Virus record (IMG/VR): IMGVR_UViG_2795385563_000001
Direction: 5' to 3' (one strand)
Source of the DNA: a virus
DNA: 64,000 nt
Numbering within the stretch: the first letter of the stretch is position 1; each line of letters opens with the position of its first letter. The translations under genes and the position numbers were made by a program. Below the pieces are notes generated by a model. The model did not search any database and was not told where the DNA came from. It was given only the letters and a program-made list of their open reading frames with translations. Of the stretch, positions 1 to 64,000 are shown piece by piece.

Positions 1-1197
1 TCAACTCTCAGCTGCATCCGGCACCTCAGAGGTGATGGACCCTAAGCGTTGCGCGGCTGATTTGAGTGCGTCGTTCTGGCTGTGCCCGTACACGCTCATG
101 GTGAATGCAGGATCGGTGTGCCCTAGCCAAGCAGCGATAACTGCGATGGGCACACCGTCGAGATGCATGATCGTGGCACAGCTGTGCCGAGCATCGTGCA
201 GTCGCACGTGCGGCAGTTTCGCGGTTTCAAGAGCCTTGCCCCACCACCGCCCCAGCGAATCAGGATGCGGCGGCCGGCCGAGATGGTCTACGACGACCAG
301 GCCGCTACTGGGCCATTCTTGACCGAGAAAAATCTGGCGCTCTTTCTGACGCGTCTTCTCCGCCTTTAGTGCAGCGGCGAGTGGCGCGGGCATCGGCAGT
401 TCTCGCTCCGAACCCTCAGTCTTTGTACCGCTGGTCTCGCTGCCCCCTGCTACTGGCAGTCGCGAGGCCTCGACGCTCAACGTATTCGACCGAAAGTCGA
501 CAGCAGTCCAGCTCAGTCCGAGAATCTCCCCTCGTCGCAAACCTGATAGGGCGAGTCGCCAAGCAATGTGCATGTCGTCACCGGCTGTCGACTTCAACAG
601 ATGCGCAACCTGTTTAGCAGTAAGTGTCTGCATCTCCGATTTCGTGCGCGGGATTGGCTTCACCAGTGCGGCAACGTTCCTGGCAAGAATGCCTTGATCT
701 ACCAAGTCCCCAAACACAGACTTCGCACGCGCCAGGCATGGATTTATCGACGATGCCCCCCAGGGCCCCCGAGTCTCCTTCCCCTTAAGTTTCGTAGCCC
801 CGCGCCAGGTGCCCATCGGTGACGCACCAACACGTAGAGCCCTCACCATTGCTTCGATATCACCTTTGGTGACCTGCTGCACGGGCCTGTCTCCGAGATG
901 GTCGACAAGCGGGCGTACGTTTGTTGTATAGCTGCTCAGCGTCTTTGGCCGTAGCCGCTGGCTGTCTAGCCACTCCTCCACAGCTTGTTGCACAGTTAGG
1001 TCCTGGGGAGCTACGTGAGTACCTCGGCTCCGATCCGATTTCGTTCCGGTGTAGTACGCAACCGCATCAGCCAGAGCGCGGAATCGCTTCCTACCTTGCT
1101 TCCGTTTTCCGGCCCCACTGCCGGTCTCAACACGCACTTCGTACCTCTTCCCGCTGGGAAGGTCGATCACGTTCACATACTCAGGGATGCGCGCCAT
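1..1197 (-). CDS. int: Tyrosine-type site-specific integrase (phage/ICE integrase)
   Basis: 398 aa. The C-terminal catalytic region (HDARHSCATIMHLDGVPIAVIAAWLGHTDPAFTMSVYGHS) matches the R..HxxR..Y tyrosine recombinase signature. The N-terminal arm-binding-like region is basic. Stop codon sits at coordinates 1-3. Confidence 0.85.
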   Translation of the reverse strand: MARIPEYVNVIDLPSGKRYEVRVETGSGAGKRKQGRKRFRALADAVAYYTGTKSDRSRGTHVAPQDLTVQQAVEEWLDSQRLRPKTLSSYTTNVRPLVDHLGDRPVQQVTKGDIEAMVRALRVGASPMGTWRGATKLKGKETRGPWGASSINPCLARAKSVFGDLVDQGILARNVAALVKPIPRTKSEMQTLTAKQVAHLLKSTAGDDMHIAWRLALSGLRRGEILGLSWTAVDFRSNTLSVEASRLPVAGGSETSGTKTEGSERELPMPAPLAAALKAEKTRQKERQIFLGQEWPSSGLVVVDHLGRPPHPDSLGRWWGKALETAKLPHVRLHDARHSCATIMHLDGVPIAVIAAWLGHTDPAFTMSVYGHSQNDALKSAAQRLGSITSEVPDAAES

Positions 1198-1329
1198 GGC
1201 AGAAGTGTGTCAAGAGGTGATGCACAGACCACCCAAGCTGTGCAAGACACACCGTGGTTGCACGCCCCATGACGCCCGTTCTCGGCGTGTCCTACCTTTC
1301 AGGCGCCAATCCAAGGAACAACTTGGACG

Positions 1330-1602
1330 ATGGGCAGCATGAGCGACACCGATGCCATGGCGGAAGCACTTGCTGCATTCTTGCGCGCCGCTACCGCCGG
1401 CCCAGCCACGTCGCCGCCACCGCAGCAACAGCAGCAGAAGACCGTGTACCGCGTCGATGAAGCAGCTGAGCTGCTGTGCATCAGTCGAGCCCACTTGTAT
1501 GCGCTGATTCGTTCCGGCGAAGTCAACTCCGTGAAACTCGGGCGATCTCGACGAATCACCGGAGCCGAGGTTGAACGGCTAATGAGAGGCAGCGCCGCAT
1601 AG
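1330..1602 (+). CDS. xis: Excisionase / MerR-type HTH DNA-binding protein
   Basis: 90 aa. VYRVDEAAELLCISRAHLYALIRSGEVNSVKLGRSRRI matches the excisionase-family HTH_17 consensus. It is divergent from int across about 130 bp. Confidence 0.7.
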   Translation: MGSMSDTDAMAEALAAFLRAATAGPATSPPPQQQQQKTVYRVDEAAELLCISRAHLYALIRSGEVNSVKLGRSRRITGAEVERLMRGSAA

Positions 1603-1750
1603 CACCATCAGCTCTGCCTACTTCACGAACAACGCAAACCATGCGCACCGCGGGGACAACCACCCGATGACCGCTGCTTGAGATGTCGGCAGGTCGGCGT
1701 GTCGCCCAGGCCAGGACGCTCCCGGCCTGAATCCCTCGAATACTGCTGCC

Positions 1751-2749
1751 ATGGCGATCCAAGATGGCGTCCAAAGTCGGCGCACAACAGGCGAATCTGC
1801 CTCCCTGACAGCGTCCACCGGAGCCCCCTCCGTCGTGATCGCGTTCCGCGGTTTCGGCCAGGGCCTCGGATACGCATACTGCGCCAAGTCAGCCGCGGGG
1901 GTTTGGTCGGGTATCGCGAAATCTCCAAATCTGCAGACCGCGCTGTTCGACGCTATCGCCAGGGTGCGAGCCGCGCAGCCACCCCTCACACACCTACAGG
2001 TGGTGGTCCCGAAGCGGGTGGTGTGGGCCGCCCGGACGCACCTGGCCACGATCCAATCGACCATGAACGTCACCCTGGTGAGCGACGCCGAGGGGTACGT
2101 GAGGCTGCTGCTCGATGATGCTGCCCGGGTGCTCGATGAAATCACACCGCCTGCACCTGCTGCCAGAAAGAAGAAGCAGCCCAAACCCCGCCCCACGCCG
2201 ACCCTGCTGCCGCCAGTGACGGTGGCCACCGATGGATCGGTGCGCGGAACGTCCATCGGATGTGGATGGTTGGCGGACAACGGTTCTTTCGGGCTGCGCG
2301 GCTTCCAGCATTCGAACCGGATGCATGGCGGCTCGAAGGTCTTGATATCAGAACTGCGCGGAATCGATGAGGCGTTTCGACGGCTGGGACGACACGAGCA
2401 CATCACCGTCCTCACGGACTGCCGGGCTGCGATCGCGATGGTCGAAGCCTGGCGAAACGGAGATGAGACGATGCCTGCTGGGTACATCACCGAGCTTGGT
2501 GCGGGCGAGGAAGCCGACCTGGTGTCGGCACGCCGGCGGATTCACAGACTGCGCAACCGCTTCGAGATCCGGTGGGTGCGCTCCCATTGCGGACAGCCGC
2601 TGAACGAAGGAGCTGATGCGTTGGCACGTTTGGCTTCCCGGTACGAGCGCGGCGGCAGCGGCCTGTCCCATCCGGAGTACCGGCAGCGCGCCGCGTCGTT
2701 GGCGGAGGCCTTCTCGAAGGCATTCTGTGCTGCGTCGGTTGCAGCCTGA
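1751..2749 (+). CDS. RNase H-like domain protein (RNase HI-type C-terminal domain, unknown N-terminal domain)
   Basis: The C-terminal ~150 aa (TVATDGSVRG..GCGW....SELRGIDEA...DCRAAI...VRSHCGQPLNEGADALARLA) has the D-E-D-D layout of the RNase HI fold. The first ~170 aa have no assignment. The start codon is uncertain. Confidence 0.55.
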   Translation: MAIQDGVQSRRTTGESASLTASTGAPSVVIAFRGFGQGLGYAYCAKSAAGVWSGIAKSPNLQTALFDAIARVRAAQPPLTHLQVVVPKRVVWAARTHLATIQSTMNVTLVSDAEGYVRLLLDDAARVLDEITPPAPAARKKKQPKPRPTPTLLPPVTVATDGSVRGTSIGCGWLADNGSFGLRGFQHSNRMHGGSKVLISELRGIDEAFRRLGRHEHITVLTDCRAAIAMVEAWRNGDETMPAGYITELGAGEEADLVSARRRIHRLRNRFEIRWVRSHCGQPLNEGADALARLASRYERGGSGLSHPEYRQRAASLAEAFSKAFCAASVAA

Positions 2750-2760
2750 AAGGACACTTT

Positions 2761-3378
2761 ATGGGTATCAAGAACCTCGAGACCGCACGGCGACTGCGCG
2801 AGCTCGGCGACATGCCGATCCGGAGACTGGCACCGGCCGCCGCGGCGGTCGCCGTGTTTTCCCTCGGAGCGATAAGTGGTGTGACCTGCACCCAGCTCGG
2901 CGACAAGCAGGCCACTTCCCCCGCACAATCCGCCGCGAATGCCGATGCCGATGCCGATCGCGAATCGGAATCCCTCTTTGTTGCGAGAGGCATACAGGCC
3001 CGCCAGATTCACGAGAAGCGTGATCTAGCGGTGACCAACCTGCGCGCCGCGCGCACCCAGACATCGAAGTCGCTCTCCGCGGCCTGCCGCGATCCACACG
3101 CATTGACGGAAGCGGTGAGCGGCGGCACTACGGCGGCAATGGCCGCCCTGTACGACGTCGAACACTACAACGCGGCGCTGCACGAATACGGAAACGCCGC
3201 AGATCAGTTCCCCGCCATGACCTATCACTCGGCGGGTATTTACACTCGCGACGGGGCGAGGCTTGCTTATTTCACCGACGGCTCCGGTCGAGTGCAACGC
3301 GATCCCACGATTGATGCGAAAGCGTCTCTGTACGAACTGGATTGGTGCCGATCCCTGCACGACTTCAACGCCAGCTAG
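2761..3378 (+). CDS. Hypothetical protein with N-terminal hydrophobic/signal-like segment
   Basis: 205 aa. N-terminal AAAAVAVFSLGAISGVTC segment. ATG sits 11 nt after the previous stop. No recognisable domain. Confidence 0.4.
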   Translation: MGIKNLETARRLRELGDMPIRRLAPAAAAVAVFSLGAISGVTCTQLGDKQATSPAQSAANADADADRESESLFVARGIQARQIHEKRDLAVTNLRAARTQTSKSLSAACRDPHALTEAVSGGTTAAMAALYDVEHYNAALHEYGNAADQFPAMTYHSAGIYTRDGARLAYFTDGSGRVQRDPTIDAKASLYELDWCRSLHDFNAS

Positions 3379-3589
3379 TCCGTCCACGCCCGAACCGAAT
3401 CACACAACACAGCGGCCCTATCCCGCCTGCAGACACGCGGCGCGCGGATCGTCCGGCTTCACACCTTCCGCGGTCTCGCGTTGATAGCCTGTATCCACAT
3501 TTCGGCGGACCAGCCGCCGGTGTCGAGTCGGGGGGACTCCGTATGTATTTTCCTGTGATTGGCGACCCATCACCATCGGTGGCGCCGCT

Positions 3590-4150
3590 ATGACGACGAT
3601 CGAGATCAACACGACGCGCACGTGGTATGAATTGGATGCGCCACCGAAAAAGTGGCTGGAGGAACTCGACGAGATTCCCGACTACTCCCCTGACTGGATC
3701 AGGAGAGACTCCACATCCGCACGGGGCCCGATCCGCTGGCCGCTCATCGCCGAGTTCGTCGCACATGGACTAGATCTGTTGCGCGGTGGTCTAATCGACC
3801 TATCAGACTCGTTCACAACGTTCGAGTATGATCTCAGCCAGCTGAGCGCAAATGAGAGCTGGTTCGCACGCGATTGGTTCCGCACCGGCCCGATTGGCGA
3901 TCCCTGGAATTCACTCGGAAACGGCCGCCATCGCTTGACCTGGATGTGGCGATACGACCCCACCATGCCGCTGCCAATAAGATCATCTGCACTGAGCGGC
4001 TACTCACCTGCGGACGGATACTGGCCCAACGATATCGAGGCAGTGCGCGCGGGTCTCGCGGAGTGCGAACCATCTCTCCCCGACACCGAGCTCAATCACA
4101 GATACACCGCGGAGCTTCGTCGCGAATACGGTCTACCGCTGCTGCAGTAG
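3590..4150 (+). CDS. Hypothetical protein
   Basis: 186-aa ORF with plausible codon usage. No recognisable motif. Confidence 0.4.
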   Translation: MTTIEINTTRTWYELDAPPKKWLEELDEIPDYSPDWIRRDSTSARGPIRWPLIAEFVAHGLDLLRGGLIDLSDSFTTFEYDLSQLSANESWFARDWFRTGPIGDPWNSLGNGRHRLTWMWRYDPTMPLPIRSSALSGYSPADGYWPNDIEAVRAGLAECEPSLPDTELNHRYTAELRREYGLPLLQ

Positions 4151-4155
4151 GCAGG

Positions 4156-4860
4156 TCAGTACTTGTCACGTCCCCGTCGCTGCATCGACGTCCAATAGCT
4201 CGCCGGAATCATCTTGGCCGAGGCCACAGCGCGCAGTAGCGCGGTTCGGTGTTTCGCCGGATCGAAGTCGGATTCAGTGATCACAACATCGTTGGGTCCC
4301 AGCGCGTTGGTTCCGGCGATGCGCACGCGGATTACGCGCAGCCCGCGTCGGGCATAGAAACGGTTGCGCATGATGTCCTCGGCCACCTTCTCCGGCGCTC
4401 CATGCCAGTGCGCCGGGTCGACCTCTACGACCGCGAAAGGCTTGCGCAGCAGTATGTCCGGCGTGAAGAAGCGATTCTTGCCCGCACTATCACGGCCCAT
4501 GCACATGAGCGTTCCTTGCGGATAGGTGCGGTACCCGGCGTTCTCAAGCACCTTACGCACGCGCATCTCGGTCTTGGACGTGGCCGCGGACCCACCCAGG
4601 GACAGGTCACCTGGGCGCGCATTGACGCGATCCATCTTCGGCAGCACGGGCGGCGTCTTTCGCTGATGCCACCAGGCCATCGTCCACACCACCAGCAGTG
4701 CCATCGGCACGATCGGGTGCAATAGGAAATCGGCCATGACCGGAAGATAGGGAGAAGCGGCCGCCGCGCTGTTCCAGGGCGCGCAAACAGTTACCGTTAC
4801 GACAGGCGCGCGAATGCCGCCATCAACCGGCTGTGGCGGCCAACCTGCTGCGGTGTCCAC
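4156..4860 (-). CDS. DUF559-type (Vsr/restriction-endonuclease-fold) protein with N-terminal transmembrane helix
   Basis: The C-terminal region (FFTPDILLRKPFAVVEVDPAHWHG...DIMRNRFYARRGLRVIRV) matches the DUF559 pattern vvEvDG..wH ... D..R...L...Gw.VlRf. A hydrophobic helix (LLHPIVPMALLVVWTMAWW) lies near the N-terminus. Confidence 0.55.
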   Translation of the reverse strand: MDTAAGWPPQPVDGGIRAPVVTVTVCAPWNSAAAASPYLPVMADFLLHPIVPMALLVVWTMAWWHQRKTPPVLPKMDRVNARPGDLSLGGSAATSKTEMRVRKVLENAGYRTYPQGTLMCMGRDSAGKNRFFTPDILLRKPFAVVEVDPAHWHGAPEKVAEDIMRNRFYARRGLRVIRVRIAGTNALGPNDVVITESDFDPAKHRTALLRAVASAKMIPASYWTSMQRRGRDKY

Positions 4861-5195
4861 GCGTACCCGGGAAGATGATGTGCCAGTCGGTTGCCGTCAC
4901 GACCGATGGTGCGCGCGGCTTCCTCGTAGCTGGCTCCGCCGCTGAGAAGTTCGCGAGCCGCAGCAAGCTCTTCTTCCGTGAGCGGGGGCTTGACCGCCCG
5001 CGCAATGCCAGCCTTGGAGCGGTGTCGAGTGACACTACGCTCGGTGATACCGAGAATCTCGGCTATGTCCTTGGCCGTGTTTCCGTCGTTGGTTAAATCG
5101 ACTACACGGCTGCGAGTTTCCCGCCAGTGGGAGCGCTTCGATCCGGCAATTACTCCTGAGAGGTGTGCGCAGTCACCGGTAGTCATCGCGCGCAT
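4797..5195 (-). CDS. HTH transcription regulator (sigma-70 region-4/LuxR-like HTH)
   Basis: DGNTAKDIAEILGITERSVTRHRSKA is a helix-turn-helix motif. 132 aa. Confidence 0.5.
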   Translation of the reverse strand: MRAMTTGDCAHLSGVIAGSKRSHWRETRSRVVDLTNDGNTAKDIAEILGITERSVTRHRSKAGIARAVKPPLTEEELAAARELLSGGASYEEAARTIGRDGNRLAHHLPGYAWTPQQVGRHSRLMAAFARLS

Positions 5196-5442
5196 CTTCC
5201 CTGTCTCCGCACATGCCCAGGTCTGCGTGCGGGTGCCTTGAAGCTCGGTCCATCTCCGTCATCCCGAAGCGGGACGCGCGGGCCTCTTCGCGCTCAGCGG
5301 CGTATGCGTCGTTCATCGTTCCTCCTGCGTTATGGGCTCGACTGGAATCGAATTGACCGCTCCTGCCGTCATACATCTCCTCCGCCGCCCGCCTCATAGG
5401 CATGTCCGATGACTTCGAGCACGGCGAATGCTTCCTTTTCAC
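5173..5442 (-). CDS. Hypothetical small protein
   Basis: 89-aa ORF in the minus-strand gene string. No domain recognised. Confidence 0.3.
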   Translation of the reverse strand: MKRKHSPCSKSSDMPMRRAAEEMYDGRSGQFDSSRAHNAGGTMNDAYAAEREEARASRFGMTEMDRASRHPHADLGMCGDREDARDDYR

Positions 5443-5614
5443 TCTTCACGACGAAGTCCTCCAGATGCTCGGCGATGCCGTTAGGACAAACACGCCACCC
5501 TTCCGAATCCCCCGCGCCGCTAACGTGTTCGGCGTATGCGCTGCAGTCGGCGCCCTCACCAGCCAAATAGAGCCGAAATTCTTCGTCCGCCTTCCTGATG
5601 AGGTGACTCATGCA
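5369..5614 (-). CDS. Hypothetical small protein (start moved to internal ATG)
   Basis: The internal ATG (MSHLIRKADEEF...) overlaps the stop of the upstream 60-aa gene in an ATGA junction. The longer call back to 5800 would translate the operator motif. Confidence 0.3.
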   Translation of the reverse strand, partial: CMSHLIRKADEEFRLYLAGEGADCSAYAEHVSGAGDSEGWRVCPNGIAEHLEDFVVKSEKEAFAVLEVIGHAYEAGGGGDV

Positions 5615-5790
5615 GCACCGGCCTGACAGTCCACGCCCTGGCGCTGCATCCGCATCAACGCCCTGGCGGTCTCCGCGACAGACAACGGATAGCCGCGTTC
5701 GTCCACAAGCTTGCCTGCGATGGCGACCACTTCTTGCGAAGACGAACCCGCGGTGAATCCCAGTTCTACAGCGTTTCGGTACAGGTCCAC
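5608..5790 (-). CDS. Hypothetical small protein, first gene of minus-strand operon
   Basis: 60 aa. GTG start preceded by GGAGGTGGAGG. Operator motif 1 lies about 22 bp upstream. Confidence 0.35.
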   Translation of the reverse strand: MDLYRNAVELGFTAGSSSQEVVAIAGKLVDERGYPLSVAETARALMRMQRQGVDCQAGAA

Positions 5791-5811
5791 GTTCCTCCAC
5801 CTCCGATCAAC

Positions 5812-5828
5812 TTCTCTATTTTAGAGAA
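5812..5828. promoter_or_regulatory. Dyad operator motif copy 1 (TTCTCTA-TTT-TAGAGAA)
   Basis: 7-bp inverted arms with a 3-bp spacer, directly upstream of the minus-strand start at 5790. Confidence 0.6.
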
Positions 5829-6107
5829 TATATGGCCGGGGTGACAAGCCGCCCAGGAACTCGCGACACGCCGAGAGCCGCTAGTTCATCTGATTAGGTC
5901 CGATCGCGATTTGGAAGTACCTTCCCAGCGGGGCCAGAACTGCTCCCGCGTCTGGACTCTCGACCAGCTCCGCTCCCCGGCGGCGGCTGACGAGGGTCCG
6001 CAAGGACCGAAGAACCTCGTGAAGGTCGCGTTCTGCGTTGCTCTCCCCTTTTCGTGGCGGGCGCGGGCCGGGGACGCACCGCTCGACGGAAAGGGAGGTC
6101 TCCTCTC

Positions 6108-8030
6108 ATGGCATCTGCCACCAATCGCACCGAAATGCTGGCCAAGGCACTCATGCGCGCCCGGCCTGACTTCACGCTGCACAACGCCCGCGTTTTCTCT
6201 CGCGCAGTTATCGACGCCCCTCAGAATGTATTTCGAGACAAGCCACTCCGATTCCTGCCGAACGACTCCGACAATGACAGCCCCGTCCGGTTCCCACTTG
6301 ACGAGTTCGCGCAAGTCGGCGGCCCCCACGGCGCCATCATGGGAATCCCCGGTTACTGGAAGCCGCGCGTCACACGCTTCGCCGAACCACGGGACCACAC
6401 ACCACATGCGCGCCGGGACGCTCTCGCCGGGACGCAGCGACCTTCGAAAGCCGCGGCAGCCTGGTCCCAGGTAGCACTCACCGATGCTCGCCCAGGCGAC
6501 CTGATACTCGACCCGGGTGGGGACGTTCTCGGCGTGGTGGTGGCCGACGGACAGGTGTACGCCGACGGGACCTGGAAGCCGCTTCCTGAAGTAATTCAGA
6601 CGGGCGGTTCTGTGCACCGCTTAGACGTACGCCACGGCGATCCGCTGGCTGAGCTGAAACCGGGCGACGCCCGGGCTTCGATGCTGGCGCAGCTGCTGCC
6701 TTTGTTCGGGTGGGACCCGACCTCAGCCGAGGCCATGTTCCTCGACAAAATCCTCGCAGAGGACTTTCGCATACCGCGAGGAATAAACTCGCTACCCGAG
6801 TTGATCAGATGGCTGGACACTGCTGGTGAGCCCGAAGCGCTCAGGTTGCGCAAAATGTTGCGGTTCTGGATCACTGATCCGAGCCCCCTCGCGCACGCGA
6901 AGACCACCGCCCCGATGCCTTCCGCGACGAACAGCGCCCCCGAGACTAGAAACATGGTCGAGGTGCTGGCAGATGAGGTTTCCGCCAGTTACCGCGGCCG
7001 ACCGCCACGGAAGCTTTGGCCGCCGCAATCGCTGAAGCCACATGTGGATGCGAATTCTGGGGTCCCACTGAATGACCACTGGCCCAATGAAAGTGCCGAT
7101 GTCGCCGCGATCGTCGCAGACGCTGGCGGTGCCATATTCCTCGGCGACTTACTCGATCGGATTAACCGGTCAAGGGCAGGAAGGAGCTTGATGGTCCTCG
7201 GGGCGCTCAGTCGCGGCGAGGTTCAGTTGGACCACGAGCGCAACGTGACCTTGCCTAACCCACAACTGAAATCGTTTGAAACCACGAACAACAACGCCCA
7301 ATTCACCGCTGCCCAGCTGGCGCGCGAGATGGAGCGGCTCCCCGCACCATCACCGCATCCGCTGTCGGCGGTTGCTGACAACGTGCACGAATGTGCGGCG
7401 TTCTCGCTCGGGGTCGGCACTGACGGGGCAGCGGTCACGTACTGCCCCGCTGTGGATGGCCACCTGTTTATTTTCGGCGCCGCTGGCCGGGGTAAATCGA
7501 TGTTGGCGCGAGCACTGGTCCGGGACGCACAGGCCACGAACTGGTGGAAGGCCACGCACGTGAATTCGAGAAAAGATCCAAACGCGGTTCTCGACGGACT
7601 TCGAACCATGCGCGCCGAGATCGAAATCCGCAGCAACAGCCCCAAACTCCACAAGCCCTGGCTCTTGGCGCTCGATGATGCGCTGTGGGATGACTTCGAC
7701 GACGCGCAACGCGACGAGCTGCACACCCTGGTCACGGACCTGTTGTCTACCGGGCGCGAACTGGGTCTCCACCTGGTGCTGATCACCTTGACGCTGGAGA
7801 ACAAGCAGAGGTTCCCGTCCCAGTGGCTCGACCTGTGCTCGACGGTCCTGCTGACCTCCAAGCCAACCCACGACGAAGCGGTAAAGCTCATGCGCGGTGA
7901 CGCGGATCTGCTTCCGATATCGGGCTGGAACGGTTCCGGCAAGATGCTGCTGGTTCGCCGCTCGACCGGTGTATCTCGACCACAACCGCTGTGCGCGTAC
8001 ATGCAAGCCGACAAGTACAAGGGGTACTGA
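6108..8030 (+). CDS. FtsK/SpoIIIE-family P-loop ATPase (possible DNA translocase/coupling protein)
   Basis: Walker A FIFGAAGRGKSMLARAL. Walker B-like hhhhDD (WLLALDDALWDD). The start was moved to the ATG at 6108, which follows AAGGGAGG. 641 aa. Confidence 0.65.
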   Translation: MASATNRTEMLAKALMRARPDFTLHNARVFSRAVIDAPQNVFRDKPLRFLPNDSDNDSPVRFPLDEFAQVGGPHGAIMGIPGYWKPRVTRFAEPRDHTPHARRDALAGTQRPSKAAAAWSQVALTDARPGDLILDPGGDVLGVVVADGQVYADGTWKPLPEVIQTGGSVHRLDVRHGDPLAELKPGDARASMLAQLLPLFGWDPTSAEAMFLDKILAEDFRIPRGINSLPELIRWLDTAGEPEALRLRKMLRFWITDPSPLAHAKTTAPMPSATNSAPETRNMVEVLADEVSASYRGRPPRKLWPPQSLKPHVDANSGVPLNDHWPNESADVAAIVADAGGAIFLGDLLDRINRSRAGRSLMVLGALSRGEVQLDHERNVTLPNPQLKSFETTNNNAQFTAAQLAREMERLPAPSPHPLSAVADNVHECAAFSLGVGTDGAAVTYCPAVDGHLFIFGAAGRGKSMLARALVRDAQATNWWKATHVNSRKDPNAVLDGLRTMRAEIEIRSNSPKLHKPWLLALDDALWDDFDDAQRDELHTLVTDLLSTGRELGLHLVLITLTLENKQRFPSQWLDLCSTVLLTSKPTHDEAVKLMRGDADLLPISGWNGSGKMLLVRRSTGVSRPQPLCAYMQADKYKGY

Positions 8031-8037
8031 CCCACTA

Positions 8038-8073
8038 GCGCCTACAGGCGCCGCATCTGGCGCCTGTAGGCGG
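8038..8073. terminator. Bidirectional hairpin terminator
   Basis: Perfect 14-bp inverted repeat (CGCCTACAGGCGCC / GGCGCCTGTAGGCG) with a 7-nt loop between convergent genes. Confidence 0.6.
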
Positions 8074-8075
8074 AT

Positions 8076-9215
8076 TCACGCATTTGGTCGGATTCTCTTC
8101 GCTCGCGTGATCGCCCGTCGCGAAGACGCTAGCTCAGGCGCTGGTAGACGTAGCGGTGACATCTGTTCCTGAACGGTTGCTGCTAGCGCAAGCGGGCGCA
8201 GTGCTTCCATTGCCTCATCAGCCTGGTGCATATGCTGTTCGAAATCCGACCAGGCCAGATCTGCACGGAGCCTTGGAACTACTGCCAACGCTCCGTCTCC
8301 ACCTTCTTCCGCAGTCCGCGCCGCGAGCGATGCGGCATATCCTTGTCGCATCGACAGGGCCGCACACCGCAAGTGGAAACGCACCTGCTCAGCTTCAGGA
8401 CTCGGTTCGTCCTGCAACCAAAAGATCGATCGGAATTCGAACACCTGCTCACGAAGCTCGATATATTCGGCTGTGCGTGTGAGTATTTCGTTCCACTGGT
8501 CAGTACCTTCGCATTCGAGTGGTTCCGCAAGTTCCCAGGCTGTATGTGCAAGCGAGGGCCATGCGTCCCGAACTTCATTCGGGATCGACATGATCCGGAA
8601 CACGCAGGCACCTAAAGTGACTGCCAGGAAGAGCAGGAGCAGACCGGCTATTCCAGCCTCAACATCGTTGTGAGCATCTACAGCCACCACGTCCACCACC
8701 AACATAGCGGCTAGCGATATCCACATCAGCCGCCAGGCACGGGGCCGTGCTCTCGATATTCCACCCGCCGTCTTGACGGAATGGTGTGGACGAACCTGCA
8801 CCTCAGGTTGTGCCCACAACCGCAGGAGGGTCCTCGCGCGATCTTCGTCCGGAACCAGCCCCAGAACTTGCGGATGCAACTGGTCCCGCACGGCTCGCTC
8901 AGTTGTGGACTCAAAACTCCGAGCCCTTTGCATCAATCGCACCGTCGCTGGATCCATTACTATTGCCTTTCCGGAGTCTGCTCGATTCGGTGAAGGATCG
9001 GCCACCTGAAGTAGACGACAAGTCAGCGACACGAAAACTGGGCGACGAGAATGACTGTCACGTCCCCATTGCGCTAGCCCACCCCAACCTGTTTGAGCTC
9101 TCCGACCAGCGGACGCCACCCGCTGGGTGGCAGCTCGCTGATCGGCAACCGTCGCAGCACCAGAACTATTTGCATACCTCGCCCCAACACGGAACCGCGC
9201 CGGACTGTGCGTCAT
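8076..9215 (-). CDS. Hypothetical membrane protein (two central TM helices)
   Basis: LAAMLVVDVVAVDAH...GIAGLLLLFLAVTLGACVF. The true start is probably the internal MDPATV near 8957. The N-terminal 85 aa of the call look non-coding. Confidence 0.4.
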   Translation of the reverse strand: MTHSPARFRVGARYANSSGAATVADQRAATQRVASAGRRAQTGWGGLAQWGRDSHSRRPVFVSLTCRLLQVADPSPNRADSGKAIVMDPATVRLMQRARSFESTTERAVRDQLHPQVLGLVPDEDRARTLLRLWAQPEVQVRPHHSVKTAGGISRARPRAWRLMWISLAAMLVVDVVAVDAHNDVEAGIAGLLLLFLAVTLGACVFRIMSIPNEVRDAWPSLAHTAWELAEPLECEGTDQWNEILTRTAEYIELREQVFEFRSIFWLQDEPSPEAEQVRFHLRCAALSMRQGYAASLAARTAEEGGDGALAVVPRLRADLAWSDFEQHMHQADEAMEALRPLALAATVQEQMSPLRLPAPELASSRRAITRAKRIRPNA

Positions 9216-9251
9216 CGACGTTCAGCGTGGCGGATCGACGCGAAAATCCGG

Positions 9252-9806
9252 CTACCCGGAGTCAGAACGAAACAACCAGCGCAAGCGCTGCCGCCACGAA
9301 CCGCGCCGCTGCTCTGCCTCCGCCGCGTCCATTGTCGGTCCCAGACGCGGAGGTAGGCGAAAGCGCGAAGCACGACCATCGTCCACGGCCAAAAGCTGAT
9401 CCATCGGAGAGTCGTACCTGCTGATGATCACGAAGTTTGCCGCATCAGTTGTGACCATCTGGTGCACTGCGTCGTTGAATTGACGCAAGAAATATTCGCG
9501 ATCGACCGGGGGTGGGTTGACCGCAAAGGTGCTCGGAATGATTTGCATTAGGCCGTGATTCGCACGCAGCCCATACTGCTCGTCGATGTAATTCGCTCCG
9601 GCGGGTTCCTCCGATAGATCGCGTTCCCCTGCCGCATGGCTTCCAGGACAGCCGTTGCGGGGCAGGCCATGCCAGGGCGCACCACACCGGCACGCCGGTA
9701 CAGCCCCTGGCCGAGTCTCGCCTGCGGCTAGCTGACTATCGATCAAGATGTCAGCTTCCAACGCGTTGATCTCGGCGATCACAGCGTCTTCGGGATTTCC
9801 TTTCAA
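9252..9806 (-). CDS. Hypothetical protein, Cys-rich (CRCG..C.G)
   Basis: 184-aa ORF. Its start is ATGA-coupled to the upstream gene. Confidence 0.35.
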   Translation of the reverse strand: MKGNPEDAVIAEINALEADILIDSQLAAGETRPGAVPACRCGAPWHGLPRNGCPGSHAAGERDLSEEPAGANYIDEQYGLRANHGLMQIIPSTFAVNPPPVDREYFLRQFNDAVHQMVTTDAANFVIISRYDSPMDQLLAVDDGRASRFRLPPRLGPTMDAAEAEQRRGSWRQRLRWLFRSDSG

Positions 9807-18289: not shown

Positions 18290-19037
18290 GCGCCGTGGGC
18301 TCCGCGCGCGCTGTAAGGGAGCCTATTCCGTATCGGAGTGCAAATGCGCGGATGATCTCGATCGAGCGGCGGCAGTCACCCACGGTGCGGTGATCCGAAC
18401 CCGGGGTTGCAGCGGCGAGCTCCTCGTATCCTCCGGGGTCGATGAAACGGGCCAACTCGGTCAACGCAGAAGCATCGATTGTGCGGTGTGTGAAGCGGGC
18501 GAAGAGTTTTGGCATGTGCAATGCCAAGAACGGTCCATCGAGGGCCCGAACCGAACTGCCAACCAATGGAACCGGCTCCACGACCCCGTGCTCATCGAGG
18601 AACGCGCAGAGCTGATCGGAACCTCGCCGGGACTCGACGACAGTGGTATGGGTTCCATCTGCATGGCCTTGCGAGAATCTCCAAGGCTGGTGCAGGTCAG
18701 AGAGCAGCCAGTTGTTCAGGTGCATCGTCTGCGCCGGGTCTAAAGGCGCCCCTCGGTCCCATTGTGCGTGGGTGTGTTTCGCCCACGCCACGTTCTCCGG
18801 TGATGCGATCAGGACGCAGTGATGCGCAATCTCGTGCAGCTGTGAATCGATGATGACAATGCCGACTTCGAGGAGAAGATCGGAATTGACATCCAGGCCC
18901 GTGGTCTCGATGTCAATCACCGCTAAGCGGTTGAACGCAGCTGTGCCCTGTTCAGTCATAGGAGACAGCTTGTACGACTGCCTCTGCGACGCACCATGTC
19001 TGTAGGCGACACGCCGAGGGGCGATCAACCGACCCAA
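18279..19037 (-). CDS. DEDDh 3'-5' exonuclease, oligoribonuclease (Orn)-like
   Basis: VIDIETTGLD (exo I) ... HTHAQ ... NNW ... SVRALDGPFLALHMPKLFARFTHRTIDASALTEL aligns with the Orn family (YH..D exo III). Confidence 0.7.
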   Translation of the reverse strand: MGRLIAPRRVAYRHGASQRQSYKLSPMTEQGTAAFNRLAVIDIETTGLDVNSDLLLEVGIVIIDSQLHEIAHHCVLIASPENVAWAKHTHAQWDRGAPLDPAQTMHLNNWLLSDLHQPWRFSQGHADGTHTTVVESRRGSDQLCAFLDEHGVVEPVPLVGSSVRALDGPFLALHMPKLFARFTHRTIDASALTELARFIDPGGYEELAAATPGSDHRTVGDCRRSIEIIRAFALRYGIGSLTARAEPTAPTN

Positions 19038-19050
19038 TGCCGCCAGGCCG

Positions 19051-19674
19051 CTACGGCGTCAGTAGGCGCCAGGCCTCGCGATCGATTCCGCGGATGCGGC
19101 GGTAGAGCTGGTCTCGGTTCACGCCGAGGGTTCGGGCTACCCAGACCATTGGGACAGTCAGCTCAACCGCCGCGGCGATGAGGCTCAAGGGTGGTTGTGC
19201 AGCATCACCGTTCAGCCCGCCTTCTCGGAGCTTGATCAGGGCATCATCGAGACCCGGGCCCACGACCCAAGCACGTTTGAGCAGCACCGAATCCGCCTCG
19301 TCGATGTACTCGCGAACGGCACGCTTCAGCTCTGTTGCCGTTCTTGGGTGGGGGTGCAACAACCATCGTTCCAGTGCCAATGCCAGCGCCGGCCGCTTGT
19401 CGGCGCTTTCGATTTGGCCGGCCAGCACATCGGCCACCAGCGACGTCAAAGCACCTGCGCGCCTTCTCGAACCGGCCCCGTCGCCGGCTGCGTGGATCAG
19501 CGGGTAGACCCTGCGCGATGTTTGAGACCGCACTGGATCTGCCGACCCCGACGCGGCCACGACTAGCGCGGTGCACGCCGCATGTTCGACAGTGTCCGAT
19601 AGCTGTTCACGACCCGCTTTGCCGATTTTCCGGACCGGCCCAGCTGATAGGTCTGGTTGAGTTTGTGTCATCAC
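19051..19674 (-). CDS. Hypothetical protein with C-terminal HTH-like segment
   Basis: 207 aa. RTLGVNRDQLYRRIRG at the C-terminus. Confidence 0.4.
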   Translation of the reverse strand: MMTQTQPDLSAGPVRKIGKAGREQLSDTVEHAACTALVVAASGSADPVRSQTSRRVYPLIHAAGDGAGSRRRAGALTSLVADVLAGQIESADKRPALALALERWLLHPHPRTATELKRAVREYIDEADSVLLKRAWVVGPGLDDALIKLREGGLNGDAAQPPLSLIAAAVELTVPMVWVARTLGVNRDQLYRRIRGIDREAWRLLTP

Positions 19675-20495
19675 ACGGCGCCCTTCTTGTCGTCGACAAT
19701 CAGACGCACCTTCAGCCGCTCCAGCACCGGCGCCAGGTAGGTCGCGAAATTGTCAGTGTCACTCGGCCCGCCGTGCAGCATGCCGATCGCCTGTGCGTCG
19801 CCGTGACTGTTCACCACGAAGACCGGCGCGCCTGAATCCCCTTGTACCGCGGCTCCTCCCCACTCCAGCTGGTCCTGCCCTGCGGCGATCAACGGACCAC
19901 ACGTCACGCCCGAGCGTGATCCGTTCATGCACACCGGTGTTCCGGCAGGCAGAGACTTCGCCGATGGAACGGACATCACGCCGCGCAGCCGGACTCCGTC
20001 ACTAATCAGGGTGCTGTAGGCCGCTGCTTGCTGGGCCGGGGACAGGAAGAACAGAGCTGCGTCGTACTTGCGGCCGCCGTCGTCGACTCCGCGTTCCGCA
20101 TTCTGCAGCGGCGACAGGTTCAGCCGACCGACACCGTCTGCGTCGGTGTACATCCAGAGCGGCGCGCCCTCTTTGCGATCGCAGTGCCCCGCGGTCAGGT
20201 ACCCGACATCGCTGCGGGTGCTGAGCACCGGCCACGACATGGTGCATTCCGATACTTCGGTGGGCTCGAACTGCTGCACCAGGCTCACGCCCGGACGTGG
20301 AGAGGTCGCCGCTGTGAACGCCACCGGTGGCCGCGACCCGCGCACTCCTGCAATCGAAACCCACACATCTGCCGCCGGCGCCGGATCGGCGCGCGCGTTC
20401 ACGCTCATCGATAGGCAGATCGCGCCGACTAGCCCTGTTATCGCGCTACCGCACGCCGCGCGCATCAGCAGACGCCGGGACTTGGCAGCTGTCAT
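19671..20495 (-). CDS. Secreted trypsin-like (S1 family) serine protease
   Basis: Signal peptide. Catalytic motifs TAGHC (His) and GDSGAP (Ser). Confidence 0.7.
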   Translation of the reverse strand: MTAAKSRRLLMRAACGSAITGLVGAICLSMSVNARADPAPAADVWVSIAGVRGSRPPVAFTAATSPRPGVSLVQQFEPTEVSECTMSWPVLSTRSDVGYLTAGHCDRKEGAPLWMYTDADGVGRLNLSPLQNAERGVDDGGRKYDAALFFLSPAQQAAAYSTLISDGVRLRGVMSVPSAKSLPAGTPVCMNGSRSGVTCGPLIAAGQDQLEWGGAAVQGDSGAPVFVVNSHGDAQAIGMLHGGPSDTDNFATYLAPVLERLKVRLIVDDKKGAV

Positions 20496-20694
20496 GGCCG
20501 CTCCTTGTCTGCAGTTCGCCTCGTTCCAACGCGCGAAGAATACACAGATACGTACTGTGCATCACCTGCATACATAGTCGGCAACAATGCGGCAAGTCGC
20601 CACTCGCGCCGCGCTCAACGCTGCTGCCGAACATCCCCTAGCCTCCGCCGGAACATCGCGTCAGCCCGACCGAGAACCTTCAGGAGACCGACAC

Positions 20695-21513
20695 ATGTCC
20701 GCAGGTAAGCGCTCAATCCTGTCCGCCATCGCCACAGCCGCAGCCTTCATAGCCGTGGGTAGCGGCACCGCGTACGCAGATCCTGAATCCGACCAACCCA
20801 CAGACATCTCGGTGGTCGATCATGGTGCATCCGACTATGCAGAGCAACCGGCAACAGATTCGGTGTTCGAGCGGCACATGGTCGATGAGGAGTTCGCGCC
20901 CGGGCCCGTGGAAGCACCCGACGGGGAACCCACACCGGTGGAGGGAGATCCGCTGGTCGAAGAACCCGCACCAGAAGAAGACCCGGTCATCGTGGACGAC
21001 CCGATACCTGGTGCCGCGCCGTCACGTCCCCTGGTACTGGTACCCGAGGCCTCGACCAGGCCAGTCATCTCGGCTGCCGCCATCGACAAGTCCAACATCG
21101 TTTACACAGCGCACCCGGTGCCTCATGTCACCGATGCGGACATCTTCGCGGGGCTGCAGGCCGCCGGCGTAAATCCCGGGCTGTTCAGGCGATTCGACGC
21201 CGCGACACGCACCATCATGGGCGGCGAATCCGGCGGAGCGACCAACGCGGTCAACCGCAGGGACTCCAATGCGTGGGGCGCCCGACAGAGCGACGGCGCT
21301 CCTGCGGGAAGCTCGCGCGGCCTGATGCAGACGGTCCCAGGCACTTTCGCGGCAAATCACGCACCGGGTACTTCGACGTTCATCTATGACCCGGTCGCCA
21401 ACATCGCTGCGGCATGGCGCTATATCGCCGTGCGTTACCACGTCGACTTGCACACGGGTGCTGGACTGGTCACCTTCATGGCGCGCGGTGTCGGGCACGG
21501 AGTCGGGTATTGA
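20695..21513 (+). CDS. Secreted lytic transglycosylase (SLT domain) protein
   Basis: Signal peptide MSAGKRSILSAIATAAAFIAVGSGTAYA. Acidic Pro-rich linker. The C-terminal SLT core is GGESGG...SSRGLMQ. The start was moved to ATG 20695 after AGGAG. Confidence 0.6.
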   Translation: MSAGKRSILSAIATAAAFIAVGSGTAYADPESDQPTDISVVDHGASDYAEQPATDSVFERHMVDEEFAPGPVEAPDGEPTPVEGDPLVEEPAPEEDPVIVDDPIPGAAPSRPLVLVPEASTRPVISAAAIDKSNIVYTAHPVPHVTDADIFAGLQAAGVNPGLFRRFDAATRTIMGGESGGATNAVNRRDSNAWGARQSDGAPAGSSRGLMQTVPGTFAANHAPGTSTFIYDPVANIAAAWRYIAVRYHVDLHTGAGLVTFMARGVGHGVGY

Positions 21514-21550
21514 GTCCCCAATCAAATCTGCGTCGACGAGCGGAGAACAC

Positions 21551-23803
21551 ATGACCGACCCCATCGAGCAGGCTATCGACCGCTACAACTCGGTCTTGGC
21601 GCAGCCCAGCGGGCGACTGTGGGCACCGGTGTGCCTGCGCCAGATCGAAGACGCTGTCGACTCGAAGTACGGTGCAGGGACCTGGAAGCGTGACGTCGCA
21701 CCCGAGCTCGCACCAGAACTCGTCTCAGGTAGGCGGCTGGATTCTGCCGCGCTCATGACACGGCTCAAGGAGTCAACGCCGCACTCTGTTCTACCAACCG
21801 ATCCGCAGTTGACGTCGCCCGTAGCCGCGGACCCGGCTGCCTCCGGCCTGCAGGCCGGGTCACCGGACGGTTATCGCAAATGGCTTCAGGGCAACGCGGT
21901 TCTTCCCCAGCTGGATCCGAACGACAACACCGCCATCAACGCACTCGACGCCGGTATCGAAGCGCTGAATCAGAGTTGGTTTGTCGTGGATCCGGCGCAA
22001 GCCTGGTTCCCGGACGGGGCGCGCTTTCCCAGTACCGGACCGAACATCTCCACGCTGGGTGGCACCTATTCTCTGGCCAAGAACCTGATCCCGCAGTGGC
22101 GCATCGCAATCGACACGCTGCTCAAAGCTTTCGAGGGATCAGGTGAGTACCTGATCGAGCAGCAGCTCGTCAAGATCCGGGATTCGATCACGACGCTGGC
22201 GGGCGACGCCGAGGCGTCCAGCGAGGTTCACAACCAAATCGCCCGGTACGGCATCGCGGCCAATGACAGTTTCCAACAGCTGCGCGGCGAGGAATTGGCG
22301 AAGCGAAAAGACATCGCTGACACGGCCAAAGATGTGGCGAGGTCGCAGATGAACGTGAGGCTCCCGCACGGAATCGAGGTCACCGACGAAGCAGTCGATA
22401 AGACTGACGTCACCACATATAGCTCCCGCGGCGAGTTCACGAAGATCTCACCTGTCGCAACTACATTGAGCAAGACCGACGAAGTCGCGCGCCAGGGCGC
22501 GGCGATATCGGCTCTCGCCAAGCAGATCACCACTCCAGCTGCCATATCACCCGAAGTAGCAAATGGCGCGGCGAATGAAGCGGGCGAAGGAAATGGGACC
22601 CGGCGCACCGACACCTCGGTGGGACGAGCTGGATCGGCGGCTGCTCCCGGCGGCGGGTCCGCTGCGGTGTCTCCTGCCGGTGCGAGCAAGGGCGCCAGCT
22701 CGGATCTATCCAAACTGCTGTCATCCCTTGGATCTGGGAGTCTCGGTCAACAGATCCCGCAGGCCATCGCGCCCGCTCAACAGGCCGCTCAACAAGCCGC
22801 TCAACCTCTGGCTCAGGCCGCGCAACAAGCAGGCAAGGTGCCCGAAGAGCTTCTCAAGTCGCTCAAAGGTCAGGATCTTGGCAACCAGCGTCACGCCGGC
22901 CCAGACACCGCTGCGGCGAAGGCGGCCAACAAGGACCGAAGCGCCGCGACCACTGCCACATTCACCTCACCAGGCCCCGCTGCACCGAGCGCCGTGGGCG
23001 CCCCTGGAAGCGACGCGCGACCGCACCAGCTCGACGCCACCGGGAAGCCCGTCGACAAGGAGCACAACGGGAAAGTCGACAAAGACGCTGTGCCTTTGTC
23101 CAAAAAGTCGATCAAACCCTTCGACCTGGCCGTTCCTGCGAACGGACACAACGTGCAAGTCAAGGGCGTCCCGGACCCGCGTCTGGGCGAGATGATGCTG
23201 AACCTTGCCGACGCCACCGCGGAGAAGCCGTGCTCGGTGCGCGAGGCCGCGAATGCCTCCGGTATGGACCTGACATCGCTGGGTGATCCGATCGATCCAG
23301 CCGATGTTCAGGTGGGCGATGCAGTGATCGGCGCCTATCAGTCCGGCATGTATCTCGGTGAGGGATTGGTGATCACCTCGACCGGTGTGATCGAAGATCT
23401 CGCGGAGGTGCTCGGCGACAACGGATTTATCTCTGAAGTTCCGCTGCCCGACTTGCCAGACGATGTTCCTGCCGAACCAGATGCCAAAGGCGAGGGGCCT
23501 GACGCCGACCACGCACACCCCGAAGCTGCAGCCAATCCAACGGCTAGGGACAAGACACCGCTTCCCCCGAATCCCCCGCCCGCCGTTGCGAACACACCAG
23601 CGGCTCCGGCGCCTCCAAATCCAGCACCGCCTCAAGGCGCACCAGCTGTTGACGCCCCCGCTGCGGTCCAGGCACCACCTGCCCCAGCACCAACGCCTAC
23701 CGCTCCTTCACCGCTTGCGTCAGGCCCGGCTGACGCGGCAGGGGCCACTCCGGCGGGCCCGGTGCCCCAACAGGTCGGTTATCAGGGGCATGCACTCGGA
23801 TGA
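21551..23803 (+). CDS. Large Ala/Gln/Pro-rich protein with C-terminal Cys-containing globular domain and proline-rich tail (candidate secreted substrate)
   Basis: About 750 aa. Helical N-terminal third, AQQAAQQAAQ and P/A-rich tracts, then a ...KPCSVREAANASGMD...GDAVIGAYQSGMYLGEGLVITS region. Start moved to ATG 21551. Confidence 0.5.
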   Translation: MTDPIEQAIDRYNSVLAQPSGRLWAPVCLRQIEDAVDSKYGAGTWKRDVAPELAPELVSGRRLDSAALMTRLKESTPHSVLPTDPQLTSPVAADPAASGLQAGSPDGYRKWLQGNAVLPQLDPNDNTAINALDAGIEALNQSWFVVDPAQAWFPDGARFPSTGPNISTLGGTYSLAKNLIPQWRIAIDTLLKAFEGSGEYLIEQQLVKIRDSITTLAGDAEASSEVHNQIARYGIAANDSFQQLRGEELAKRKDIADTAKDVARSQMNVRLPHGIEVTDEAVDKTDVTTYSSRGEFTKISPVATTLSKTDEVARQGAAISALAKQITTPAAISPEVANGAANEAGEGNGTRRTDTSVGRAGSAAAPGGGSAAVSPAGASKGASSDLSKLLSSLGSGSLGQQIPQAIAPAQQAAQQAAQPLAQAAQQAGKVPEELLKSLKGQDLGNQRHAGPDTAAAKAANKDRSAATTATFTSPGPAAPSAVGAPGSDARPHQLDATGKPVDKEHNGKVDKDAVPLSKKSIKPFDLAVPANGHNVQVKGVPDPRLGEMMLNLADATAEKPCSVREAANASGMDLTSLGDPIDPADVQVGDAVIGAYQSGMYLGEGLVITSTGVIEDLAEVLGDNGFISEVPLPDLPDDVPAEPDAKGEGPDADHAHPEAAANPTARDKTPLPPNPPPAVANTPAAPAPPNPAPPQGAPAVDAPAAVQAPPAPAPTPTAPSPLASGPADAAGATPAGPVPQQVGYQGHALG

Positions 23804-23841
23804 CGCGCCCTGAGCCATGATTCGAATGCTGGCCAGGCACC

Positions 23842-25215
23842 ATGCGCCGCGTGATCAATGAGCAGCTTCAGGAAATCCTCGATTCCGAATCAGAGCCTCC
23901 CGCTGAAGATCGAGCGCCCGCTCCCATCTCGCCGGTGAACCAGGAGGTGCCCGAGACGGGTCACGATGCTCACCGCGCCGAAAGCCACACGCAGGCAGAA
24001 GATGTCAGCGACAACCCTGCTAGCCCCAAGGGACGCTCAATCAGCTCGCTCATCAAAGCAGCCGTGAACGCCAACCCCGATATCGCTCCGATCGCCGAGT
24101 CAGCCGGGGTCGACATCCGCATGAACCCCGATGGCACCATCAAGGTCTCCGACGCGATGCGGGCCGCGATGCGCGCGCTGGTTCCGGGACGTGACAAAGC
24201 GCCGTCAGACGCCCCATATCGAAGCATCAATGGCTGGTTGACCGCGAACAACACCAGCGCCGCACCGGTGACCGAGACGTCGCCGTACTTCACGGTCTCC
24301 CACTGGCATTGGCTCGCCGCCAAATCAATGGTCCGGCAGATCCCCATCGAGCTGGGTCCGACGTTTCCGTTCCTGTCCACCTCTGAGGCGCAGATCATCC
24401 ATGACCTCACACAGTGGCAGGCCCTTGACGCGCACGGGCATCTGACCGACGAAGCTACCGAGATGTTCAATGCGGTGACCGGACACGCTGAATTGACTGT
24501 CTACTGCACGGTGTTGCTCTATGCGCAGCGCCGAGCGCCCGTGCAGGTACCAGCGGAATTGAAGCCGTACGGCGTCCAGGCCGCGGTGCGTGACGTTCCG
24601 CGGGTAACTTTCGTGGTCGGTGTAGGTAAGCGCGAAGTGGTCTCAGCGCTGATCAACAACAGCACCGTGGTGTTCAACCGCAGACTGCGTCGCGACGAGC
24701 CCAACACCGATGCAGCCTCCGCTGTCCTGGATCTGCTGGATCCGCAAGGCCACTGGCCCGCGTACCCGCTGAAGGCCCCGATTGTGCTGCCCGGTGCGGT
24801 GGTCGAGCAGCTCTCCGCTGATTCCAACGCCTCCACCCTCTTCGACAGCGAACCCGAACCCGACGCGGACGAGAAGGTTCGCGTCGAAGCTGAAGCAGCG
24901 CGCGAGCGCGCACGCAAAGCGGCCCGCAACGTGCTGAATGCCGCAAAGACACCTGCAGGTGCACAAGCAGCAATCTCGGAAATCGCAGGCTGTACGACCC
25001 ACGCGCTGGCCACCTTGACGGTCAGCACGTGCGATGTCGATGTTTCACGAAGCGAGCCCGGCGCTCTGGCCTTGGCATTCATGCGCGACCGAGGAATCGT
25101 CGCCTCGTACCCCGGCGGCGTCGGCAGCCTCAAGCGCATCACCTACGCAACCGGCAATGTCGACGGCATCAAAAACGGCATCAGATCGCTCAGCAATGCA
25201 TTCAAAGGGGCTTAG
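23842..25215 (+). CDS. Hypothetical protein (457 aa) between the large substrate-like protein and the WXG-like pair
   Basis: No confident domain. Its position suggests a chaperone or accessory role. Confidence 0.45.
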   Translation: MRRVINEQLQEILDSESEPPAEDRAPAPISPVNQEVPETGHDAHRAESHTQAEDVSDNPASPKGRSISSLIKAAVNANPDIAPIAESAGVDIRMNPDGTIKVSDAMRAAMRALVPGRDKAPSDAPYRSINGWLTANNTSAAPVTETSPYFTVSHWHWLAAKSMVRQIPIELGPTFPFLSTSEAQIIHDLTQWQALDAHGHLTDEATEMFNAVTGHAELTVYCTVLLYAQRRAPVQVPAELKPYGVQAAVRDVPRVTFVVGVGKREVVSALINNSTVVFNRRLRRDEPNTDAASAVLDLLDPQGHWPAYPLKAPIVLPGAVVEQLSADSNASTLFDSEPEPDADEKVRVEAEAARERARKAARNVLNAAKTPAGAQAAISEIAGCTTHALATLTVSTCDVDVSRSEPGALALAFMRDRGIVASYPGGVGSLKRITYATGNVDGIKNGIRSLSNAFKGA

Positions 25216-25277
25216 TGCGGTTTTTTGCGCTACCATCTGCTTGGAATCACCCATCGACTACGACCATCGGAGAAAAC

Positions 25278-25586
25278 ATGGGTACAAGTGGCAGCGTTGC
25301 GATCGCTCCCGAAGACGCACTGAAGATCTGCGACACACTGCAGAATGAGAACGACACGATGCGGGCCGCCCTGGGGCGGATGGGCAACACCGTCGCGGAC
25401 CTACAGGCCCACAGCTACATCTCGGAGACCATGGACGCGTTCCAGGGCAAGTACGAGGGCGAGTCCCGCGTGCAGGCCGAGAAGGTAATCAACCGCGCAG
25501 ATGTCGCGGTGGCCGGCACGCGTGAAGTGATCCGTGTTCAGCTGGAGCGTCAGGCCAGCGGCGCGGCATCGGTACAACGGGCCTAG
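25278..25586 (+). CDS. Small helical protein, WXG100-like (degenerate WxG: FQG)
   Basis: 102 aa, predicted helix-turn-helix hairpin, central ...MDAFQGKYEG.... The start was moved to the internal ATG. The upstream part of the track ORF is Arg-rich junk. Confidence 0.35.
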   Translation: MGTSGSVAIAPEDALKICDTLQNENDTMRAALGRMGNTVADLQAHSYISETMDAFQGKYEGESRVQAEKVINRADVAVAGTREVIRVQLERQASGAASVQRA

Positions 25587-25622
25587 CGGACCACGAACAG
25601 CGACTCAGGAAGGACCTAGAAC

Positions 25623-25922
25623 ATGGCCAAGCAACTTCACCTCGACATCCCCGGAGCGCAGGCTGACGTCCACAAGCTCGACACGGATCTGAAGATCTTC
25701 GAGGAAGCGGGTGCCCGACAGCTGCAGGCATACCAGCAGCTAGCTGGTTCTGTGCAGGGTGTCGGCATGGACACGGCGACCGATTTCTCACGGGAGCAGC
25801 ACGCGGCGATCTCCAGCGTCCACAGCGTGGTGGAACACTGCAAGACCTCGACGCAAGGTGCCATCGACGAGACGATCGGTTACGACCACAGCATCGCCGG
25901 CGGCAAGATGACCGGGCAGTAA
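25623..25922 (+). CDS. Small helical protein, WXG100/EsxB-like (degenerate WxG: VQG)
   Basis: 99 aa. ...LAGSVQGVGMDTA... is centrally placed like EsxB LQGQWRGAAG. It is in tandem with the previous gene. Confidence 0.35.
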   Translation: MAKQLHLDIPGAQADVHKLDTDLKIFEEAGARQLQAYQQLAGSVQGVGMDTATDFSREQHAAISSVHSVVEHCKTSTQGAIDETIGYDHSIAGGKMTGQ

Positions 25923-25944
25923 GCCGGATTTCCAGCGCAACAAG

Positions 25945-25978
25945 AAGGCCCCGCTCACCGAAATGGTGGCGGGGCCTT
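25945..25978. terminator. Hairpin terminator between convergent genes
   Basis: AAGGCCCCGC-loop-GCGGGGCCTT. Confidence 0.55.
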
Positions 25979-26002
25979 CTGCTTGGACGAAAGAAAATGA
26001 CT

Positions 26003-26797
26003 TCAAGCGGCCGACATCGGCACGCTCTGTGAGCCGTGTACCCGGAGTGCTGCGTCCAGCCAGGCTGGCAGCTTCCGGCATGGGCCCAGTCGCATCACCG
26101 GCGCTCCGCCCATCCGCGTAGGCGGGATCGGTACCGTCAGCTGGCCGGCGCTGACGATGATGTCCCCGATCGCGAAGTTCAGGCCGGTAACCGGTGCGTA
26201 TCCGATAGTGGCGGGGTGCTGTGCGTCAGCACCGGTGTCCGGTGTGGTGAACAGGTACACACCACCACCGGGTAGCCCGGGCACCAGTAACGTTGGCGCG
26301 GTGTGAAGCTCGAAGCGGTCACCGCTTGTCTCGGCCGCCCATCTACGCCATTGCACTAGCGCGGTCGCGTCGGGAACGGCGACGGCGACCATATGCGAAA
26401 ACGGTATGTAGATCCCAGCGCTCGGTGTGATGATCCCCGACTCAAGCAGACTCGGCGCACGTTCAGCTCCCACGATTTTCGTGATGTGCCGGTAGTACGT
26501 GGTGACGCGCGCGTTGATCTGCTCGCCAGTGCTGTCGACCTGCCCCTGGCCGGAGAGCTTGCCTGTGGCTTCCTCAGGCATCGCGACTTGCGAAGGAAAC
26601 CGTCGCGTGAGTTCGGCTAGCGCTGTGAGAGTTTCGGCATCCAGCCCATCGGGTACGACGACGTCCGGACCGAGCATTGTGACCGCGCAGCCCGCAGCTG
26701 CCAGCTTCCGCAGATACCCCTTCCAGATGACCTGCGGGGAGCGCGGATCGAGTCCTGCTCCAAGTAGCGCGGCGATCGGATCAGATCCGAGCATCAT
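26003..26797 (-). CDS. Hypothetical protein
   Basis: 264 aa, co-directional with the polymerase gene. Confidence 0.4.
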   Translation of the reverse strand: MMLGSDPIAALLGAGLDPRSPQVIWKGYLRKLAAAGCAVTMLGPDVVVPDGLDAETLTALAELTRRFPSQVAMPEEATGKLSGQGQVDSTGEQINARVTTYYRHITKIVGAERAPSLLESGIITPSAGIYIPFSHMVAVAVPDATALVQWRRWAAETSGDRFELHTAPTLLVPGLPGGGVYLFTTPDTGADAQHPATIGYAPVTGLNFAIGDIIVSAGQLTVPIPPTRMGGAPVMRLGPCRKLPAWLDAALRVHGSQSVPMSAA

Positions 26798-27116
26798 GGC
26801 TCCCTTGCTTGCTGAACGATCGGATGGGGTCGATACGAAAGGACGAAGCGCCTCCAGCGCGCATATAGGGATAGGTCAGCGGATGGACTGCGTACGTGGC
26901 TCCTACCGCGTTGAGGTCGGCCCATCTTGTCGCCTCTTCTGCCGAATCAAACGGACCAACGAACCGCGGAAGGAATGGTTTTCCCCACGTGATATCGAGG
27001 ACGTATTTCTCATCGCCTGCCACTGTCGCTCCTGTGCTGATTGGGCGTTCGCACCCCAAACGGGTCAAGTTCAGCTCGACTGACGTCGAATCATCTTCAT
27101 TTACACGGTCATCCAC
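26781..27116 (-). CDS. Hypothetical protein
   Basis: 111 aa, just downstream of polA. Confidence 0.35.
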   Translation of the reverse strand: MDDRVNEDDSTSVELNLTRLGCERPISTGATVAGDEKYVLDITWGKPFLPRFVGPFDSAEEATRWADLNAVGATYAVHPLTYPYMRAGGASSFRIDPIRSFSKQGSHDARI

Positions 27117-29896
27117 CGCTGCCCCATTTCGTTGACGTCGACGGCCAAGAAGGCCTCGATACCGTGGTACTGCGCCACAGCCTGCAGGAATGGGGGTGGT
27201 GTGGCCATCACTTCCGTGAGCTCGGCGGCTATCTCCTTGTCAGCCACGATCTCGTCATGCATCCATAGGTGCACATGGTCGGACAGTCCGCGGCGGTCCA
27301 ACTCGAGGATCGCGTAGTGCATTATGTCCAGCGCCGAACCTTGGCAGAAGTGGTTGGGCGCAATGCGTTGTGCCACATCGCTGATCAGGCGACCGCCCTC
27401 GTAGAAGCTGAATTTCTGGTCTACCACCCGACCGGTGAGTGTGGTGACGCAACCGAACGCCTGCGACTGCGCTTTGAGCGCATCGATCAGCTTGTACAGG
27501 ATCGGCAGCCCATCACGGATCGCCCACAGCACACTCTTGGCTCGCGCTTCATCCCATCCGTAACGCAGTGCCGCCGCCCTGTACCCCTGGCCATACATGT
27601 TGGCCAACATGATTCGCTTCGCGTCTTTACGGTTGGTACCGGCACGCTCGCCCACAGGCTCGTACGGGTCCTTGCCCGCGCGCATGTCCTCAATGAATTG
27701 GCGGTCCCCCGATGCTGTCGCCAAGACCACTGGTTCTATCGATTTCCAGTCAGCCGAAATCCACTCTCCTGCATCGCCGTCTGCGACGATCACGCCGCGG
27801 GCCCTCTCCGGAAACTGTTGAATCTCCGGCTTGCTCGCACTGTTGCCCGTCAGGTACGGGCCATGTTCGCCCCATGCGGTGAATGTGCCCGAATCAGTTG
27901 TCACACACCACACATCGCCTACCCCGACATCACTCACAACCATGTTGGCCAGGCTGGAGCGCCCTCGATGTAGCACGACGGCGGCCCCTGCAGGTGCGTC
28001 GAAGATCAGGGATCGCAGCCCGAGACGATATCCCGCCAGCGCGAAAGCCTCGGCGTAGCGCTTGTTGGGCGTGGGCAGCACGGTGAGACCAGCGTGACTG
28101 GCGTTTGTCGCGTAGTGGCTCGCACCCTCCAGCATGTTCCAAAGCTCATCGAGAGACTTGTCGCACACCGAGTGCAGCGCGGTGTCTCGTGGCGCATGTT
28201 CGGGTACCCAGCAGGTTTCACCTTCGGTCTGCCAGCGCTCACGCAGGCTAGTCACCCTCGCGCGCCGTGTCTCGGCTGGACCGCACAGAGCATCGGACAA
28301 CTCGCCGGTGCGTTGTCGCGCAAGCTGAACAGTGACACGCCCGATGGTGTACGCGGCGTGCTGCGGAGCGGTCATGGAGTTCCCGCCTCCGCACACCCCG
28401 GGAGTAATAGGCGGCGTGAGACGTAAGTGGTCGGACTGCCGCGCACGGTCAAGAGGCTGAACCTTGCGCTTACCGGCCGTGTTCTCGGTAACCCAACGGT
28501 GCTCGGGTGTGCAAATCAGTTCGATTCCATCATCGAGTGCGTATCGGCGAAGCGGCGCATCGCTGTATCGGTGCACCGCCCGCACCGTCGTCCAGCGCCC
28601 GTCCGCATCCAGGGTTCGATCGCCGATCCGGATCTCGTTCACAGACACGATGCCCCGGCGGGTCAGCAGCCGCTGATTCTCGGGCAGGCACATGCGGCCG
28701 GTGGCGCTGGCACCCAAGATCTTGATTTCTGGATGTAGGCGCCCTGTGGGGCCTGCATTTTCGACCACCTTCTCGACGTAACCGCGGTCTTTCTCGTTGT
28801 CGAAAACAGCACGGTGCGCCATCACCAGCGGGTTCTTCAGCGCGTCACTGATGTGCTCGCCGGTGAAGACCTCCAAGGCCTTCTTATCGGCTTTCAGGCG
28901 GCCTGTGTCGGTACGCGGCCATTGCTGGTGCAGCAGACCGCGGGCATCGAGGGTGTTGATCAGGTCAGAGGCATTGCCCGGCCGGATCCCCGCCTCGGCG
29001 AGAGTCGTTGCGGCGGCCCGCGTCTGCTCAGCAGTCTGTTCCAGGAAACGCTGGGGGAACTCTTTGTCGACCGCATATCCACGTGCCGTCCGCTCCAGCA
29101 CTATGGCGTTGACGCGCTGGATGTCCTCGACGAGTGCTTCAGCGTCAGTGGCTGTGAGAACACCATGGCCGCCGAAACCTGCTGACGGGGCCGTCAGGTA
29201 GCGCGCAGCCTTGGCCATGATGCCGTGTCCGTTAACGCCGGGGACGCCCCATAGGCGCTTTGTCGCGACGGTGTCGGACAACGCACCCACGACATAGGTC
29301 GGAGTGTCGATGTCCGTTCCCCGCCAACCGTCGTCCTTCTTCAGTCCTCGCGCGGAGAAAACTTCGGTCATCGACGTGCGATCGTCATCCATCACCTGGA
29401 ACGCGTTGGCGAGGTCTTCGAGTGTGCGGCCGGCCTTGGCGTTGGTCCCCACCATCCGCGCAGCGACCAGCGTGTCACCGAGCTTGCGGATGTGAGCTCG
29501 CGTCATGAGCCGGTGCGCGTACAGCGGCGCGATATCGAAGCTGGCACCATGAAAAATCAGCCGGTCGGCATGATCGAAGATTTGCGCGAGCATTCCCCGA
29601 TGCTCCGGACGCCGGAGCGGATCAAGCAGCAGCGCGACCATGTCCTGCCCCAGCTGGAAAGCCACGGTGACGCAAGTGATCGTGAACTTGTTGACGTCCA
29701 GACCATGCGTCTCGATGTCCACCGCGACCGCGGCTGGCGGCGTTGATCGCAGCTCGTCGATCCAGCGGGCAATCTGTGCATCGGCGGTAACTAGGTGCGC
29801 CCCCACTGTGTGGTCATAGAACTGGAACTCGACGGCGTTAACACGCGGAAGATCGACAACTGGGACGCTGGGCTCTGCGGACACACGGGCAGTCAA
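27101..29896 (-). CDS. polA: Family-A DNA polymerase (Pol I-like) with N-terminal 3'-5' exonuclease domain, interrupted by an intein
   Basis: Exo motif VDIETHGLD. Pol motif A ISADWKSIEPVVLA. Motif B RKDAKRIMLANMYGQG. Motif C WMHDEIV. A Hint-domain insertion lies between ATGRM and SASKPEIQQFP, where the uninterrupted motif is TGRLSSxDPNLQNIP. TTG start. Confidence 0.8.
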   Translation of the reverse strand: MTARVSAEPSVPVVDLPRVNAVEFQFYDHTVGAHLVTADAQIARWIDELRSTPPAAVAVDIETHGLDVNKFTITCVTVAFQLGQDMVALLLDPLRRPEHRGMLAQIFDHADRLIFHGASFDIAPLYAHRLMTRAHIRKLGDTLVAARMVGTNAKAGRTLEDLANAFQVMDDDRTSMTEVFSARGLKKDDGWRGTDIDTPTYVVGALSDTVATKRLWGVPGVNGHGIMAKAARYLTAPSAGFGGHGVLTATDAEALVEDIQRVNAIVLERTARGYAVDKEFPQRFLEQTAEQTRAAATTLAEAGIRPGNASDLINTLDARGLLHQQWPRTDTGRLKADKKALEVFTGEHISDALKNPLVMAHRAVFDNEKDRGYVEKVVENAGPTGRLHPEIKILGASATGRMCLPENQRLLTRRGIVSVNEIRIGDRTLDADGRWTTVRAVHRYSDAPLRRYALDDGIELICTPEHRWVTENTAGKRKVQPLDRARQSDHLRLTPPITPGVCGGGNSMTAPQHAAYTIGRVTVQLARQRTGELSDALCGPAETRRARVTSLRERWQTEGETCWVPEHAPRDTALHSVCDKSLDELWNMLEGASHYATNASHAGLTVLPTPNKRYAEAFALAGYRLGLRSLIFDAPAGAAVVLHRGRSSLANMVVSDVGVGDVWCVTTDSGTFTAWGEHGPYLTGNSASKPEIQQFPERARGVIVADGDAGEWISADWKSIEPVVLATASGDRQFIEDMRAGKDPYEPVGERAGTNRKDAKRIMLANMYGQGYRAAALRYGWDEARAKSVLWAIRDGLPILYKLIDALKAQSQAFGCVTTLTGRVVDQKFSFYEGGRLISDVAQRIAPNHFCQGSALDIMHYAILELDRRGLSDHVHLWMHDEIVADKEIAAELTEVMATPPPFLQAVAQYHGIEAFLAVDVNEMGQRWMTV
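27842..28690 (-). mobile_element. Intein (about 283 aa) within polA, with degenerate endonuclease-like middle region
   Basis: Starts CLPENQRLLTRRGIVSVNEIRIGDRTLDADGRW (intein block A). Ends ...GEHGPYLTGN followed by Ser. Coordinates are approximate by a few nt. Confidence 0.65.
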
Positions 29897-30142
29897 ACAC
29901 CCGCTGCCGACAGTCTTTCTTGCATGTTGCCGACACGCCGATCGATGGCATCAAATCCGGCATCCGACTCGCACACTTGCAGGATCACCCAGTTTCAATT
30001 TCCTCGCCAACTCATTTTCGGCCGGCCGCTTCACCGCCCTTCTGCGCATTTTCGTTGGTGCTTTGTGCGCGCTGATTCATGGTGCGATCGTTTCGGTGCA
30101 CACGGTATCTCGCCGCTCTGACCTGCATAAATGGTCAACACG

Positions 30143-30434
30143 GCGTGCACTTCTCGGGTTACCTGCGGTTTTACGTTGGGGCCTCGTAAGTGGGGGGTGC
30201 CTCGGAGGGGCTCCGGATATACAAAATTGCCCACAGAGTGCATATTTCAATAAACCCCAGGTAGATATATGTAATTAGTTTAGCTAACAATTTGTTTTAC
30301 CCGTTACACGAGGCTATAGCCGATCTGTTCAAGTCCAGCGGCGTTGGTATATGTGCACGCGGTGGGGGTCTCCGAGGCACCCCCCACTTACGAGGCCCCA
30401 ACGCAAACCTGCAGGTAACCGCAGAAGTGCACGC
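30143..30434. repeat. Large imperfect inverted repeat (two arms of about 65 bp, about 88% identical) flanking a 162-bp spacer with an AT-rich core
   Basis: Left arm 30143-30207: GCGTGCACTTCTCGGGTTACCTGCGGTTTTACGTTGGGGCCTCGTAAGTGGGGGGTGCCTCGGAG. Right arm 30370-30434 is its reverse complement with a few mismatches. The core at 30225-30300 is about 35% GC and contains the TTAGCTAA palindrome. Confidence 0.8.
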
Positions 30435-30933
30435 AAAGTTGACAGAAACAGCAGGTCAGAGCGGCCAGATGTGGGGCGAGGCGAAACGATCGCACCAGAG
30501 AACGTGAAAGCGCAACGGCGTGTCATCGATTGATCACAGCGGAGGCGGCCGCCGTAGCTGGCAGCCGCCTCGGGCCCGTTGAATGGGCATTTGGAGCGCC
30601 CAAGCAGTAAATACCGCCTCCACCTGGCCATTGGGGACGTGACATGCAACATGTGGCACCTGTTGCCGGTTCCCAGACGGGTAGCGGCGACAGGTGCGTC
30701 ATCGCATTACCCCAGCTAGAGGGTCAATTCCTCACGACTTGTCGGACCTCAGGCGTACAACGACACACGCAAAACAAGCAATGTGTTGCACGTGCATCAC
30801 AACCGGCATTACGCTCACCAAGACGACGGCAGTTGCCGGTGTTGGAAACGTGGATGATTCGTAAATTCGACTCCCCGTTTCCGGTGCCGAACGACCTCGC
30901 CACTCGGACCGACCACTTCGAGGAGACCCGCCC

Positions 30934-31380
30934 ATGACCGCTGCACCACCTCTAGTTCCCTCCACAGCGCCTTTGCACGGTGTTGCTCCCACAAGCCCGA
31001 TCGCGCCGCAGACAACCCCGGGGAACGCCACATCCACGCTGTCGACTCCGGAGATCGTGGCGTTCATCGAGGCTTCGGCCGACCCAGCGGCCGAACTCGC
31101 ACACCTGGTTCTTCAGGTGTCGATGCGAGCGGCCAGTGCCGCGCGCCAGGGCCAGATCCTCAGCTCGGTGAAGAGCAAGTGCGAAAGGACTCTCAAAGCG
31201 GTCCGCACCACGCTGCTAACCGCTGTGACGAACTCTCCCGGCGTCTACGACGGCTTCACCGTCACCTCGAAGTCGGGGGCCCGCTCACTCAATTACGACC
31301 ACCTCCACGAGCGCTACCCCGATGTGTACGCCGAGCTGGTGACGGTTGGCGCCGCGTCGTTGTCCGTCAGTTACACCTAG
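30934..31380 (+). CDS. Hypothetical protein
   Basis: 148 aa. First gene of the plus-strand block after the intergenic region. Confidence 0.4.
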   Translation: MTAAPPLVPSTAPLHGVAPTSPIAPQTTPGNATSTLSTPEIVAFIEASADPAAELAHLVLQVSMRAASAARQGQILSSVKSKCERTLKAVRTTLLTAVTNSPGVYDGFTVTSKSGARSLNYDHLHERYPDVYAELVTVGAASLSVSYT

Positions 31381-31437
31381 CCGTTTTCACACTCCCCGAA
31401 CGACCGACCCACTCAAATTCACAAAGGAGATCCACCC

Positions 31438-32568
31438 ATGTCCGCTCCCGTTCCCGCCCCCGCTCTCAGCGACGTCACCCATCCGCCGGCAGCAGCGGCA
31501 GCACCGGCTGTTGTCGTTCCCACGGTGACACAGATCGCACCCGTCGCTACGTCAACAGCCCCCACCGCACCCGGTGCACCCGCGGTTGCACCCGTTGCAC
31601 CCGTTGCGCCGGCCGCACCGCTGACCGCGGTGGCACCGGTTGTCCCTGCACCAGCCGCGGATGCCCCGGTTACCGCCTCCGAGCCTGTTCCAGTTCCCTC
31701 CCCAGCTGCGCCCGCGGTGACCTCGATGACCGTGGCTACAGCTGCGCCCGCGCCATCCACTTCGCCCATCGCGGGGATCGCACCGACCACACCGCCTCCG
31801 GTTGCGCCACCTGTGGCACCGCCCGTGGCGTCGGTTTCTGCCGTTGCGCCAGTCGCCCAGCTCGCAGCTGCCCCCACAGCTCCGGCTCCCGAACCTGTCT
31901 ACGCCCAGGGCGATGTCGTGGGCGCAGTAGCGGTGGCCCCGGTGGTCGCGCCCATTGTCGCGGCACCGGTCGCTGATCAAGCAGAGGCACAACCTGTCTC
32001 GGTTCCGGTATCGGCCAGCGTTCAGGCATTCGCCGCCAAACACAACATCGACCTAGCCACCGTGACGGGTACCGGAAGTCGTGGGCGTATCACCCGCAAG
32101 GACCTCGAAGCCATGGTGGCGGCTACCGTGGCCCTGGCCCCAGTGACACCCGCCGCGGTCGCCGCCGAAATCCCTGCGGCACCGGTGATCGACGCAGCTG
32201 CACCCCTCGTTGGGCCGCCGCCGGCCCCCGGCGTGTTCGGCGCACCTGACACCGGTGCTGCGGGTACACCGGTCGAGCATGCTGACACCGCCTCGATCAC
32301 AGCGCCGGTCGTGAGCGTGCCCGCTCCGGTTCCTGCAGCCCCGGCGGTTTCCGCGCCCGTCCAGCCAGTTAGCGACGGACTCAAGATCCGGGTACCGATC
32401 GACCTCAACGGCGGCCACAAGTTCGCGTTCGACGCCGAAACTGATCTGGCCGCATTGGCTCAGCGGGCTCTGCCTGCGCTCACGGTGCTCTCCGCGTTCA
32501 TCGAACTCACGGCCGAGGGCCCCGGACTCATTGCCACTGTGTCAGCGACGGCGGCGGTCAGTCTGTGA
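31438..32568 (+). CDS. Ala/Pro/Val-rich protein with a peripheral-subunit-binding (E3-binding) domain
   Basis: AFAAKHNIDLATVTGTGSRGRITRKDLEAMV matches the PSBD of 2-oxoacid dehydrogenase E2. It is flanked by (AP/VAP)n linkers. No lipoyl or catalytic domain. Confidence 0.5.
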   Translation: MSAPVPAPALSDVTHPPAAAAAPAVVVPTVTQIAPVATSTAPTAPGAPAVAPVAPVAPAAPLTAVAPVVPAPAADAPVTASEPVPVPSPAAPAVTSMTVATAAPAPSTSPIAGIAPTTPPPVAPPVAPPVASVSAVAPVAQLAAAPTAPAPEPVYAQGDVVGAVAVAPVVAPIVAAPVADQAEAQPVSVPVSASVQAFAAKHNIDLATVTGTGSRGRITRKDLEAMVAATVALAPVTPAAVAAEIPAAPVIDAAAPLVGPPPAPGVFGAPDTGAAGTPVEHADTASITAPVVSVPAPVPAAPAVSAPVQPVSDGLKIRVPIDLNGGHKFAFDAETDLAALAQRALPALTVLSAFIELTAEGPGLIATVSATAAVSL

Positions 32569-33362
32569 CCGCCGCACCCTCGGACATGCTCGACGGTGCA
32601 CTGCCCGCGGCCGATACGCCCAATGTGCAGCCGATTGCGTTGCCGCGACCGGTGACTGCCCGTAGCGACGGCTTGATCCCGGTACGGGTCACTCCCCTTG
32701 TTGCACGTGACTCAGGTGAAACGGAGCCTGCCTCAGAGGCGGTCACCGAGACCGTCATGGACATGCAGCTGATCGTGGACTACACCAACGCACTGGCCAG
32801 ACGAACAGCCGCGAACGTCCTGGCGGACAACGTCGTTACGGTAGAACCTGCGCACGAGCACCCCAGACACGGCGCCACCTGCCTGCGCTGTGCCGTACTC
32901 GGGTCTTCGCGCAACGTGACCATGGGAACCACACTGCTGGAGATCCTGGCGCGCACCAATGCCGATGAGGATTGGAACTGCAGCCCGGAGTGCACGGACA
33001 CCAAAATCGCCTCGCGTCTGCGGCGGTTGGTGGTTAGTGCCTCATCGTTGCAAGACATCTACGGACCGTACTGGGGCCCGGTGATGCTGACCTGCTTGCG
33101 CATCGAGGCAGCAGACTTCGCGCTTCTACATCACCTGACCAAGAAATTCCAGCGCACCAGGCTCCTGGAGGTGAACACCCGCGAGACGCTCGCGGCGTAT
33201 CACCTGGCGACGGTGACCTGCCCATCCACCAGCGCAGTACGCGGGCCGGTGACACCGATGCTTCGCGGCGCGGTAGCCGTTCGCCTGGCAGTCGCCACGG
33301 GGATGGTCGCTATCGGCAAGTCACCTTCCTGGCTCGACCACCTGCCCGCCCCGGTGCTGTGA
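32565..33362 (+). CDS. Hypothetical protein
   Basis: 265 aa, ATGA-coupled to the previous gene. Confidence 0.4.
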   Translation: MTAAPSDMLDGALPAADTPNVQPIALPRPVTARSDGLIPVRVTPLVARDSGETEPASEAVTETVMDMQLIVDYTNALARRTAANVLADNVVTVEPAHEHPRHGATCLRCAVLGSSRNVTMGTTLLEILARTNADEDWNCSPECTDTKIASRLRRLVVSASSLQDIYGPYWGPVMLTCLRIEAADFALLHHLTKKFQRTRLLEVNTRETLAAYHLATVTCPSTSAVRGPVTPMLRGAVAVRLAVATGMVAIGKSPSWLDHLPAPVL

Positions 33363-34129
33363 ACGCTCACGCACAGCCGACCGACACGGTGCTACCAACC
33401 CCTGACGGATTCCGTCGGGTAGGCGAACTCTCCCCAGGCCACCATGTGTTTGATTCCAACGGCAGTCCGGCAGCAGTGTTGGCCGTCAACGACATTGGCA
33501 TGACAGCTCTGGTTCGCTTGCATTTCGACGACGGTGCCAAAGCCGACGTCACGGCCCAAGGCCTATGGCACGCACGTGACGAAGCCACCGGTGTCGGCGG
33601 CCTGTACCGCACCGCCGATATCGTGGCCAACCTGCAGCTTCCTGGAGGCGCTCCGCGGTGGACTGTCCCCACGGCGTCCGCTGTTGAATTTCCAGGCGCC
33701 TCTGAATTGCCGATCGATCCTCAAACGTTCGGGTCCGAGCTGCGACGCGGCGAAGCCACCGCCCCTGCGCTTCTTTCGCGGTACCTGACTGCGGACGTCT
33801 CACAGCGGCGCGAGACGCTCGCCGGTGTTATGGGTTCGCGGTCCAGCATCGGGGCGTCGGCTCCCTCCCTGGCGCTGGCCGCCGCCGGCTCACTCATCCG
33901 ATCATTGGGCGGTCTGCCGACATGGGTTCGGCATGGAGTCGGATACAGCCTTGTGCCGTTATGGGGGCGCGACGGCGAGTTGCGCCGAGAGATCGTTTCC
34001 GCAGAACACATTGCTGACCAGCCGTGCCATCAAGTCACTGTGTCCACTACTGACGGCCTGTACCTCACCGGTGGTGACTTCGTACTCACCCTCAGCGCCG
34101 CGCTGGCCGAACAGCGGGGTGCTGCGTGA
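33359..34129 (+). CDS. Hypothetical protein
   Basis: 256 aa, coupled to its neighbours. Confidence 0.4.
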   Translation: MNAHAQPTDTVLPTPDGFRRVGELSPGHHVFDSNGSPAAVLAVNDIGMTALVRLHFDDGAKADVTAQGLWHARDEATGVGGLYRTADIVANLQLPGGAPRWTVPTASAVEFPGASELPIDPQTFGSELRRGEATAPALLSRYLTADVSQRRETLAGVMGSRSSIGASAPSLALAAAGSLIRSLGGLPTWVRHGVGYSLVPLWGRDGELRREIVSAEHIADQPCHQVTVSTTDGLYLTGGDFVLTLSAALAEQRGAA

Positions 34130-36102
34130 CGGTTACCGACCTGGCGCCCGCGTCCGCTCCGGAGCAGATGGCTTTCCCGGTTGCCGCCGCGGTCAGCAAC
34201 GAGCCACGTCAGCTGCGCGGGTACCAGATCCAAGCCGCCGATGCAGTCTGCGATGCCTATAACCGTGGTGTCACGGGACCGGCGGTCGTATTGCCCACGG
34301 GCACTGGGAAGTCCAGCGTAATTGCCGAATTGGCACGCAGAGAGGTGACTGTCGGCGGTCGCGTGCTGCTGATGGCCCATCGCGACGAACTGATCAAGCA
34401 GATGGCCCAAGCCGTCACAGCGGTGAATCCGGCTGGTCCCCTCCCCTCCCTCATCGGTGGAGGGAATCGTGATGACCCAACCGCTCAGATCGTCTCGGCC
34501 ACAGTGCAATCACTGCAGACTGAGGCGGCACTAGCCAGAATCGGGCACCGCGACATCGTCATCGTCGACGAGGCCCACCACGCGCCTGCCCGGACCTACC
34601 GCAAGGTGCTCGACCATTTCACTGCTCTGGGCGCGCGCCGGGCCGGATTCACCGCGACGATGATCCGCCACGCACCCAATAAGAATGAGCCTGCGTTGCG
34701 GACCATTTGGGAAGAGGTGGTCTTCGAACGCGACATCCCCTGGGCGATTGAGAACGGCTTCTTGATAGCGCCAGTTGGGGTGACCGTCGAGCTTCCCGAG
34801 CTCGACGTATCCGCGTTGAAGGCCGGCAGCGGCGGCGACATCTCCGATGAGGTCGCCGAAGAGGCGATGATGCGCGAAACGACCCTGAACGCCACCGTCG
34901 AGGCGGTTCTGACTCGCACCGAGGGCCGCTCGTCCATCGTCTTTGGGGCCTCCCTGTTGCACTGTGAGCAGCTTGCAAAATCGCTCGTCGAACAAGGTGT
35001 GTCAGCTGAGGTAGTCGTCGGTGACACCAAAACCAAAGTGCGCAACGGCATCTACAACCGATTCCGCCACGGGACCACTCAGGTCTTGGTGACCGTCGAT
35101 GTACTCACCGAAGGCGCCGACTTCCCCCGCTGCGAAGCGGTCGTGCTGGCCAGGCCGACGCGTAGCCAGTCCCGGCTCGTCCAGTGCGTTGGGCGTGCCC
35201 TGCGGCCGCACACTTTCGAGGACGGGACGGTCAAAGACACCGCACTTGTCGTCGATCTCGTGGGCGCCGGGTCCCTGGGCCTGATGGTCAAGACCCGCCT
35301 GGACCCCGAGCACCGCGACAAGACTGATGAGGACGAAGAAGGGTTCGGTTGCTACTGCCAGCAGCCGTGCACAAGTGACGAATGCGACTTCTCCTGCACC
35401 GGAATAGGTTGCGAATGCAACTGCACGTGTGCGAGCGAGCCGTCTGAGTCAGGCCCGGCCAGCGATCCGGCGTCCAGTGTTCCCTGCACCTGTGCGTGCT
35501 CGCTGGCATTCGGGCTGTGCCGCTGCGGATGCGAGTGCGACCTGCACCGCATCGATCCGCTGCGCACCTTCGATCCGGTCACCGGAGAGATGACAGCGGC
35601 GGGGAAACAGCGACGGGGCGATTCGAGCTGGTCTCAGCGCACCTCCACCATCCGGTGGGTCCGCCACTCCCGCGGGATGGTCCGGACGGTCTACCGGTCC
35701 AACGGACACAAGGGCGTATTGCTGCTTGCCGACATGCGCGGTGTAGCCGGGACTGTGGCCGGACGGGATTGGGCCTTCGGATTCTTGGACAACTCGGTGC
35801 ACCGGATGTACTGGGTAGGCATCGACGGGCAGTGGACCGAACCCGGCCCGCGGTGCCATCTGCAAGGGCTGACCTTGTTCGAGGCAGACGCGCTGGCCCA
35901 GAGCATCTTTGCCGACCACATGCGCGACTCAACGCGTTCTGAACCCTCGACTGCGCAGGTCGATTTCGCCGCGCAGTTGGGAGTACCCGACGCCGGCGCG
36001 CTTGACCGCCGCGACCTGAGCGACATGATCGCGCTCGCTCAAGCCGAGTACTGGCTTCCCACATTCACACGCCCCGAAAGCGCCGTGGGAACCGCAGCCT
36101 GA
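34126..36102 (+). CDS. SF2 DEAD/DEAH-box helicase with Cys-rich insert and C-terminal domain
   Basis: Motif I LPTGTGKS. Motif II VDEAHH. Motif VI QCVGRALR. Then GFGCYCQQPCTSDECDFSCTGIGCECNCTCAS...CTCACSLAFGLCRCGCECD (about 25 Cys in 90 aa). Confidence 0.7.
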   Translation: MTVTDLAPASAPEQMAFPVAAAVSNEPRQLRGYQIQAADAVCDAYNRGVTGPAVVLPTGTGKSSVIAELARREVTVGGRVLLMAHRDELIKQMAQAVTAVNPAGPLPSLIGGGNRDDPTAQIVSATVQSLQTEAALARIGHRDIVIVDEAHHAPARTYRKVLDHFTALGARRAGFTATMIRHAPNKNEPALRTIWEEVVFERDIPWAIENGFLIAPVGVTVELPELDVSALKAGSGGDISDEVAEEAMMRETTLNATVEAVLTRTEGRSSIVFGASLLHCEQLAKSLVEQGVSAEVVVGDTKTKVRNGIYNRFRHGTTQVLVTVDVLTEGADFPRCEAVVLARPTRSQSRLVQCVGRALRPHTFEDGTVKDTALVVDLVGAGSLGLMVKTRLDPEHRDKTDEDEEGFGCYCQQPCTSDECDFSCTGIGCECNCTCASEPSESGPASDPASSVPCTCACSLAFGLCRCGCECDLHRIDPLRTFDPVTGEMTAAGKQRRGDSSWSQRTSTIRWVRHSRGMVRTVYRSNGHKGVLLLADMRGVAGTVAGRDWAFGFLDNSVHRMYWVGIDGQWTEPGPRCHLQGLTLFEADALAQSIFADHMRDSTRSEPSTAQVDFAAQLGVPDAGALDRRDLSDMIALAQAEYWLPTFTRPESAVGTAA

Positions 36103-36139
36103 CTGACCGGCCACGAACACCAGAAGGAGGAAATGACTG

Positions 36140-37135
36140 ATGTCGATGACACAAGAAGTGCGTGACGAAATGTGCCGCGCCACATCGATCCACCAAGGCT
36201 GCAGGCGCGCGCAAGTCGCGGCAATCGCGCGTCTGACCGGTGAGCTGCGTGTTTCTCGCACCGGCCTGATAGTGCATCTCGAAGTAAATACCGGCTCGGT
36301 CGCGCGGTACCTGCGCCGAGAGATCACGGCGCTGTACGGGCACAAAGTGAGCGTGACCGTCAACAATGAAACCGGTCTGCGTCGGGGCGCGCGCTACACC
36401 GTGCGCGTAACCGAAGGAGGCCGGGACCTGGCCCTGCAGATAGGTCTGATCGATCTACGCGGCCGACCGGTCACCGGACTACCCGCAATGGTGGTGGGTG
36501 GCTCACCGGGCGAAGTCGCCGCTGCCTGGCGCGGGGCCTTCATGGTCGCCGGATCGCTCATTGGACCGAGTCGTTCAAGCGCGCTGGAAATCAGTTGCCC
36601 CAGTCCAGAAGTGGCGTACGCACTCGCCAGCTGTGCCCGCCGCCTTGGTGTGCAGCCCATCGTGCGTACCGCTCGCGGTGTCGACCGAGTGACGATCCGC
36701 GACCACGACAACATCGGGGTGCTCCTGACCCGCCTCGGCGCCGAGGAGTCCCGGATATCCTGGGAGCGGCGCATCGCCCAGCGGGCAATGCAGGCAACGG
36801 CCATTCGCTTGGTCAATCTCGATGACGCCAATGCCCGACGCTCCGCGCGTGCAGCAGCCGCTACTGCTGCGAAAGTGGAGCAGGCGCTGGCGATCCTGGG
36901 CTCGGAGGCGCCGGAACACCTGGCGCATACCGGCCAGCTGCGTCTGGATCATCGAGAAGCCTCGTTGGAAGAACTGGGCCAGCTCGCACAACCGCCCATC
37001 ACCAAAGACGCCGTCGCAGGTCGGTTGCGCCGGCTGCTGACCATGGCTGATCGGCATGCCGCCGGTGAGGAGTTCGACGAGTTCGATCCGGAGCACCCTG
37101 CTGGTGAAACCGTCCGGCTCCTGGCGGGGGCGTAA
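36140..37135 (+). CDS. whiA: WhiA homologue (LAGLIDADG-like domains plus C-terminal HTH)
   Basis: Collinear and highly similar to M. tuberculosis WhiA over its full length: ...EITALYGHKV..., AWRGAFMVAGSLIGPSRSSALEISCPSPE, NLDDANARRSARAAAATAAKVEQALAILG, PPITKDAVAGRLRRLLTMADR. Confidence 0.8.
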   Translation: MSMTQEVRDEMCRATSIHQGCRRAQVAAIARLTGELRVSRTGLIVHLEVNTGSVARYLRREITALYGHKVSVTVNNETGLRRGARYTVRVTEGGRDLALQIGLIDLRGRPVTGLPAMVVGGSPGEVAAAWRGAFMVAGSLIGPSRSSALEISCPSPEVAYALASCARRLGVQPIVRTARGVDRVTIRDHDNIGVLLTRLGAEESRISWERRIAQRAMQATAIRLVNLDDANARRSARAAAATAAKVEQALAILGSEAPEHLAHTGQLRLDHREASLEELGQLAQPPITKDAVAGRLRRLLTMADRHAAGEEFDEFDPEHPAGETVRLLAGA

Positions 37136-37137
37136 CG

Positions 37138-37482
37138 ATGGGCACGCGCCGGATATGGGTCGGCATGGCGCTGGTGCTGGTGCTGGTGCTGGCAGCATGT
37201 GGAAACGGTCCAGCCGAGGGAAAGGTCATGGACACCGAGTACAGCCCTGCCTGGGTTCAATATCTTCCTGGCAGACCAGGAACGACGACATGCAGCGGAA
37301 ACCCGCCGCGCTGCAGTAGATCTCCCGGTACACCGCCACAGTTCATCTCTTACCCCGAGGCTTGGCGCCTGCGCTTGGACAACGGGAAAGAGAACGGATG
37401 GCGCGAAGTCAGTCGCGAGGAGTACGAGGCGTGCTCGCGCGATGAGCACTACCCGGAATGCGCGAAAGGTGGGACTCGATGA
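37138..37482 (+). CDS. Lipoprotein (signal peptide plus LAAC lipobox)
   Basis: MGTRRIWVGMALVLVLVLAACGNG. 114 aa. Confidence 0.5.
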   Translation: MGTRRIWVGMALVLVLVLAACGNGPAEGKVMDTEYSPAWVQYLPGRPGTTTCSGNPPRCSRSPGTPPQFISYPEAWRLRLDNGKENGWREVSREEYEACSRDEHYPECAKGGTR

Positions 37483-37748
37483 GTTACAACGAAGCCCTGC
37501 GCGTCGCTATCGCCAACGAACTATGCAGGCAACAGCCCCGCGGAGAAACAGCTGTTCACCCCAACGATATTGAAGACATCAGAGTGTGCTGGGACGAAGG
37601 CGACCACACGCGGGATGACGGCGAACAGCATTCCCCCAGATTCCAGGTCGAGGTGTCACTGTCGGGGTCCCGATACCCCCGCCAAATCAGCTCGGAGCGG
37701 ATGCTCACCGCAATGTTGCGCGCAGTGTTGATGATCGGAGACCAGTGA
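37479..37748 (+). CDS. Hypothetical small protein
   Basis: MSYNEALRV... The ATG overlaps the previous stop. Confidence 0.35.
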   Translation: MSYNEALRVAIANELCRQQPRGETAVHPNDIEDIRVCWDEGDHTRDDGEQHSPRFQVEVSLSGSRYPRQISSERMLTAMLRAVLMIGDQ

Positions 37749-38062
37749 TGAGTTGCCGATACGCGACCAAGCGCCAGTTTCCGACAAGCGAACTGGCCCA
37801 CGCAGGCGCCCAGGATATCCGCGCGACAGTGGAATCCGCGGGCCGCACGTTCCAGGCGCTCTACCCGTACAAGTGCCCCGACGACGCGGGGCACTGGCAC
37901 CTTTCGCACTATCCGCAGGGCTACGCCACCTGCTCATGGTGCCGACGTCGCGCAGAGGCCTGGTACGGCGGGACGTTCTGGGTGATGGCAGCCCACACCA
38001 GCGGCAACGAGCCTTGCCTGGCCGCCGGCGGTATGGGAAGCGAAGGAGGCGACTCCCTGTGA
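37745..38062 (+). CDS. Cys/His-rich small protein, paralogue of the N-terminus of the 42116 gene
   Basis: M.CRY..K..FPT......CPD...HWHL...PQG...C.WCR....AWYGG..WVMAAH is shared with 42116..43075. Confidence 0.4.
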   Translation: MMSCRYATKRQFPTSELAHAGAQDIRATVESAGRTFQALYPYKCPDDAGHWHLSHYPQGYATCSWCRRRAEAWYGGTFWVMAAHTSGNEPCLAAGGMGSEGGDSL

Positions 38063-38145
38063 GCGATGCGCCGATGCTCCACCAGACGCTGTGCACGGGT
38101 CGCTTTCCTGCGTCGGACCGTCAGCAGCCTGGAAGGACCAAGTGA

Positions 38146-38404
38146 TATGCAGCGAACCCCGTACCTGGTCACGCTGACCGAGAATGGCACCCAGATTGAG
38201 CATGCCGACGCCTATGCACACAACTCGGGTGTCCGTAAGTCTGAAGCTCTGGTGCGCAACTACGCCCGCAACCGTGGGATCGCATTGACTGGCGACAAGC
38301 CGACCCGTGTCGGCACCTCGTACACCCGCCGCTGGCACGCATCAGACTGCGAAGTGATGGTCACAGTACGGCCGCTGCTTCCTGAACCCAAGGCCACCTC
38401 ATGA
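38146..38404 (+). CDS. Hypothetical small protein
   Basis: The start was moved to ATG 38146 (MQRTPYLVTL) after AAGGA. Confidence 0.35.
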
Positions 38405-38697
38405 GTGTCGCCGAACAGTACCCGGCCCACACCGACACCAACGGCACCACCTGGTACCGGCCGTTGCGCCCCAAAGGGTTTGATTTCGATCAATGGGGCT
38501 GGACGTCTGACCCCACGCAGGCTGACCCGAGCTACGCCGTGGCTGCGGCGTCGTGCGCATTGACGGCGCCGGGGGCTTCATTGACGCCGGAGGACCGCGC
38601 AGCTGTCTTGGAGTTCCGGCAGTACCTCGCCGGTGTGTCCCTCCCATACTTGCCGGTTCTGGTCGACGTCCCCAGTCACATTACGAATCAAGGATAG
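38401..38697 (+). CDS. Hypothetical small protein
   Basis: 98 aa, ATGA-coupled. Confidence 0.35.
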   Translation: MSVAEQYPAHTDTNGTTWYRPLRPKGFDFDQWGWTSDPTQADPSYAVAAASCALTAPGASLTPEDRAAVLEFRQYLAGVSLPYLPVLVDVPSHITNQG

Positions 38698-38706
38698 GAG
38701 TGTCCG

Positions 38707-39582
38707 GTGAATCCACTGACGCAACAGGTCAAATACGAACTGAATCGGGTACTTCCGTCTTCCGGCGAAAAGCCTTCGACCAGACGTGCGCAGGTCTCAT
38801 CGATGCTGCGTTTCGGCGGCGGGTTCTTCAGTGAGGGCCGCCGCTGCTGGATCGACGCCGAGCTCGATACGCGCGAAGCCGCGGTGCTCTTGCGCGACGA
38901 GATCGCTCGGCTCTTTAACGCGACGCCGCGCGCGTTCGCTCTCTCGACTGGAACATTCAAGGTGCGCCAGATACATCGCGCCCACCACCTAGCGGTACAG
39001 GTGGGCCTGCTCAGCCCATCGGGTCGGCCGGTGATGGGGATGGCGCCGACGGTGGTCGCCGGCACGCGTGCCGACGCGGCAGCCGCTCTGCGCGGTGCAT
39101 TGCTGGCACGTGGGCAGATCACCACCCACGAGCTACGTCGCCCCCGACTGGAAGTGGTCTGTCCCAGCGCACCCGCCGCGATGGCTTTGATGGGCTTCGC
39201 TCGCCGCCACGGAGTGCAGACACAGATGCGCGAATATGTGCGCGATGGAGCGCCTGTTGACGTCTTCGAGATCCGGTCGCCCGCGACCTCATGCCACTCA
39301 TCGAAGCTGAGATCAAGCGCCGAGCCGAGGCCGCCAACGAATGCGCTACCAACATACGAGAGGCGGCGATGGCGTGAGCTTCTATCCCGGCGGGATGACA
39401 TTGCGCCCCTTGGGCGCTTGGCCCGGAGAGTTCCCCCGTACGCATATCCGTTCTCCTTTCTCCGCGCCGTTGAAGACAACTCTTGGGGAGCTCGATCGCG
39501 AGTTGTCGTTTCTCGGTTCGGGCAACTCGAATGCCCCGTCCGTTCTCGAGCTCGCCCTCCGAGAGCGCGACTTCCGCGTTGA
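38707..39582 (+). CDS. WhiA-like paralogue (LAGLIDADG-like region only); probable frame disruption or truncation near 39285, with no HTH domain
   Basis: AQVSSMLRFGGGFFSEGRRCWIDAELDTREAAVLLRDEIARLFN and AALRGALLARGQITTHELRRPRLEVVCPSAPAAMALMGFARRHGV parallel the WhiA N-terminal two thirds. After about 39285 the called frame is Arg/Pro junk. The -1 frame reads ...RDLMPLIEAEIKRRAEAANECATNIREAAMA*, which is WhiA-helix-like, and stops at about 39370. Confidence 0.5.
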   Translation: MNPLTQQVKYELNRVLPSSGEKPSTRRAQVSSMLRFGGGFFSEGRRCWIDAELDTREAAVLLRDEIARLFNATPRAFALSTGTFKVRQIHRAHHLAVQVGLLSPSGRPVMGMAPTVVAGTRADAAAALRGALLARGQITTHELRRPRLEVVCPSAPAAMALMGFARRHGVQTQMREYVRDGAPVDVFEIRSPATSCHSSKLRSSAEPRPPTNALPTYERRRWRELLSRRDDIAPLGRLARRVPPYAYPFSFLRAVEDNSWGARSRVVVSRFGQLECPVRSRARPPRARLPR

Positions 39583-40009
39583 TGGCCTCCCGCGAGCGGA
39601 TGCACGGACACAGCACCCGGGCGTGATTCTGCGTATCGAGTCGCGCTTCGGCCCTCTGTCGTATCCCGCAGCGAAGTTCACGACATGGCAGGACAACCTG
39701 CGCGCGATCACCCTGGGGCTCAATGGGCTCCGGCGTCTCGATCGCTACGGAATCACTCCCGGAAGCGAGCAGTACACCGGGTGGAAGCAGCTTCCGCCTG
39801 CCGGCCAGTCGAGTGTGTCGACGCCCAGCGCTGATGACGCCGAGAAATTCCTGCGCGATCTCACAGGCAACTACGACGCACCGCTGGACAAGGTGTACCG
39901 AACCGCACGGCGCGAGATGCATCCTGACCGCCACGATAACGACCAGGAGATGTGGGACAGGGTCGAGGCGGCTGGCGACGACCTGCGACGCGCCGGACGC
40001 CTGACGTGA
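39341..40009 (+). CDS. J-domain (DnaJ-like) protein
   Basis: C-terminal VYRTARREMHPDRHDNDQEMWDRVEAAGDDL carries the HPD motif. The N-terminal region is unassigned. The start is uncertain (39341 or 39395). Confidence 0.5.
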   Translation: MRYQHTRGGDGVSFYPGGMTLRPLGAWPGEFPRTHIRSPFSAPLKTTLGELDRELSFLGSGNSNAPSVLELALRERDFRVDGLPRADARTQHPGVILRIESRFGPLSYPAAKFTTWQDNLRAITLGLNGLRRLDRYGITPGSEQYTGWKQLPPAGQSSVSTPSADDAEKFLRDLTGNYDAPLDKVYRTARREMHPDRHDNDQEMWDRVEAAGDDLRRAGRLT

Positions 40010-40448
40010 TGGCGTCAGCATTCAGCAACCACCCGATACCTACTGATACTTGCCCGCAACGACGAACAGGGTCCGCACCCTACAACGCTGAAAGGACCGC
40101 CTCAGCTGTGAGTGACAAAGAGGCACTACCCATCGGCACCGGAGTGGTCGTCTACGGACGACCACTCCAACTCGGCGTCATTGAGAGCGGTCCAGAAGAG
40201 AATCTGATGGGGAACGTCGCATATCGGATCCGTTGCGAGGACGGCGAGATCGTCAGACGCACCGACTTTCGCCATCAGCTGGCATGTCTGGAAAGACGAC
40301 CATGTCATCACCGGCGGCCCAGGAATCTCACGCGAACGAATGGACCAGTATGCCGCCGAGCACGGTGGAGAGGTCCTCTACGGATGGCCAGAGGGTCATC
40401 CGGAAGCGCAGACACCGGCGCAGTGAACTGAAAGGACTATGAACCGCC

Positions 40449-41279
40449 TTGAGTGACAAGACCATTGCGCGCATCGCCGCGCTGCTGAACAAAGCGGACA
40501 ACACCGACAACGAGCACGAGGCCGACGCTTTTCTCAAAGCCGCTCAGCGCATCGCCACGCTCGAATCGATCGACTTGGCTAAAGCACGGGCACACACCCG
40601 GTCCAAAGAGTCGACGACGCCAGAACAGCGTGAGATTGTCATAGGCGAGCTCCGCCAGCGTGGACTGACGACGCTCATCGAGCTGTTCTTGGAGATCGCA
40701 TCAGCCAACGACGTGAGTGTGGCGATCGCGCACAACAACACTCGCGTCTACGCGCATGGATTCCGTGATGACATCGACGTGGTGCAGGCCCTGTACGTAC
40801 GGCTTCTCCCCCAGATGGCTGTGGCCAGTCGCGCGTTCCTGGCGCGCGGGGACTACCAGCGCGAGGAAGTGCCATATTCGGTCCTGGTTCGCGACCATTG
40901 CACTGGCGTCCAGGTCTGGGAGACGCGCTACAAGCCCATGGCCACGATCACTGCGCGACTGGAATTCCAGGCAGGGTTTGCGCGGCGGATCGGTAGACGA
41001 CTACGCGAGGCCAGACGCGACGCCGAGGCCGAATCGCACGCTTCCGAGAGCGGCCAGGCAGCCGAAGGAACATCCACGGAGCTCGTGCTCGCGGATAAAC
41101 GCAAGGCCGTTGCGGACTACTACAAGAAGTACTCGAATACCGGTCGGCGAACGCACCGCGGCTACCGACCCAACAATGTGAGCTTCGTCAGCCGCGACGC
41201 CGGCGACCGTGCTGGACTCCGCGCGAAGCTGGGTGCTGACACCGAGATCGCGCACGCCAAAGCCGCGTTGAGCGCCTGA
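40449..41279 (+). CDS. DUF2786-domain protein
   Basis: N-terminal IARIAALLNKADNTDNEHEADAFLKAAQRIA matches the DUF2786 signature. TTG start as called. Confidence 0.5.
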   Translation: MSDKTIARIAALLNKADNTDNEHEADAFLKAAQRIATLESIDLAKARAHTRSKESTTPEQREIVIGELRQRGLTTLIELFLEIASANDVSVAIAHNNTRVYAHGFRDDIDVVQALYVRLLPQMAVASRAFLARGDYQREEVPYSVLVRDHCTGVQVWETRYKPMATITARLEFQAGFARRIGRRLREARRDAEAESHASESGQAAEGTSTELVLADKRKAVADYYKKYSNTGRRTHRGYRPNNVSFVSRDAGDRAGLRAKLGADTEIAHAKAALSA

Positions 41280-41280
41280 T

Positions 41281-41808
41281 ATGTCGACACGCGACTTTCA
41301 GCGGCAGCGTGTCTACGACGCTGAGGTCCTTCTGCGCCGTCTGTTTGATAACGCCCGCACGGGACAGAACCCCGTTGTTACGCTCGGAGGCGTCACTCTC
41401 ACCCTGCCGCCAGAGGCCTTGTTCGGGGACATACAGAGCGCCGAGCATTACGCCAACCAGGTGCTTGCCCTACCCAGCGTCCGAGACCGTTTCGGTGAGG
41501 CTGCCAAAGTCCGGGTCCGGCGGCGTCAAGGCCTGCACCGCGCCCATTACGAACCACTGCGAGCGGTCATCGCAATCCCCGACGATGTGCGCTGGGCATT
41601 ACGTGAGCTGGTGCTGTTACACGAGCTGGCCCACCATCTTGACCCGTCCGGGAACGACGCACATCACTGTGTACACGGTCCCCAGTTCGTCGACACCTAC
41701 TTCACACTGTTGGAACTAGTAATGGCTCCCGAAGCCGCACTGGCGGCACGGATCATCTTCCGAGACAGCGACATTGTCCACTCAACCTCTCAAATTGCGG
41801 AGGCATGA
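41281..41808 (+). CDS. Putative HExxH zinc metallopeptidase-like protein
   Basis: LVLLHELAHHL with a downstream His/Glu. The start is 2 nt after the previous stop. Confidence 0.45.
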   Translation: MSTRDFQRQRVYDAEVLLRRLFDNARTGQNPVVTLGGVTLTLPPEALFGDIQSAEHYANQVLALPSVRDRFGEAAKVRVRRRQGLHRAHYEPLRAVIAIPDDVRWALRELVLLHELAHHLDPSGNDAHHCVHGPQFVDTYFTLLELVMAPEAALAARIIFRDSDIVHSTSQIAEA

Positions 41809-42119
41809 TGAAATACCCCGCGGATTTCGTGAGCACCGACCTCGGCTGGTGCCGCATCCATCGCGGGCACGAACTGGTCCGAGGCGAATTACTCGCCGAC
41901 CTGGCAGAGCACGGCAGCAGCTCACCCCGCTGTGGCGAGCTGCTCATCGTCAAGCAAGTCCACCTGTACTACCAATCGCGCATCAAATGGTGCGGTCGCC
42001 ACGGCGATCCGTGTGACAACGAAGGCGAATGGCACGGTCACTGGTTCGCGGCTCGTGCGAGCACCGACACAGCGTTCACCCTGGTCTACTGGGGACGACC
42101 TGAGGAGGCAGCCGCGTGA
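41805..42119 (+). CDS. Hypothetical small Cys/His-containing protein
   Basis: 104 aa, ATGA-coupled. Confidence 0.35.
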   Translation: MMKYPADFVSTDLGWCRIHRGHELVRGELLADLAEHGSSSPRCGELLIVKQVHLYYQSRIKWCGRHGDPCDNEGEWHGHWFAARASTDTAFTLVYWGRPEEAAA

Positions 42120-43075
42120 CATGCCGCTACAAAGCCAAGCCCGACTTTCCGACACGGAAGGCCGCACAGGACGGCGCAGACGACCTCAAGCGCGAGCTGG
42201 ATGCGGAGTTCCAAGGACGCATTCGGCAGCCGTGGTATCCCTTCCCTTGCCCGGACGGCAACCACTGGCACTTGGCGCTCACCCCTCAGGGACCCGCAAT
42301 CTGCCCATGGTGCCGGCTTGTGAGGACCGCGTGGTACGGCGGCCTGGACCACCAGACGTGGGTGATGGCTGCTCACGCCGGGATCGACGGGCGTCCCTGC
42401 CCAGCTGTAACCCTCCCAGCGCTGCGCATGATCCCATTCACCGCCGCCCGTCCTGTCTGGATTCTCGGCTTTGAGGACGTGTTGAGCCGGCATCGCTCGG
42501 GCGCACCGGGGGCGTCTTGCGAGATCGACTTGGCGACGCAAGGTGCGACTCGGTATCTCGAGCCTTGGAGTCAGCGGTGGTCACCGGAGCTGTGCCGCTT
42601 GATCACCCGCGCAGTGAGTATCGGAGTCGACGTGCGCTGGTTGGTTCTGTCGCGCCCCGGTGTCGCGGTCCTCCGAGCATTTACCGACGCCTTGGCAGGC
42701 GACTTGCCGGACATACCGGTCCTCACCGAGCTCGACATGCCGCCCGAGTATCGACTTCCGCGTCACGGATTCACCGGTACGAGCATCGAGCCAGGCTGGG
42801 AATCTGACGCAGTCATGGCGTTGGTTCCGCAAGTCGCTCCCCTGCTCTGGACGCCAAGTTTTCAGTGCGCCTGCGATTCGGAATTCGCTTGCGGCAGTGA
42901 CCGCGTCGATCGGACCACGAAAAACGTAGTGCGACGGCGCGAAGGATCAACCACGGTGATCACCCCGAAATCCATCCGCGGTCGGATAACCTTCATGACC
43001 GATCACGACATGAAGACGATCGCCAGATGGGTGCGCTCGAACGATCACGAAGAAGGGCCCCGTGAGAGCTGTTGA
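42116..43075 (+). CDS. Hypothetical protein with N-terminal Cys/His domain paralogous to 37745..38062
   Basis: See the paralogue above. A 200-aa C-terminal extension is unique. Confidence 0.45.
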   Translation: MTCRYKAKPDFPTRKAAQDGADDLKRELDAEFQGRIRQPWYPFPCPDGNHWHLALTPQGPAICPWCRLVRTAWYGGLDHQTWVMAAHAGIDGRPCPAVTLPALRMIPFTAARPVWILGFEDVLSRHRSGAPGASCEIDLATQGATRYLEPWSQRWSPELCRLITRAVSIGVDVRWLVLSRPGVAVLRAFTDALAGDLPDIPVLTELDMPPEYRLPRHGFTGTSIEPGWESDAVMALVPQVAPLLWTPSFQCACDSEFACGSDRVDRTTKNVVRRREGSTTVITPKSIRGRITFMTDHDMKTIARWVRSNDHEEGPRESC

Positions 43076-43352
43076 TCGCGCTGACGCCGATCCTCCCCGC
43101 GAACTCGACGTCGTGAAACTCTTGAGCGCGCTGTGCACCAAAGACGAGCGCGACGACGCCATGGAATATGCGCATTGTCGCGATGTGACTCTGCCTGCGG
43201 GCAGCATCGGAACGGTGCTCGTGATCACCGAGCTGCCCGGTAAACCCACGGGCTATTTGATCGAGTTCTCCGACGACGACGAAGGCGCAGCCATCGCGAT
43301 GCCGTGGCTGACCGTCGGCGACTTCGAAGTCATCGAGCGGCACTGCGACTGA
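43062..43352 (+). CDS. Hypothetical small acidic protein
   Basis: 96 aa. Confidence 0.35.
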   Translation: MRAVDRADADPPRELDVVKLLSALCTKDERDDAMEYAHCRDVTLPAGSIGTVLVITELPGKPTGYLIEFSDDDEGAAIAMPWLTVGDFEVIERHCD

Positions 43353-43384
43353 AGCGCAAGCGCACATCGAACCAGCGCTACTCG

Positions 43385-43864
43385 TCATCCGTAGTGCGCA
43401 AGGAGCAGCCATCCCGGTTCATCCTGGGGGTGAACACCCAATGCGTCCAATGCTTCTCGTAGCTTGTCGTCCCACACTTCGGCGATGCGCCGCTGATCCA
43501 GCTCGGCAAAGTCGATTCTGCCGGCCAGATCAGACGCATCAACGGTGGCTTCCCACACACGTAACACGTAACTGGCGCCCTCGTCTTCGGGGTAGCCGGA
43601 GCAGGTAACGCCAACGCCCTCAATGCACCGCGGCGTGTTTGGCCCGCCGAGATTCCATTGATCGCTAAATCCGGAATCCTTCAGCCGCTGCTCTAGGTCG
43701 GGCTGGCCCCAGCCATCATCATCATCATCATCCGGGACATTCAGTGCAGCCCAACTCGGTTTCCATCTGCCGTGTTCGTCGACGTCATCGGTGAAGGTCC
43801 ACTCATGCTCGCCACCGCCGAGCGGGACGCCATAGGCCAATGTCGCGTACGCGTATCTACCCAC
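43385..43864 (-). CDS. Hypothetical acidic protein
   Basis: 159 aa. PDDDDDDGWG is encoded by a (CAT)6 tract. Confidence 0.4.
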   Translation of the reverse strand: MGRYAYATLAYGVPLGGGEHEWTFTDDVDEHGRWKPSWAALNVPDDDDDDGWGQPDLEQRLKDSGFSDQWNLGGPNTPRCIEGVGVTCSGYPEDEGASYVLRVWEATVDASDLAGRIDFAELDQRRIAEVWDDKLREALDALGVHPQDEPGWLLLAHYG

Positions 43865-44061
43865 AGTTATTCACTCGTTTCTGTCGTTGTTCGTGATCAA
43901 TCGAAGATGGCGGCCATCAGGTGGATCCTGACGCCCGAGAAGCGCGATCGCGTCGTCGCGCAGGCTGCGGCCAACCGGGGACAGCAGGCGCGGATCACGC
44001 GCGGCAAGTCGCCGAGCTGATGCGAGCACTTGCGTCTCCAGCCAGTGCGCGCCCTGGGTGC

Positions 44062-44628
44062 TCAGGTCAGCTCCTGCGCTCCGGGGTACTCTCCCCTGCC
44101 TTCAACCTCCGGGTGCGGCTCTTTGGCGATCTGTGCTGCTGTGCGCAGACCCACCACCGAGTAGACGATGACAGACAACCCCCACAGGACCAGCATCGCG
44201 AGCCGGATTGGGTCGAGGTACTCGGGGCCAGGCGTTGGGATTATCAAGGCCAGTGCACCGACGGTGGCATACAGCGTCAACGCCAAACCGCGGGAGTTCC
44301 ACAGCCATTGCCGACTCGCGAGGAACGGACCAGCCAGAAGCCCGATACTGAATGCGAGTAAGAAAGCGCACCAGCCCAACACAGCCGAGAAATCATGAAT
44401 CATGTCGTAGTTCGACATACCGAAGCGGTCACACCCCACACGCCGCGGGTCATCGTACTCAAGTGCGCAGAGGTAGCCACTAGTTCGTGTCCGTACCAAC
44501 CAGCCCAGAGCGATGAGCAGTCCGGTCACCACGCTGAATACCATCGACGCGATGGCCAGGTTCGAAGCGTCGGGATCGCCTCCTTCGCCGCTGGATCCGC
44601 TTGGAACAATGATGGGAATCGGAATCAC
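44062..44628 (-). CDS. Polytopic membrane protein
   Basis: About 5 predicted TM helices. Confidence 0.45.
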   Translation of the reverse strand: MIPIPIIVPSGSSGEGGDPDASNLAIASMVFSVVTGLLIALGWLVRTRTSGYLCALEYDDPRRVGCDRFGMSNYDMIHDFSAVLGWCAFLLAFSIGLLAGPFLASRQWLWNSRGLALTLYATVGALALIIPTPGPEYLDPIRLAMLVLWGLSVIVYSVVGLRTAAQIAKEPHPEVEGRGEYPGAQELT

Positions 44629-45029
44629 TTCGACCTGCTTTCATGTGTGCTGTAAACGTATGGGCCAGCGCCAGAATCGACGATGACAGGTATTCCCGAG
44701 GCGTCCGCCCGCCTGACGCAGTCCCAGGTACCGCGAGAATCTGCGTCAGGAAAAGCAAGGCAGATGTCAGCGGCGAGGTCTACCATCTCTTGGTTTCGCA
44801 TGGGGCCCGCGGCTTTACCGTGTACTTGCCACGCCGCTGGATGGGGTTCGACTACGAACCCCATCCCGTCGGCGATCGCCGCGGCGATGATGTCTGCGCC
44901 CCCGTATGGGCATTCACCGTGGACAACGGTCACTTCGTGGGAGTTACGGCCAGCGGAAGCACTGCGCAAGGCGGTATCGATCCTGTCACGTTCTGTCCAG
45001 CGGCGGCTGCCGGTTATCAATATGCGCAT
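44625..45029 (-). CDS. SLOG-superfamily / DUF2493 (DprA-like Rossmann) protein
   Basis: MRILITGSRRW...VVHGECPYGGADIIAA...GPMRNQEM...GIPVIVDSG follows the DUF2493 pattern. Confidence 0.55.
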   Translation of the reverse strand: MRILITGSRRWTERDRIDTALRSASAGRNSHEVTVVHGECPYGGADIIAAAIADGMGFVVEPHPAAWQVHGKAAGPMRNQEMVDLAADICLAFPDADSRGTWDCVRRADASGIPVIVDSGAGPYVYSTHESRSK

Positions 45030-45328
45030 CAGCCCTCTCCTGCAATCTGTTTCGTAGAAACACTTTCACCTTCGTCCGGTTCGGACACCGCGCGGCATAG
45101 CAGCTCTTTGAACACGGAGTCCGCGACGCCGTCCAGAACCATTCGAACCACGAAATCAACGTCGCCGTGGTCGGCGCCGCAATTCTTCTTGTGGCACTCA
45201 GGAAACCGCCATTCCACAGCCGCGCGACTTAGCGCGGTGGCATAGATGGCCTGCTGGACGCGCGGCCACAGCGCCATATCACCAGTGGACGTGGTGACAG
45301 CCGTCACGCTCTCGGCGTCGCCAGTCAT
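45029..45328 (-). CDS. Hypothetical protein (start moved to internal ATG that overlaps the upstream stop)
   Basis: MTGDAESVTAV... ATGA junction with the 45325..45675 gene. Confidence 0.35.
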   Translation of the reverse strand: MTGDAESVTAVTTSTGDMALWPRVQQAIYATALSRAAVEWRFPECHKKNCGADHGDVDFVVRMVLDGVADSVFKELLCRAVSEPDEGESVSTKQIAGEG

Positions 45329-45675
45329 GCTGTATCTGCAGTGGTTTCGCACACCCTCACCACGCGACGAAGGCCACCGCGGGTCCGGTATTGCATCACA
45401 ACTTCGAACGTGAGGAAGAGGGCCACAACGAAAATCGCTGCCAGCGTTGGGAGAACGACACCGGTGAATGCCAGTAGAGCTGCTTCGATCGCAACGATGC
45501 CGGCCTGGCTGACCGCTCCGATCCGACGCCAACGCCGATAGTGCTGAGCTTCCGCATCACTACGAATCTGGGAGAGCATCAGCGTCGCACGTTCACGAGG
45601 CGTCAGCCGGAAAAATGATGCCGAGACGGTGCCGTCGACGTACGGCACCACGCGCGACCTCGCTCGGGCGCTCAC
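45325..45675 (-). CDS. Small membrane protein (2 TM)
   Basis: IVAIEAALLAFTGVVLPTLAAIFVVALFLTF. Confidence 0.35.
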   Translation of the reverse strand: MSARARSRVVPYVDGTVSASFFRLTPRERATLMLSQIRSDAEAQHYRRWRRIGAVSQAGIVAIEAALLAFTGVVLPTLAAIFVVALFLTFEVVMQYRTRGGLRRVVRVCETTADTA

Positions 45676-46025
45676 TTTTCGCCGCCTCCGATGGCGACCG
45701 GCTGCTTGTGGTCCCAGTCGCAGCTGCCGAAGACGCCGTTGACGTGGCTCCAGTGGGGGTCACCGTCATATGTGTGCTCGAAGCACAGCACCTTTTCCTT
45801 GCCGCCGGGCAGGAGCATCCAGTACGTGCTGAACCCGCCGTCGAGATTCGGCGTTCTAGTCTCGGGTGCAGGTGTCGGCGTGGACGTCGAAGACGTTGCA
45901 GTGGTTGGCTCGAACAGCCCGAGAATTGGACTTTGATCGCTGGCACTGCACGCCGCTGTGGACACGGCCACACCGCTGATGACAAGCGCGGCGGCCGCAA
46001 CGCGGACCATTCCCCGGCGGCTCAT
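45672..46025 (-). CDS. Putative lipoprotein
   Basis: Signal peptide ending ...AVSTAAC. Thr/Pro-rich linker. Confidence 0.45.
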   Translation of the reverse strand: MSRRGMVRVAAAALVISGVAVSTAACSASDQSPILGLFEPTTATSSTSTPTPAPETRTPNLDGGFSTYWMLLPGGKEKVLCFEHTYDGDPHWSHVNGVFGSCDWDHKQPVAIGGGEK

Positions 46026-46316
46026 TGCGCGTCTCCCGATCCGAACAGTGCGCCGAGATTGAGGTCGCGCTGGATGTGACCGCCCGAGATGGTGTCGCCG
46101 ATCAGCAGCGCCCCCGTCACGACAACTGCGATCAACGCGACATGCACCAATTTCCGCAAGATGCCGCTGACAGCGGTGATCACGGCCACGACTACGACCA
46201 CCGATGCGGCCGGCCAGTGATTCAAACCGGGGATCGCAGTCGTCGCAGTCCCTCCGACACCGGTCGTCAATGCCCCAGCCAGCGCGATGCGGCGAAGAGC
46301 TGCGTTTCTGAGCATG
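46022..46316 (-). CDS. Small membrane protein (start moved to ATG 46316)
   Basis: MLRNAALRRIALAGALTTGVGG... The longer call would translate operator motif 4. Confidence 0.4.
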
Positions 46317-46334
46317 CCCACGACTCCATTTCTT

Positions 46335-46351
46335 TTCTCTAAAATGGAGAA
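46335..46351. promoter_or_regulatory. Dyad operator motif copy 4 (TTCTCTA-AAA-TGGAGAA)
   Basis: 19 bp upstream of ATG 46316 on the minus strand. Confidence 0.5.
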
Positions 46352-46355
46352 TAGA

Positions 46356-46706
46356 TCAGCGACCGTGCACTGACAACACTCGATGTACGACACGCTGAAT
46401 CCGCGTAGAGGGCTGAGATGTCGCGGATGTCGCAGAGAGGACTGTCATGTCCCCGAGAAGTTGAGTGGCCCGCTGCCGCAGCTCGCGCGCCTCACCGCGT
46501 TCGCCGTTACGTTCCAGCCTGTCGGCCTTGGCCAAGAGGACGTCAGCGGCTATCCGGTCGGGCGTCCTCGTTGCGGGGTCGGTATGCCAACGGCCAACGG
46601 ACACAGCGGCAACACACCTTTCTGCCCGCGCAACTGGAGCCCGGGGCAATGAGATCACGGACCACTGACATGGTTGAAGCCGGAGACCGGGTGTTGTCGC
46701 ACCCAC
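46356..46706 (-). CDS. Hypothetical protein
   Basis: 116-aa ORF. Weak. Confidence 0.3.
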   Translation of the reverse strand: MGATTPGLRLQPCQWSVISLPRAPVARAERCVAAVSVGRWHTDPATRTPDRIAADVLLAKADRLERNGERGEARELRQRATQLLGDMTVLSATSATSQPSTRIQRVVHRVLSVHGR

Positions 46707-46727
46707 GCCTCCGGCCTCAATCCCAGG

Positions 46728-47294
46728 TCAATCGAACAGGTTGCTCATGTCCCCGATCACTTCGGAGTCGAAGGGGTTAGCACCTGCCTTGGCATGTTTC
46801 TCAGCAGCAGCGGCCCGTTCAGAGTCTGCCTTCGCGGTGTACCTGCGCGCCGCTTCTGCGTTGATGCGCTCTTCCTCCTGCAGTGCGGCTTCACTGGCGC
46901 TCGTGGGGATTTCGAAGCCGATGTGCGCGTCGACCCGCTCCCCGTAAAAGCCCTCGACCAACGCCGACAGCCGCGGGTCGTTCGGTTCGGCGTCGGTGAG
47001 ATAGGCCACCACCGTGGAGAACACCATCGGCGTCTGATTCACGCCGTTCTCGTCCGGCTCAATCTCCTGCATGATGCGGATGCGGCCATGCGTGATCGTC
47101 GGGCGGATACCGATTCCAATGCGGTCCAGCTCATCGCGCACGTCAGCTGCGAGTTCATCGGTTTGTTTGGCGATGTCGTACTCGTGAGCACGCAGGATGT
47201 CGAACAGCGCAGCCGTGAAGTACACCGCCAACGTAGGGGCTCCGGTGTCGGCATTGATCGGCCGGAAGTATGTAGCGCTTTCAGGGGCAGTCAT
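46728..47294 (-). CDS. Hypothetical protein
   Basis: 188 aa, acidic. Confidence 0.4.
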   Translation of the reverse strand: MTAPESATYFRPINADTGAPTLAVYFTAALFDILRAHEYDIAKQTDELAADVRDELDRIGIGIRPTITHGRIRIMQEIEPDENGVNQTPMVFSTVVAYLTDAEPNDPRLSALVEGFYGERVDAHIGFEIPTSASEAALQEEERINAEAARRYTAKADSERAAAAEKHAKAGANPFDSEVIGDMSNLFD

Positions 47295-47384
47295 GATTCA
47301 AGTTGCCTTTCATTGGCGGTGATATTCATGCCGGATGCTAGATCTAATACACGGCATATCGAGGACGCAACACCTGCGACGACA

Positions 47385-47419
47385 GAAGACCCGCACCCGA
47401 GTTGCGAGTGCGGGTCTTC
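47385..47419. terminator. Hairpin terminator (minus-strand orientation)
   Basis: GAAGACCCGCAC-loop-GTGCGGGTCTTC. Confidence 0.55.
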
Positions 47420-47446
47420 ATTGGTCGTCACGCAGCGGTATGCCGG

Positions 47447-48115
47447 CTAGGCGGCCGTTGTCGTCCACCACTGGAACTGGCTGATGGCAGCTTCACGCAG
47501 GAAGCCGATCACCTGCTCGACGCTGTATCCAGCCGCGCCGTATCCCGAGTTCTGATCGTCCAATGCCCGAAGGACCTTGGCATCGTTGTCGTTGCTGGTG
47601 GGGACCTTGATGGCCACACCAGTAACGGCCTGTTCGCCTCGCTGGAAGCAGGTGACCAGCTCGTTGCGAATGTTCTTCTGCATGATCGTGATGTTCTTGG
47701 CCTCCGTGAACTGACCGGTGACCGGGTCGAGCACGATGTAGTCGACGGTCGGAGCGATAACTTGATCCTTTTCGTACTTGCTGTTGCGCGGTCCGATCCC
47801 CAACAGGCGGAACAGGATCGGCTTGTTGAAGTGCTCATCGGGGATGCCGCCTCCACCGCTGTTCGGGATCACACCGATGTTGGGCGCAACGGCGCTGACG
47901 CCCGCGTATCCGGCCGGTAGGCCGACTGGTGCAGCAGTCGGAACTGCAGTCGCTGCCACGGGGGCGGCGGCAACGGGCGCTGCTGCGGGAATCGCCGCTG
48001 CGGGTGGTGCGGCGGGAACTGCAGCCACGGGTGGTGCTGCTACCGGAATCGGGGCCGCCGGAGCAGCCGGGACGCCGGCCACGGGGGCTGCGGAGGGAGC
48101 AATAGGAGCGGTCAT
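47447..48115 (-). CDS. Ala/Pro-rich N-terminal protein with globular C-terminal domain
   Basis: (PAA/PVA)n for about 80 aa, then a conserved-looking domain. Confidence 0.4.
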   Translation of the reverse strand: MTAPIAPSAAPVAGVPAAPAAPIPVAAPPVAAVPAAPPAAAIPAAAPVAAAPVAATAVPTAAPVGLPAGYAGVSAVAPNIGVIPNSGGGGIPDEHFNKPILFRLLGIGPRNSKYEKDQVIAPTVDYIVLDPVTGQFTEAKNITIMQKNIRNELVTCFQRGEQAVTGVAIKVPTSNDNDAKVLRALDDQNSGYGAAGYSVEQVIGFLREAAISQFQWWTTTAA

Positions 48116-48305
48116 GATGGTGCCTCTTTTCAGGTGCTGTTGAAGTTGCTGTTGCTGTTGTATGTCGATCCAGATGCATCTTCGCTGGCTGGCTTGCCCG
48201 TCTTAGACGCTTGAGATCCGCACCGACTGCATAACTATTTACACTGCAAGTACGACAGGCAACTGAGACGGCAAATGCCGGTTTCCTCGGCGTGTCGCGG
48301 CGGCG

Positions 48306-48470
48306 TCAGCACTTTCGAATTCGCCCGTAGGCCGCTGTTATCTCTGGATCGTTTAGGTACCGCACGAGAAAGTTGTCGGCCTCACTGTGTGCCATTTCCG
48401 GGTCACTGAGACCGACATCGTGCAATTCCCGGAGCTTTTGCATCAGCTCCGATTTGGTGAAGGAAGCCAT
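48306..48470 (-). CDS. Possible small helical protein (54 aa, below the track cutoff)
   Basis: MASFTKSELMQKLRELHDVGLSDPEMAHSEADNFLVRYLNDPEITAAYGRIRKC, read by eye. Confidence 0.25.
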   Translation of the reverse strand: MASFTKSELMQKLRELHDVGLSDPEMAHSEADNFLVRYLNDPEITAAYGRIRKC

Positions 48471-48564
48471 GAGCGGTGTCTACCGCTCATGCACGGAAAC
48501 GACTCCCCCTGAGACGCGTGTTCACCGCGAATCGGTAGACGTGTCCGGGTCGGCCGGTTGGTGG

Positions 48565-49020
48565 TCAGCCGAACAGAACCAGCGTCACGACCACCGGCGA
48601 AGCCTCCGCAACCTCCCGAATGATCTGCTCGGCCACTGCGGGATCCAGACCGCCGATACCGCCGCCGATAAGTGGTAGCGCGACAGAACCGATCCCCTGC
48701 TTATGCGCCAGGTCTAGCCCCTGAGTCAGAGATGCGCGCAGCCACTGCTCGGTCGCATCGGGACCCGGCTGATTCTGACTCGCACAGTGGATGATGGGGC
48801 GACCCAGCCCGGCGTCACGGCCTTTGTTACGGGTGAACACAGCCGAGCCGGGCGTGATCCGCCCCTGCTGCGCAAGGATGACGTACTGAGTCATCGCGTC
48901 GGGATAGCGGTCCGCCATCACCGAGGCCAGGCCCCCGGTGACGCCCTGGCAATTCACTCCGTGCGCCAATGCCTCAGCTGGATGGGCGAACAAGTCGCCG
49001 GTCTCGACGGTGAAGCTCAT
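48565..49020 (-). CDS. Macro domain protein (ADP-ribose binding/processing)
   Basis: VETGDLFAHPAEALAHGVNCQGVTGGLASVM...GSVALPLIGGGIGGLDP matches the macrodomain fold. Confidence 0.7.
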   Translation of the reverse strand: MSFTVETGDLFAHPAEALAHGVNCQGVTGGLASVMADRYPDAMTQYVILAQQGRITPGSAVFTRNKGRDAGLGRPIIHCASQNQPGPDATEQWLRASLTQGLDLAHKQGIGSVALPLIGGGIGGLDPAVAEQIIREVAEASPVVVTLVLFG

Positions 49021-50086
49021 CGATGCCTCCTCAGACTCGATCCGAATGGGGGACGCGACGGATTGTCCTGTACGTCCCCCAACTGCCAGGGTTCAATGGC
49101 ACGGGCCCGGCTCAGTCTTGCGAGCTTGCCGAGCAGTAGGTCCGACATCTTGTCGCCCTGAACTTCGGCGTCACAGTCACCTTGGGCATCTACGGGAACG
49201 GGATACCTTCTGTCGATGTGGAAGCCCACCATTGGGGTTGGATACTGATCCGACGGCAACTTGCGCAGCATTTTTCCGTACGGTCGGCCAGCAGGTATGT
49301 GAGCGGCGTCGTCAGTCCCTATCAGCGCGCGTGAGTGCTCAGGTCTGTTGACCCTCAGTGAGAACCTGAATCCCAGCAGAGCATCCAGCCCTTCAAGCAT
49401 CGGCTCGGAGAAGTGTTCACCGGCCAGAAGCAGGTGCACTCCGGCCGAGGCCCCGTCTCGTGCGATGTCCATGAGCCGGTTTCGCTTCTCTGGATTCTCC
49501 TGTAGGACCCAGCAGAAATTGTCGATGACCGCTACCAGATCTGGTAGCGGCGGACAATTACCGTCAACAGCGCGTGCACAGCGTTCGCGCCGGTATTCGG
49601 CACTGCTCCGGCAGTGTTTGGACGCGAGAAAGTCCTCTCGACGCCGGATCTCAGCTGTGAGAACAGCCAACGTCCAGTCAATGGTCTCTTCGGGTTTGTC
49701 ATGACCTGACACGTTTGCGACCGTGTGGGGCAACGCCTCGAATCCTCGGAACGTCGCGGTCCCCATCCCGTCAGCCAAGAACAGCGAAAGCCGATCCGGC
49801 CCATACCTGGTCGCGAGCGACAAGACCATCGACCGCAGGAAGTAACTTCTTCCCGCCCCGGTCCGCCCCTGCACGGCGCCGCTGGTTCCGTCACGCGAAA
49901 AGTCCAGGGTGCTCAGCTCTGGGATCAGCGCGTCGCCGACACGCAGATAACCTGTTGGTATCGCGACTGAGTCAGCGTGAGCGTTCCGCGCCCATGCCGC
50001 CGCGGGGTTGTAGGTTTCGATGTCGTCGATACCGAGCACGTCGAAGAAGTCCGGAATCTTGCCGTCACTGTCTGCACCGATGGCGC

Positions 50087-50090
<4 letters not shown>
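49017..50090 (-). CDS. Stand-alone FtsK/SpoIIIE ATPase domain, close paralogue of EccC ATPase domain 1, with Walker A Lys replaced by Arg
   Basis: DFFDVLGIDDIETYN...GAVQGRTGAGRSYFLRSMVLSLATRYGPDRLSLFLADGMGTATF versus EccC DFFEVLEIGDIETHD...GAVAGRTGSGKSYFLRAVVLALIAMYGPDKVALILADFKGGATF. Walker B VAVIDNF. Confidence 0.7.
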
Positions 50091-50905
<815 letters not shown>

Positions 50906-51524
50906 GTCCCGTCGTCCTTTCCATTGGTTGAAACGGCGCCTGGTGGTTCACGCGCTGTGTCCGCGCTAGATGAAGCGAGCCGCAATCTAGGACTGACCGA
51001 CCGACGAGCCAGACCGCGGCGCGTACCCGGAAATGCCCGAGAGCACACCCGCGATCACGCATCGCTCAAATCGCCCCTATCAATCGCCCCCGCCGACCGG
51101 TTCAGCAGCCGCTCCGATCCAGTACGGAGCCTGGCTGCGGAGTTGTCTCCAACGCGCGTGCGCACGCGCAAGACCGCCGCTTCCCCGAATTCGCTCAATG
51201 TCACGCTCAGAGGTGCGCTCATTGGGTCGATCAGCACCTCGCTCAGAAGCCCCGCCAAAACCCCACTCAACTCCGCAGTCAATATTGCGATACGCACTAA
51301 AGCTCCACGGCTGGAAAGTGTTTCGCGCTTCCACTTGGTCGCGGCCCAAGTATTCGCGCCGCCGTGACCCCGCTCAGCCGCGCGCTCAACTCGACGTTAC
51401 GGAACCTCTAGCTGCAGCCCGGCGCACGAGGACCACGGATCGGGGGACGTGACATCCATCGCGCCACGGCGGGTGTCGTGTCGCGTGCGATCCGATTACG
51501 GGTTGCGCCGCACACTGCGCCCCC

Positions 51525-52301
51525 ATGGGCTCGCTGAAATCTCTTCCGGGAAACGACAAGCTGCTGGGTCAGCTCCTGCAGACGCTGCTTGTGCTGGCTG
51601 CTGTGGCGGTCATTGTGGTCTTGATCGTCAACGGCACCTTGTTGGGCAAGGACAGCCGGATATCATCCGTGCTCAGCAAAATCACCGGTCAAGAACAAAG
51701 CGATGAAGTAGCGCCATCGGGCTCAACGACGGCAAGCGGCAGCGGAACTCCCAGTCCTGATCCATCGACGCTGACCGTCGCTGCGCCCGGATCCAAGAAT
51801 GGCTATGCACGCGCACGGTTCGGACAACCATGGACTGACGACGTCGACGTAGAAGGCGGCCATAACGGGTGCGGCACGCGTGATGACATCCTGCAGCGTG
51901 ACCTCACCGGCATAACCCTTTCCGGCTCATGCAAAGTCATGTCCGGAACGCTTGCCGACCCGTACACCGGACAGATCATGTCGTTCGTCTACGGCAAGAA
52001 GACATCAGCTCTCGTCCAGATCGATCACCTAGTGAGCCTGTCAAATTCTTGGGTCTCTGGTGCCTCGACATGGGACTTGTCCGAACTCAAGAAGATCGCG
52101 AACGACCCGTTGAATTTACTTGCCGTCAACGGGTCTTCCAATGAAAGCAAGGGCGAGAAGTCTGCCGATCAGTGGCTTCCGGAGAACACCGCGTTCGACT
52201 GCACCTATGTCAAGCGACAGGTGATGGTCAAGAACAAGTACAGGCTCACCGTGACCGCCGCTGAGAAAGCCACGATGCAGCAATTCTACGGCGCCTGCTG
52301 A
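51525..52301 (+). CDS. Membrane-anchored/secreted HNH-type nuclease-like protein (DUF1524-like)
   Basis: N-terminal TM helix, Ser/Thr/Pro linker, then GHNGCGTRDD...IDHLVSLSNSW...NLLAVNGSSNESKG (His/Asn/Asn HNH-like). Confidence 0.5.
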   Translation: MGSLKSLPGNDKLLGQLLQTLLVLAAVAVIVVLIVNGTLLGKDSRISSVLSKITGQEQSDEVAPSGSTTASGSGTPSPDPSTLTVAAPGSKNGYARARFGQPWTDDVDVEGGHNGCGTRDDILQRDLTGITLSGSCKVMSGTLADPYTGQIMSFVYGKKTSALVQIDHLVSLSNSWVSGASTWDLSELKKIANDPLNLLAVNGSSNESKGEKSADQWLPENTAFDCTYVKRQVMVKNKYRLTVTAAEKATMQQFYGAC

Positions 52302-52357
52302 CAACGGGCTCGTGCCTGATGCGTCAGCCCGGCGAAGCCGCCTCTACGGTGCGCGGC

Positions 52358-53089
52358 ATGTCTATCGTTCGTACATGCATGGCCGCAGTTGTTTTCGTTG
52401 CGTCCCTATGCCTTCTGGCTGCCGGATGCGACCATTCGGACATGGCGCAATCACCGGTCCCATCCACTGTCACCGAACCCGACGGCGTGTCGCGCGGAGC
52501 CGACGCAACGTTGCTGATGAACGATGCAGTCTCAGCGGCCCGGGCAACACCATCCGCGCGCCTGCTGTTCTCCAGCACCAATGTCGCCGACCTGTTGGCG
52601 AAGGCATACGCCGCTGACGTGACCGTCACTCCCGCTATCGCAGCGCGCGGAAACGCCACCTTGAAGATCAACGGCGACTACACCCAGGCTCAGTTCCGCA
52701 CCGGCGAGGGAACCTTGTGGGTTCAGGGATCTGACGGCGCATTCGTGAAGGTTGGACGTGCGCGCGGCACACTCGATCCCGCCGCGCTGCTCGATCCTGC
52801 GCGAGGGATCGCAGGTCTGCTTGCCGCTGTGGATTCTCCCGTGATCGAAGAGCCGCATGCTTTCGCGGGTTCGGATGCGGCGATCAAAGTTACGGGGACC
52901 CTGCCTTCGCCGTCTGCCAGTGCCTTGATTCCAAAATCATCGCTCGGGGACGCCAAGGAACTTCCCGCGGCCCTGTGGTTGGCGCCGCAATCACCGCACC
53001 AGTTGATGCAGCTGACCATCGCGGTCGGTGACGGATCGCTTGCGCTCAGAGTTGAAAAGGGCGAGCCGTTCACTATTCCCGTGCAGTAG
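52358..53089 (+). CDS. Lipoprotein (lipobox LAAGC)
   Basis: MSIVRTCMAAVVFVASLCLLAAGC. The start was moved to ATG 52358. Confidence 0.5.
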   Translation: MSIVRTCMAAVVFVASLCLLAAGCDHSDMAQSPVPSTVTEPDGVSRGADATLLMNDAVSAARATPSARLLFSSTNVADLLAKAYAADVTVTPAIAARGNATLKINGDYTQAQFRTGEGTLWVQGSDGAFVKVGRARGTLDPAALLDPARGIAGLLAAVDSPVIEEPHAFAGSDAAIKVTGTLPSPSASALIPKSSLGDAKELPAALWLAPQSPHQLMQLTIAVGDGSLALRVEKGEPFTIPVQ

Positions 53090-53127
53090 CGCCTCATTTA
53101 GGGATCCCTTCATGGACTGAACAACAC

Positions 53128-53163
53128 AGCGCCCCGGCGCCTTTCACAGGTACCGGGGCGCTG
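53128..53163. terminator. Hairpin terminator between convergent genes
   Basis: CAGCGCCCCGG-loop-CCGGGGCGCTG. Confidence 0.55.
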
Positions 53164-53181
53164 CGCTGAGCAACGCCGATG

Positions 53182-56100
53182 CTATGCAGACTGCCGAAGC
53201 GCCTGCCGCTCTTGCTGCAATTTCCTGTCCACCGCGTCGACATCGATCCGCGCGGTCTGCACCATTGCATAGTCGTCCGCATCTACGATGATTCGGCCCT
53301 GTCCAGGACGCCAGCGCATCGGCTTGAGGTGGTAAGCCTGGCCGATTGGATCGCCGGATGACGGTGGGCTAGCCAGCTGCAGGATGGGAGCCATCATGTT
53401 CTCCCGCAGCGCCATCAGGAACTCGGCCGACTTCACCTTGCTGGCGAACCCGCTGTTGTCCGAGACGATGAAGTGCACGCCGAGGTCTGTTCCGGAAGCG
53501 AGCAATTCACTAATCGTCACCCCGCCATACCGCACCTCGTCGAACACCGACTTCGACGAGTAGCCCTTGGCCAGGTTGGAGAAGTTGTCGACGAACACGT
53601 AAACCTCGGGTCCAGTGAAGAAGGTCCGGGACTTGAGCTCATCGGCAGTGGCGTCGTCGGTGGGGCGACGAGATCCCATTAGCTTGACCAACATCTCCGC
53701 CGTTTCGGCGATATCTTCGGCACTGGTGACATATCCCGGTGGACGCATCCGCTCCCGCACCATCGCACCGTCGCGCTCCACCTCTTGGAACTTGGCGGGC
53801 CTGACGAATCCGCGGGCATACAGGCGATCTCGCTCCCCCAGGTGCTGGCGAAGCGGGTCGATCACGATGATGATGGCGTCCTTCGGGGTGAACTGACGCA
53901 TCACCGACTCCATGAAGCTGCGCATCAGATTGCTCTTGCCGGCGCCCTTCTCGCTGTACACAAGCAGGTTTTGTGAGAAGTTCGGCATCGGCGCCAGGTC
54001 CAAAGTGTCCATGCGGACACCCAGCGGGATGATCGTGTGCATGGGATGCCGGTGAGGATCGCTCAGTGGCGCGAACGTCGACCACATGTGCTCGTAGTCG
54101 ATGACCGGATCGGCGGGCAGAACCTTGGGAACTCTCTGATCGGCTAGCTCGGCGTCAAGATAGGTGCACAGTTCTCGGATCTCTTCGCCGTAATCGTGAA
54201 TCTTGAAGTCCTTCATACCTCCCACGTACCCGTCCTCTTCGATCTCTCGGAAGATGGGCACCGCGGTGCGCGCCTGCAACATCGTGAACGGATCGAATGA
54301 ACGGCCAGGCTGATCCACCGGGATACGCTCGCTCAAGGTGAAGCGCACCTCGGACGAGACTTTCGCCCCACCGTAGTCCGTAGAAGGGAGCTGTACACCG
54401 CCGTTGACCTCCGCGGTGTAGTGAGTCACGTTGCCCGCGTTTCCTGATCCGCCTGAGTCAGCGGTGTAGACCAGGTGCACGCCCACCGCGGCGCCCTTGT
54501 CGAGGATTGGGCGCAACAGTTGCGCACGGTCGGCGCGCTCGTCCTTCTCGCCCAGGAATCCTCCGATGCCGTCAATAGCCACGATCACGTACCCGTAGGG
54601 GTCGCCTTCGACGGGGACAGCGGACTCACCAGACTTGGACGCCAGGTACGCGTCCACCGACGAAGCTTGGCGATCCACCATTTCGCGACGACGTAGGTCG
54701 ATCAGGCGGGAGGCCTCACCGAGAATGCGCGCTGTGGTCTCGTCGTCCTCCGGTCGCGCATAGGCCGCAACGTTCGGGCTGTCCTTGACTTCTCCGAGCT
54801 TGCCGGTGCCGTAGTCGACCAGCATGAACGCAAGCCGCGCCGGTCCGTGCTGGAGGCATCCGCAGATGACCAGCGTCTGTAGCAGGGTCGTGCGCCCCGA
54901 CTTGCCAGCGCCCGCGATCACCTGGTGTGGCAGGTTTCCGCCGAAATCCACGAACCAGGGCAACCGCGTGTGCTTTTCGGGTGCATCGAGGTCACCGACC
55001 CTGATCCTGATCCCGCGCTCTTCACGAGTCAGGTCCAACGTGGGCAATGACAGCGGCTCACGTAGCGATGGTTTCCACAGATCCAGGGTGCGCATTTTTG
55101 ACAGACGCGAGGCCTTTTCCAAGAGAACATCGGCCATCTTCTCGCCGAGCTCCTCCTCGGTGACCTCAACGTTATCTTCCTTTACCTCGGGTTTGAATTC
55201 CCCGGTGGCGAAGAACGTGAACGGAACTACCGTCTCCGCGACTGGTCCGGATCCGTCCGCATGCACACGAGATCGCTCGGTCACCGTGCGCCTGACGTAC
55301 GGCGCCTCGTGATGGAACGCCGCTACTTCAACAGGCTTGGCGTCAGTGGTGAACTTGCGCAAGATCTTTCCCTTGAGCCCGCCCTTCTTGCCCACCATCG
55401 TCGCCGCGTCGTCTGTGCCCAGCATCGCGACGGAATAGCTCGTGCTGTTGACCGCCAACGAGTAGCGGAAGGTCAAGTGCTCGAACAGATCACCGATGAC
55501 ATCCTTGTTGATGAACTGGCTGCACATGACCAGGTGCATACCCAGCGAGCGGCCCACGCGCCCGACGCGGATCAGCATCTCCAGATAGCCCGGGCGGCCT
55601 TTGAGGAATTCGCCGAACTCGTCGATGATCACGATCAGGTCAGGAAGCGGAGGCCAGTTCGGATCGTTCGGGTGCTTCTTCTGCTGCTCCCGGTAGTCGA
55701 AGATGTCCTTGCAGCCCTTTTCGGTGGTGATGAACTCCTCCCGGCGGTCCACCTCTCCGTTGATGACCGCGCCTAGGCGATCGACGAGTTCCATCGTGTT
55801 CTCGAGGTTGGAGATAGACGCCACGACGTGCGGCAGCTTGTCCATCCCCAGGAACGTCGCGCCGCCCTTGAAGTCAGCAAGAATGAGCGCGACCTTGTCC
55901 GGTCCATACATCGCGATGAGCGCCAGGACTACCGCGCGCAGGAAGTAGGACTTACCGGAACCGGTTCGGCCCGCCACCGCTCCGTGCGGACCGTTTCCGT
56001 CTCGGTTCTCTTCGTAGAAGTTCAGGTATGTCAGCTCGGGGGTGAGCTCATCGCCCTTGCGGTAGTAGCCAAACGGCACCTTGATCTCGTCGGTGTAGGC

Positions 56101-57465
56101 GTTGCGCTTCCACACCTCGATCAGGTCGTGCGTCTCGATGTCGCCGATCTCGAGCACTTCGAAGAAGTCCGGGATGTGGTCGGGACGATCGTCGACCACT
56201 TCGCCGCCGACGCCGTAGTTGCGCGGCCGCCATTTGTACATGGTCTGGGCGAAGACTGCGGCCTCGGCGATCGTCGCTGAGTCGGCAGCCGCAGCGTCGT
56301 AATTATCGACAGTCGAGACGCGGCCGTCCTTGAGAAGGATGCGACTCTTCATCTCGACGGGGTCGGTAACCAGATCTTGGCCGCAGCGCACCACGAACCA
56401 GGTCATGCCCTTGACACCGCCCGCGATGTTCGCCGGCCAGGACACCATCGCATCGGGGGTATCGATGATCAGAATAAGATGCGGGGGCCGGTTGTCGCTG
56501 TCCTCGTTGCGCATGCGCTCGATCTGCGCGGCGTGCTTGACCGCGAATTCATCGATGCTGCGCCATGTCAGAAGCCGTGCGCCCAGCCCCTTTTCAACAC
56601 GGGTCACGTCCTCGGCATGTGGCAGCCACTTCACCCATTCCCAAGTCTCGGGGTCATCGGTCACCACGCCGACGTTCAGATCGCTGGGCCGGTGGTTGAA
56701 CGCCAGCGACATCAGCATGGCCCGTACGAGCCCCAGGCGCCCCTGCTCATCTCCGCGCATCGCGTAGGCGGGAAACTCGTCGAGGCGTACGTCGAGCGGT
56801 AGGTTGGCGACTACCGACAGCGTGTCCATCGCGCGCCCGTAACGCACCATAGTCGCCGGTTCCTGCATCTCCGGCACCACATCTGGCGCCTGTATGAGTT
56901 TCGGAAACAGCGGCGCCACACCGATTCCGACACGAGCCCGCAGATATGGGTTCGAGGTCAGATTTTTGACGTCGGGGTCCGACTCCTGGTCCGCCTGAAC
57001 TACGCGACCGATTTCGGGGTTGGAATCGGCCTGCCACATTTCGTGAGAGCCGATCAGGGAAAGAAGATCAGCCGGGTGCGGGAAGCATTGGGTTCGCAGG
57101 TCATGCATGGCCTGCCCCTGCTCGTAGATTTCAAAACGCTGCTCACGCAGTTCCAGGTCGTATTCCTCTATGTCCTGGTCGATGTCGCCACCGCTGTTGC
57201 CCTGGCTGCGCATCTGCGCGATGTACATCAGCGGCATCATCAGCATGATCGGCATCGTGGTGAGCATCGTTGTGATGGCGCGTTGTCCGGTGACCAGCGA
57301 CATGACAACCATGCCGACCATGAGGCCCACCATCATCAATGGCATGAAGCGGAGCCAGATCGGGCGCTTGTCCGGCGCCGGCAGGCCTAGCGGCTCTTTG
57401 AGTTGTACACCGGTGGGCGACAACTGAACTGATTCGCGCGGGGGAACCCGGAAAACAGTGAACAT
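53182..57465 (-). CDS. eccC: EccC-like type VII secretion FtsK/SpoIIIE ATPase (TM segments, DUF domain, three P-loop domains)
   Basis: 1427 aa. N-terminal RFMPLMMVGLMVGMVVMSL...MLMMPLMYIAQM...HPADLLSLIGSHEMW...VKWLPHAEDV is collinear with M. tuberculosis EccCa1. P-loops GRTGSGKSY, GAGKSGRTT and GAGKSNLM. ATG preceded by AAGGAAGGA. Confidence 0.85.
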   Translation of the reverse strand: MFTVFRVPPRESVQLSPTGVQLKEPLGLPAPDKRPIWLRFMPLMMVGLMVGMVVMSLVTGQRAITTMLTTMPIMLMMPLMYIAQMRSQGNSGGDIDQDIEEYDLELREQRFEIYEQGQAMHDLRTQCFPHPADLLSLIGSHEMWQADSNPEIGRVVQADQESDPDVKNLTSNPYLRARVGIGVAPLFPKLIQAPDVVPEMQEPATMVRYGRAMDTLSVVANLPLDVRLDEFPAYAMRGDEQGRLGLVRAMLMSLAFNHRPSDLNVGVVTDDPETWEWVKWLPHAEDVTRVEKGLGARLLTWRSIDEFAVKHAAQIERMRNEDSDNRPPHLILIIDTPDAMVSWPANIAGGVKGMTWFVVRCGQDLVTDPVEMKSRILLKDGRVSTVDNYDAAAADSATIAEAAVFAQTMYKWRPRNYGVGGEVVDDRPDHIPDFFEVLEIGDIETHDLIEVWKRNAYTDEIKVPFGYYRKGDELTPELTYLNFYEENRDGNGPHGAVAGRTGSGKSYFLRAVVLALIAMYGPDKVALILADFKGGATFLGMDKLPHVVASISNLENTMELVDRLGAVINGEVDRREEFITTEKGCKDIFDYREQQKKHPNDPNWPPLPDLIVIIDEFGEFLKGRPGYLEMLIRVGRVGRSLGMHLVMCSQFINKDVIGDLFEHLTFRYSLAVNSTSYSVAMLGTDDAATMVGKKGGLKGKILRKFTTDAKPVEVAAFHHEAPYVRRTVTERSRVHADGSGPVAETVVPFTFFATGEFKPEVKEDNVEVTEEELGEKMADVLLEKASRLSKMRTLDLWKPSLREPLSLPTLDLTREERGIRIRVGDLDAPEKHTRLPWFVDFGGNLPHQVIAGAGKSGRTTLLQTLVICGCLQHGPARLAFMLVDYGTGKLGEVKDSPNVAAYARPEDDETTARILGEASRLIDLRRREMVDRQASSVDAYLASKSGESAVPVEGDPYGYVIVAIDGIGGFLGEKDERADRAQLLRPILDKGAAVGVHLVYTADSGGSGNAGNVTHYTAEVNGGVQLPSTDYGGAKVSSEVRFTLSERIPVDQPGRSFDPFTMLQARTAVPIFREIEEDGYVGGMKDFKIHDYGEEIRELCTYLDAELADQRVPKVLPADPVIDYEHMWSTFAPLSDPHRHPMHTIIPLGVRMDTLDLAPMPNFSQNLLVYSEKGAGKSNLMRSFMESVMRQFTPKDAIIIVIDPLRQHLGERDRLYARGFVRPAKFQEVERDGAMVRERMRPPGYVTSAEDIAETAEMLVKLMGSRRPTDDATADELKSRTFFTGPEVYVFVDNFSNLAKGYSSKSVFDEVRYGGVTISELLASGTDLGVHFIVSDNSGFASKVKSAEFLMALRENMMAPILQLASPPSSGDPIGQAYHLKPMRWRPGQGRIIVDADDYAMVQTARIDVDAVDRKLQQERQALRQSA

Positions 57466-57485
57466 TGCAGTTCCTTCCTTGGTAG

Positions 57486-59366
57486 TCAGCGACCGACGGT
57501 CGAGGCGTCGTTGGTGGCCTGCGCCCGATCTGCGGTGTCCGAGCTTGAGCTAGCCGCAGGGTCCGGGGTAGTGGCATCAGGCGCAGGCGCCTCTCCCTCT
57601 TCCTCGGGGACCGGCGCGGGCGGAGGTTGTCCTTGCGTCGTTGGCGGGTTCGGTACCTGCGATGCGGGGTTGATGGTTCCCTGCATGACTTGTGCGTTCT
57701 TGATCGACAACGTCGCTCCAGGTGCGTACAACTTGGCGACCGCCGCGGGGATGGGTGTCGGCGAAATCGAGTCGAAACCAAGGGCTTTGACAGTTGGGTC
57801 GTAGGACACCGCGCCGTTGCGGGCAATCACCACGTCAATCGGAAACCGGGTTCCATTGGGATCGATCCACAGCAGTTGCTCGGCGGCCACCGAATCTGTG
57901 CTGTCACCGGTCGTTCGGGCATACCATCCGTACCCGGGGCGGGTGATCGAATCAGTTGCCTGGTCGGTAGACCCGTTGTTGGGCAGTAGATGTACGGCGG
58001 CAACGCGTCCGGACTCAGTGACCGGCATCCGAGAATTAGTGAAGATGCGAGTGTGCGCTGTGAGCTCACCAGCGGACTTGGTCCAGCTCCAGCACAGCGC
58101 GGGCTCACTGACCAGCGTCGGCACCTGCGTGGGAAACCGTGAGTCGTCGACGATCCCCACCCGAGGCATCGCCTGCACCGAGGCAGGGTCGTCGACGAGC
58201 TTCTGCGCCGCCCCGGTGTTGATCATCATCTGCGCCAGTACGGGACTGACCTGTTGCACTCCTCCAGAACCAACCAAATAGAAGGCCCGTGAGCCCGATG
58301 CCGTAGCCACCGTGAGCACGTCGCCGATGGCGGAGCCGTTCACCGTTGGGCTGGGCTGCCCTTGGTTAACGAGCCTGGGCGCGGTGAGCACGGGCGACGG
58401 CGCAATCGTTGCGAGCAGCGAAGGTGAGACAGTCACTGCGGTCTCGATAAGCGACGGTGTCAGTCCGAGAGCGGCCTGCGCGGCATAGTCCCCACGCCCA
58501 ACTTCAGCTCGTGTGTCGCGATACAGCAGCCACAACCTGGTCGGATCGCTGGCAGGTTTGACCAGCACCGCTCGGTTGCTTCCCAGATCGGTTCCGCCAT
58601 CAAGCATGTCGTCTCCGGCAATCACAGCGGTGGTGATGTCGCCGGTCTTAAGAAGCGACAGCGGCACCGCTGTGTCGCGCCAGTCGCAGACGGTCCACAC
58701 AGCTGACTCGTCAGTGCGCGGGGACAACAGATTGGGCGCACTGGGAATACCCATCAGGGGCCCGGTGGGTAGTGAACGCAGCGCCGTGTCGGTGGCGACC
58801 TTGGCTTCTTCTGGCGTGCCGACAATCAGACGAGCCGAGGCCAGGTTGGTCACCGGGTGCAGGCGGCCGTTGAACTGAACGAATATGCCGCCGGAGCGGG
58901 TTGTCATGATCGCGGCGACGCCCGAATCGGGCTTCGGGTTGATCAACGAGACAACGAATGCCGCTACGAGAACAAGTACGCCGCCTACGAGGCTGATCGA
59001 CAAGGATCCACGCAGACGCGTAAGGGGCGATCCAACGCCACGCACATCCTGACGGGACAATGCCTCGTCGATGCGATTGAGTTCGCGCTTATACCCCTTG
59101 ATCTGGCGAGTGGTGGTCAAAAACCACGGCACTGCCCCATCGGCGCGGTTGGGCTCACGTTTGCGCCCCTCGGACTGTTGGTCGTTGCTCAAATTCCCAG
59201 ACACCGCAACTCCTTGCTCGCCAAGCCGACCGGCCGGCTGGCCGTGTTCGATGCGTGGGGAGAGTGGCAAAATCTCGCGGATACACAGCTCTGGGGCGCG
59301 AGGAGACGTCAGCGCCAACCGCGCCGATCTGCGAACGTGGTGTATTCTCCGTTTTAGAGAACTCAT
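57486..59366 (-). CDS. eccB: EccB-like type VII secretion membrane component
   Basis: FLTTTRQIKGYKRELNRIDEA ... single TM ... GRLHPVTNLASARLIVGTPEEAKVATDTALRSLPTGPLMGIPSAP...AVWTVCDW ... PALCWSW are collinear with EccB1. The true start is probably GTG near 59132; the called N-terminal 78 aa are doubtful. Ends 20 nt before the eccC start. Confidence 0.8.
   Translation of the reverse strand: MSSLKRRIHHVRRSARLALTSPRAPELCIREILPLSPRIEHGQPAGRLGEQGVAVSGNLSNDQQSEGRKREPNRADGAVPWFLTTTRQIKGYKRELNRIDEALSRQDVRGVGSPLTRLRGSLSISLVGGVLVLVAAFVVSLINPKPDSGVAAIMTTRSGGIFVQFNGRLHPVTNLASARLIVGTPEEAKVATDTALRSLPTGPLMGIPSAPNLLSPRTDESAVWTVCDWRDTAVPLSLLKTGDITTAVIAGDDMLDGGTDLGSNRAVLVKPASDPTRLWLLYRDTRAEVGRGDYAAQAALGLTPSLIETAVTVSPSLLATIAPSPVLTAPRLVNQGQPSPTVNGSAIGDVLTVATASGSRAFYLVGSGGVQQVSPVLAQMMINTGAAQKLVDDPASVQAMPRVGIVDDSRFPTQVPTLVSEPALCWSWTKSAGELTAHTRIFTNSRMPVTESGRVAAVHLLPNNGSTDQATDSITRPGYGWYARTTGDSTDSVAAEQLLWIDPNGTRFPIDVVIARNGAVSYDPTVKALGFDSISPTPIPAAVAKLYAPGATLSIKNAQVMQGTINPASQVPNPPTTQGQPPPAPVPEEEGEAPAPDATTPDPAASSSSDTADRAQATNDASTVGR
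59345..59361. promoter_or_regulatory. Dyad operator motif copy 5 (TTCTCCG-TTT-TAGAGAA)
   Basis: 30 bp upstream of XRE gene ATG 59392, in the divergent region toward eccB. Confidence 0.55.
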
Positions 59367-59391
59367 GCTTGCACATCAGGAGGCATACCCC

Positions 59392-59691
59392 ATGCGCACC
59401 GATCCCGCCCAGGCCAAGTCGCCTGGCGGCCTCTTCGTGCTCACCGATACAGCCATCGGCACGGCCATCCGCATCCGCCGTGGCGGTTTGCAGCAGGGAG
59501 AAGTCGCCAAACGTGCAGGCATCAACCTCAGCGTGTTCTCGCGCATCGAACGCGGGGAGCGGCCATGCCGCGTCTCTGAAATGGTGAGTATCGCCAAAGC
59601 ACTCAACACACCTGAAGACGAGATGCTCAAGTTGATCAGGGATCAAGTAGCCGCAGAGGGTTCCGCCGAGAAAACTCAGGGCAAGCGATGA
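59392..59691 (+). CDS. XRE-family HTH regulator (candidate repressor of the dyad motif)
   Basis: QQGEVAKRAGINLSVFSRIERGERPCRVSEMVSIAKAL. Paralogue of 62940..63215. Confidence 0.6.
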   Translation: MRTDPAQAKSPGGLFVLTDTAIGTAIRIRRGGLQQGEVAKRAGINLSVFSRIERGERPCRVSEMVSIAKALNTPEDEMLKLIRDQVAAEGSAEKTQGKR

Positions 59692-60293
59692 CCAGCGGGG
59701 CGTTGCATATCGGGATAGACGTCGATGGCGTGCTCGCCGACTACATGGCCGGAGTCGCCGCTATCGGGCAGAGCATGGGTCTGGCGATGACCGGATCCGG
59801 CAGCGGCCCGACGCAATACGGTCTCGTGGAACCAGGCTGGTTCCACGATGGCGAATCTGCCTCGAAGGCAATGACGCAACTGCGCGACAGCGGAGGCCTA
59901 CGCGGGCTGGCACTCCTTGACGCCGGGGCACCAGCAGCCATCAGGCGCCTCCGAATCGCCGGTCATCGCGTATCTATCGTGACAGCCAGACATTCCGGAG
60001 GCCGATACACGCAGGCGCACGGTGAGTGGCGCATCGCCCGCGAAACCATCGATTGGCTGGCAGAACACGGAATCCTGCCCGACGATGTGCGATTCGAGCG
60101 GCGCAAGAGCCGTGCCGACTGCCACATCTATATCGACGACGCGCCACACATCATCGAGCAGCTCCGCGTAGACGGACGGCGTGCCGTTGTCTACGACCAG
60201 CCATACAACCGGAATCTCACCGGTGAACGCGTCGCCAGCCTGGATGAGTTCGCCGATTTGGTTCTGGCGGGGCATGACGCATCGCGCGCATAG
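59688..60293 (+). CDS. HAD-superfamily 5'(3')-deoxyribonucleotidase
   Basis: IGIDVDGVLADY (DxDGxL) ... YIDDAPH. ATGA-coupled to the XRE gene. Confidence 0.65.
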   Translation: MTSGALHIGIDVDGVLADYMAGVAAIGQSMGLAMTGSGSGPTQYGLVEPGWFHDGESASKAMTQLRDSGGLRGLALLDAGAPAAIRRLRIAGHRVSIVTARHSGGRYTQAHGEWRIARETIDWLAEHGILPDDVRFERRKSRADCHIYIDDAPHIIEQLRVDGRRAVVYDQPYNRNLTGERVASLDEFADLVLAGHDASRA

Positions 60294-60361
60294 CACCCTG
60301 CACCACTGGTGAGGACTCACGAGCTCCGCCGAGTTGTCACAGCTGTCAGATGCTTCTGATA

Positions 60362-60378
60362 TTCTCTAAAATAGAGAA
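60362..60378. promoter_or_regulatory. Dyad operator motif copy 6 (TTCTCTA-AAA-TAGAGAA, perfect)
   Basis: 12 bp upstream of ATG 60390. Confidence 0.6.
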
Positions 60379-60389
60379 TACGAGGTGTT

Positions 60390-60746
60390 ATGAGCATGAC
60401 AATGCGCGAACAGACAAGCGCCGTGACTGCGGCCGTCCAACCTGCGTTCAAATGCGGATTCGACGACGGTGCGCGGTCCGCTGCGTGCACCAACCCGGCT
60501 CCCGACGATGCCAGTTATTGCAGCCAGCACGACCCTGCGGTGGTCACTATCGAACGCAGCTACCTGGTCCGAGTAGTGCAGACCTACACCGGCAGGCTCC
60601 CCGAAAGACGGGAGGGACGTAGTGACGATGTTGACCAGTTCATCTGCGACAACTTCCTTTTGGTCAGCGACGAAACCGAGACCGTCGACGAGGACGAACT
60701 TCAAGTGATCCTGCGACACCCCGATGGATCAGCCGAAGCGCTCTGA
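60390..60746 (+). CDS. Hypothetical protein
   Basis: 118 aa. Cys-containing N-terminal half. Confidence 0.4.
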   Translation: MSMTMREQTSAVTAAVQPAFKCGFDDGARSAACTNPAPDDASYCSQHDPAVVTIERSYLVRVVQTYTGRLPERREGRSDDVDQFICDNFLLVSDETETVDEDELQVILRHPDGSAEAL

Positions 60747-60791
60747 AATCTCCGTTGACGCCAGATCAACAACCCGAGAGGAACCCGGCAC

Positions 60792-61049
60792 GTGGCCAAC
60801 GCAACGCACACCGTTCGCACTATCACTGAGCACCGGTTCACCGTGCCGTGCGAATTCCCGCTTGGCGGAAACTGGCAGGACTTCGACGTCGCACGCGCGA
60901 TGGCCGAGAACGTCGCGCGTGAGCACGGCATCAACACCGGGACCGACGGTTGGTCTCGGCTGCGCTGCGAAGATGATCAGTTGGTGATCGTCTTGACCAT
61001 TGAAGGGCCGGACGAGCGACCACCAGGTCACGGGCCCGGCAATGCCTGA
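60792..61049 (+). CDS. Hypothetical small protein
   Basis: 85 aa. Confidence 0.3.
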   Translation: MANATHTVRTITEHRFTVPCEFPLGGNWQDFDVARAMAENVAREHGINTGTDGWSRLRCEDDQLVIVLTIEGPDERPPGHGPGNA

Positions 61050-61554
61050 GCCCACAACGCTGCCCCTGTTCAGTGGTTATCCGCTGGATATGTTTGCGCC
61101 CATTGACACGGAGCGCCCCGACCTTCAGCCACCGGACACTCCCCTAGTGCGAATTCTGCGACGCGGTCGCTCCGTTTCCGAGGGCGCGGCGGTCACGTGG
61201 CTACACGAGGCACGGGACGAAGTGAGCCGGCACAGTGAGGCGGACTTTTTCGAACGATCAACTCAGGAGTGGGCGTTCCCGGCAGATGTCGATGGTTGGT
61301 TCTACAGCTACTGGCACTACCCGGCACACAGCTGCGACCTCGGCTGCGACGAGGAGCCCTTCGTCGCTGTACTCGCCGTGCGCTGGGTGGATGCCGACCA
61401 GATTCCAGAGAGCGAACGCCACGTCGCGGGGCGATCGCTAAACCCGGACGGAACGCCGCATCAGCGGAGCCCCCAAGCGACTCGGCGCCGAGGCTTTGCC
61501 CAAAACGCAACCAACCAACCCGCAGTTTCTGCGCATCCGCAATTTCTGCGGTAG
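61042..61554 (+). CDS. Hypothetical protein (start moved to ATG 61042)
   Basis: MPEPTTLPLFSGY... ATGcctGA junction with the upstream gene. Confidence 0.35.
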   Translation: MPEPTTLPLFSGYPLDMFAPIDTERPDLQPPDTPLVRILRRGRSVSEGAAVTWLHEARDEVSRHSEADFFERSTQEWAFPADVDGWFYSYWHYPAHSCDLGCDEEPFVAVLAVRWVDADQIPESERHVAGRSLNPDGTPHQRSPQATRRRGFAQNATNQPAVSAHPQFLR

Positions 61555-61563
61555 CATGAGCCC

Positions 61564-61959
61564 ATGGATGACCGCTATGACCAGATCCGAGAGGAGCTGC
61601 GCCACGCCGAAAGCGCAACCGCAGCAGAATCCCTGCCGCATCTGCGCACTGCTGTCGACTTGGCGAGTCAGCTGATCGACGAGCATATGGCCGAGGCTGT
61701 CATCGGAGGGCAACTCAGCATCCGAGCTGCGGGCGCGCAGGTTGGACTGACCGAGAACTCGGTGGGGCCGCGACTGGCGAGAACTCCACAACTGAATCCG
61801 TATGCACGCGGCGACGGACGGGTCACCGCGTCGGAGATCAATCGGGCCCGTTACGACCGCGAGGCCGGAATTCCCGCACCGGCACTACCGGAGTCGCAAC
61901 CCGAACCGCTGCGATTCAAGCCACGCCGCAACAACACTCAACCCAAGGAGACGAAATGA
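61564..61959 (+). CDS. Hypothetical protein, possible HTH
   Basis: 131 aa. Confidence 0.35.
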   Translation: MDDRYDQIREELRHAESATAAESLPHLRTAVDLASQLIDEHMAEAVIGGQLSIRAAGAQVGLTENSVGPRLARTPQLNPYARGDGRVTASEINRARYDREAGIPAPALPESQPEPLRFKPRRNNTQPKETK

Positions 61960-62594
61960 CCAACCCCCATCTGACGTGGATTCTGTTCCTGCTCGACCGC
62001 TCCGGATCAATGGGAGCGATCCAAGGGGCCACCCAGGAGGGCTTCAACACCTTCATCGCCGAGCAGCGCAAGGCGCCCGGCCGGTGTGCAGTGACCCTCG
62101 CGCAGTTCGATGACGAGTACGAGGTCGTCTACTCGCAGAAGCCACTCGACAAGGTTCCCCCGCTGAAGCTGTTGCCACGCAACAGCACAGCACTACTCGA
62201 CTCAATGGCCAAGCTGATTGTGGAGTCCGGGCTGCAGCTCGCGGAGCTGCCCGAGGACGAGCGTCCGGGCACCGTGATCGTGGCGATCATGACCGACGGA
62301 CTCGAGAACGCAAGTCGCGAGTGGACGCACCCCATGATCAAGGAGCTGGTTCAGCAGCAGACCGAACAGTACGGCTGGCAGTTCCTGTACATGGGAGCCA
62401 ACCAGGACGCGATCGAGGAGGGCGCCAAGCTAGGCGTGTCTGGTGACTACTCACTCGATTTCGCCGGGGCCAACGTGGGGCAGGCGATGACTGTCACCTC
62501 GCAAAATGTCGCGTCATACCGATCGGCGCGGTCTACTGATCTGACCGCGTCGATGCCGACGTACACCGCTGAGCAGCGCCGCTCGTCGAAGTAG
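61956..62594 (+). CDS. von Willebrand factor type A (vWA) domain protein
   Basis: MIDAS motif LLDRSGSM. Further T and D positions are consistent. Confidence 0.65.
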   Translation: MTNPHLTWILFLLDRSGSMGAIQGATQEGFNTFIAEQRKAPGRCAVTLAQFDDEYEVVYSQKPLDKVPPLKLLPRNSTALLDSMAKLIVESGLQLAELPEDERPGTVIVAIMTDGLENASREWTHPMIKELVQQQTEQYGWQFLYMGANQDAIEEGAKLGVSGDYSLDFAGANVGQAMTVTSQNVASYRSARSTDLTASMPTYTAEQRRSSK

Positions 62595-62900
62595 GTCTGA
62601 CAGCGGTGGTTGGCGGCTAGACCCCTCGCCGTTGACCACCGCTGGATCGCCGCCCGTAGACCCTCGCTACTGCTGGTGGGATCGTTGCGCCAGTCCTGCC
62701 TGATCACCTTGCGATGAGGTCGCGAGGAACCACTCGACCAGCATCTTCGGTGGCGTTGTCGGCGTTGCAGCTCCGGTCGAACAAGGTGGTGTGACGGGTG
62801 CCGCCAGCCGCGACAATCCAGTCTCGAATCGGGGGCTCGGCGCTCCAGCTTTGTCACGTCCCTGGCGTGGCTCTCTTGGCTAGCGCGCCACCAGGGGATA

Positions 62901-62917
62901 TTCTCCACATTAGAGAA
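62901..62917. promoter_or_regulatory. Dyad operator motif copy 7 (TTCTCCA-CAT-TAGAGAA)
   Basis: 23 bp upstream of ATG 62940. Confidence 0.55.
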
Positions 62918-62939
62918 TTTCCAGCCTCGAAAGGACCCC

Positions 62940-63215
62940 ATGCCTGTCTCTCCGCAGCGGAAGTTCGAGCTCCAGGATTCAGCTGTCGGTGATGCCCTCA
63001 ACGCGGCTCGCCGGAAAGCTCAGCTCGAGCTGCAGGACGCAGGACCCCTTGCCGGCATCGATTGGCGGGTTCTTTCGCGCATCGAGCGTGGCGAACGACC
63101 ATGCCGTGTGGCCGAGTTCGTAGCGCTCGCTGCGGCATATTCACGTCCGCCGGAGACAATCCTGCTAGCCGCGATCGGGGACCCAGAGGCATGGAAAGAG
63201 CTTCTCAACCCGTAG
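62940..63215 (+). CDS. XRE-family HTH regulator, paralogue of 59392..59691
   Basis: LAGIDWRVLSRIERGERPCRVAEFVALAAAY. It shares SRIERGERPCRV with the other XRE gene. Confidence 0.6.
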   Translation: MPVSPQRKFELQDSAVGDALNAARRKAQLELQDAGPLAGIDWRVLSRIERGERPCRVAEFVALAAAYSRPPETILLAAIGDPEAWKELLNP

Positions 63216-64000
63216 TGGTCCAACACCCCACGCAGCATCCGATCTGATGCCGCCATTCACGCCGTCGGCGCTGTCACCGCGCTGCGAGCGCGCAACCATC
63301 CAGAAAAATCTTTCACACTCTTATCCCTGATCTCTATAACCGAGAATGTGCTGATTGCACCAACATCTTTAGAGATCAATCAGGAACATCACTGCCTGAT
63401 CAGCTGAAACGGCGCTCAGCCGTCAAACACGGCATCTCCTGCCCGGAATTTAGCTGGGAAATGTCCCAAGGCGGTGATACCGTCAGCTCGTGACTTTGAT
63501 ACGCCTCGACCAGCGAGTTGCCGGGATGCAGACAGCATCCCCGGCGGCTTTGTCGTGGCTGGAATCGGTCATCAAGACCCAAGCGCCATCCGAGGCCACG
63601 AGCCACGATTTCGGCCAGCCCAGATGCTTCCGGTCACCCCGATATGACCTATCCGCCCTATCCGTGGGCGAGCGCCCCGATCGGAAGCAAGGGCCAGGGA
63701 ATAAATCTTATAAAAATCTCAATATTTGCGTTTCCGCTGCTAGGGATGTCTGCTGACATTCCCTTAGTTCAGCGCACTTTGAAATACCTTGCAGCGCAAC
63801 ATTTTTAGAATAATTGCGCTTTACAAGTCTTGAATTACGTAGCACCATCATCTTCAGCGCGAACGACGAGATCGCTTGATTCGCCGCTGCACGCGGAACG
63901 CTAAGGCGTTCTCCTGCTAGGACTTTGAAAACTCCAGAGTGTGTGATGCACCGTCCCTAACGAGGGGCGATGAACAAGCCGTCTCGGCGCCCGGGGCTCC

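Follow-up and report, generated by a model that had tools for sequence, protein, structure and literature searches.

Why does a mycobacterial mobile element encode EccB and EccC, two membrane components of type VII (ESX) secretion, with neither EccD nor a mycosin in view? We analyzed a 64,000-nucleotide stretch of DNA (the window; IMG/VR record IMGVR_UViG_2795385563_000001), whose features are collected in Table 1. It is part of a giant element, more than 78 kb long, that is integrated in the chromosome of Mycobacteroides abscessus at tRNA-Arg(CCG) beside argS. The window begins 140 bp to the right of this tRNA gene, and an array of 36 tRNAs, with an HNH gene within it, follows just beyond its right end. 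The first-pass annotation had assigned eccB-eccC to a mobile element that bears an integrase, and had paired the operon with a divergent XRE gene; int, xis and the XRE gene were all identified. Our tentative answer is that eccB-eccC may form the membrane part of a streamlined, ESX-P5-related type VII secretion module on a giant tRNA-array integrative element.

Table 1. Features of the window, in positions of the 64,000-nucleotide stretch.
Feature	Position	Strand	Basis or context
Tyrosine integrase (int)	1-1197	-	Profile match; left end of element
HTH_17 excisionase (xis)	1330-1602	+	Profile match; left end of element
Cytosolic chimera: EccC-D1-like FtsK domain and EccA-type AAA module with lid	15770..17767	+	
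Secreted chymotrypsin-like (S1) serine protease	19671..20495	-	Motifs TAGHC and GDSGAP intact
Secreted SLT-type lytic transglycosylase	20695..21513	+	Pfam SLT, 24.7 bits; tblastn; gene call
PPE-like candidate substrate, 750 aa	21551..23803	+	Directly upstream of EspG-like gene
EspG-fold chaperone, 457 aa	23842..25215	+	tblastn, AF2, Foldseek
Stand-alone EccC D1 domain copy, 357 aa	49017..50090	-	TIGR03924
Acidic-tailed protein, 272 aa	50087..50905	-	Translationally coupled to D1 copy
GmrSD_C/DUF1524 nuclease, membrane-anchored or secreted	51525-52301	+	Convergent on eccC
LppX/LprAFG-type lipoprotein	52319-53089	+	Convergent on eccC
EccC-like motor and pore protein, 1427 aa	53182..57465	-	Pfam, NCBIfam, EccC5 alignment, motifs
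EccB, 572 aa	57486..59204	-	Profiles, EccB structures, public gene calls; ORF open to 59366
XRE-type HTH regulator, 99 aa, divergent from eccB	59392..59691	+	Pfam HTH_31/HTH_3

Family profiles and alignments to solved structures established that the two proteins are true EccB and EccC, as proposed, and not generic FtsK proteins. EccB matches PF05108 (320.6 bits) and TIGR03919 (303.8 bits, cutoff 154), and aligns with the structures of EccB5 (169 bits), EccB3 (146) and EccB1 (89). It has a single TM helix and a periplasmic repeat domain, its C-terminal tail is rich in Pro and Ala, and the motifs quoted for it earlier (LTTTRQIKG, GRLHPVTNLASARL, AVWTVCD and PALCWSW) are present in the translation. 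The gene likely starts at the GTG at 59204 rather than at 59366, because an AAGGAG Shine-Dalgarno precedes that codon and public gene calls use the same start. From there, a 187-bp divergent region leads to the XRE gene, which adjoins eccB in relatives too (tblastn). The gap from the eccB stop to the eccC start is 20 nt, as the first-pass annotation stated.

At its N-terminus EccC carries two Met/Pro-rich TM helices; the protein also has a DUF-like region and three ATPase domains of the FtsK type (three FtsK_SpoIIIE stretches in Pfam, 166.8 bits). Residues 8-1004 align with EccC5 of the solved ESX-5 complex (345 bits), and the reported motifs MLMMPLM, HPADLLSLIG and KWLPH were recovered. Unlike the chromosomal ESX proteins, it falls just below the NCBIfam equivalog cutoffs (EccCa, TIGR03924, 501 bits, cutoff 509; EccCb, TIGR03925, 302 bits, cutoff 346.55). 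The three P-loops noted before exist, but only D1 has complete Walker A and Walker B motifs (GRTGSGKS, IIDE); in D2 an arginine replaces the Walker lysine, and D2 and D3 lack the catalytic glutamate. Judged by these motifs, D1 is predicted to be catalytically intact and D2 and D3 degenerate. The pair resembles chromosomal ESX-1 to ESX-5: full-length alignments are obtained to EccB5 and EccC5, the pore-lining TMH2 keeps its Pro and Met, and no ATPase site other than D1 is fully canonical.

Chromosomal ESX membrane complexes are built from EccB:EccC:EccD:EccE with MycP, whereas the visible part of the element lacks EccD, EccE, MycP and a WXG100 pair. Pfam scans of essentially all called ORFs in the window detected no EccD, MycP, EccE, PE, PPE or WXG100 family. 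Similarly, tblastn of the window with the ESX-P5 proteins of plasmid pCBMA213_1 returned no EccD, MycP, EccE, PE or PPE, and a hydropathy scan of all six-frame ORFs in the window found none with more than five TM segments. The absence of EccD, mycosin, EccE and PE/PPE described in the first pass therefore holds for the window. The failure to detect any WXG100, PE or PPE family from sequence counts against a secretion module.

The window stops 4.6 kb upstream of eccB, so we considered an ordinary complete esx locus with its remaining genes just beyond the edge. EccD, MycP and EccE are absent from those 4.6 kb and from the 53 kb downstream of eccC, the side on which ESX-P5 loci carry eccD-mycP-eccE. 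Their presence directly right of the window had been set beforehand as the refuting observation; sister M. abscessus elements lack them in the next ~14 kb, and the ~19 kb upstream of (right of) eccB hold the tRNA array and small ORFs. In eight other species they are likewise missing from the 10 kb to each side of eccB, and no EccD, EccE, mycosin, WXG100, PE or PPE is annotated across 143 kb of a collinear Tsukamurella element. With these genes absent from both flanks over that span, a compact esx locus (<30 kb) is ruled out, in agreement with the first pass, and an ordinary complete locus of any kind is extremely improbable.

In the ESX-5 structure, TMH1 and TMH2 of EccC build the central pore and interlock with the TM helix of EccB; EccD contacts both EccB, through the EccB N-terminus, and EccC, and all characterised ESX machines contain EccD (PMC8232910). 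The scaffold is therefore normally needed, and it counts against our reading that the element has no EccD in its visible sequence. These contacts would suit a hybrid machine, in which EccB and EccC, with the chaperone and ATPases, plug into the EccD, EccE and MycP of host ESX-3 or ESX-4 and redirect the host translocon to element cargo. The element contains no conserved multi-TM substitute for EccD, and M. abscessus encodes ESX-3 and ESX-4 (PMC11791044). However, the element EccB is only about 27-30% identical to EccB proteins not of the ESX-P5 type, so conservation of the interface is unlikely. The same reduced set also occurs across Mycolicibacterium, Mycolicibacillus, Tsukamurella and Gordonia despite their different chromosomal ESX repertoires. 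We know of no interchange of subunits between paralogous ESX systems, and consider a hybrid machine rather unlikely.

Beyond the membrane pair, the first-pass description of a two-gene core stands for EccB and EccC without EccD or mycosin, but needs to be widened, as an EspG-fold chaperone, an EccA-like AAA module, an SLT transglycosylase and a PPE-like protein are encoded elsewhere on the element. The EspG-like domain (approximately residues 145-457) follows a disordered or helical N-terminal extension. It matches the EspG of pCBMA213_1 (tblastn E=5e-26), which itself passes Pfam PF14011, and the AF2 model (pLDDT 80.8) retrieved only EspG5, EspG3 or EspG1 among its top 18 Foldseek matches in the PDB, all with probability 1.0. 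The 750-aa protein has an elongated helical PPE-like N-domain and a C-terminal domain that is conserved, with linkers of low-complexity Ala/Pro/Gln sequence. Its gene also neighbours those of the transglycosylase, which has a signal-like N-terminus and a tblastn match to the pCBMA213_1 lytic transglycosylase, and of the S1 protease, which matches the NCBIfam Rv1815 family under its cutoff (41 bits) and has a Tsukamurella homologue annotated as S1 peptidase. Chromosomal ESX systems have a subtilisin-like protease instead. The chimera (TIGR03922, 183 bits over profile positions 275-557; TIGR03924, 125 bits) is 37% identical to the AAA part of pCBMA213_1 EccA and carries the D1-like P-loop GRTGSGKS; TPR domain and TM helix are absent. 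The missing Walker B glutamate in its EccA-like AAA (LLDN) and the degeneracy of the second D1 copy also count against our reading. Since these accessory genes lie 30 kb from eccBC, we infer a shared function with the pair from shared ancestry and co-occurrence only.

Nearer to eccC, the first pass had noted extra FtsK-like ATPases. D1-type genes do exist, but the 357-aa copy (TIGR03924, 179 bits, positions 396-647) has degenerate Walker A (GAGRS) and Walker B (VIDN) motifs. In Tsukamurella, the homologues of this copy and of the chimera are fused into one 1006-aa protein. The 272-aa protein, without a family match in profile searches, is the best-conserved neighbour of eccC (77-84% identity in L007-L012, 63% in Tsukamurella). 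The nuclease and lipoprotein pair is conserved, and present in Tsukamurella.

The closest complete systems, containing the nearest EccB and the nearest EccC, are the type VII/IV loci, named ESX-P5, that giant mycobacterial plasmids carry (Yano et al., DNA Res 2026, PMC12803027), among them pS2b-type linear plasmids of M. avium, pCBMA213_1 and pMYCSM02. The element EccB is 37-40% identical to ESX-P5 EccB and ~30% to that of pRAW, with similar values of about 30% for the remaining ESX-P and chromosomal types. ESX-P5 loci also hold a homologous EccA AAA module, EspG, SLT and 750/827-aa protein, with SLT homologues flanking the loci of pCBMA213_1 and an M. avium complex plasmid; tRNA array units and the lack of a relaxase are common to both. 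However, ESX-P5 is one contiguous locus with a full EccA (including the TPR domain), EccD, MycP, EccE, VirB4-like and VirB8/TcpC-like proteins and PE/PPE pairs, whereas the visible element lacks all of these and splits its type VII parts between two clusters. The carrier is integrated and its backbone is unlike the giant plasmids: the first 124 kb of pCBMA213_1 share with it only type VII parts, RNase H and a polymerase fragment.

Type VII parts on a mobile element raise the prospect of a DNA-transfer apparatus, in which EccC and the other FtsK-type ATPases would pump the excised dsDNA element into a recipient, TraB-like, with SLT opening the wall. In pRAW, likewise a mobile element, eccC of the ESX-P1 locus is essential for conjugation (Ummels et al. 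2014, PMC4173767), and the relaxase-less ESX-P5 giant plasmids are proposed to be conjugative, possibly without rolling-circle replication (PMC12803027). The element has int and xis, no relaxase, three EccC-D1/FtsK-type ATPase genes and SLT. Int, xis, tRNA-gene integration and FtsK-family ATPases are also shared with AICEs of the pSAM2 type, but AICEs use TraB and are typically about ten times smaller, and the element ATPases are EccC-type. EccC-family proteins are protein translocases, and the element EccC scores only 15 bits against the plasmid TraB model (cutoff 800) and 30 bits against FtsK. Unlike pRAW, which combines ESX-P1 with a T4SS-like system and encodes a complete ESX along with a relaxase, VirB4, VirD4 and TcpC, the window yielded no VirB4, TcpC or VirD4 in tblastn and profile searches. 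Of the three extra nucleotide-binding sites, two have degenerate motifs. On reading the translations, the post-ATPase region of the 357-aa copy resembles the EccC post-D1 linker, so nothing there points to a gamma or wHTH domain that would bind DNA. EspG and EccA-type accessories handle substrate proteins, and we favour protein secretion over DNA pumping on this account. Taken together, DNA transfer is an unlikely role.

Selection bears on whether the genes are idle leftovers after the loss of EccD, MycP, EccE and VirB4 from an ESX-P5-type locus. The closest relatives are indeed complete ESX-P5 loci, the parts fall into two scattered clusters separated by 30 kb, degenerate motifs mark several nucleotide-binding sites and eccC is split over two ORFs in the Tsukamurella record. 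However, the pair is kept full-length in eight species at 60-80% amino-acid identity, with eccC ORFs intact (1417-1468 codons), and dN/dS is far below 1 (0.15-0.31 for eccC, 0.09-0.14 for eccB). Walker A and B of D1 do not vary, and conservation extends to the Pro/Met motif of TMH2, the operon structure, the Shine-Dalgarno and the divergent regulator. The pair is under purifying selection in at least eight species. The EspG-like and EccB genes also co-occur in M. aubagnense, M. koreense and Tsukamurella, and in D16Q14 both lie on contigs 169256 long. Since ORFs, pairing and D1 motifs are intact at such low dN/dS, we read eccB-eccC as a functional secretion module, and a remnant as very improbable.

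The carrier could also be a temperate phage of very large size, or an element resembling one, and use EccB/EccC for exclusion, release or effector export from lysogens. Many of its genes are of phage-like kinds (family A polymerase, helicase, WhiA-like, RNase H, NT5C, Macro, methylases, RtcB and the HNH within the tRNA array), two ORFs hit PHROG families that have no known function, and mycobacteriophages are also known with tRNA arrays (PMC5966550). However, no capsid, portal, terminase or tail gene was found in the 64 kb plus about 14 kb, nor is any annotated in the 143-kb Tsukamurella relative. PHROGs returned nothing for 20 large unknown ORFs, none of 50,697 phage records matched at the nucleotide level, and IMG/VR held no relatives, making a phage quite improbable. 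The array itself belongs with the mycobacterial tRNA array units surveyed by Morgado and Vicente (2018, PMC5966550), sharing the species M. abscessus, M. canariasense, M. austroafricanum and M. koreense; their survey reported flanks without common features. In the literature searched, we found no description of eccB-eccC as a neighbour of such arrays or of the int/tRNA-Arg boundary.

For the streamlined secretion module, the pair retains the two Met/Pro-rich TM helices of EccC, pore-lining in ESX-5, with a D1 intact in its catalytic motifs, and the TM helix and periplasmic domain of EccB. An EccC hexamer and EccB would form a reduced translocon. The EspG-like chaperone would hold the 750-aa protein with its PPE-like domain, and perhaps further proteins encoded by the element, while the EccA/D1-type cytosolic ATPases would deliver or activate the 750-aa protein at EccC. 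Exported proteins and wall hydrolases could then remodel the envelope. By analogy with related plasmid ESX-P systems, which are required for conjugation, the module would most likely serve cell-to-cell spread or establishment of the element. Thus, a set of EccC, EccB, chaperone and helper ATPases without EccD, EccE or mycosin may reveal the minimum parts for a type VII machine.

The first-pass annotation had placed an EccB and an EccC gene in one operon; translation and profile matches bear out both ORF positions, and all of the sequence blocks that it quoted for the two proteins were found in the translations. The 1427-aa ORF contains three FtsK_SpoIIIE stretches in Pfam and has the architecture of an ESX (T7SSa) EccC, with two N-terminal TM helices and three FtsK-like ATPase domains (D1, D2 and D3). 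It scores 501 bits against TIGR03924 (EccCa, cutoff 509) and 302 bits against TIGR03925 (EccCb, cutoff 346.55), marginally below both equivalog cutoffs, and its residues 8-1004 align with EccC5 in the solved ESX-5 complex at 345 bits. EccB matches PF05108 from end to end (320.6 bits) and TIGR03919 at 303.8 bits (cutoff 154), as expected of a T7SSa EccB, and aligns over its full length with the EccB5, EccB3 and EccB1 structures. Its start is better set at GTG 59204, which follows an AAGGAG Shine-Dalgarno sequence, yields 572 aa and is the start used in public gene calls. Canonical Walker A (GRTGSGKS) and Walker B (IIDE) motifs are seen only in D1 of EccC; the Walker lysine of D2 is replaced by arginine, and D2 and D3 lack the catalytic glutamate. 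The dyad operator previously described between eccB and the divergent XRE gene could not be confirmed as a clear dyad, the intergenic region showing only a weak GC-rich palindrome (59225-59244).

Databases annotate the pair as EccB and FtsK/SpoIIIE, and the ATPases could in principle belong to a dsDNA-transfer machine. We consider this distinctly unlikely. EccC reached only 30 bits against FtsK, and it scored 15 bits against the TraB-type FtsK translocase of AICE/TraB-type conjugation (NF041214, plasmid_TraB, cutoff 800).

Pfam searches of essentially all called window ORFs gave no match to EccD/YukD, EccE, Peptidase_S8, WXG100, PE, PPE, VirB4, TcpC or relaxase; the last scan, complete in its listing, matched 17 families among 51 ORFs. 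EccD (~11 TM helices and a ubiquitin-like domain) was found neither by Pfam nor by tblastn with the EccD of the giant mycobacterial plasmid pCBMA213_1, and no six-frame ORF of the window has more than five hydrophobic/TM segments. The subtilisin-like S8 mycosin MycP was likewise without a match to Peptidase_S8 or in tblastn, an S1 protease (19671-20495) being the only protease present, and EccE gave no match. No PF06013 match at E <= 0.01 was found among all small ORFs for a WXG100 (Esx) pair, a search that a very divergent WXG protein could escape. Tblastn with all ESX-P5 proteins of pCBMA213_1 matched EccB, EccC, the AAA part of EccA, EspG and SLT, with a weak match to the 827-aa protein encoded beside SLT. 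EccD, MycP, EccE and the 894-aa, 697-aa and 577-aa proteins (hyp894, hyp697 and AAA577), which lie between eccC and eccD on the plasmid, had no match in the window, the related Tsukamurella element or 11 sister loci. We take hyp894 to be the VirB4-like gene, from comparison with the published ESX-P5 description (PMC12803027). A contiguous ESX-P5 locus, with VirB4-like and VirB8/TcpC-like genes and a complete Ecc set, was not found in the window or the sister loci, and the annotation of the Tsukamurella tyrosinosolvens element lists no EccD, EccE or mycosin. According to the first-pass annotation, EccD, MycP or EccE immediately to the right would have made this an ordinary esx locus. Since the same tblastn search returned none of the three, we regard an ordinary locus as scarcely credible.

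EccD and EccE make up most of the type VII membrane mass, and the role of the scaffold proteins and of the mycosin is still debated. To our knowledge, EccD is present in all characterised mycobacterial type VII machines. The pair might instead operate as a hybrid with EccD and MycP from a host ESX-3 or ESX-4, which we judge unlikely; EccB shares ~30% identity or less with the pRAW and chromosomal types. In ESX-5 the TM helices of EccC form the central pore and interlock with that of EccB, and EccD is peripheral, yet touches the EccB N-terminus (PMC8232910). This architecture indicates that the two retained proteins are the makers of the pore, the periplasmic dome and the motor.

An evolutionary remnant is most improbable. 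EccC is encoded by intact ORFs in 8 species, and the pattern of a canonical D1 and degenerate D2 and D3 is likewise kept in eight. The D1 motifs do not vary, and the second TM helix, rich in Pro and Met, is conserved. The dN/dS ratios are 0.15-0.31 for EccC and 0.09-0.14 for EccB, with synonymous sites near saturation; the EccB value against locus L013 was left out as an artefact of mis-framed extraction.

The core had been described as consisting of two genes, which understates it: the element also encodes an EspG-like chaperone, a D1/EccA chimera and a further D1 copy (see the table). The 457-aa chaperone candidate itself falls below Pfam PF14011, and PDB sequence-profile searches with alignments of it and of the 750-aa protein gave nothing; the EspG fold was resolved by structure prediction only. 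In its AlphaFold model (pLDDT 80.8, residues 140-457 mostly >90), the top 18 Foldseek matches in the PDB are all EspG5, EspG3 or EspG1 (E 1e-11 to 4e-7). Of the two parts of an EccA, an N-terminal TPR domain and a CbxX-type AAA module, the chimera has the second only: the TIGR03922 match is confined to the AAA half, the T7SS_EccA1_N domain is absent and the Walker B motif of the AAA module lacks its glutamate. The counterparts of the chimera and of the D1 copy form one 1006-aa protein in Tsukamurella, so the arrangement in the window is a split and relocated one.

Coordinates of the eccB-eccC operon, accessory type VII parts and other genes in the window
Feature	Coordinates (strand)	Evidence or remark
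Tyrosine integrase gene (int)	1-1197	
Excisionase gene (xis)	1330-1602	HTH_17
EccC-D1-like domain + EccA-type AAA chimera	15770-17767	TIGR03922 183 bits (cutoff 467), positions 275-557
S1 protease	19671-20495	
SLT	20695-21513	
750-aa protein, candidate substrate	21551-23803	
EspG-like chaperone, 457 aa	23842-25215	tblastn to Pfam-validated EspG E=5e-26; predicted fold
Family A DNA polymerase, 931 aa	27101-29896	3'-5' exonuclease domain; kept in Tsukamurella element
WhiA-like protein	36140-37135	all three WhiA domains; kept in Tsukamurella element
Small membrane/lipoprotein-like ORFs	44062-46393 (-)	
Further EccC-D1-type copy, degenerate P-loop	49017-50090 (-)	Walker A GAGRS, Walker B VIDN
272-aa protein	50087-50905 (-)	
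Nuclease/lipoprotein pair	51525-53089	convergent to eccC
EccC	53182-57465 (-)	1427 aa
EccB	57486-59366 (-)	
XRE gene	59392-59691 (+)	

One gene of the pair convergent to eccC encodes a GmrSD_C/DUF1524 nuclease whose N-terminus is strongly hydrophobic, the other an LppX/LprAFG-type lipoprotein; the pair is kept beside eccC from Mycobacteroides to Tsukamurella. The minus-strand gene string that encodes the 272-aa protein and the D1 copy also includes small membrane/lipoprotein-like ORFs of 116 aa (2 TM), 117 aa (lipobox-like AAC), 123 aa (TM) and 188 aa (4-5 TM), the 116-aa and 123-aa ORFs being kept in Tsukamurella. These small proteins could be membrane partners of EccB and EccC.

Mycobacteroides abscessus assemblies contain exact copies of both proteins. 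On its left the window begins with the 3' end of the integrase gene, and the excisionase gene comes next; tRNA-Arg(CCG) is found 140 bp left of position 1 (7027-7100 of locus L030) and is bordered by argS-lysA-hom-thrC-thrB-rho of the core chromosome. Thus, the window is the left 64 kb of a tRNA-integrated element, with tRNA-Arg(CCG) as its probable attachment site. With the attL/tRNA-Arg region as query, the matches were all tRNA-like and due to chance; because no attR was found in the available sequence, the element must exceed ~78 kb. A tRNA array begins ~180 bp to the right of the window (about position 64176 onward). It comprises 14 tRNAs up to the contig end in locus L005 (12221-16497) and 36 tRNAs over ~11.6 kb in complete sister genomes (L028, 5538-17104), with an HNH_5 gene inside. 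Sister elements are present in the complete genomes CP014951.1 (around 3.02-3.04 Mb) and CP065033.1. Some strains have an IS110 within the array. Short-read contigs end inside the array; small ORFs and an XRE gene follow it, with RtcB in one strain. An HNH gene belonging to this type of tRNA-array element is present on 281 recorded contigs, indicating that such carriers are widespread. The element is the carrier of the mycobacterial 'tRNA array unit', for which the original survey described flanks without common features (PMC5966550). Other genes in the window encode a family A polymerase, an SF2 helicase, a WhiA-like protein, RNase H, a methylase, an SPFH protein, NT5C and Macro. Gene calls conflict at 31438-32568, where the public call is a 376-aa plus-strand ORF; third-position GC is higher in two minus-strand ORFs, at 31552-32043 (0.82) and 32053-32418 (0.79).

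The EccB clade, at >=51% identity, spans M. abscessus, Mycolicibacterium, Mycobacterium spp., Mycolicibacillus, Gordonia and Tsukamurella. After eccB-eccC, 8/8 genome loci encode the LppX-type lipoprotein, the GmrSD_C nuclease, the 272-aa protein and Macro, and before it, where the contig reaches, there is a tRNA array or tmRNA. The next tier, at 36-44% EccB identity, consists of the ESX-P5-type loci of pCBMA213_1, M. avium complex plasmids, pMYCSM02 and Rhodococcus plasmids. The ESX-P5 giant plasmids are also accompanied by tRNA arrays, but carry complete T7/4SS loci, and the pCBMA213_1 backbone differs from that of the element. An integrated pCBMA213_1-like plasmid was rejected as its identity, as the first 124 kb compared shares only T7SS parts, RNase H and a polymerase fragment.

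The T. tyrosinosolvens element (NZ_LR134455.1) is collinear and longer than 143 kb, from the integrase (120870-122210) to the contig end. This record, named 'plasmid 13', is a chromosomal contig, since cob genes, uvrA, lnt and rbpA are on board. The element also carries cysS, two RNA ligases, Thg1, an adenylosuccinate-synthetase-like gene beside a NUDIX gene, tmRNA and, directly after eccC, a DUF87/HerA-like ATPase; the annotation divides its eccC into two overlapping ORFs. Element-borne tmRNA genes at two loci (L014, 1102-1524; L016, 8012-8438) specify near-identical tag peptides, ANDNESLVSDADL... and ANDNDSLVSDADL..., one locus being in a MAG labelled Leucobacter and the other in Tsukamurella. 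Since the EccB of this MAG shares 76% identity with that of M. abscessus, its binning as Leucobacter looks doubtful.

The sequence comes from an IMG/VR virus record, and a phage-linked function was weighed; we consider it very unlikely. No terminase, portal, major capsid or tail genes of a tailed prophage were detected in the visible part of the element. Nucleotide searches with 45-64 kb found no match in phage records and, among plasmids, the Tsukamurella eccC as the sole match (74%). PHROGs returned nothing for 10 large ORFs of the window without assigned function or for 10 large Tsukamurella ORFs, with no structural genes, and an IMG/VR scan with EccB gave a spurious 19-residue match and no relative. 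Two records named 'Mycobacterium phage Adler' (KC960489.1/KF981876.1, 95.7 kb, UNVERIFIED_ORG) encode EccB-like (24.6% identity), EccC-like and EccA-like proteins, and have the look of an ESX-P plasmid, not of a phage.

The reading that we prefer, which falls a little short of probable and reaches beyond gene content, folds and conservation, is that eccB-eccC is part of a streamlined ESX-P5-type protein-secretion module. EccC and EccB would form the translocon, the EspG-like chaperone would hold the PPE-like 750-aa protein, the EccA/D1-type ATPases would work at the cytosolic face and the lytic enzymes would remodel the wall. The purpose would probably be the spread or establishment of the element, since conjugation of pRAW requires the plasmid ESX-P1 (PMC4173767). 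A wider proposal, possible although we lean against it, is that EccB and EccC suffice as sole membrane parts, without EccD, EccE or mycosin, and that a family of giant Mycobacteriales integrative elements with tRNA arrays uses this minimal machine, supplied by an EspG-type chaperone and EccA/EccC-D1-type ATPases, to export a PPE-like envelope protein on which the elements depend to spread from cell to cell.

Our literature search found no description of an EccD-less, element-borne EccB-EccC system or of its link to a tRNA-array element. Published ESX surveys call a locus by >=4 core genes, or by EccD or EccA, near EccB, criteria under which this system would have been skipped. The enigmatic mycobacterial tRNA array units are now tied to a defined integrative element whose probable attachment site is tRNA-Arg, found in the clinically important species M. 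abscessus. The EccB-EccC lineage is natural, conserved and under selection, and has kept exactly the pore/dome/motor pair while shedding the rest, and so can serve as a ready test of what type VII transport minimally requires.
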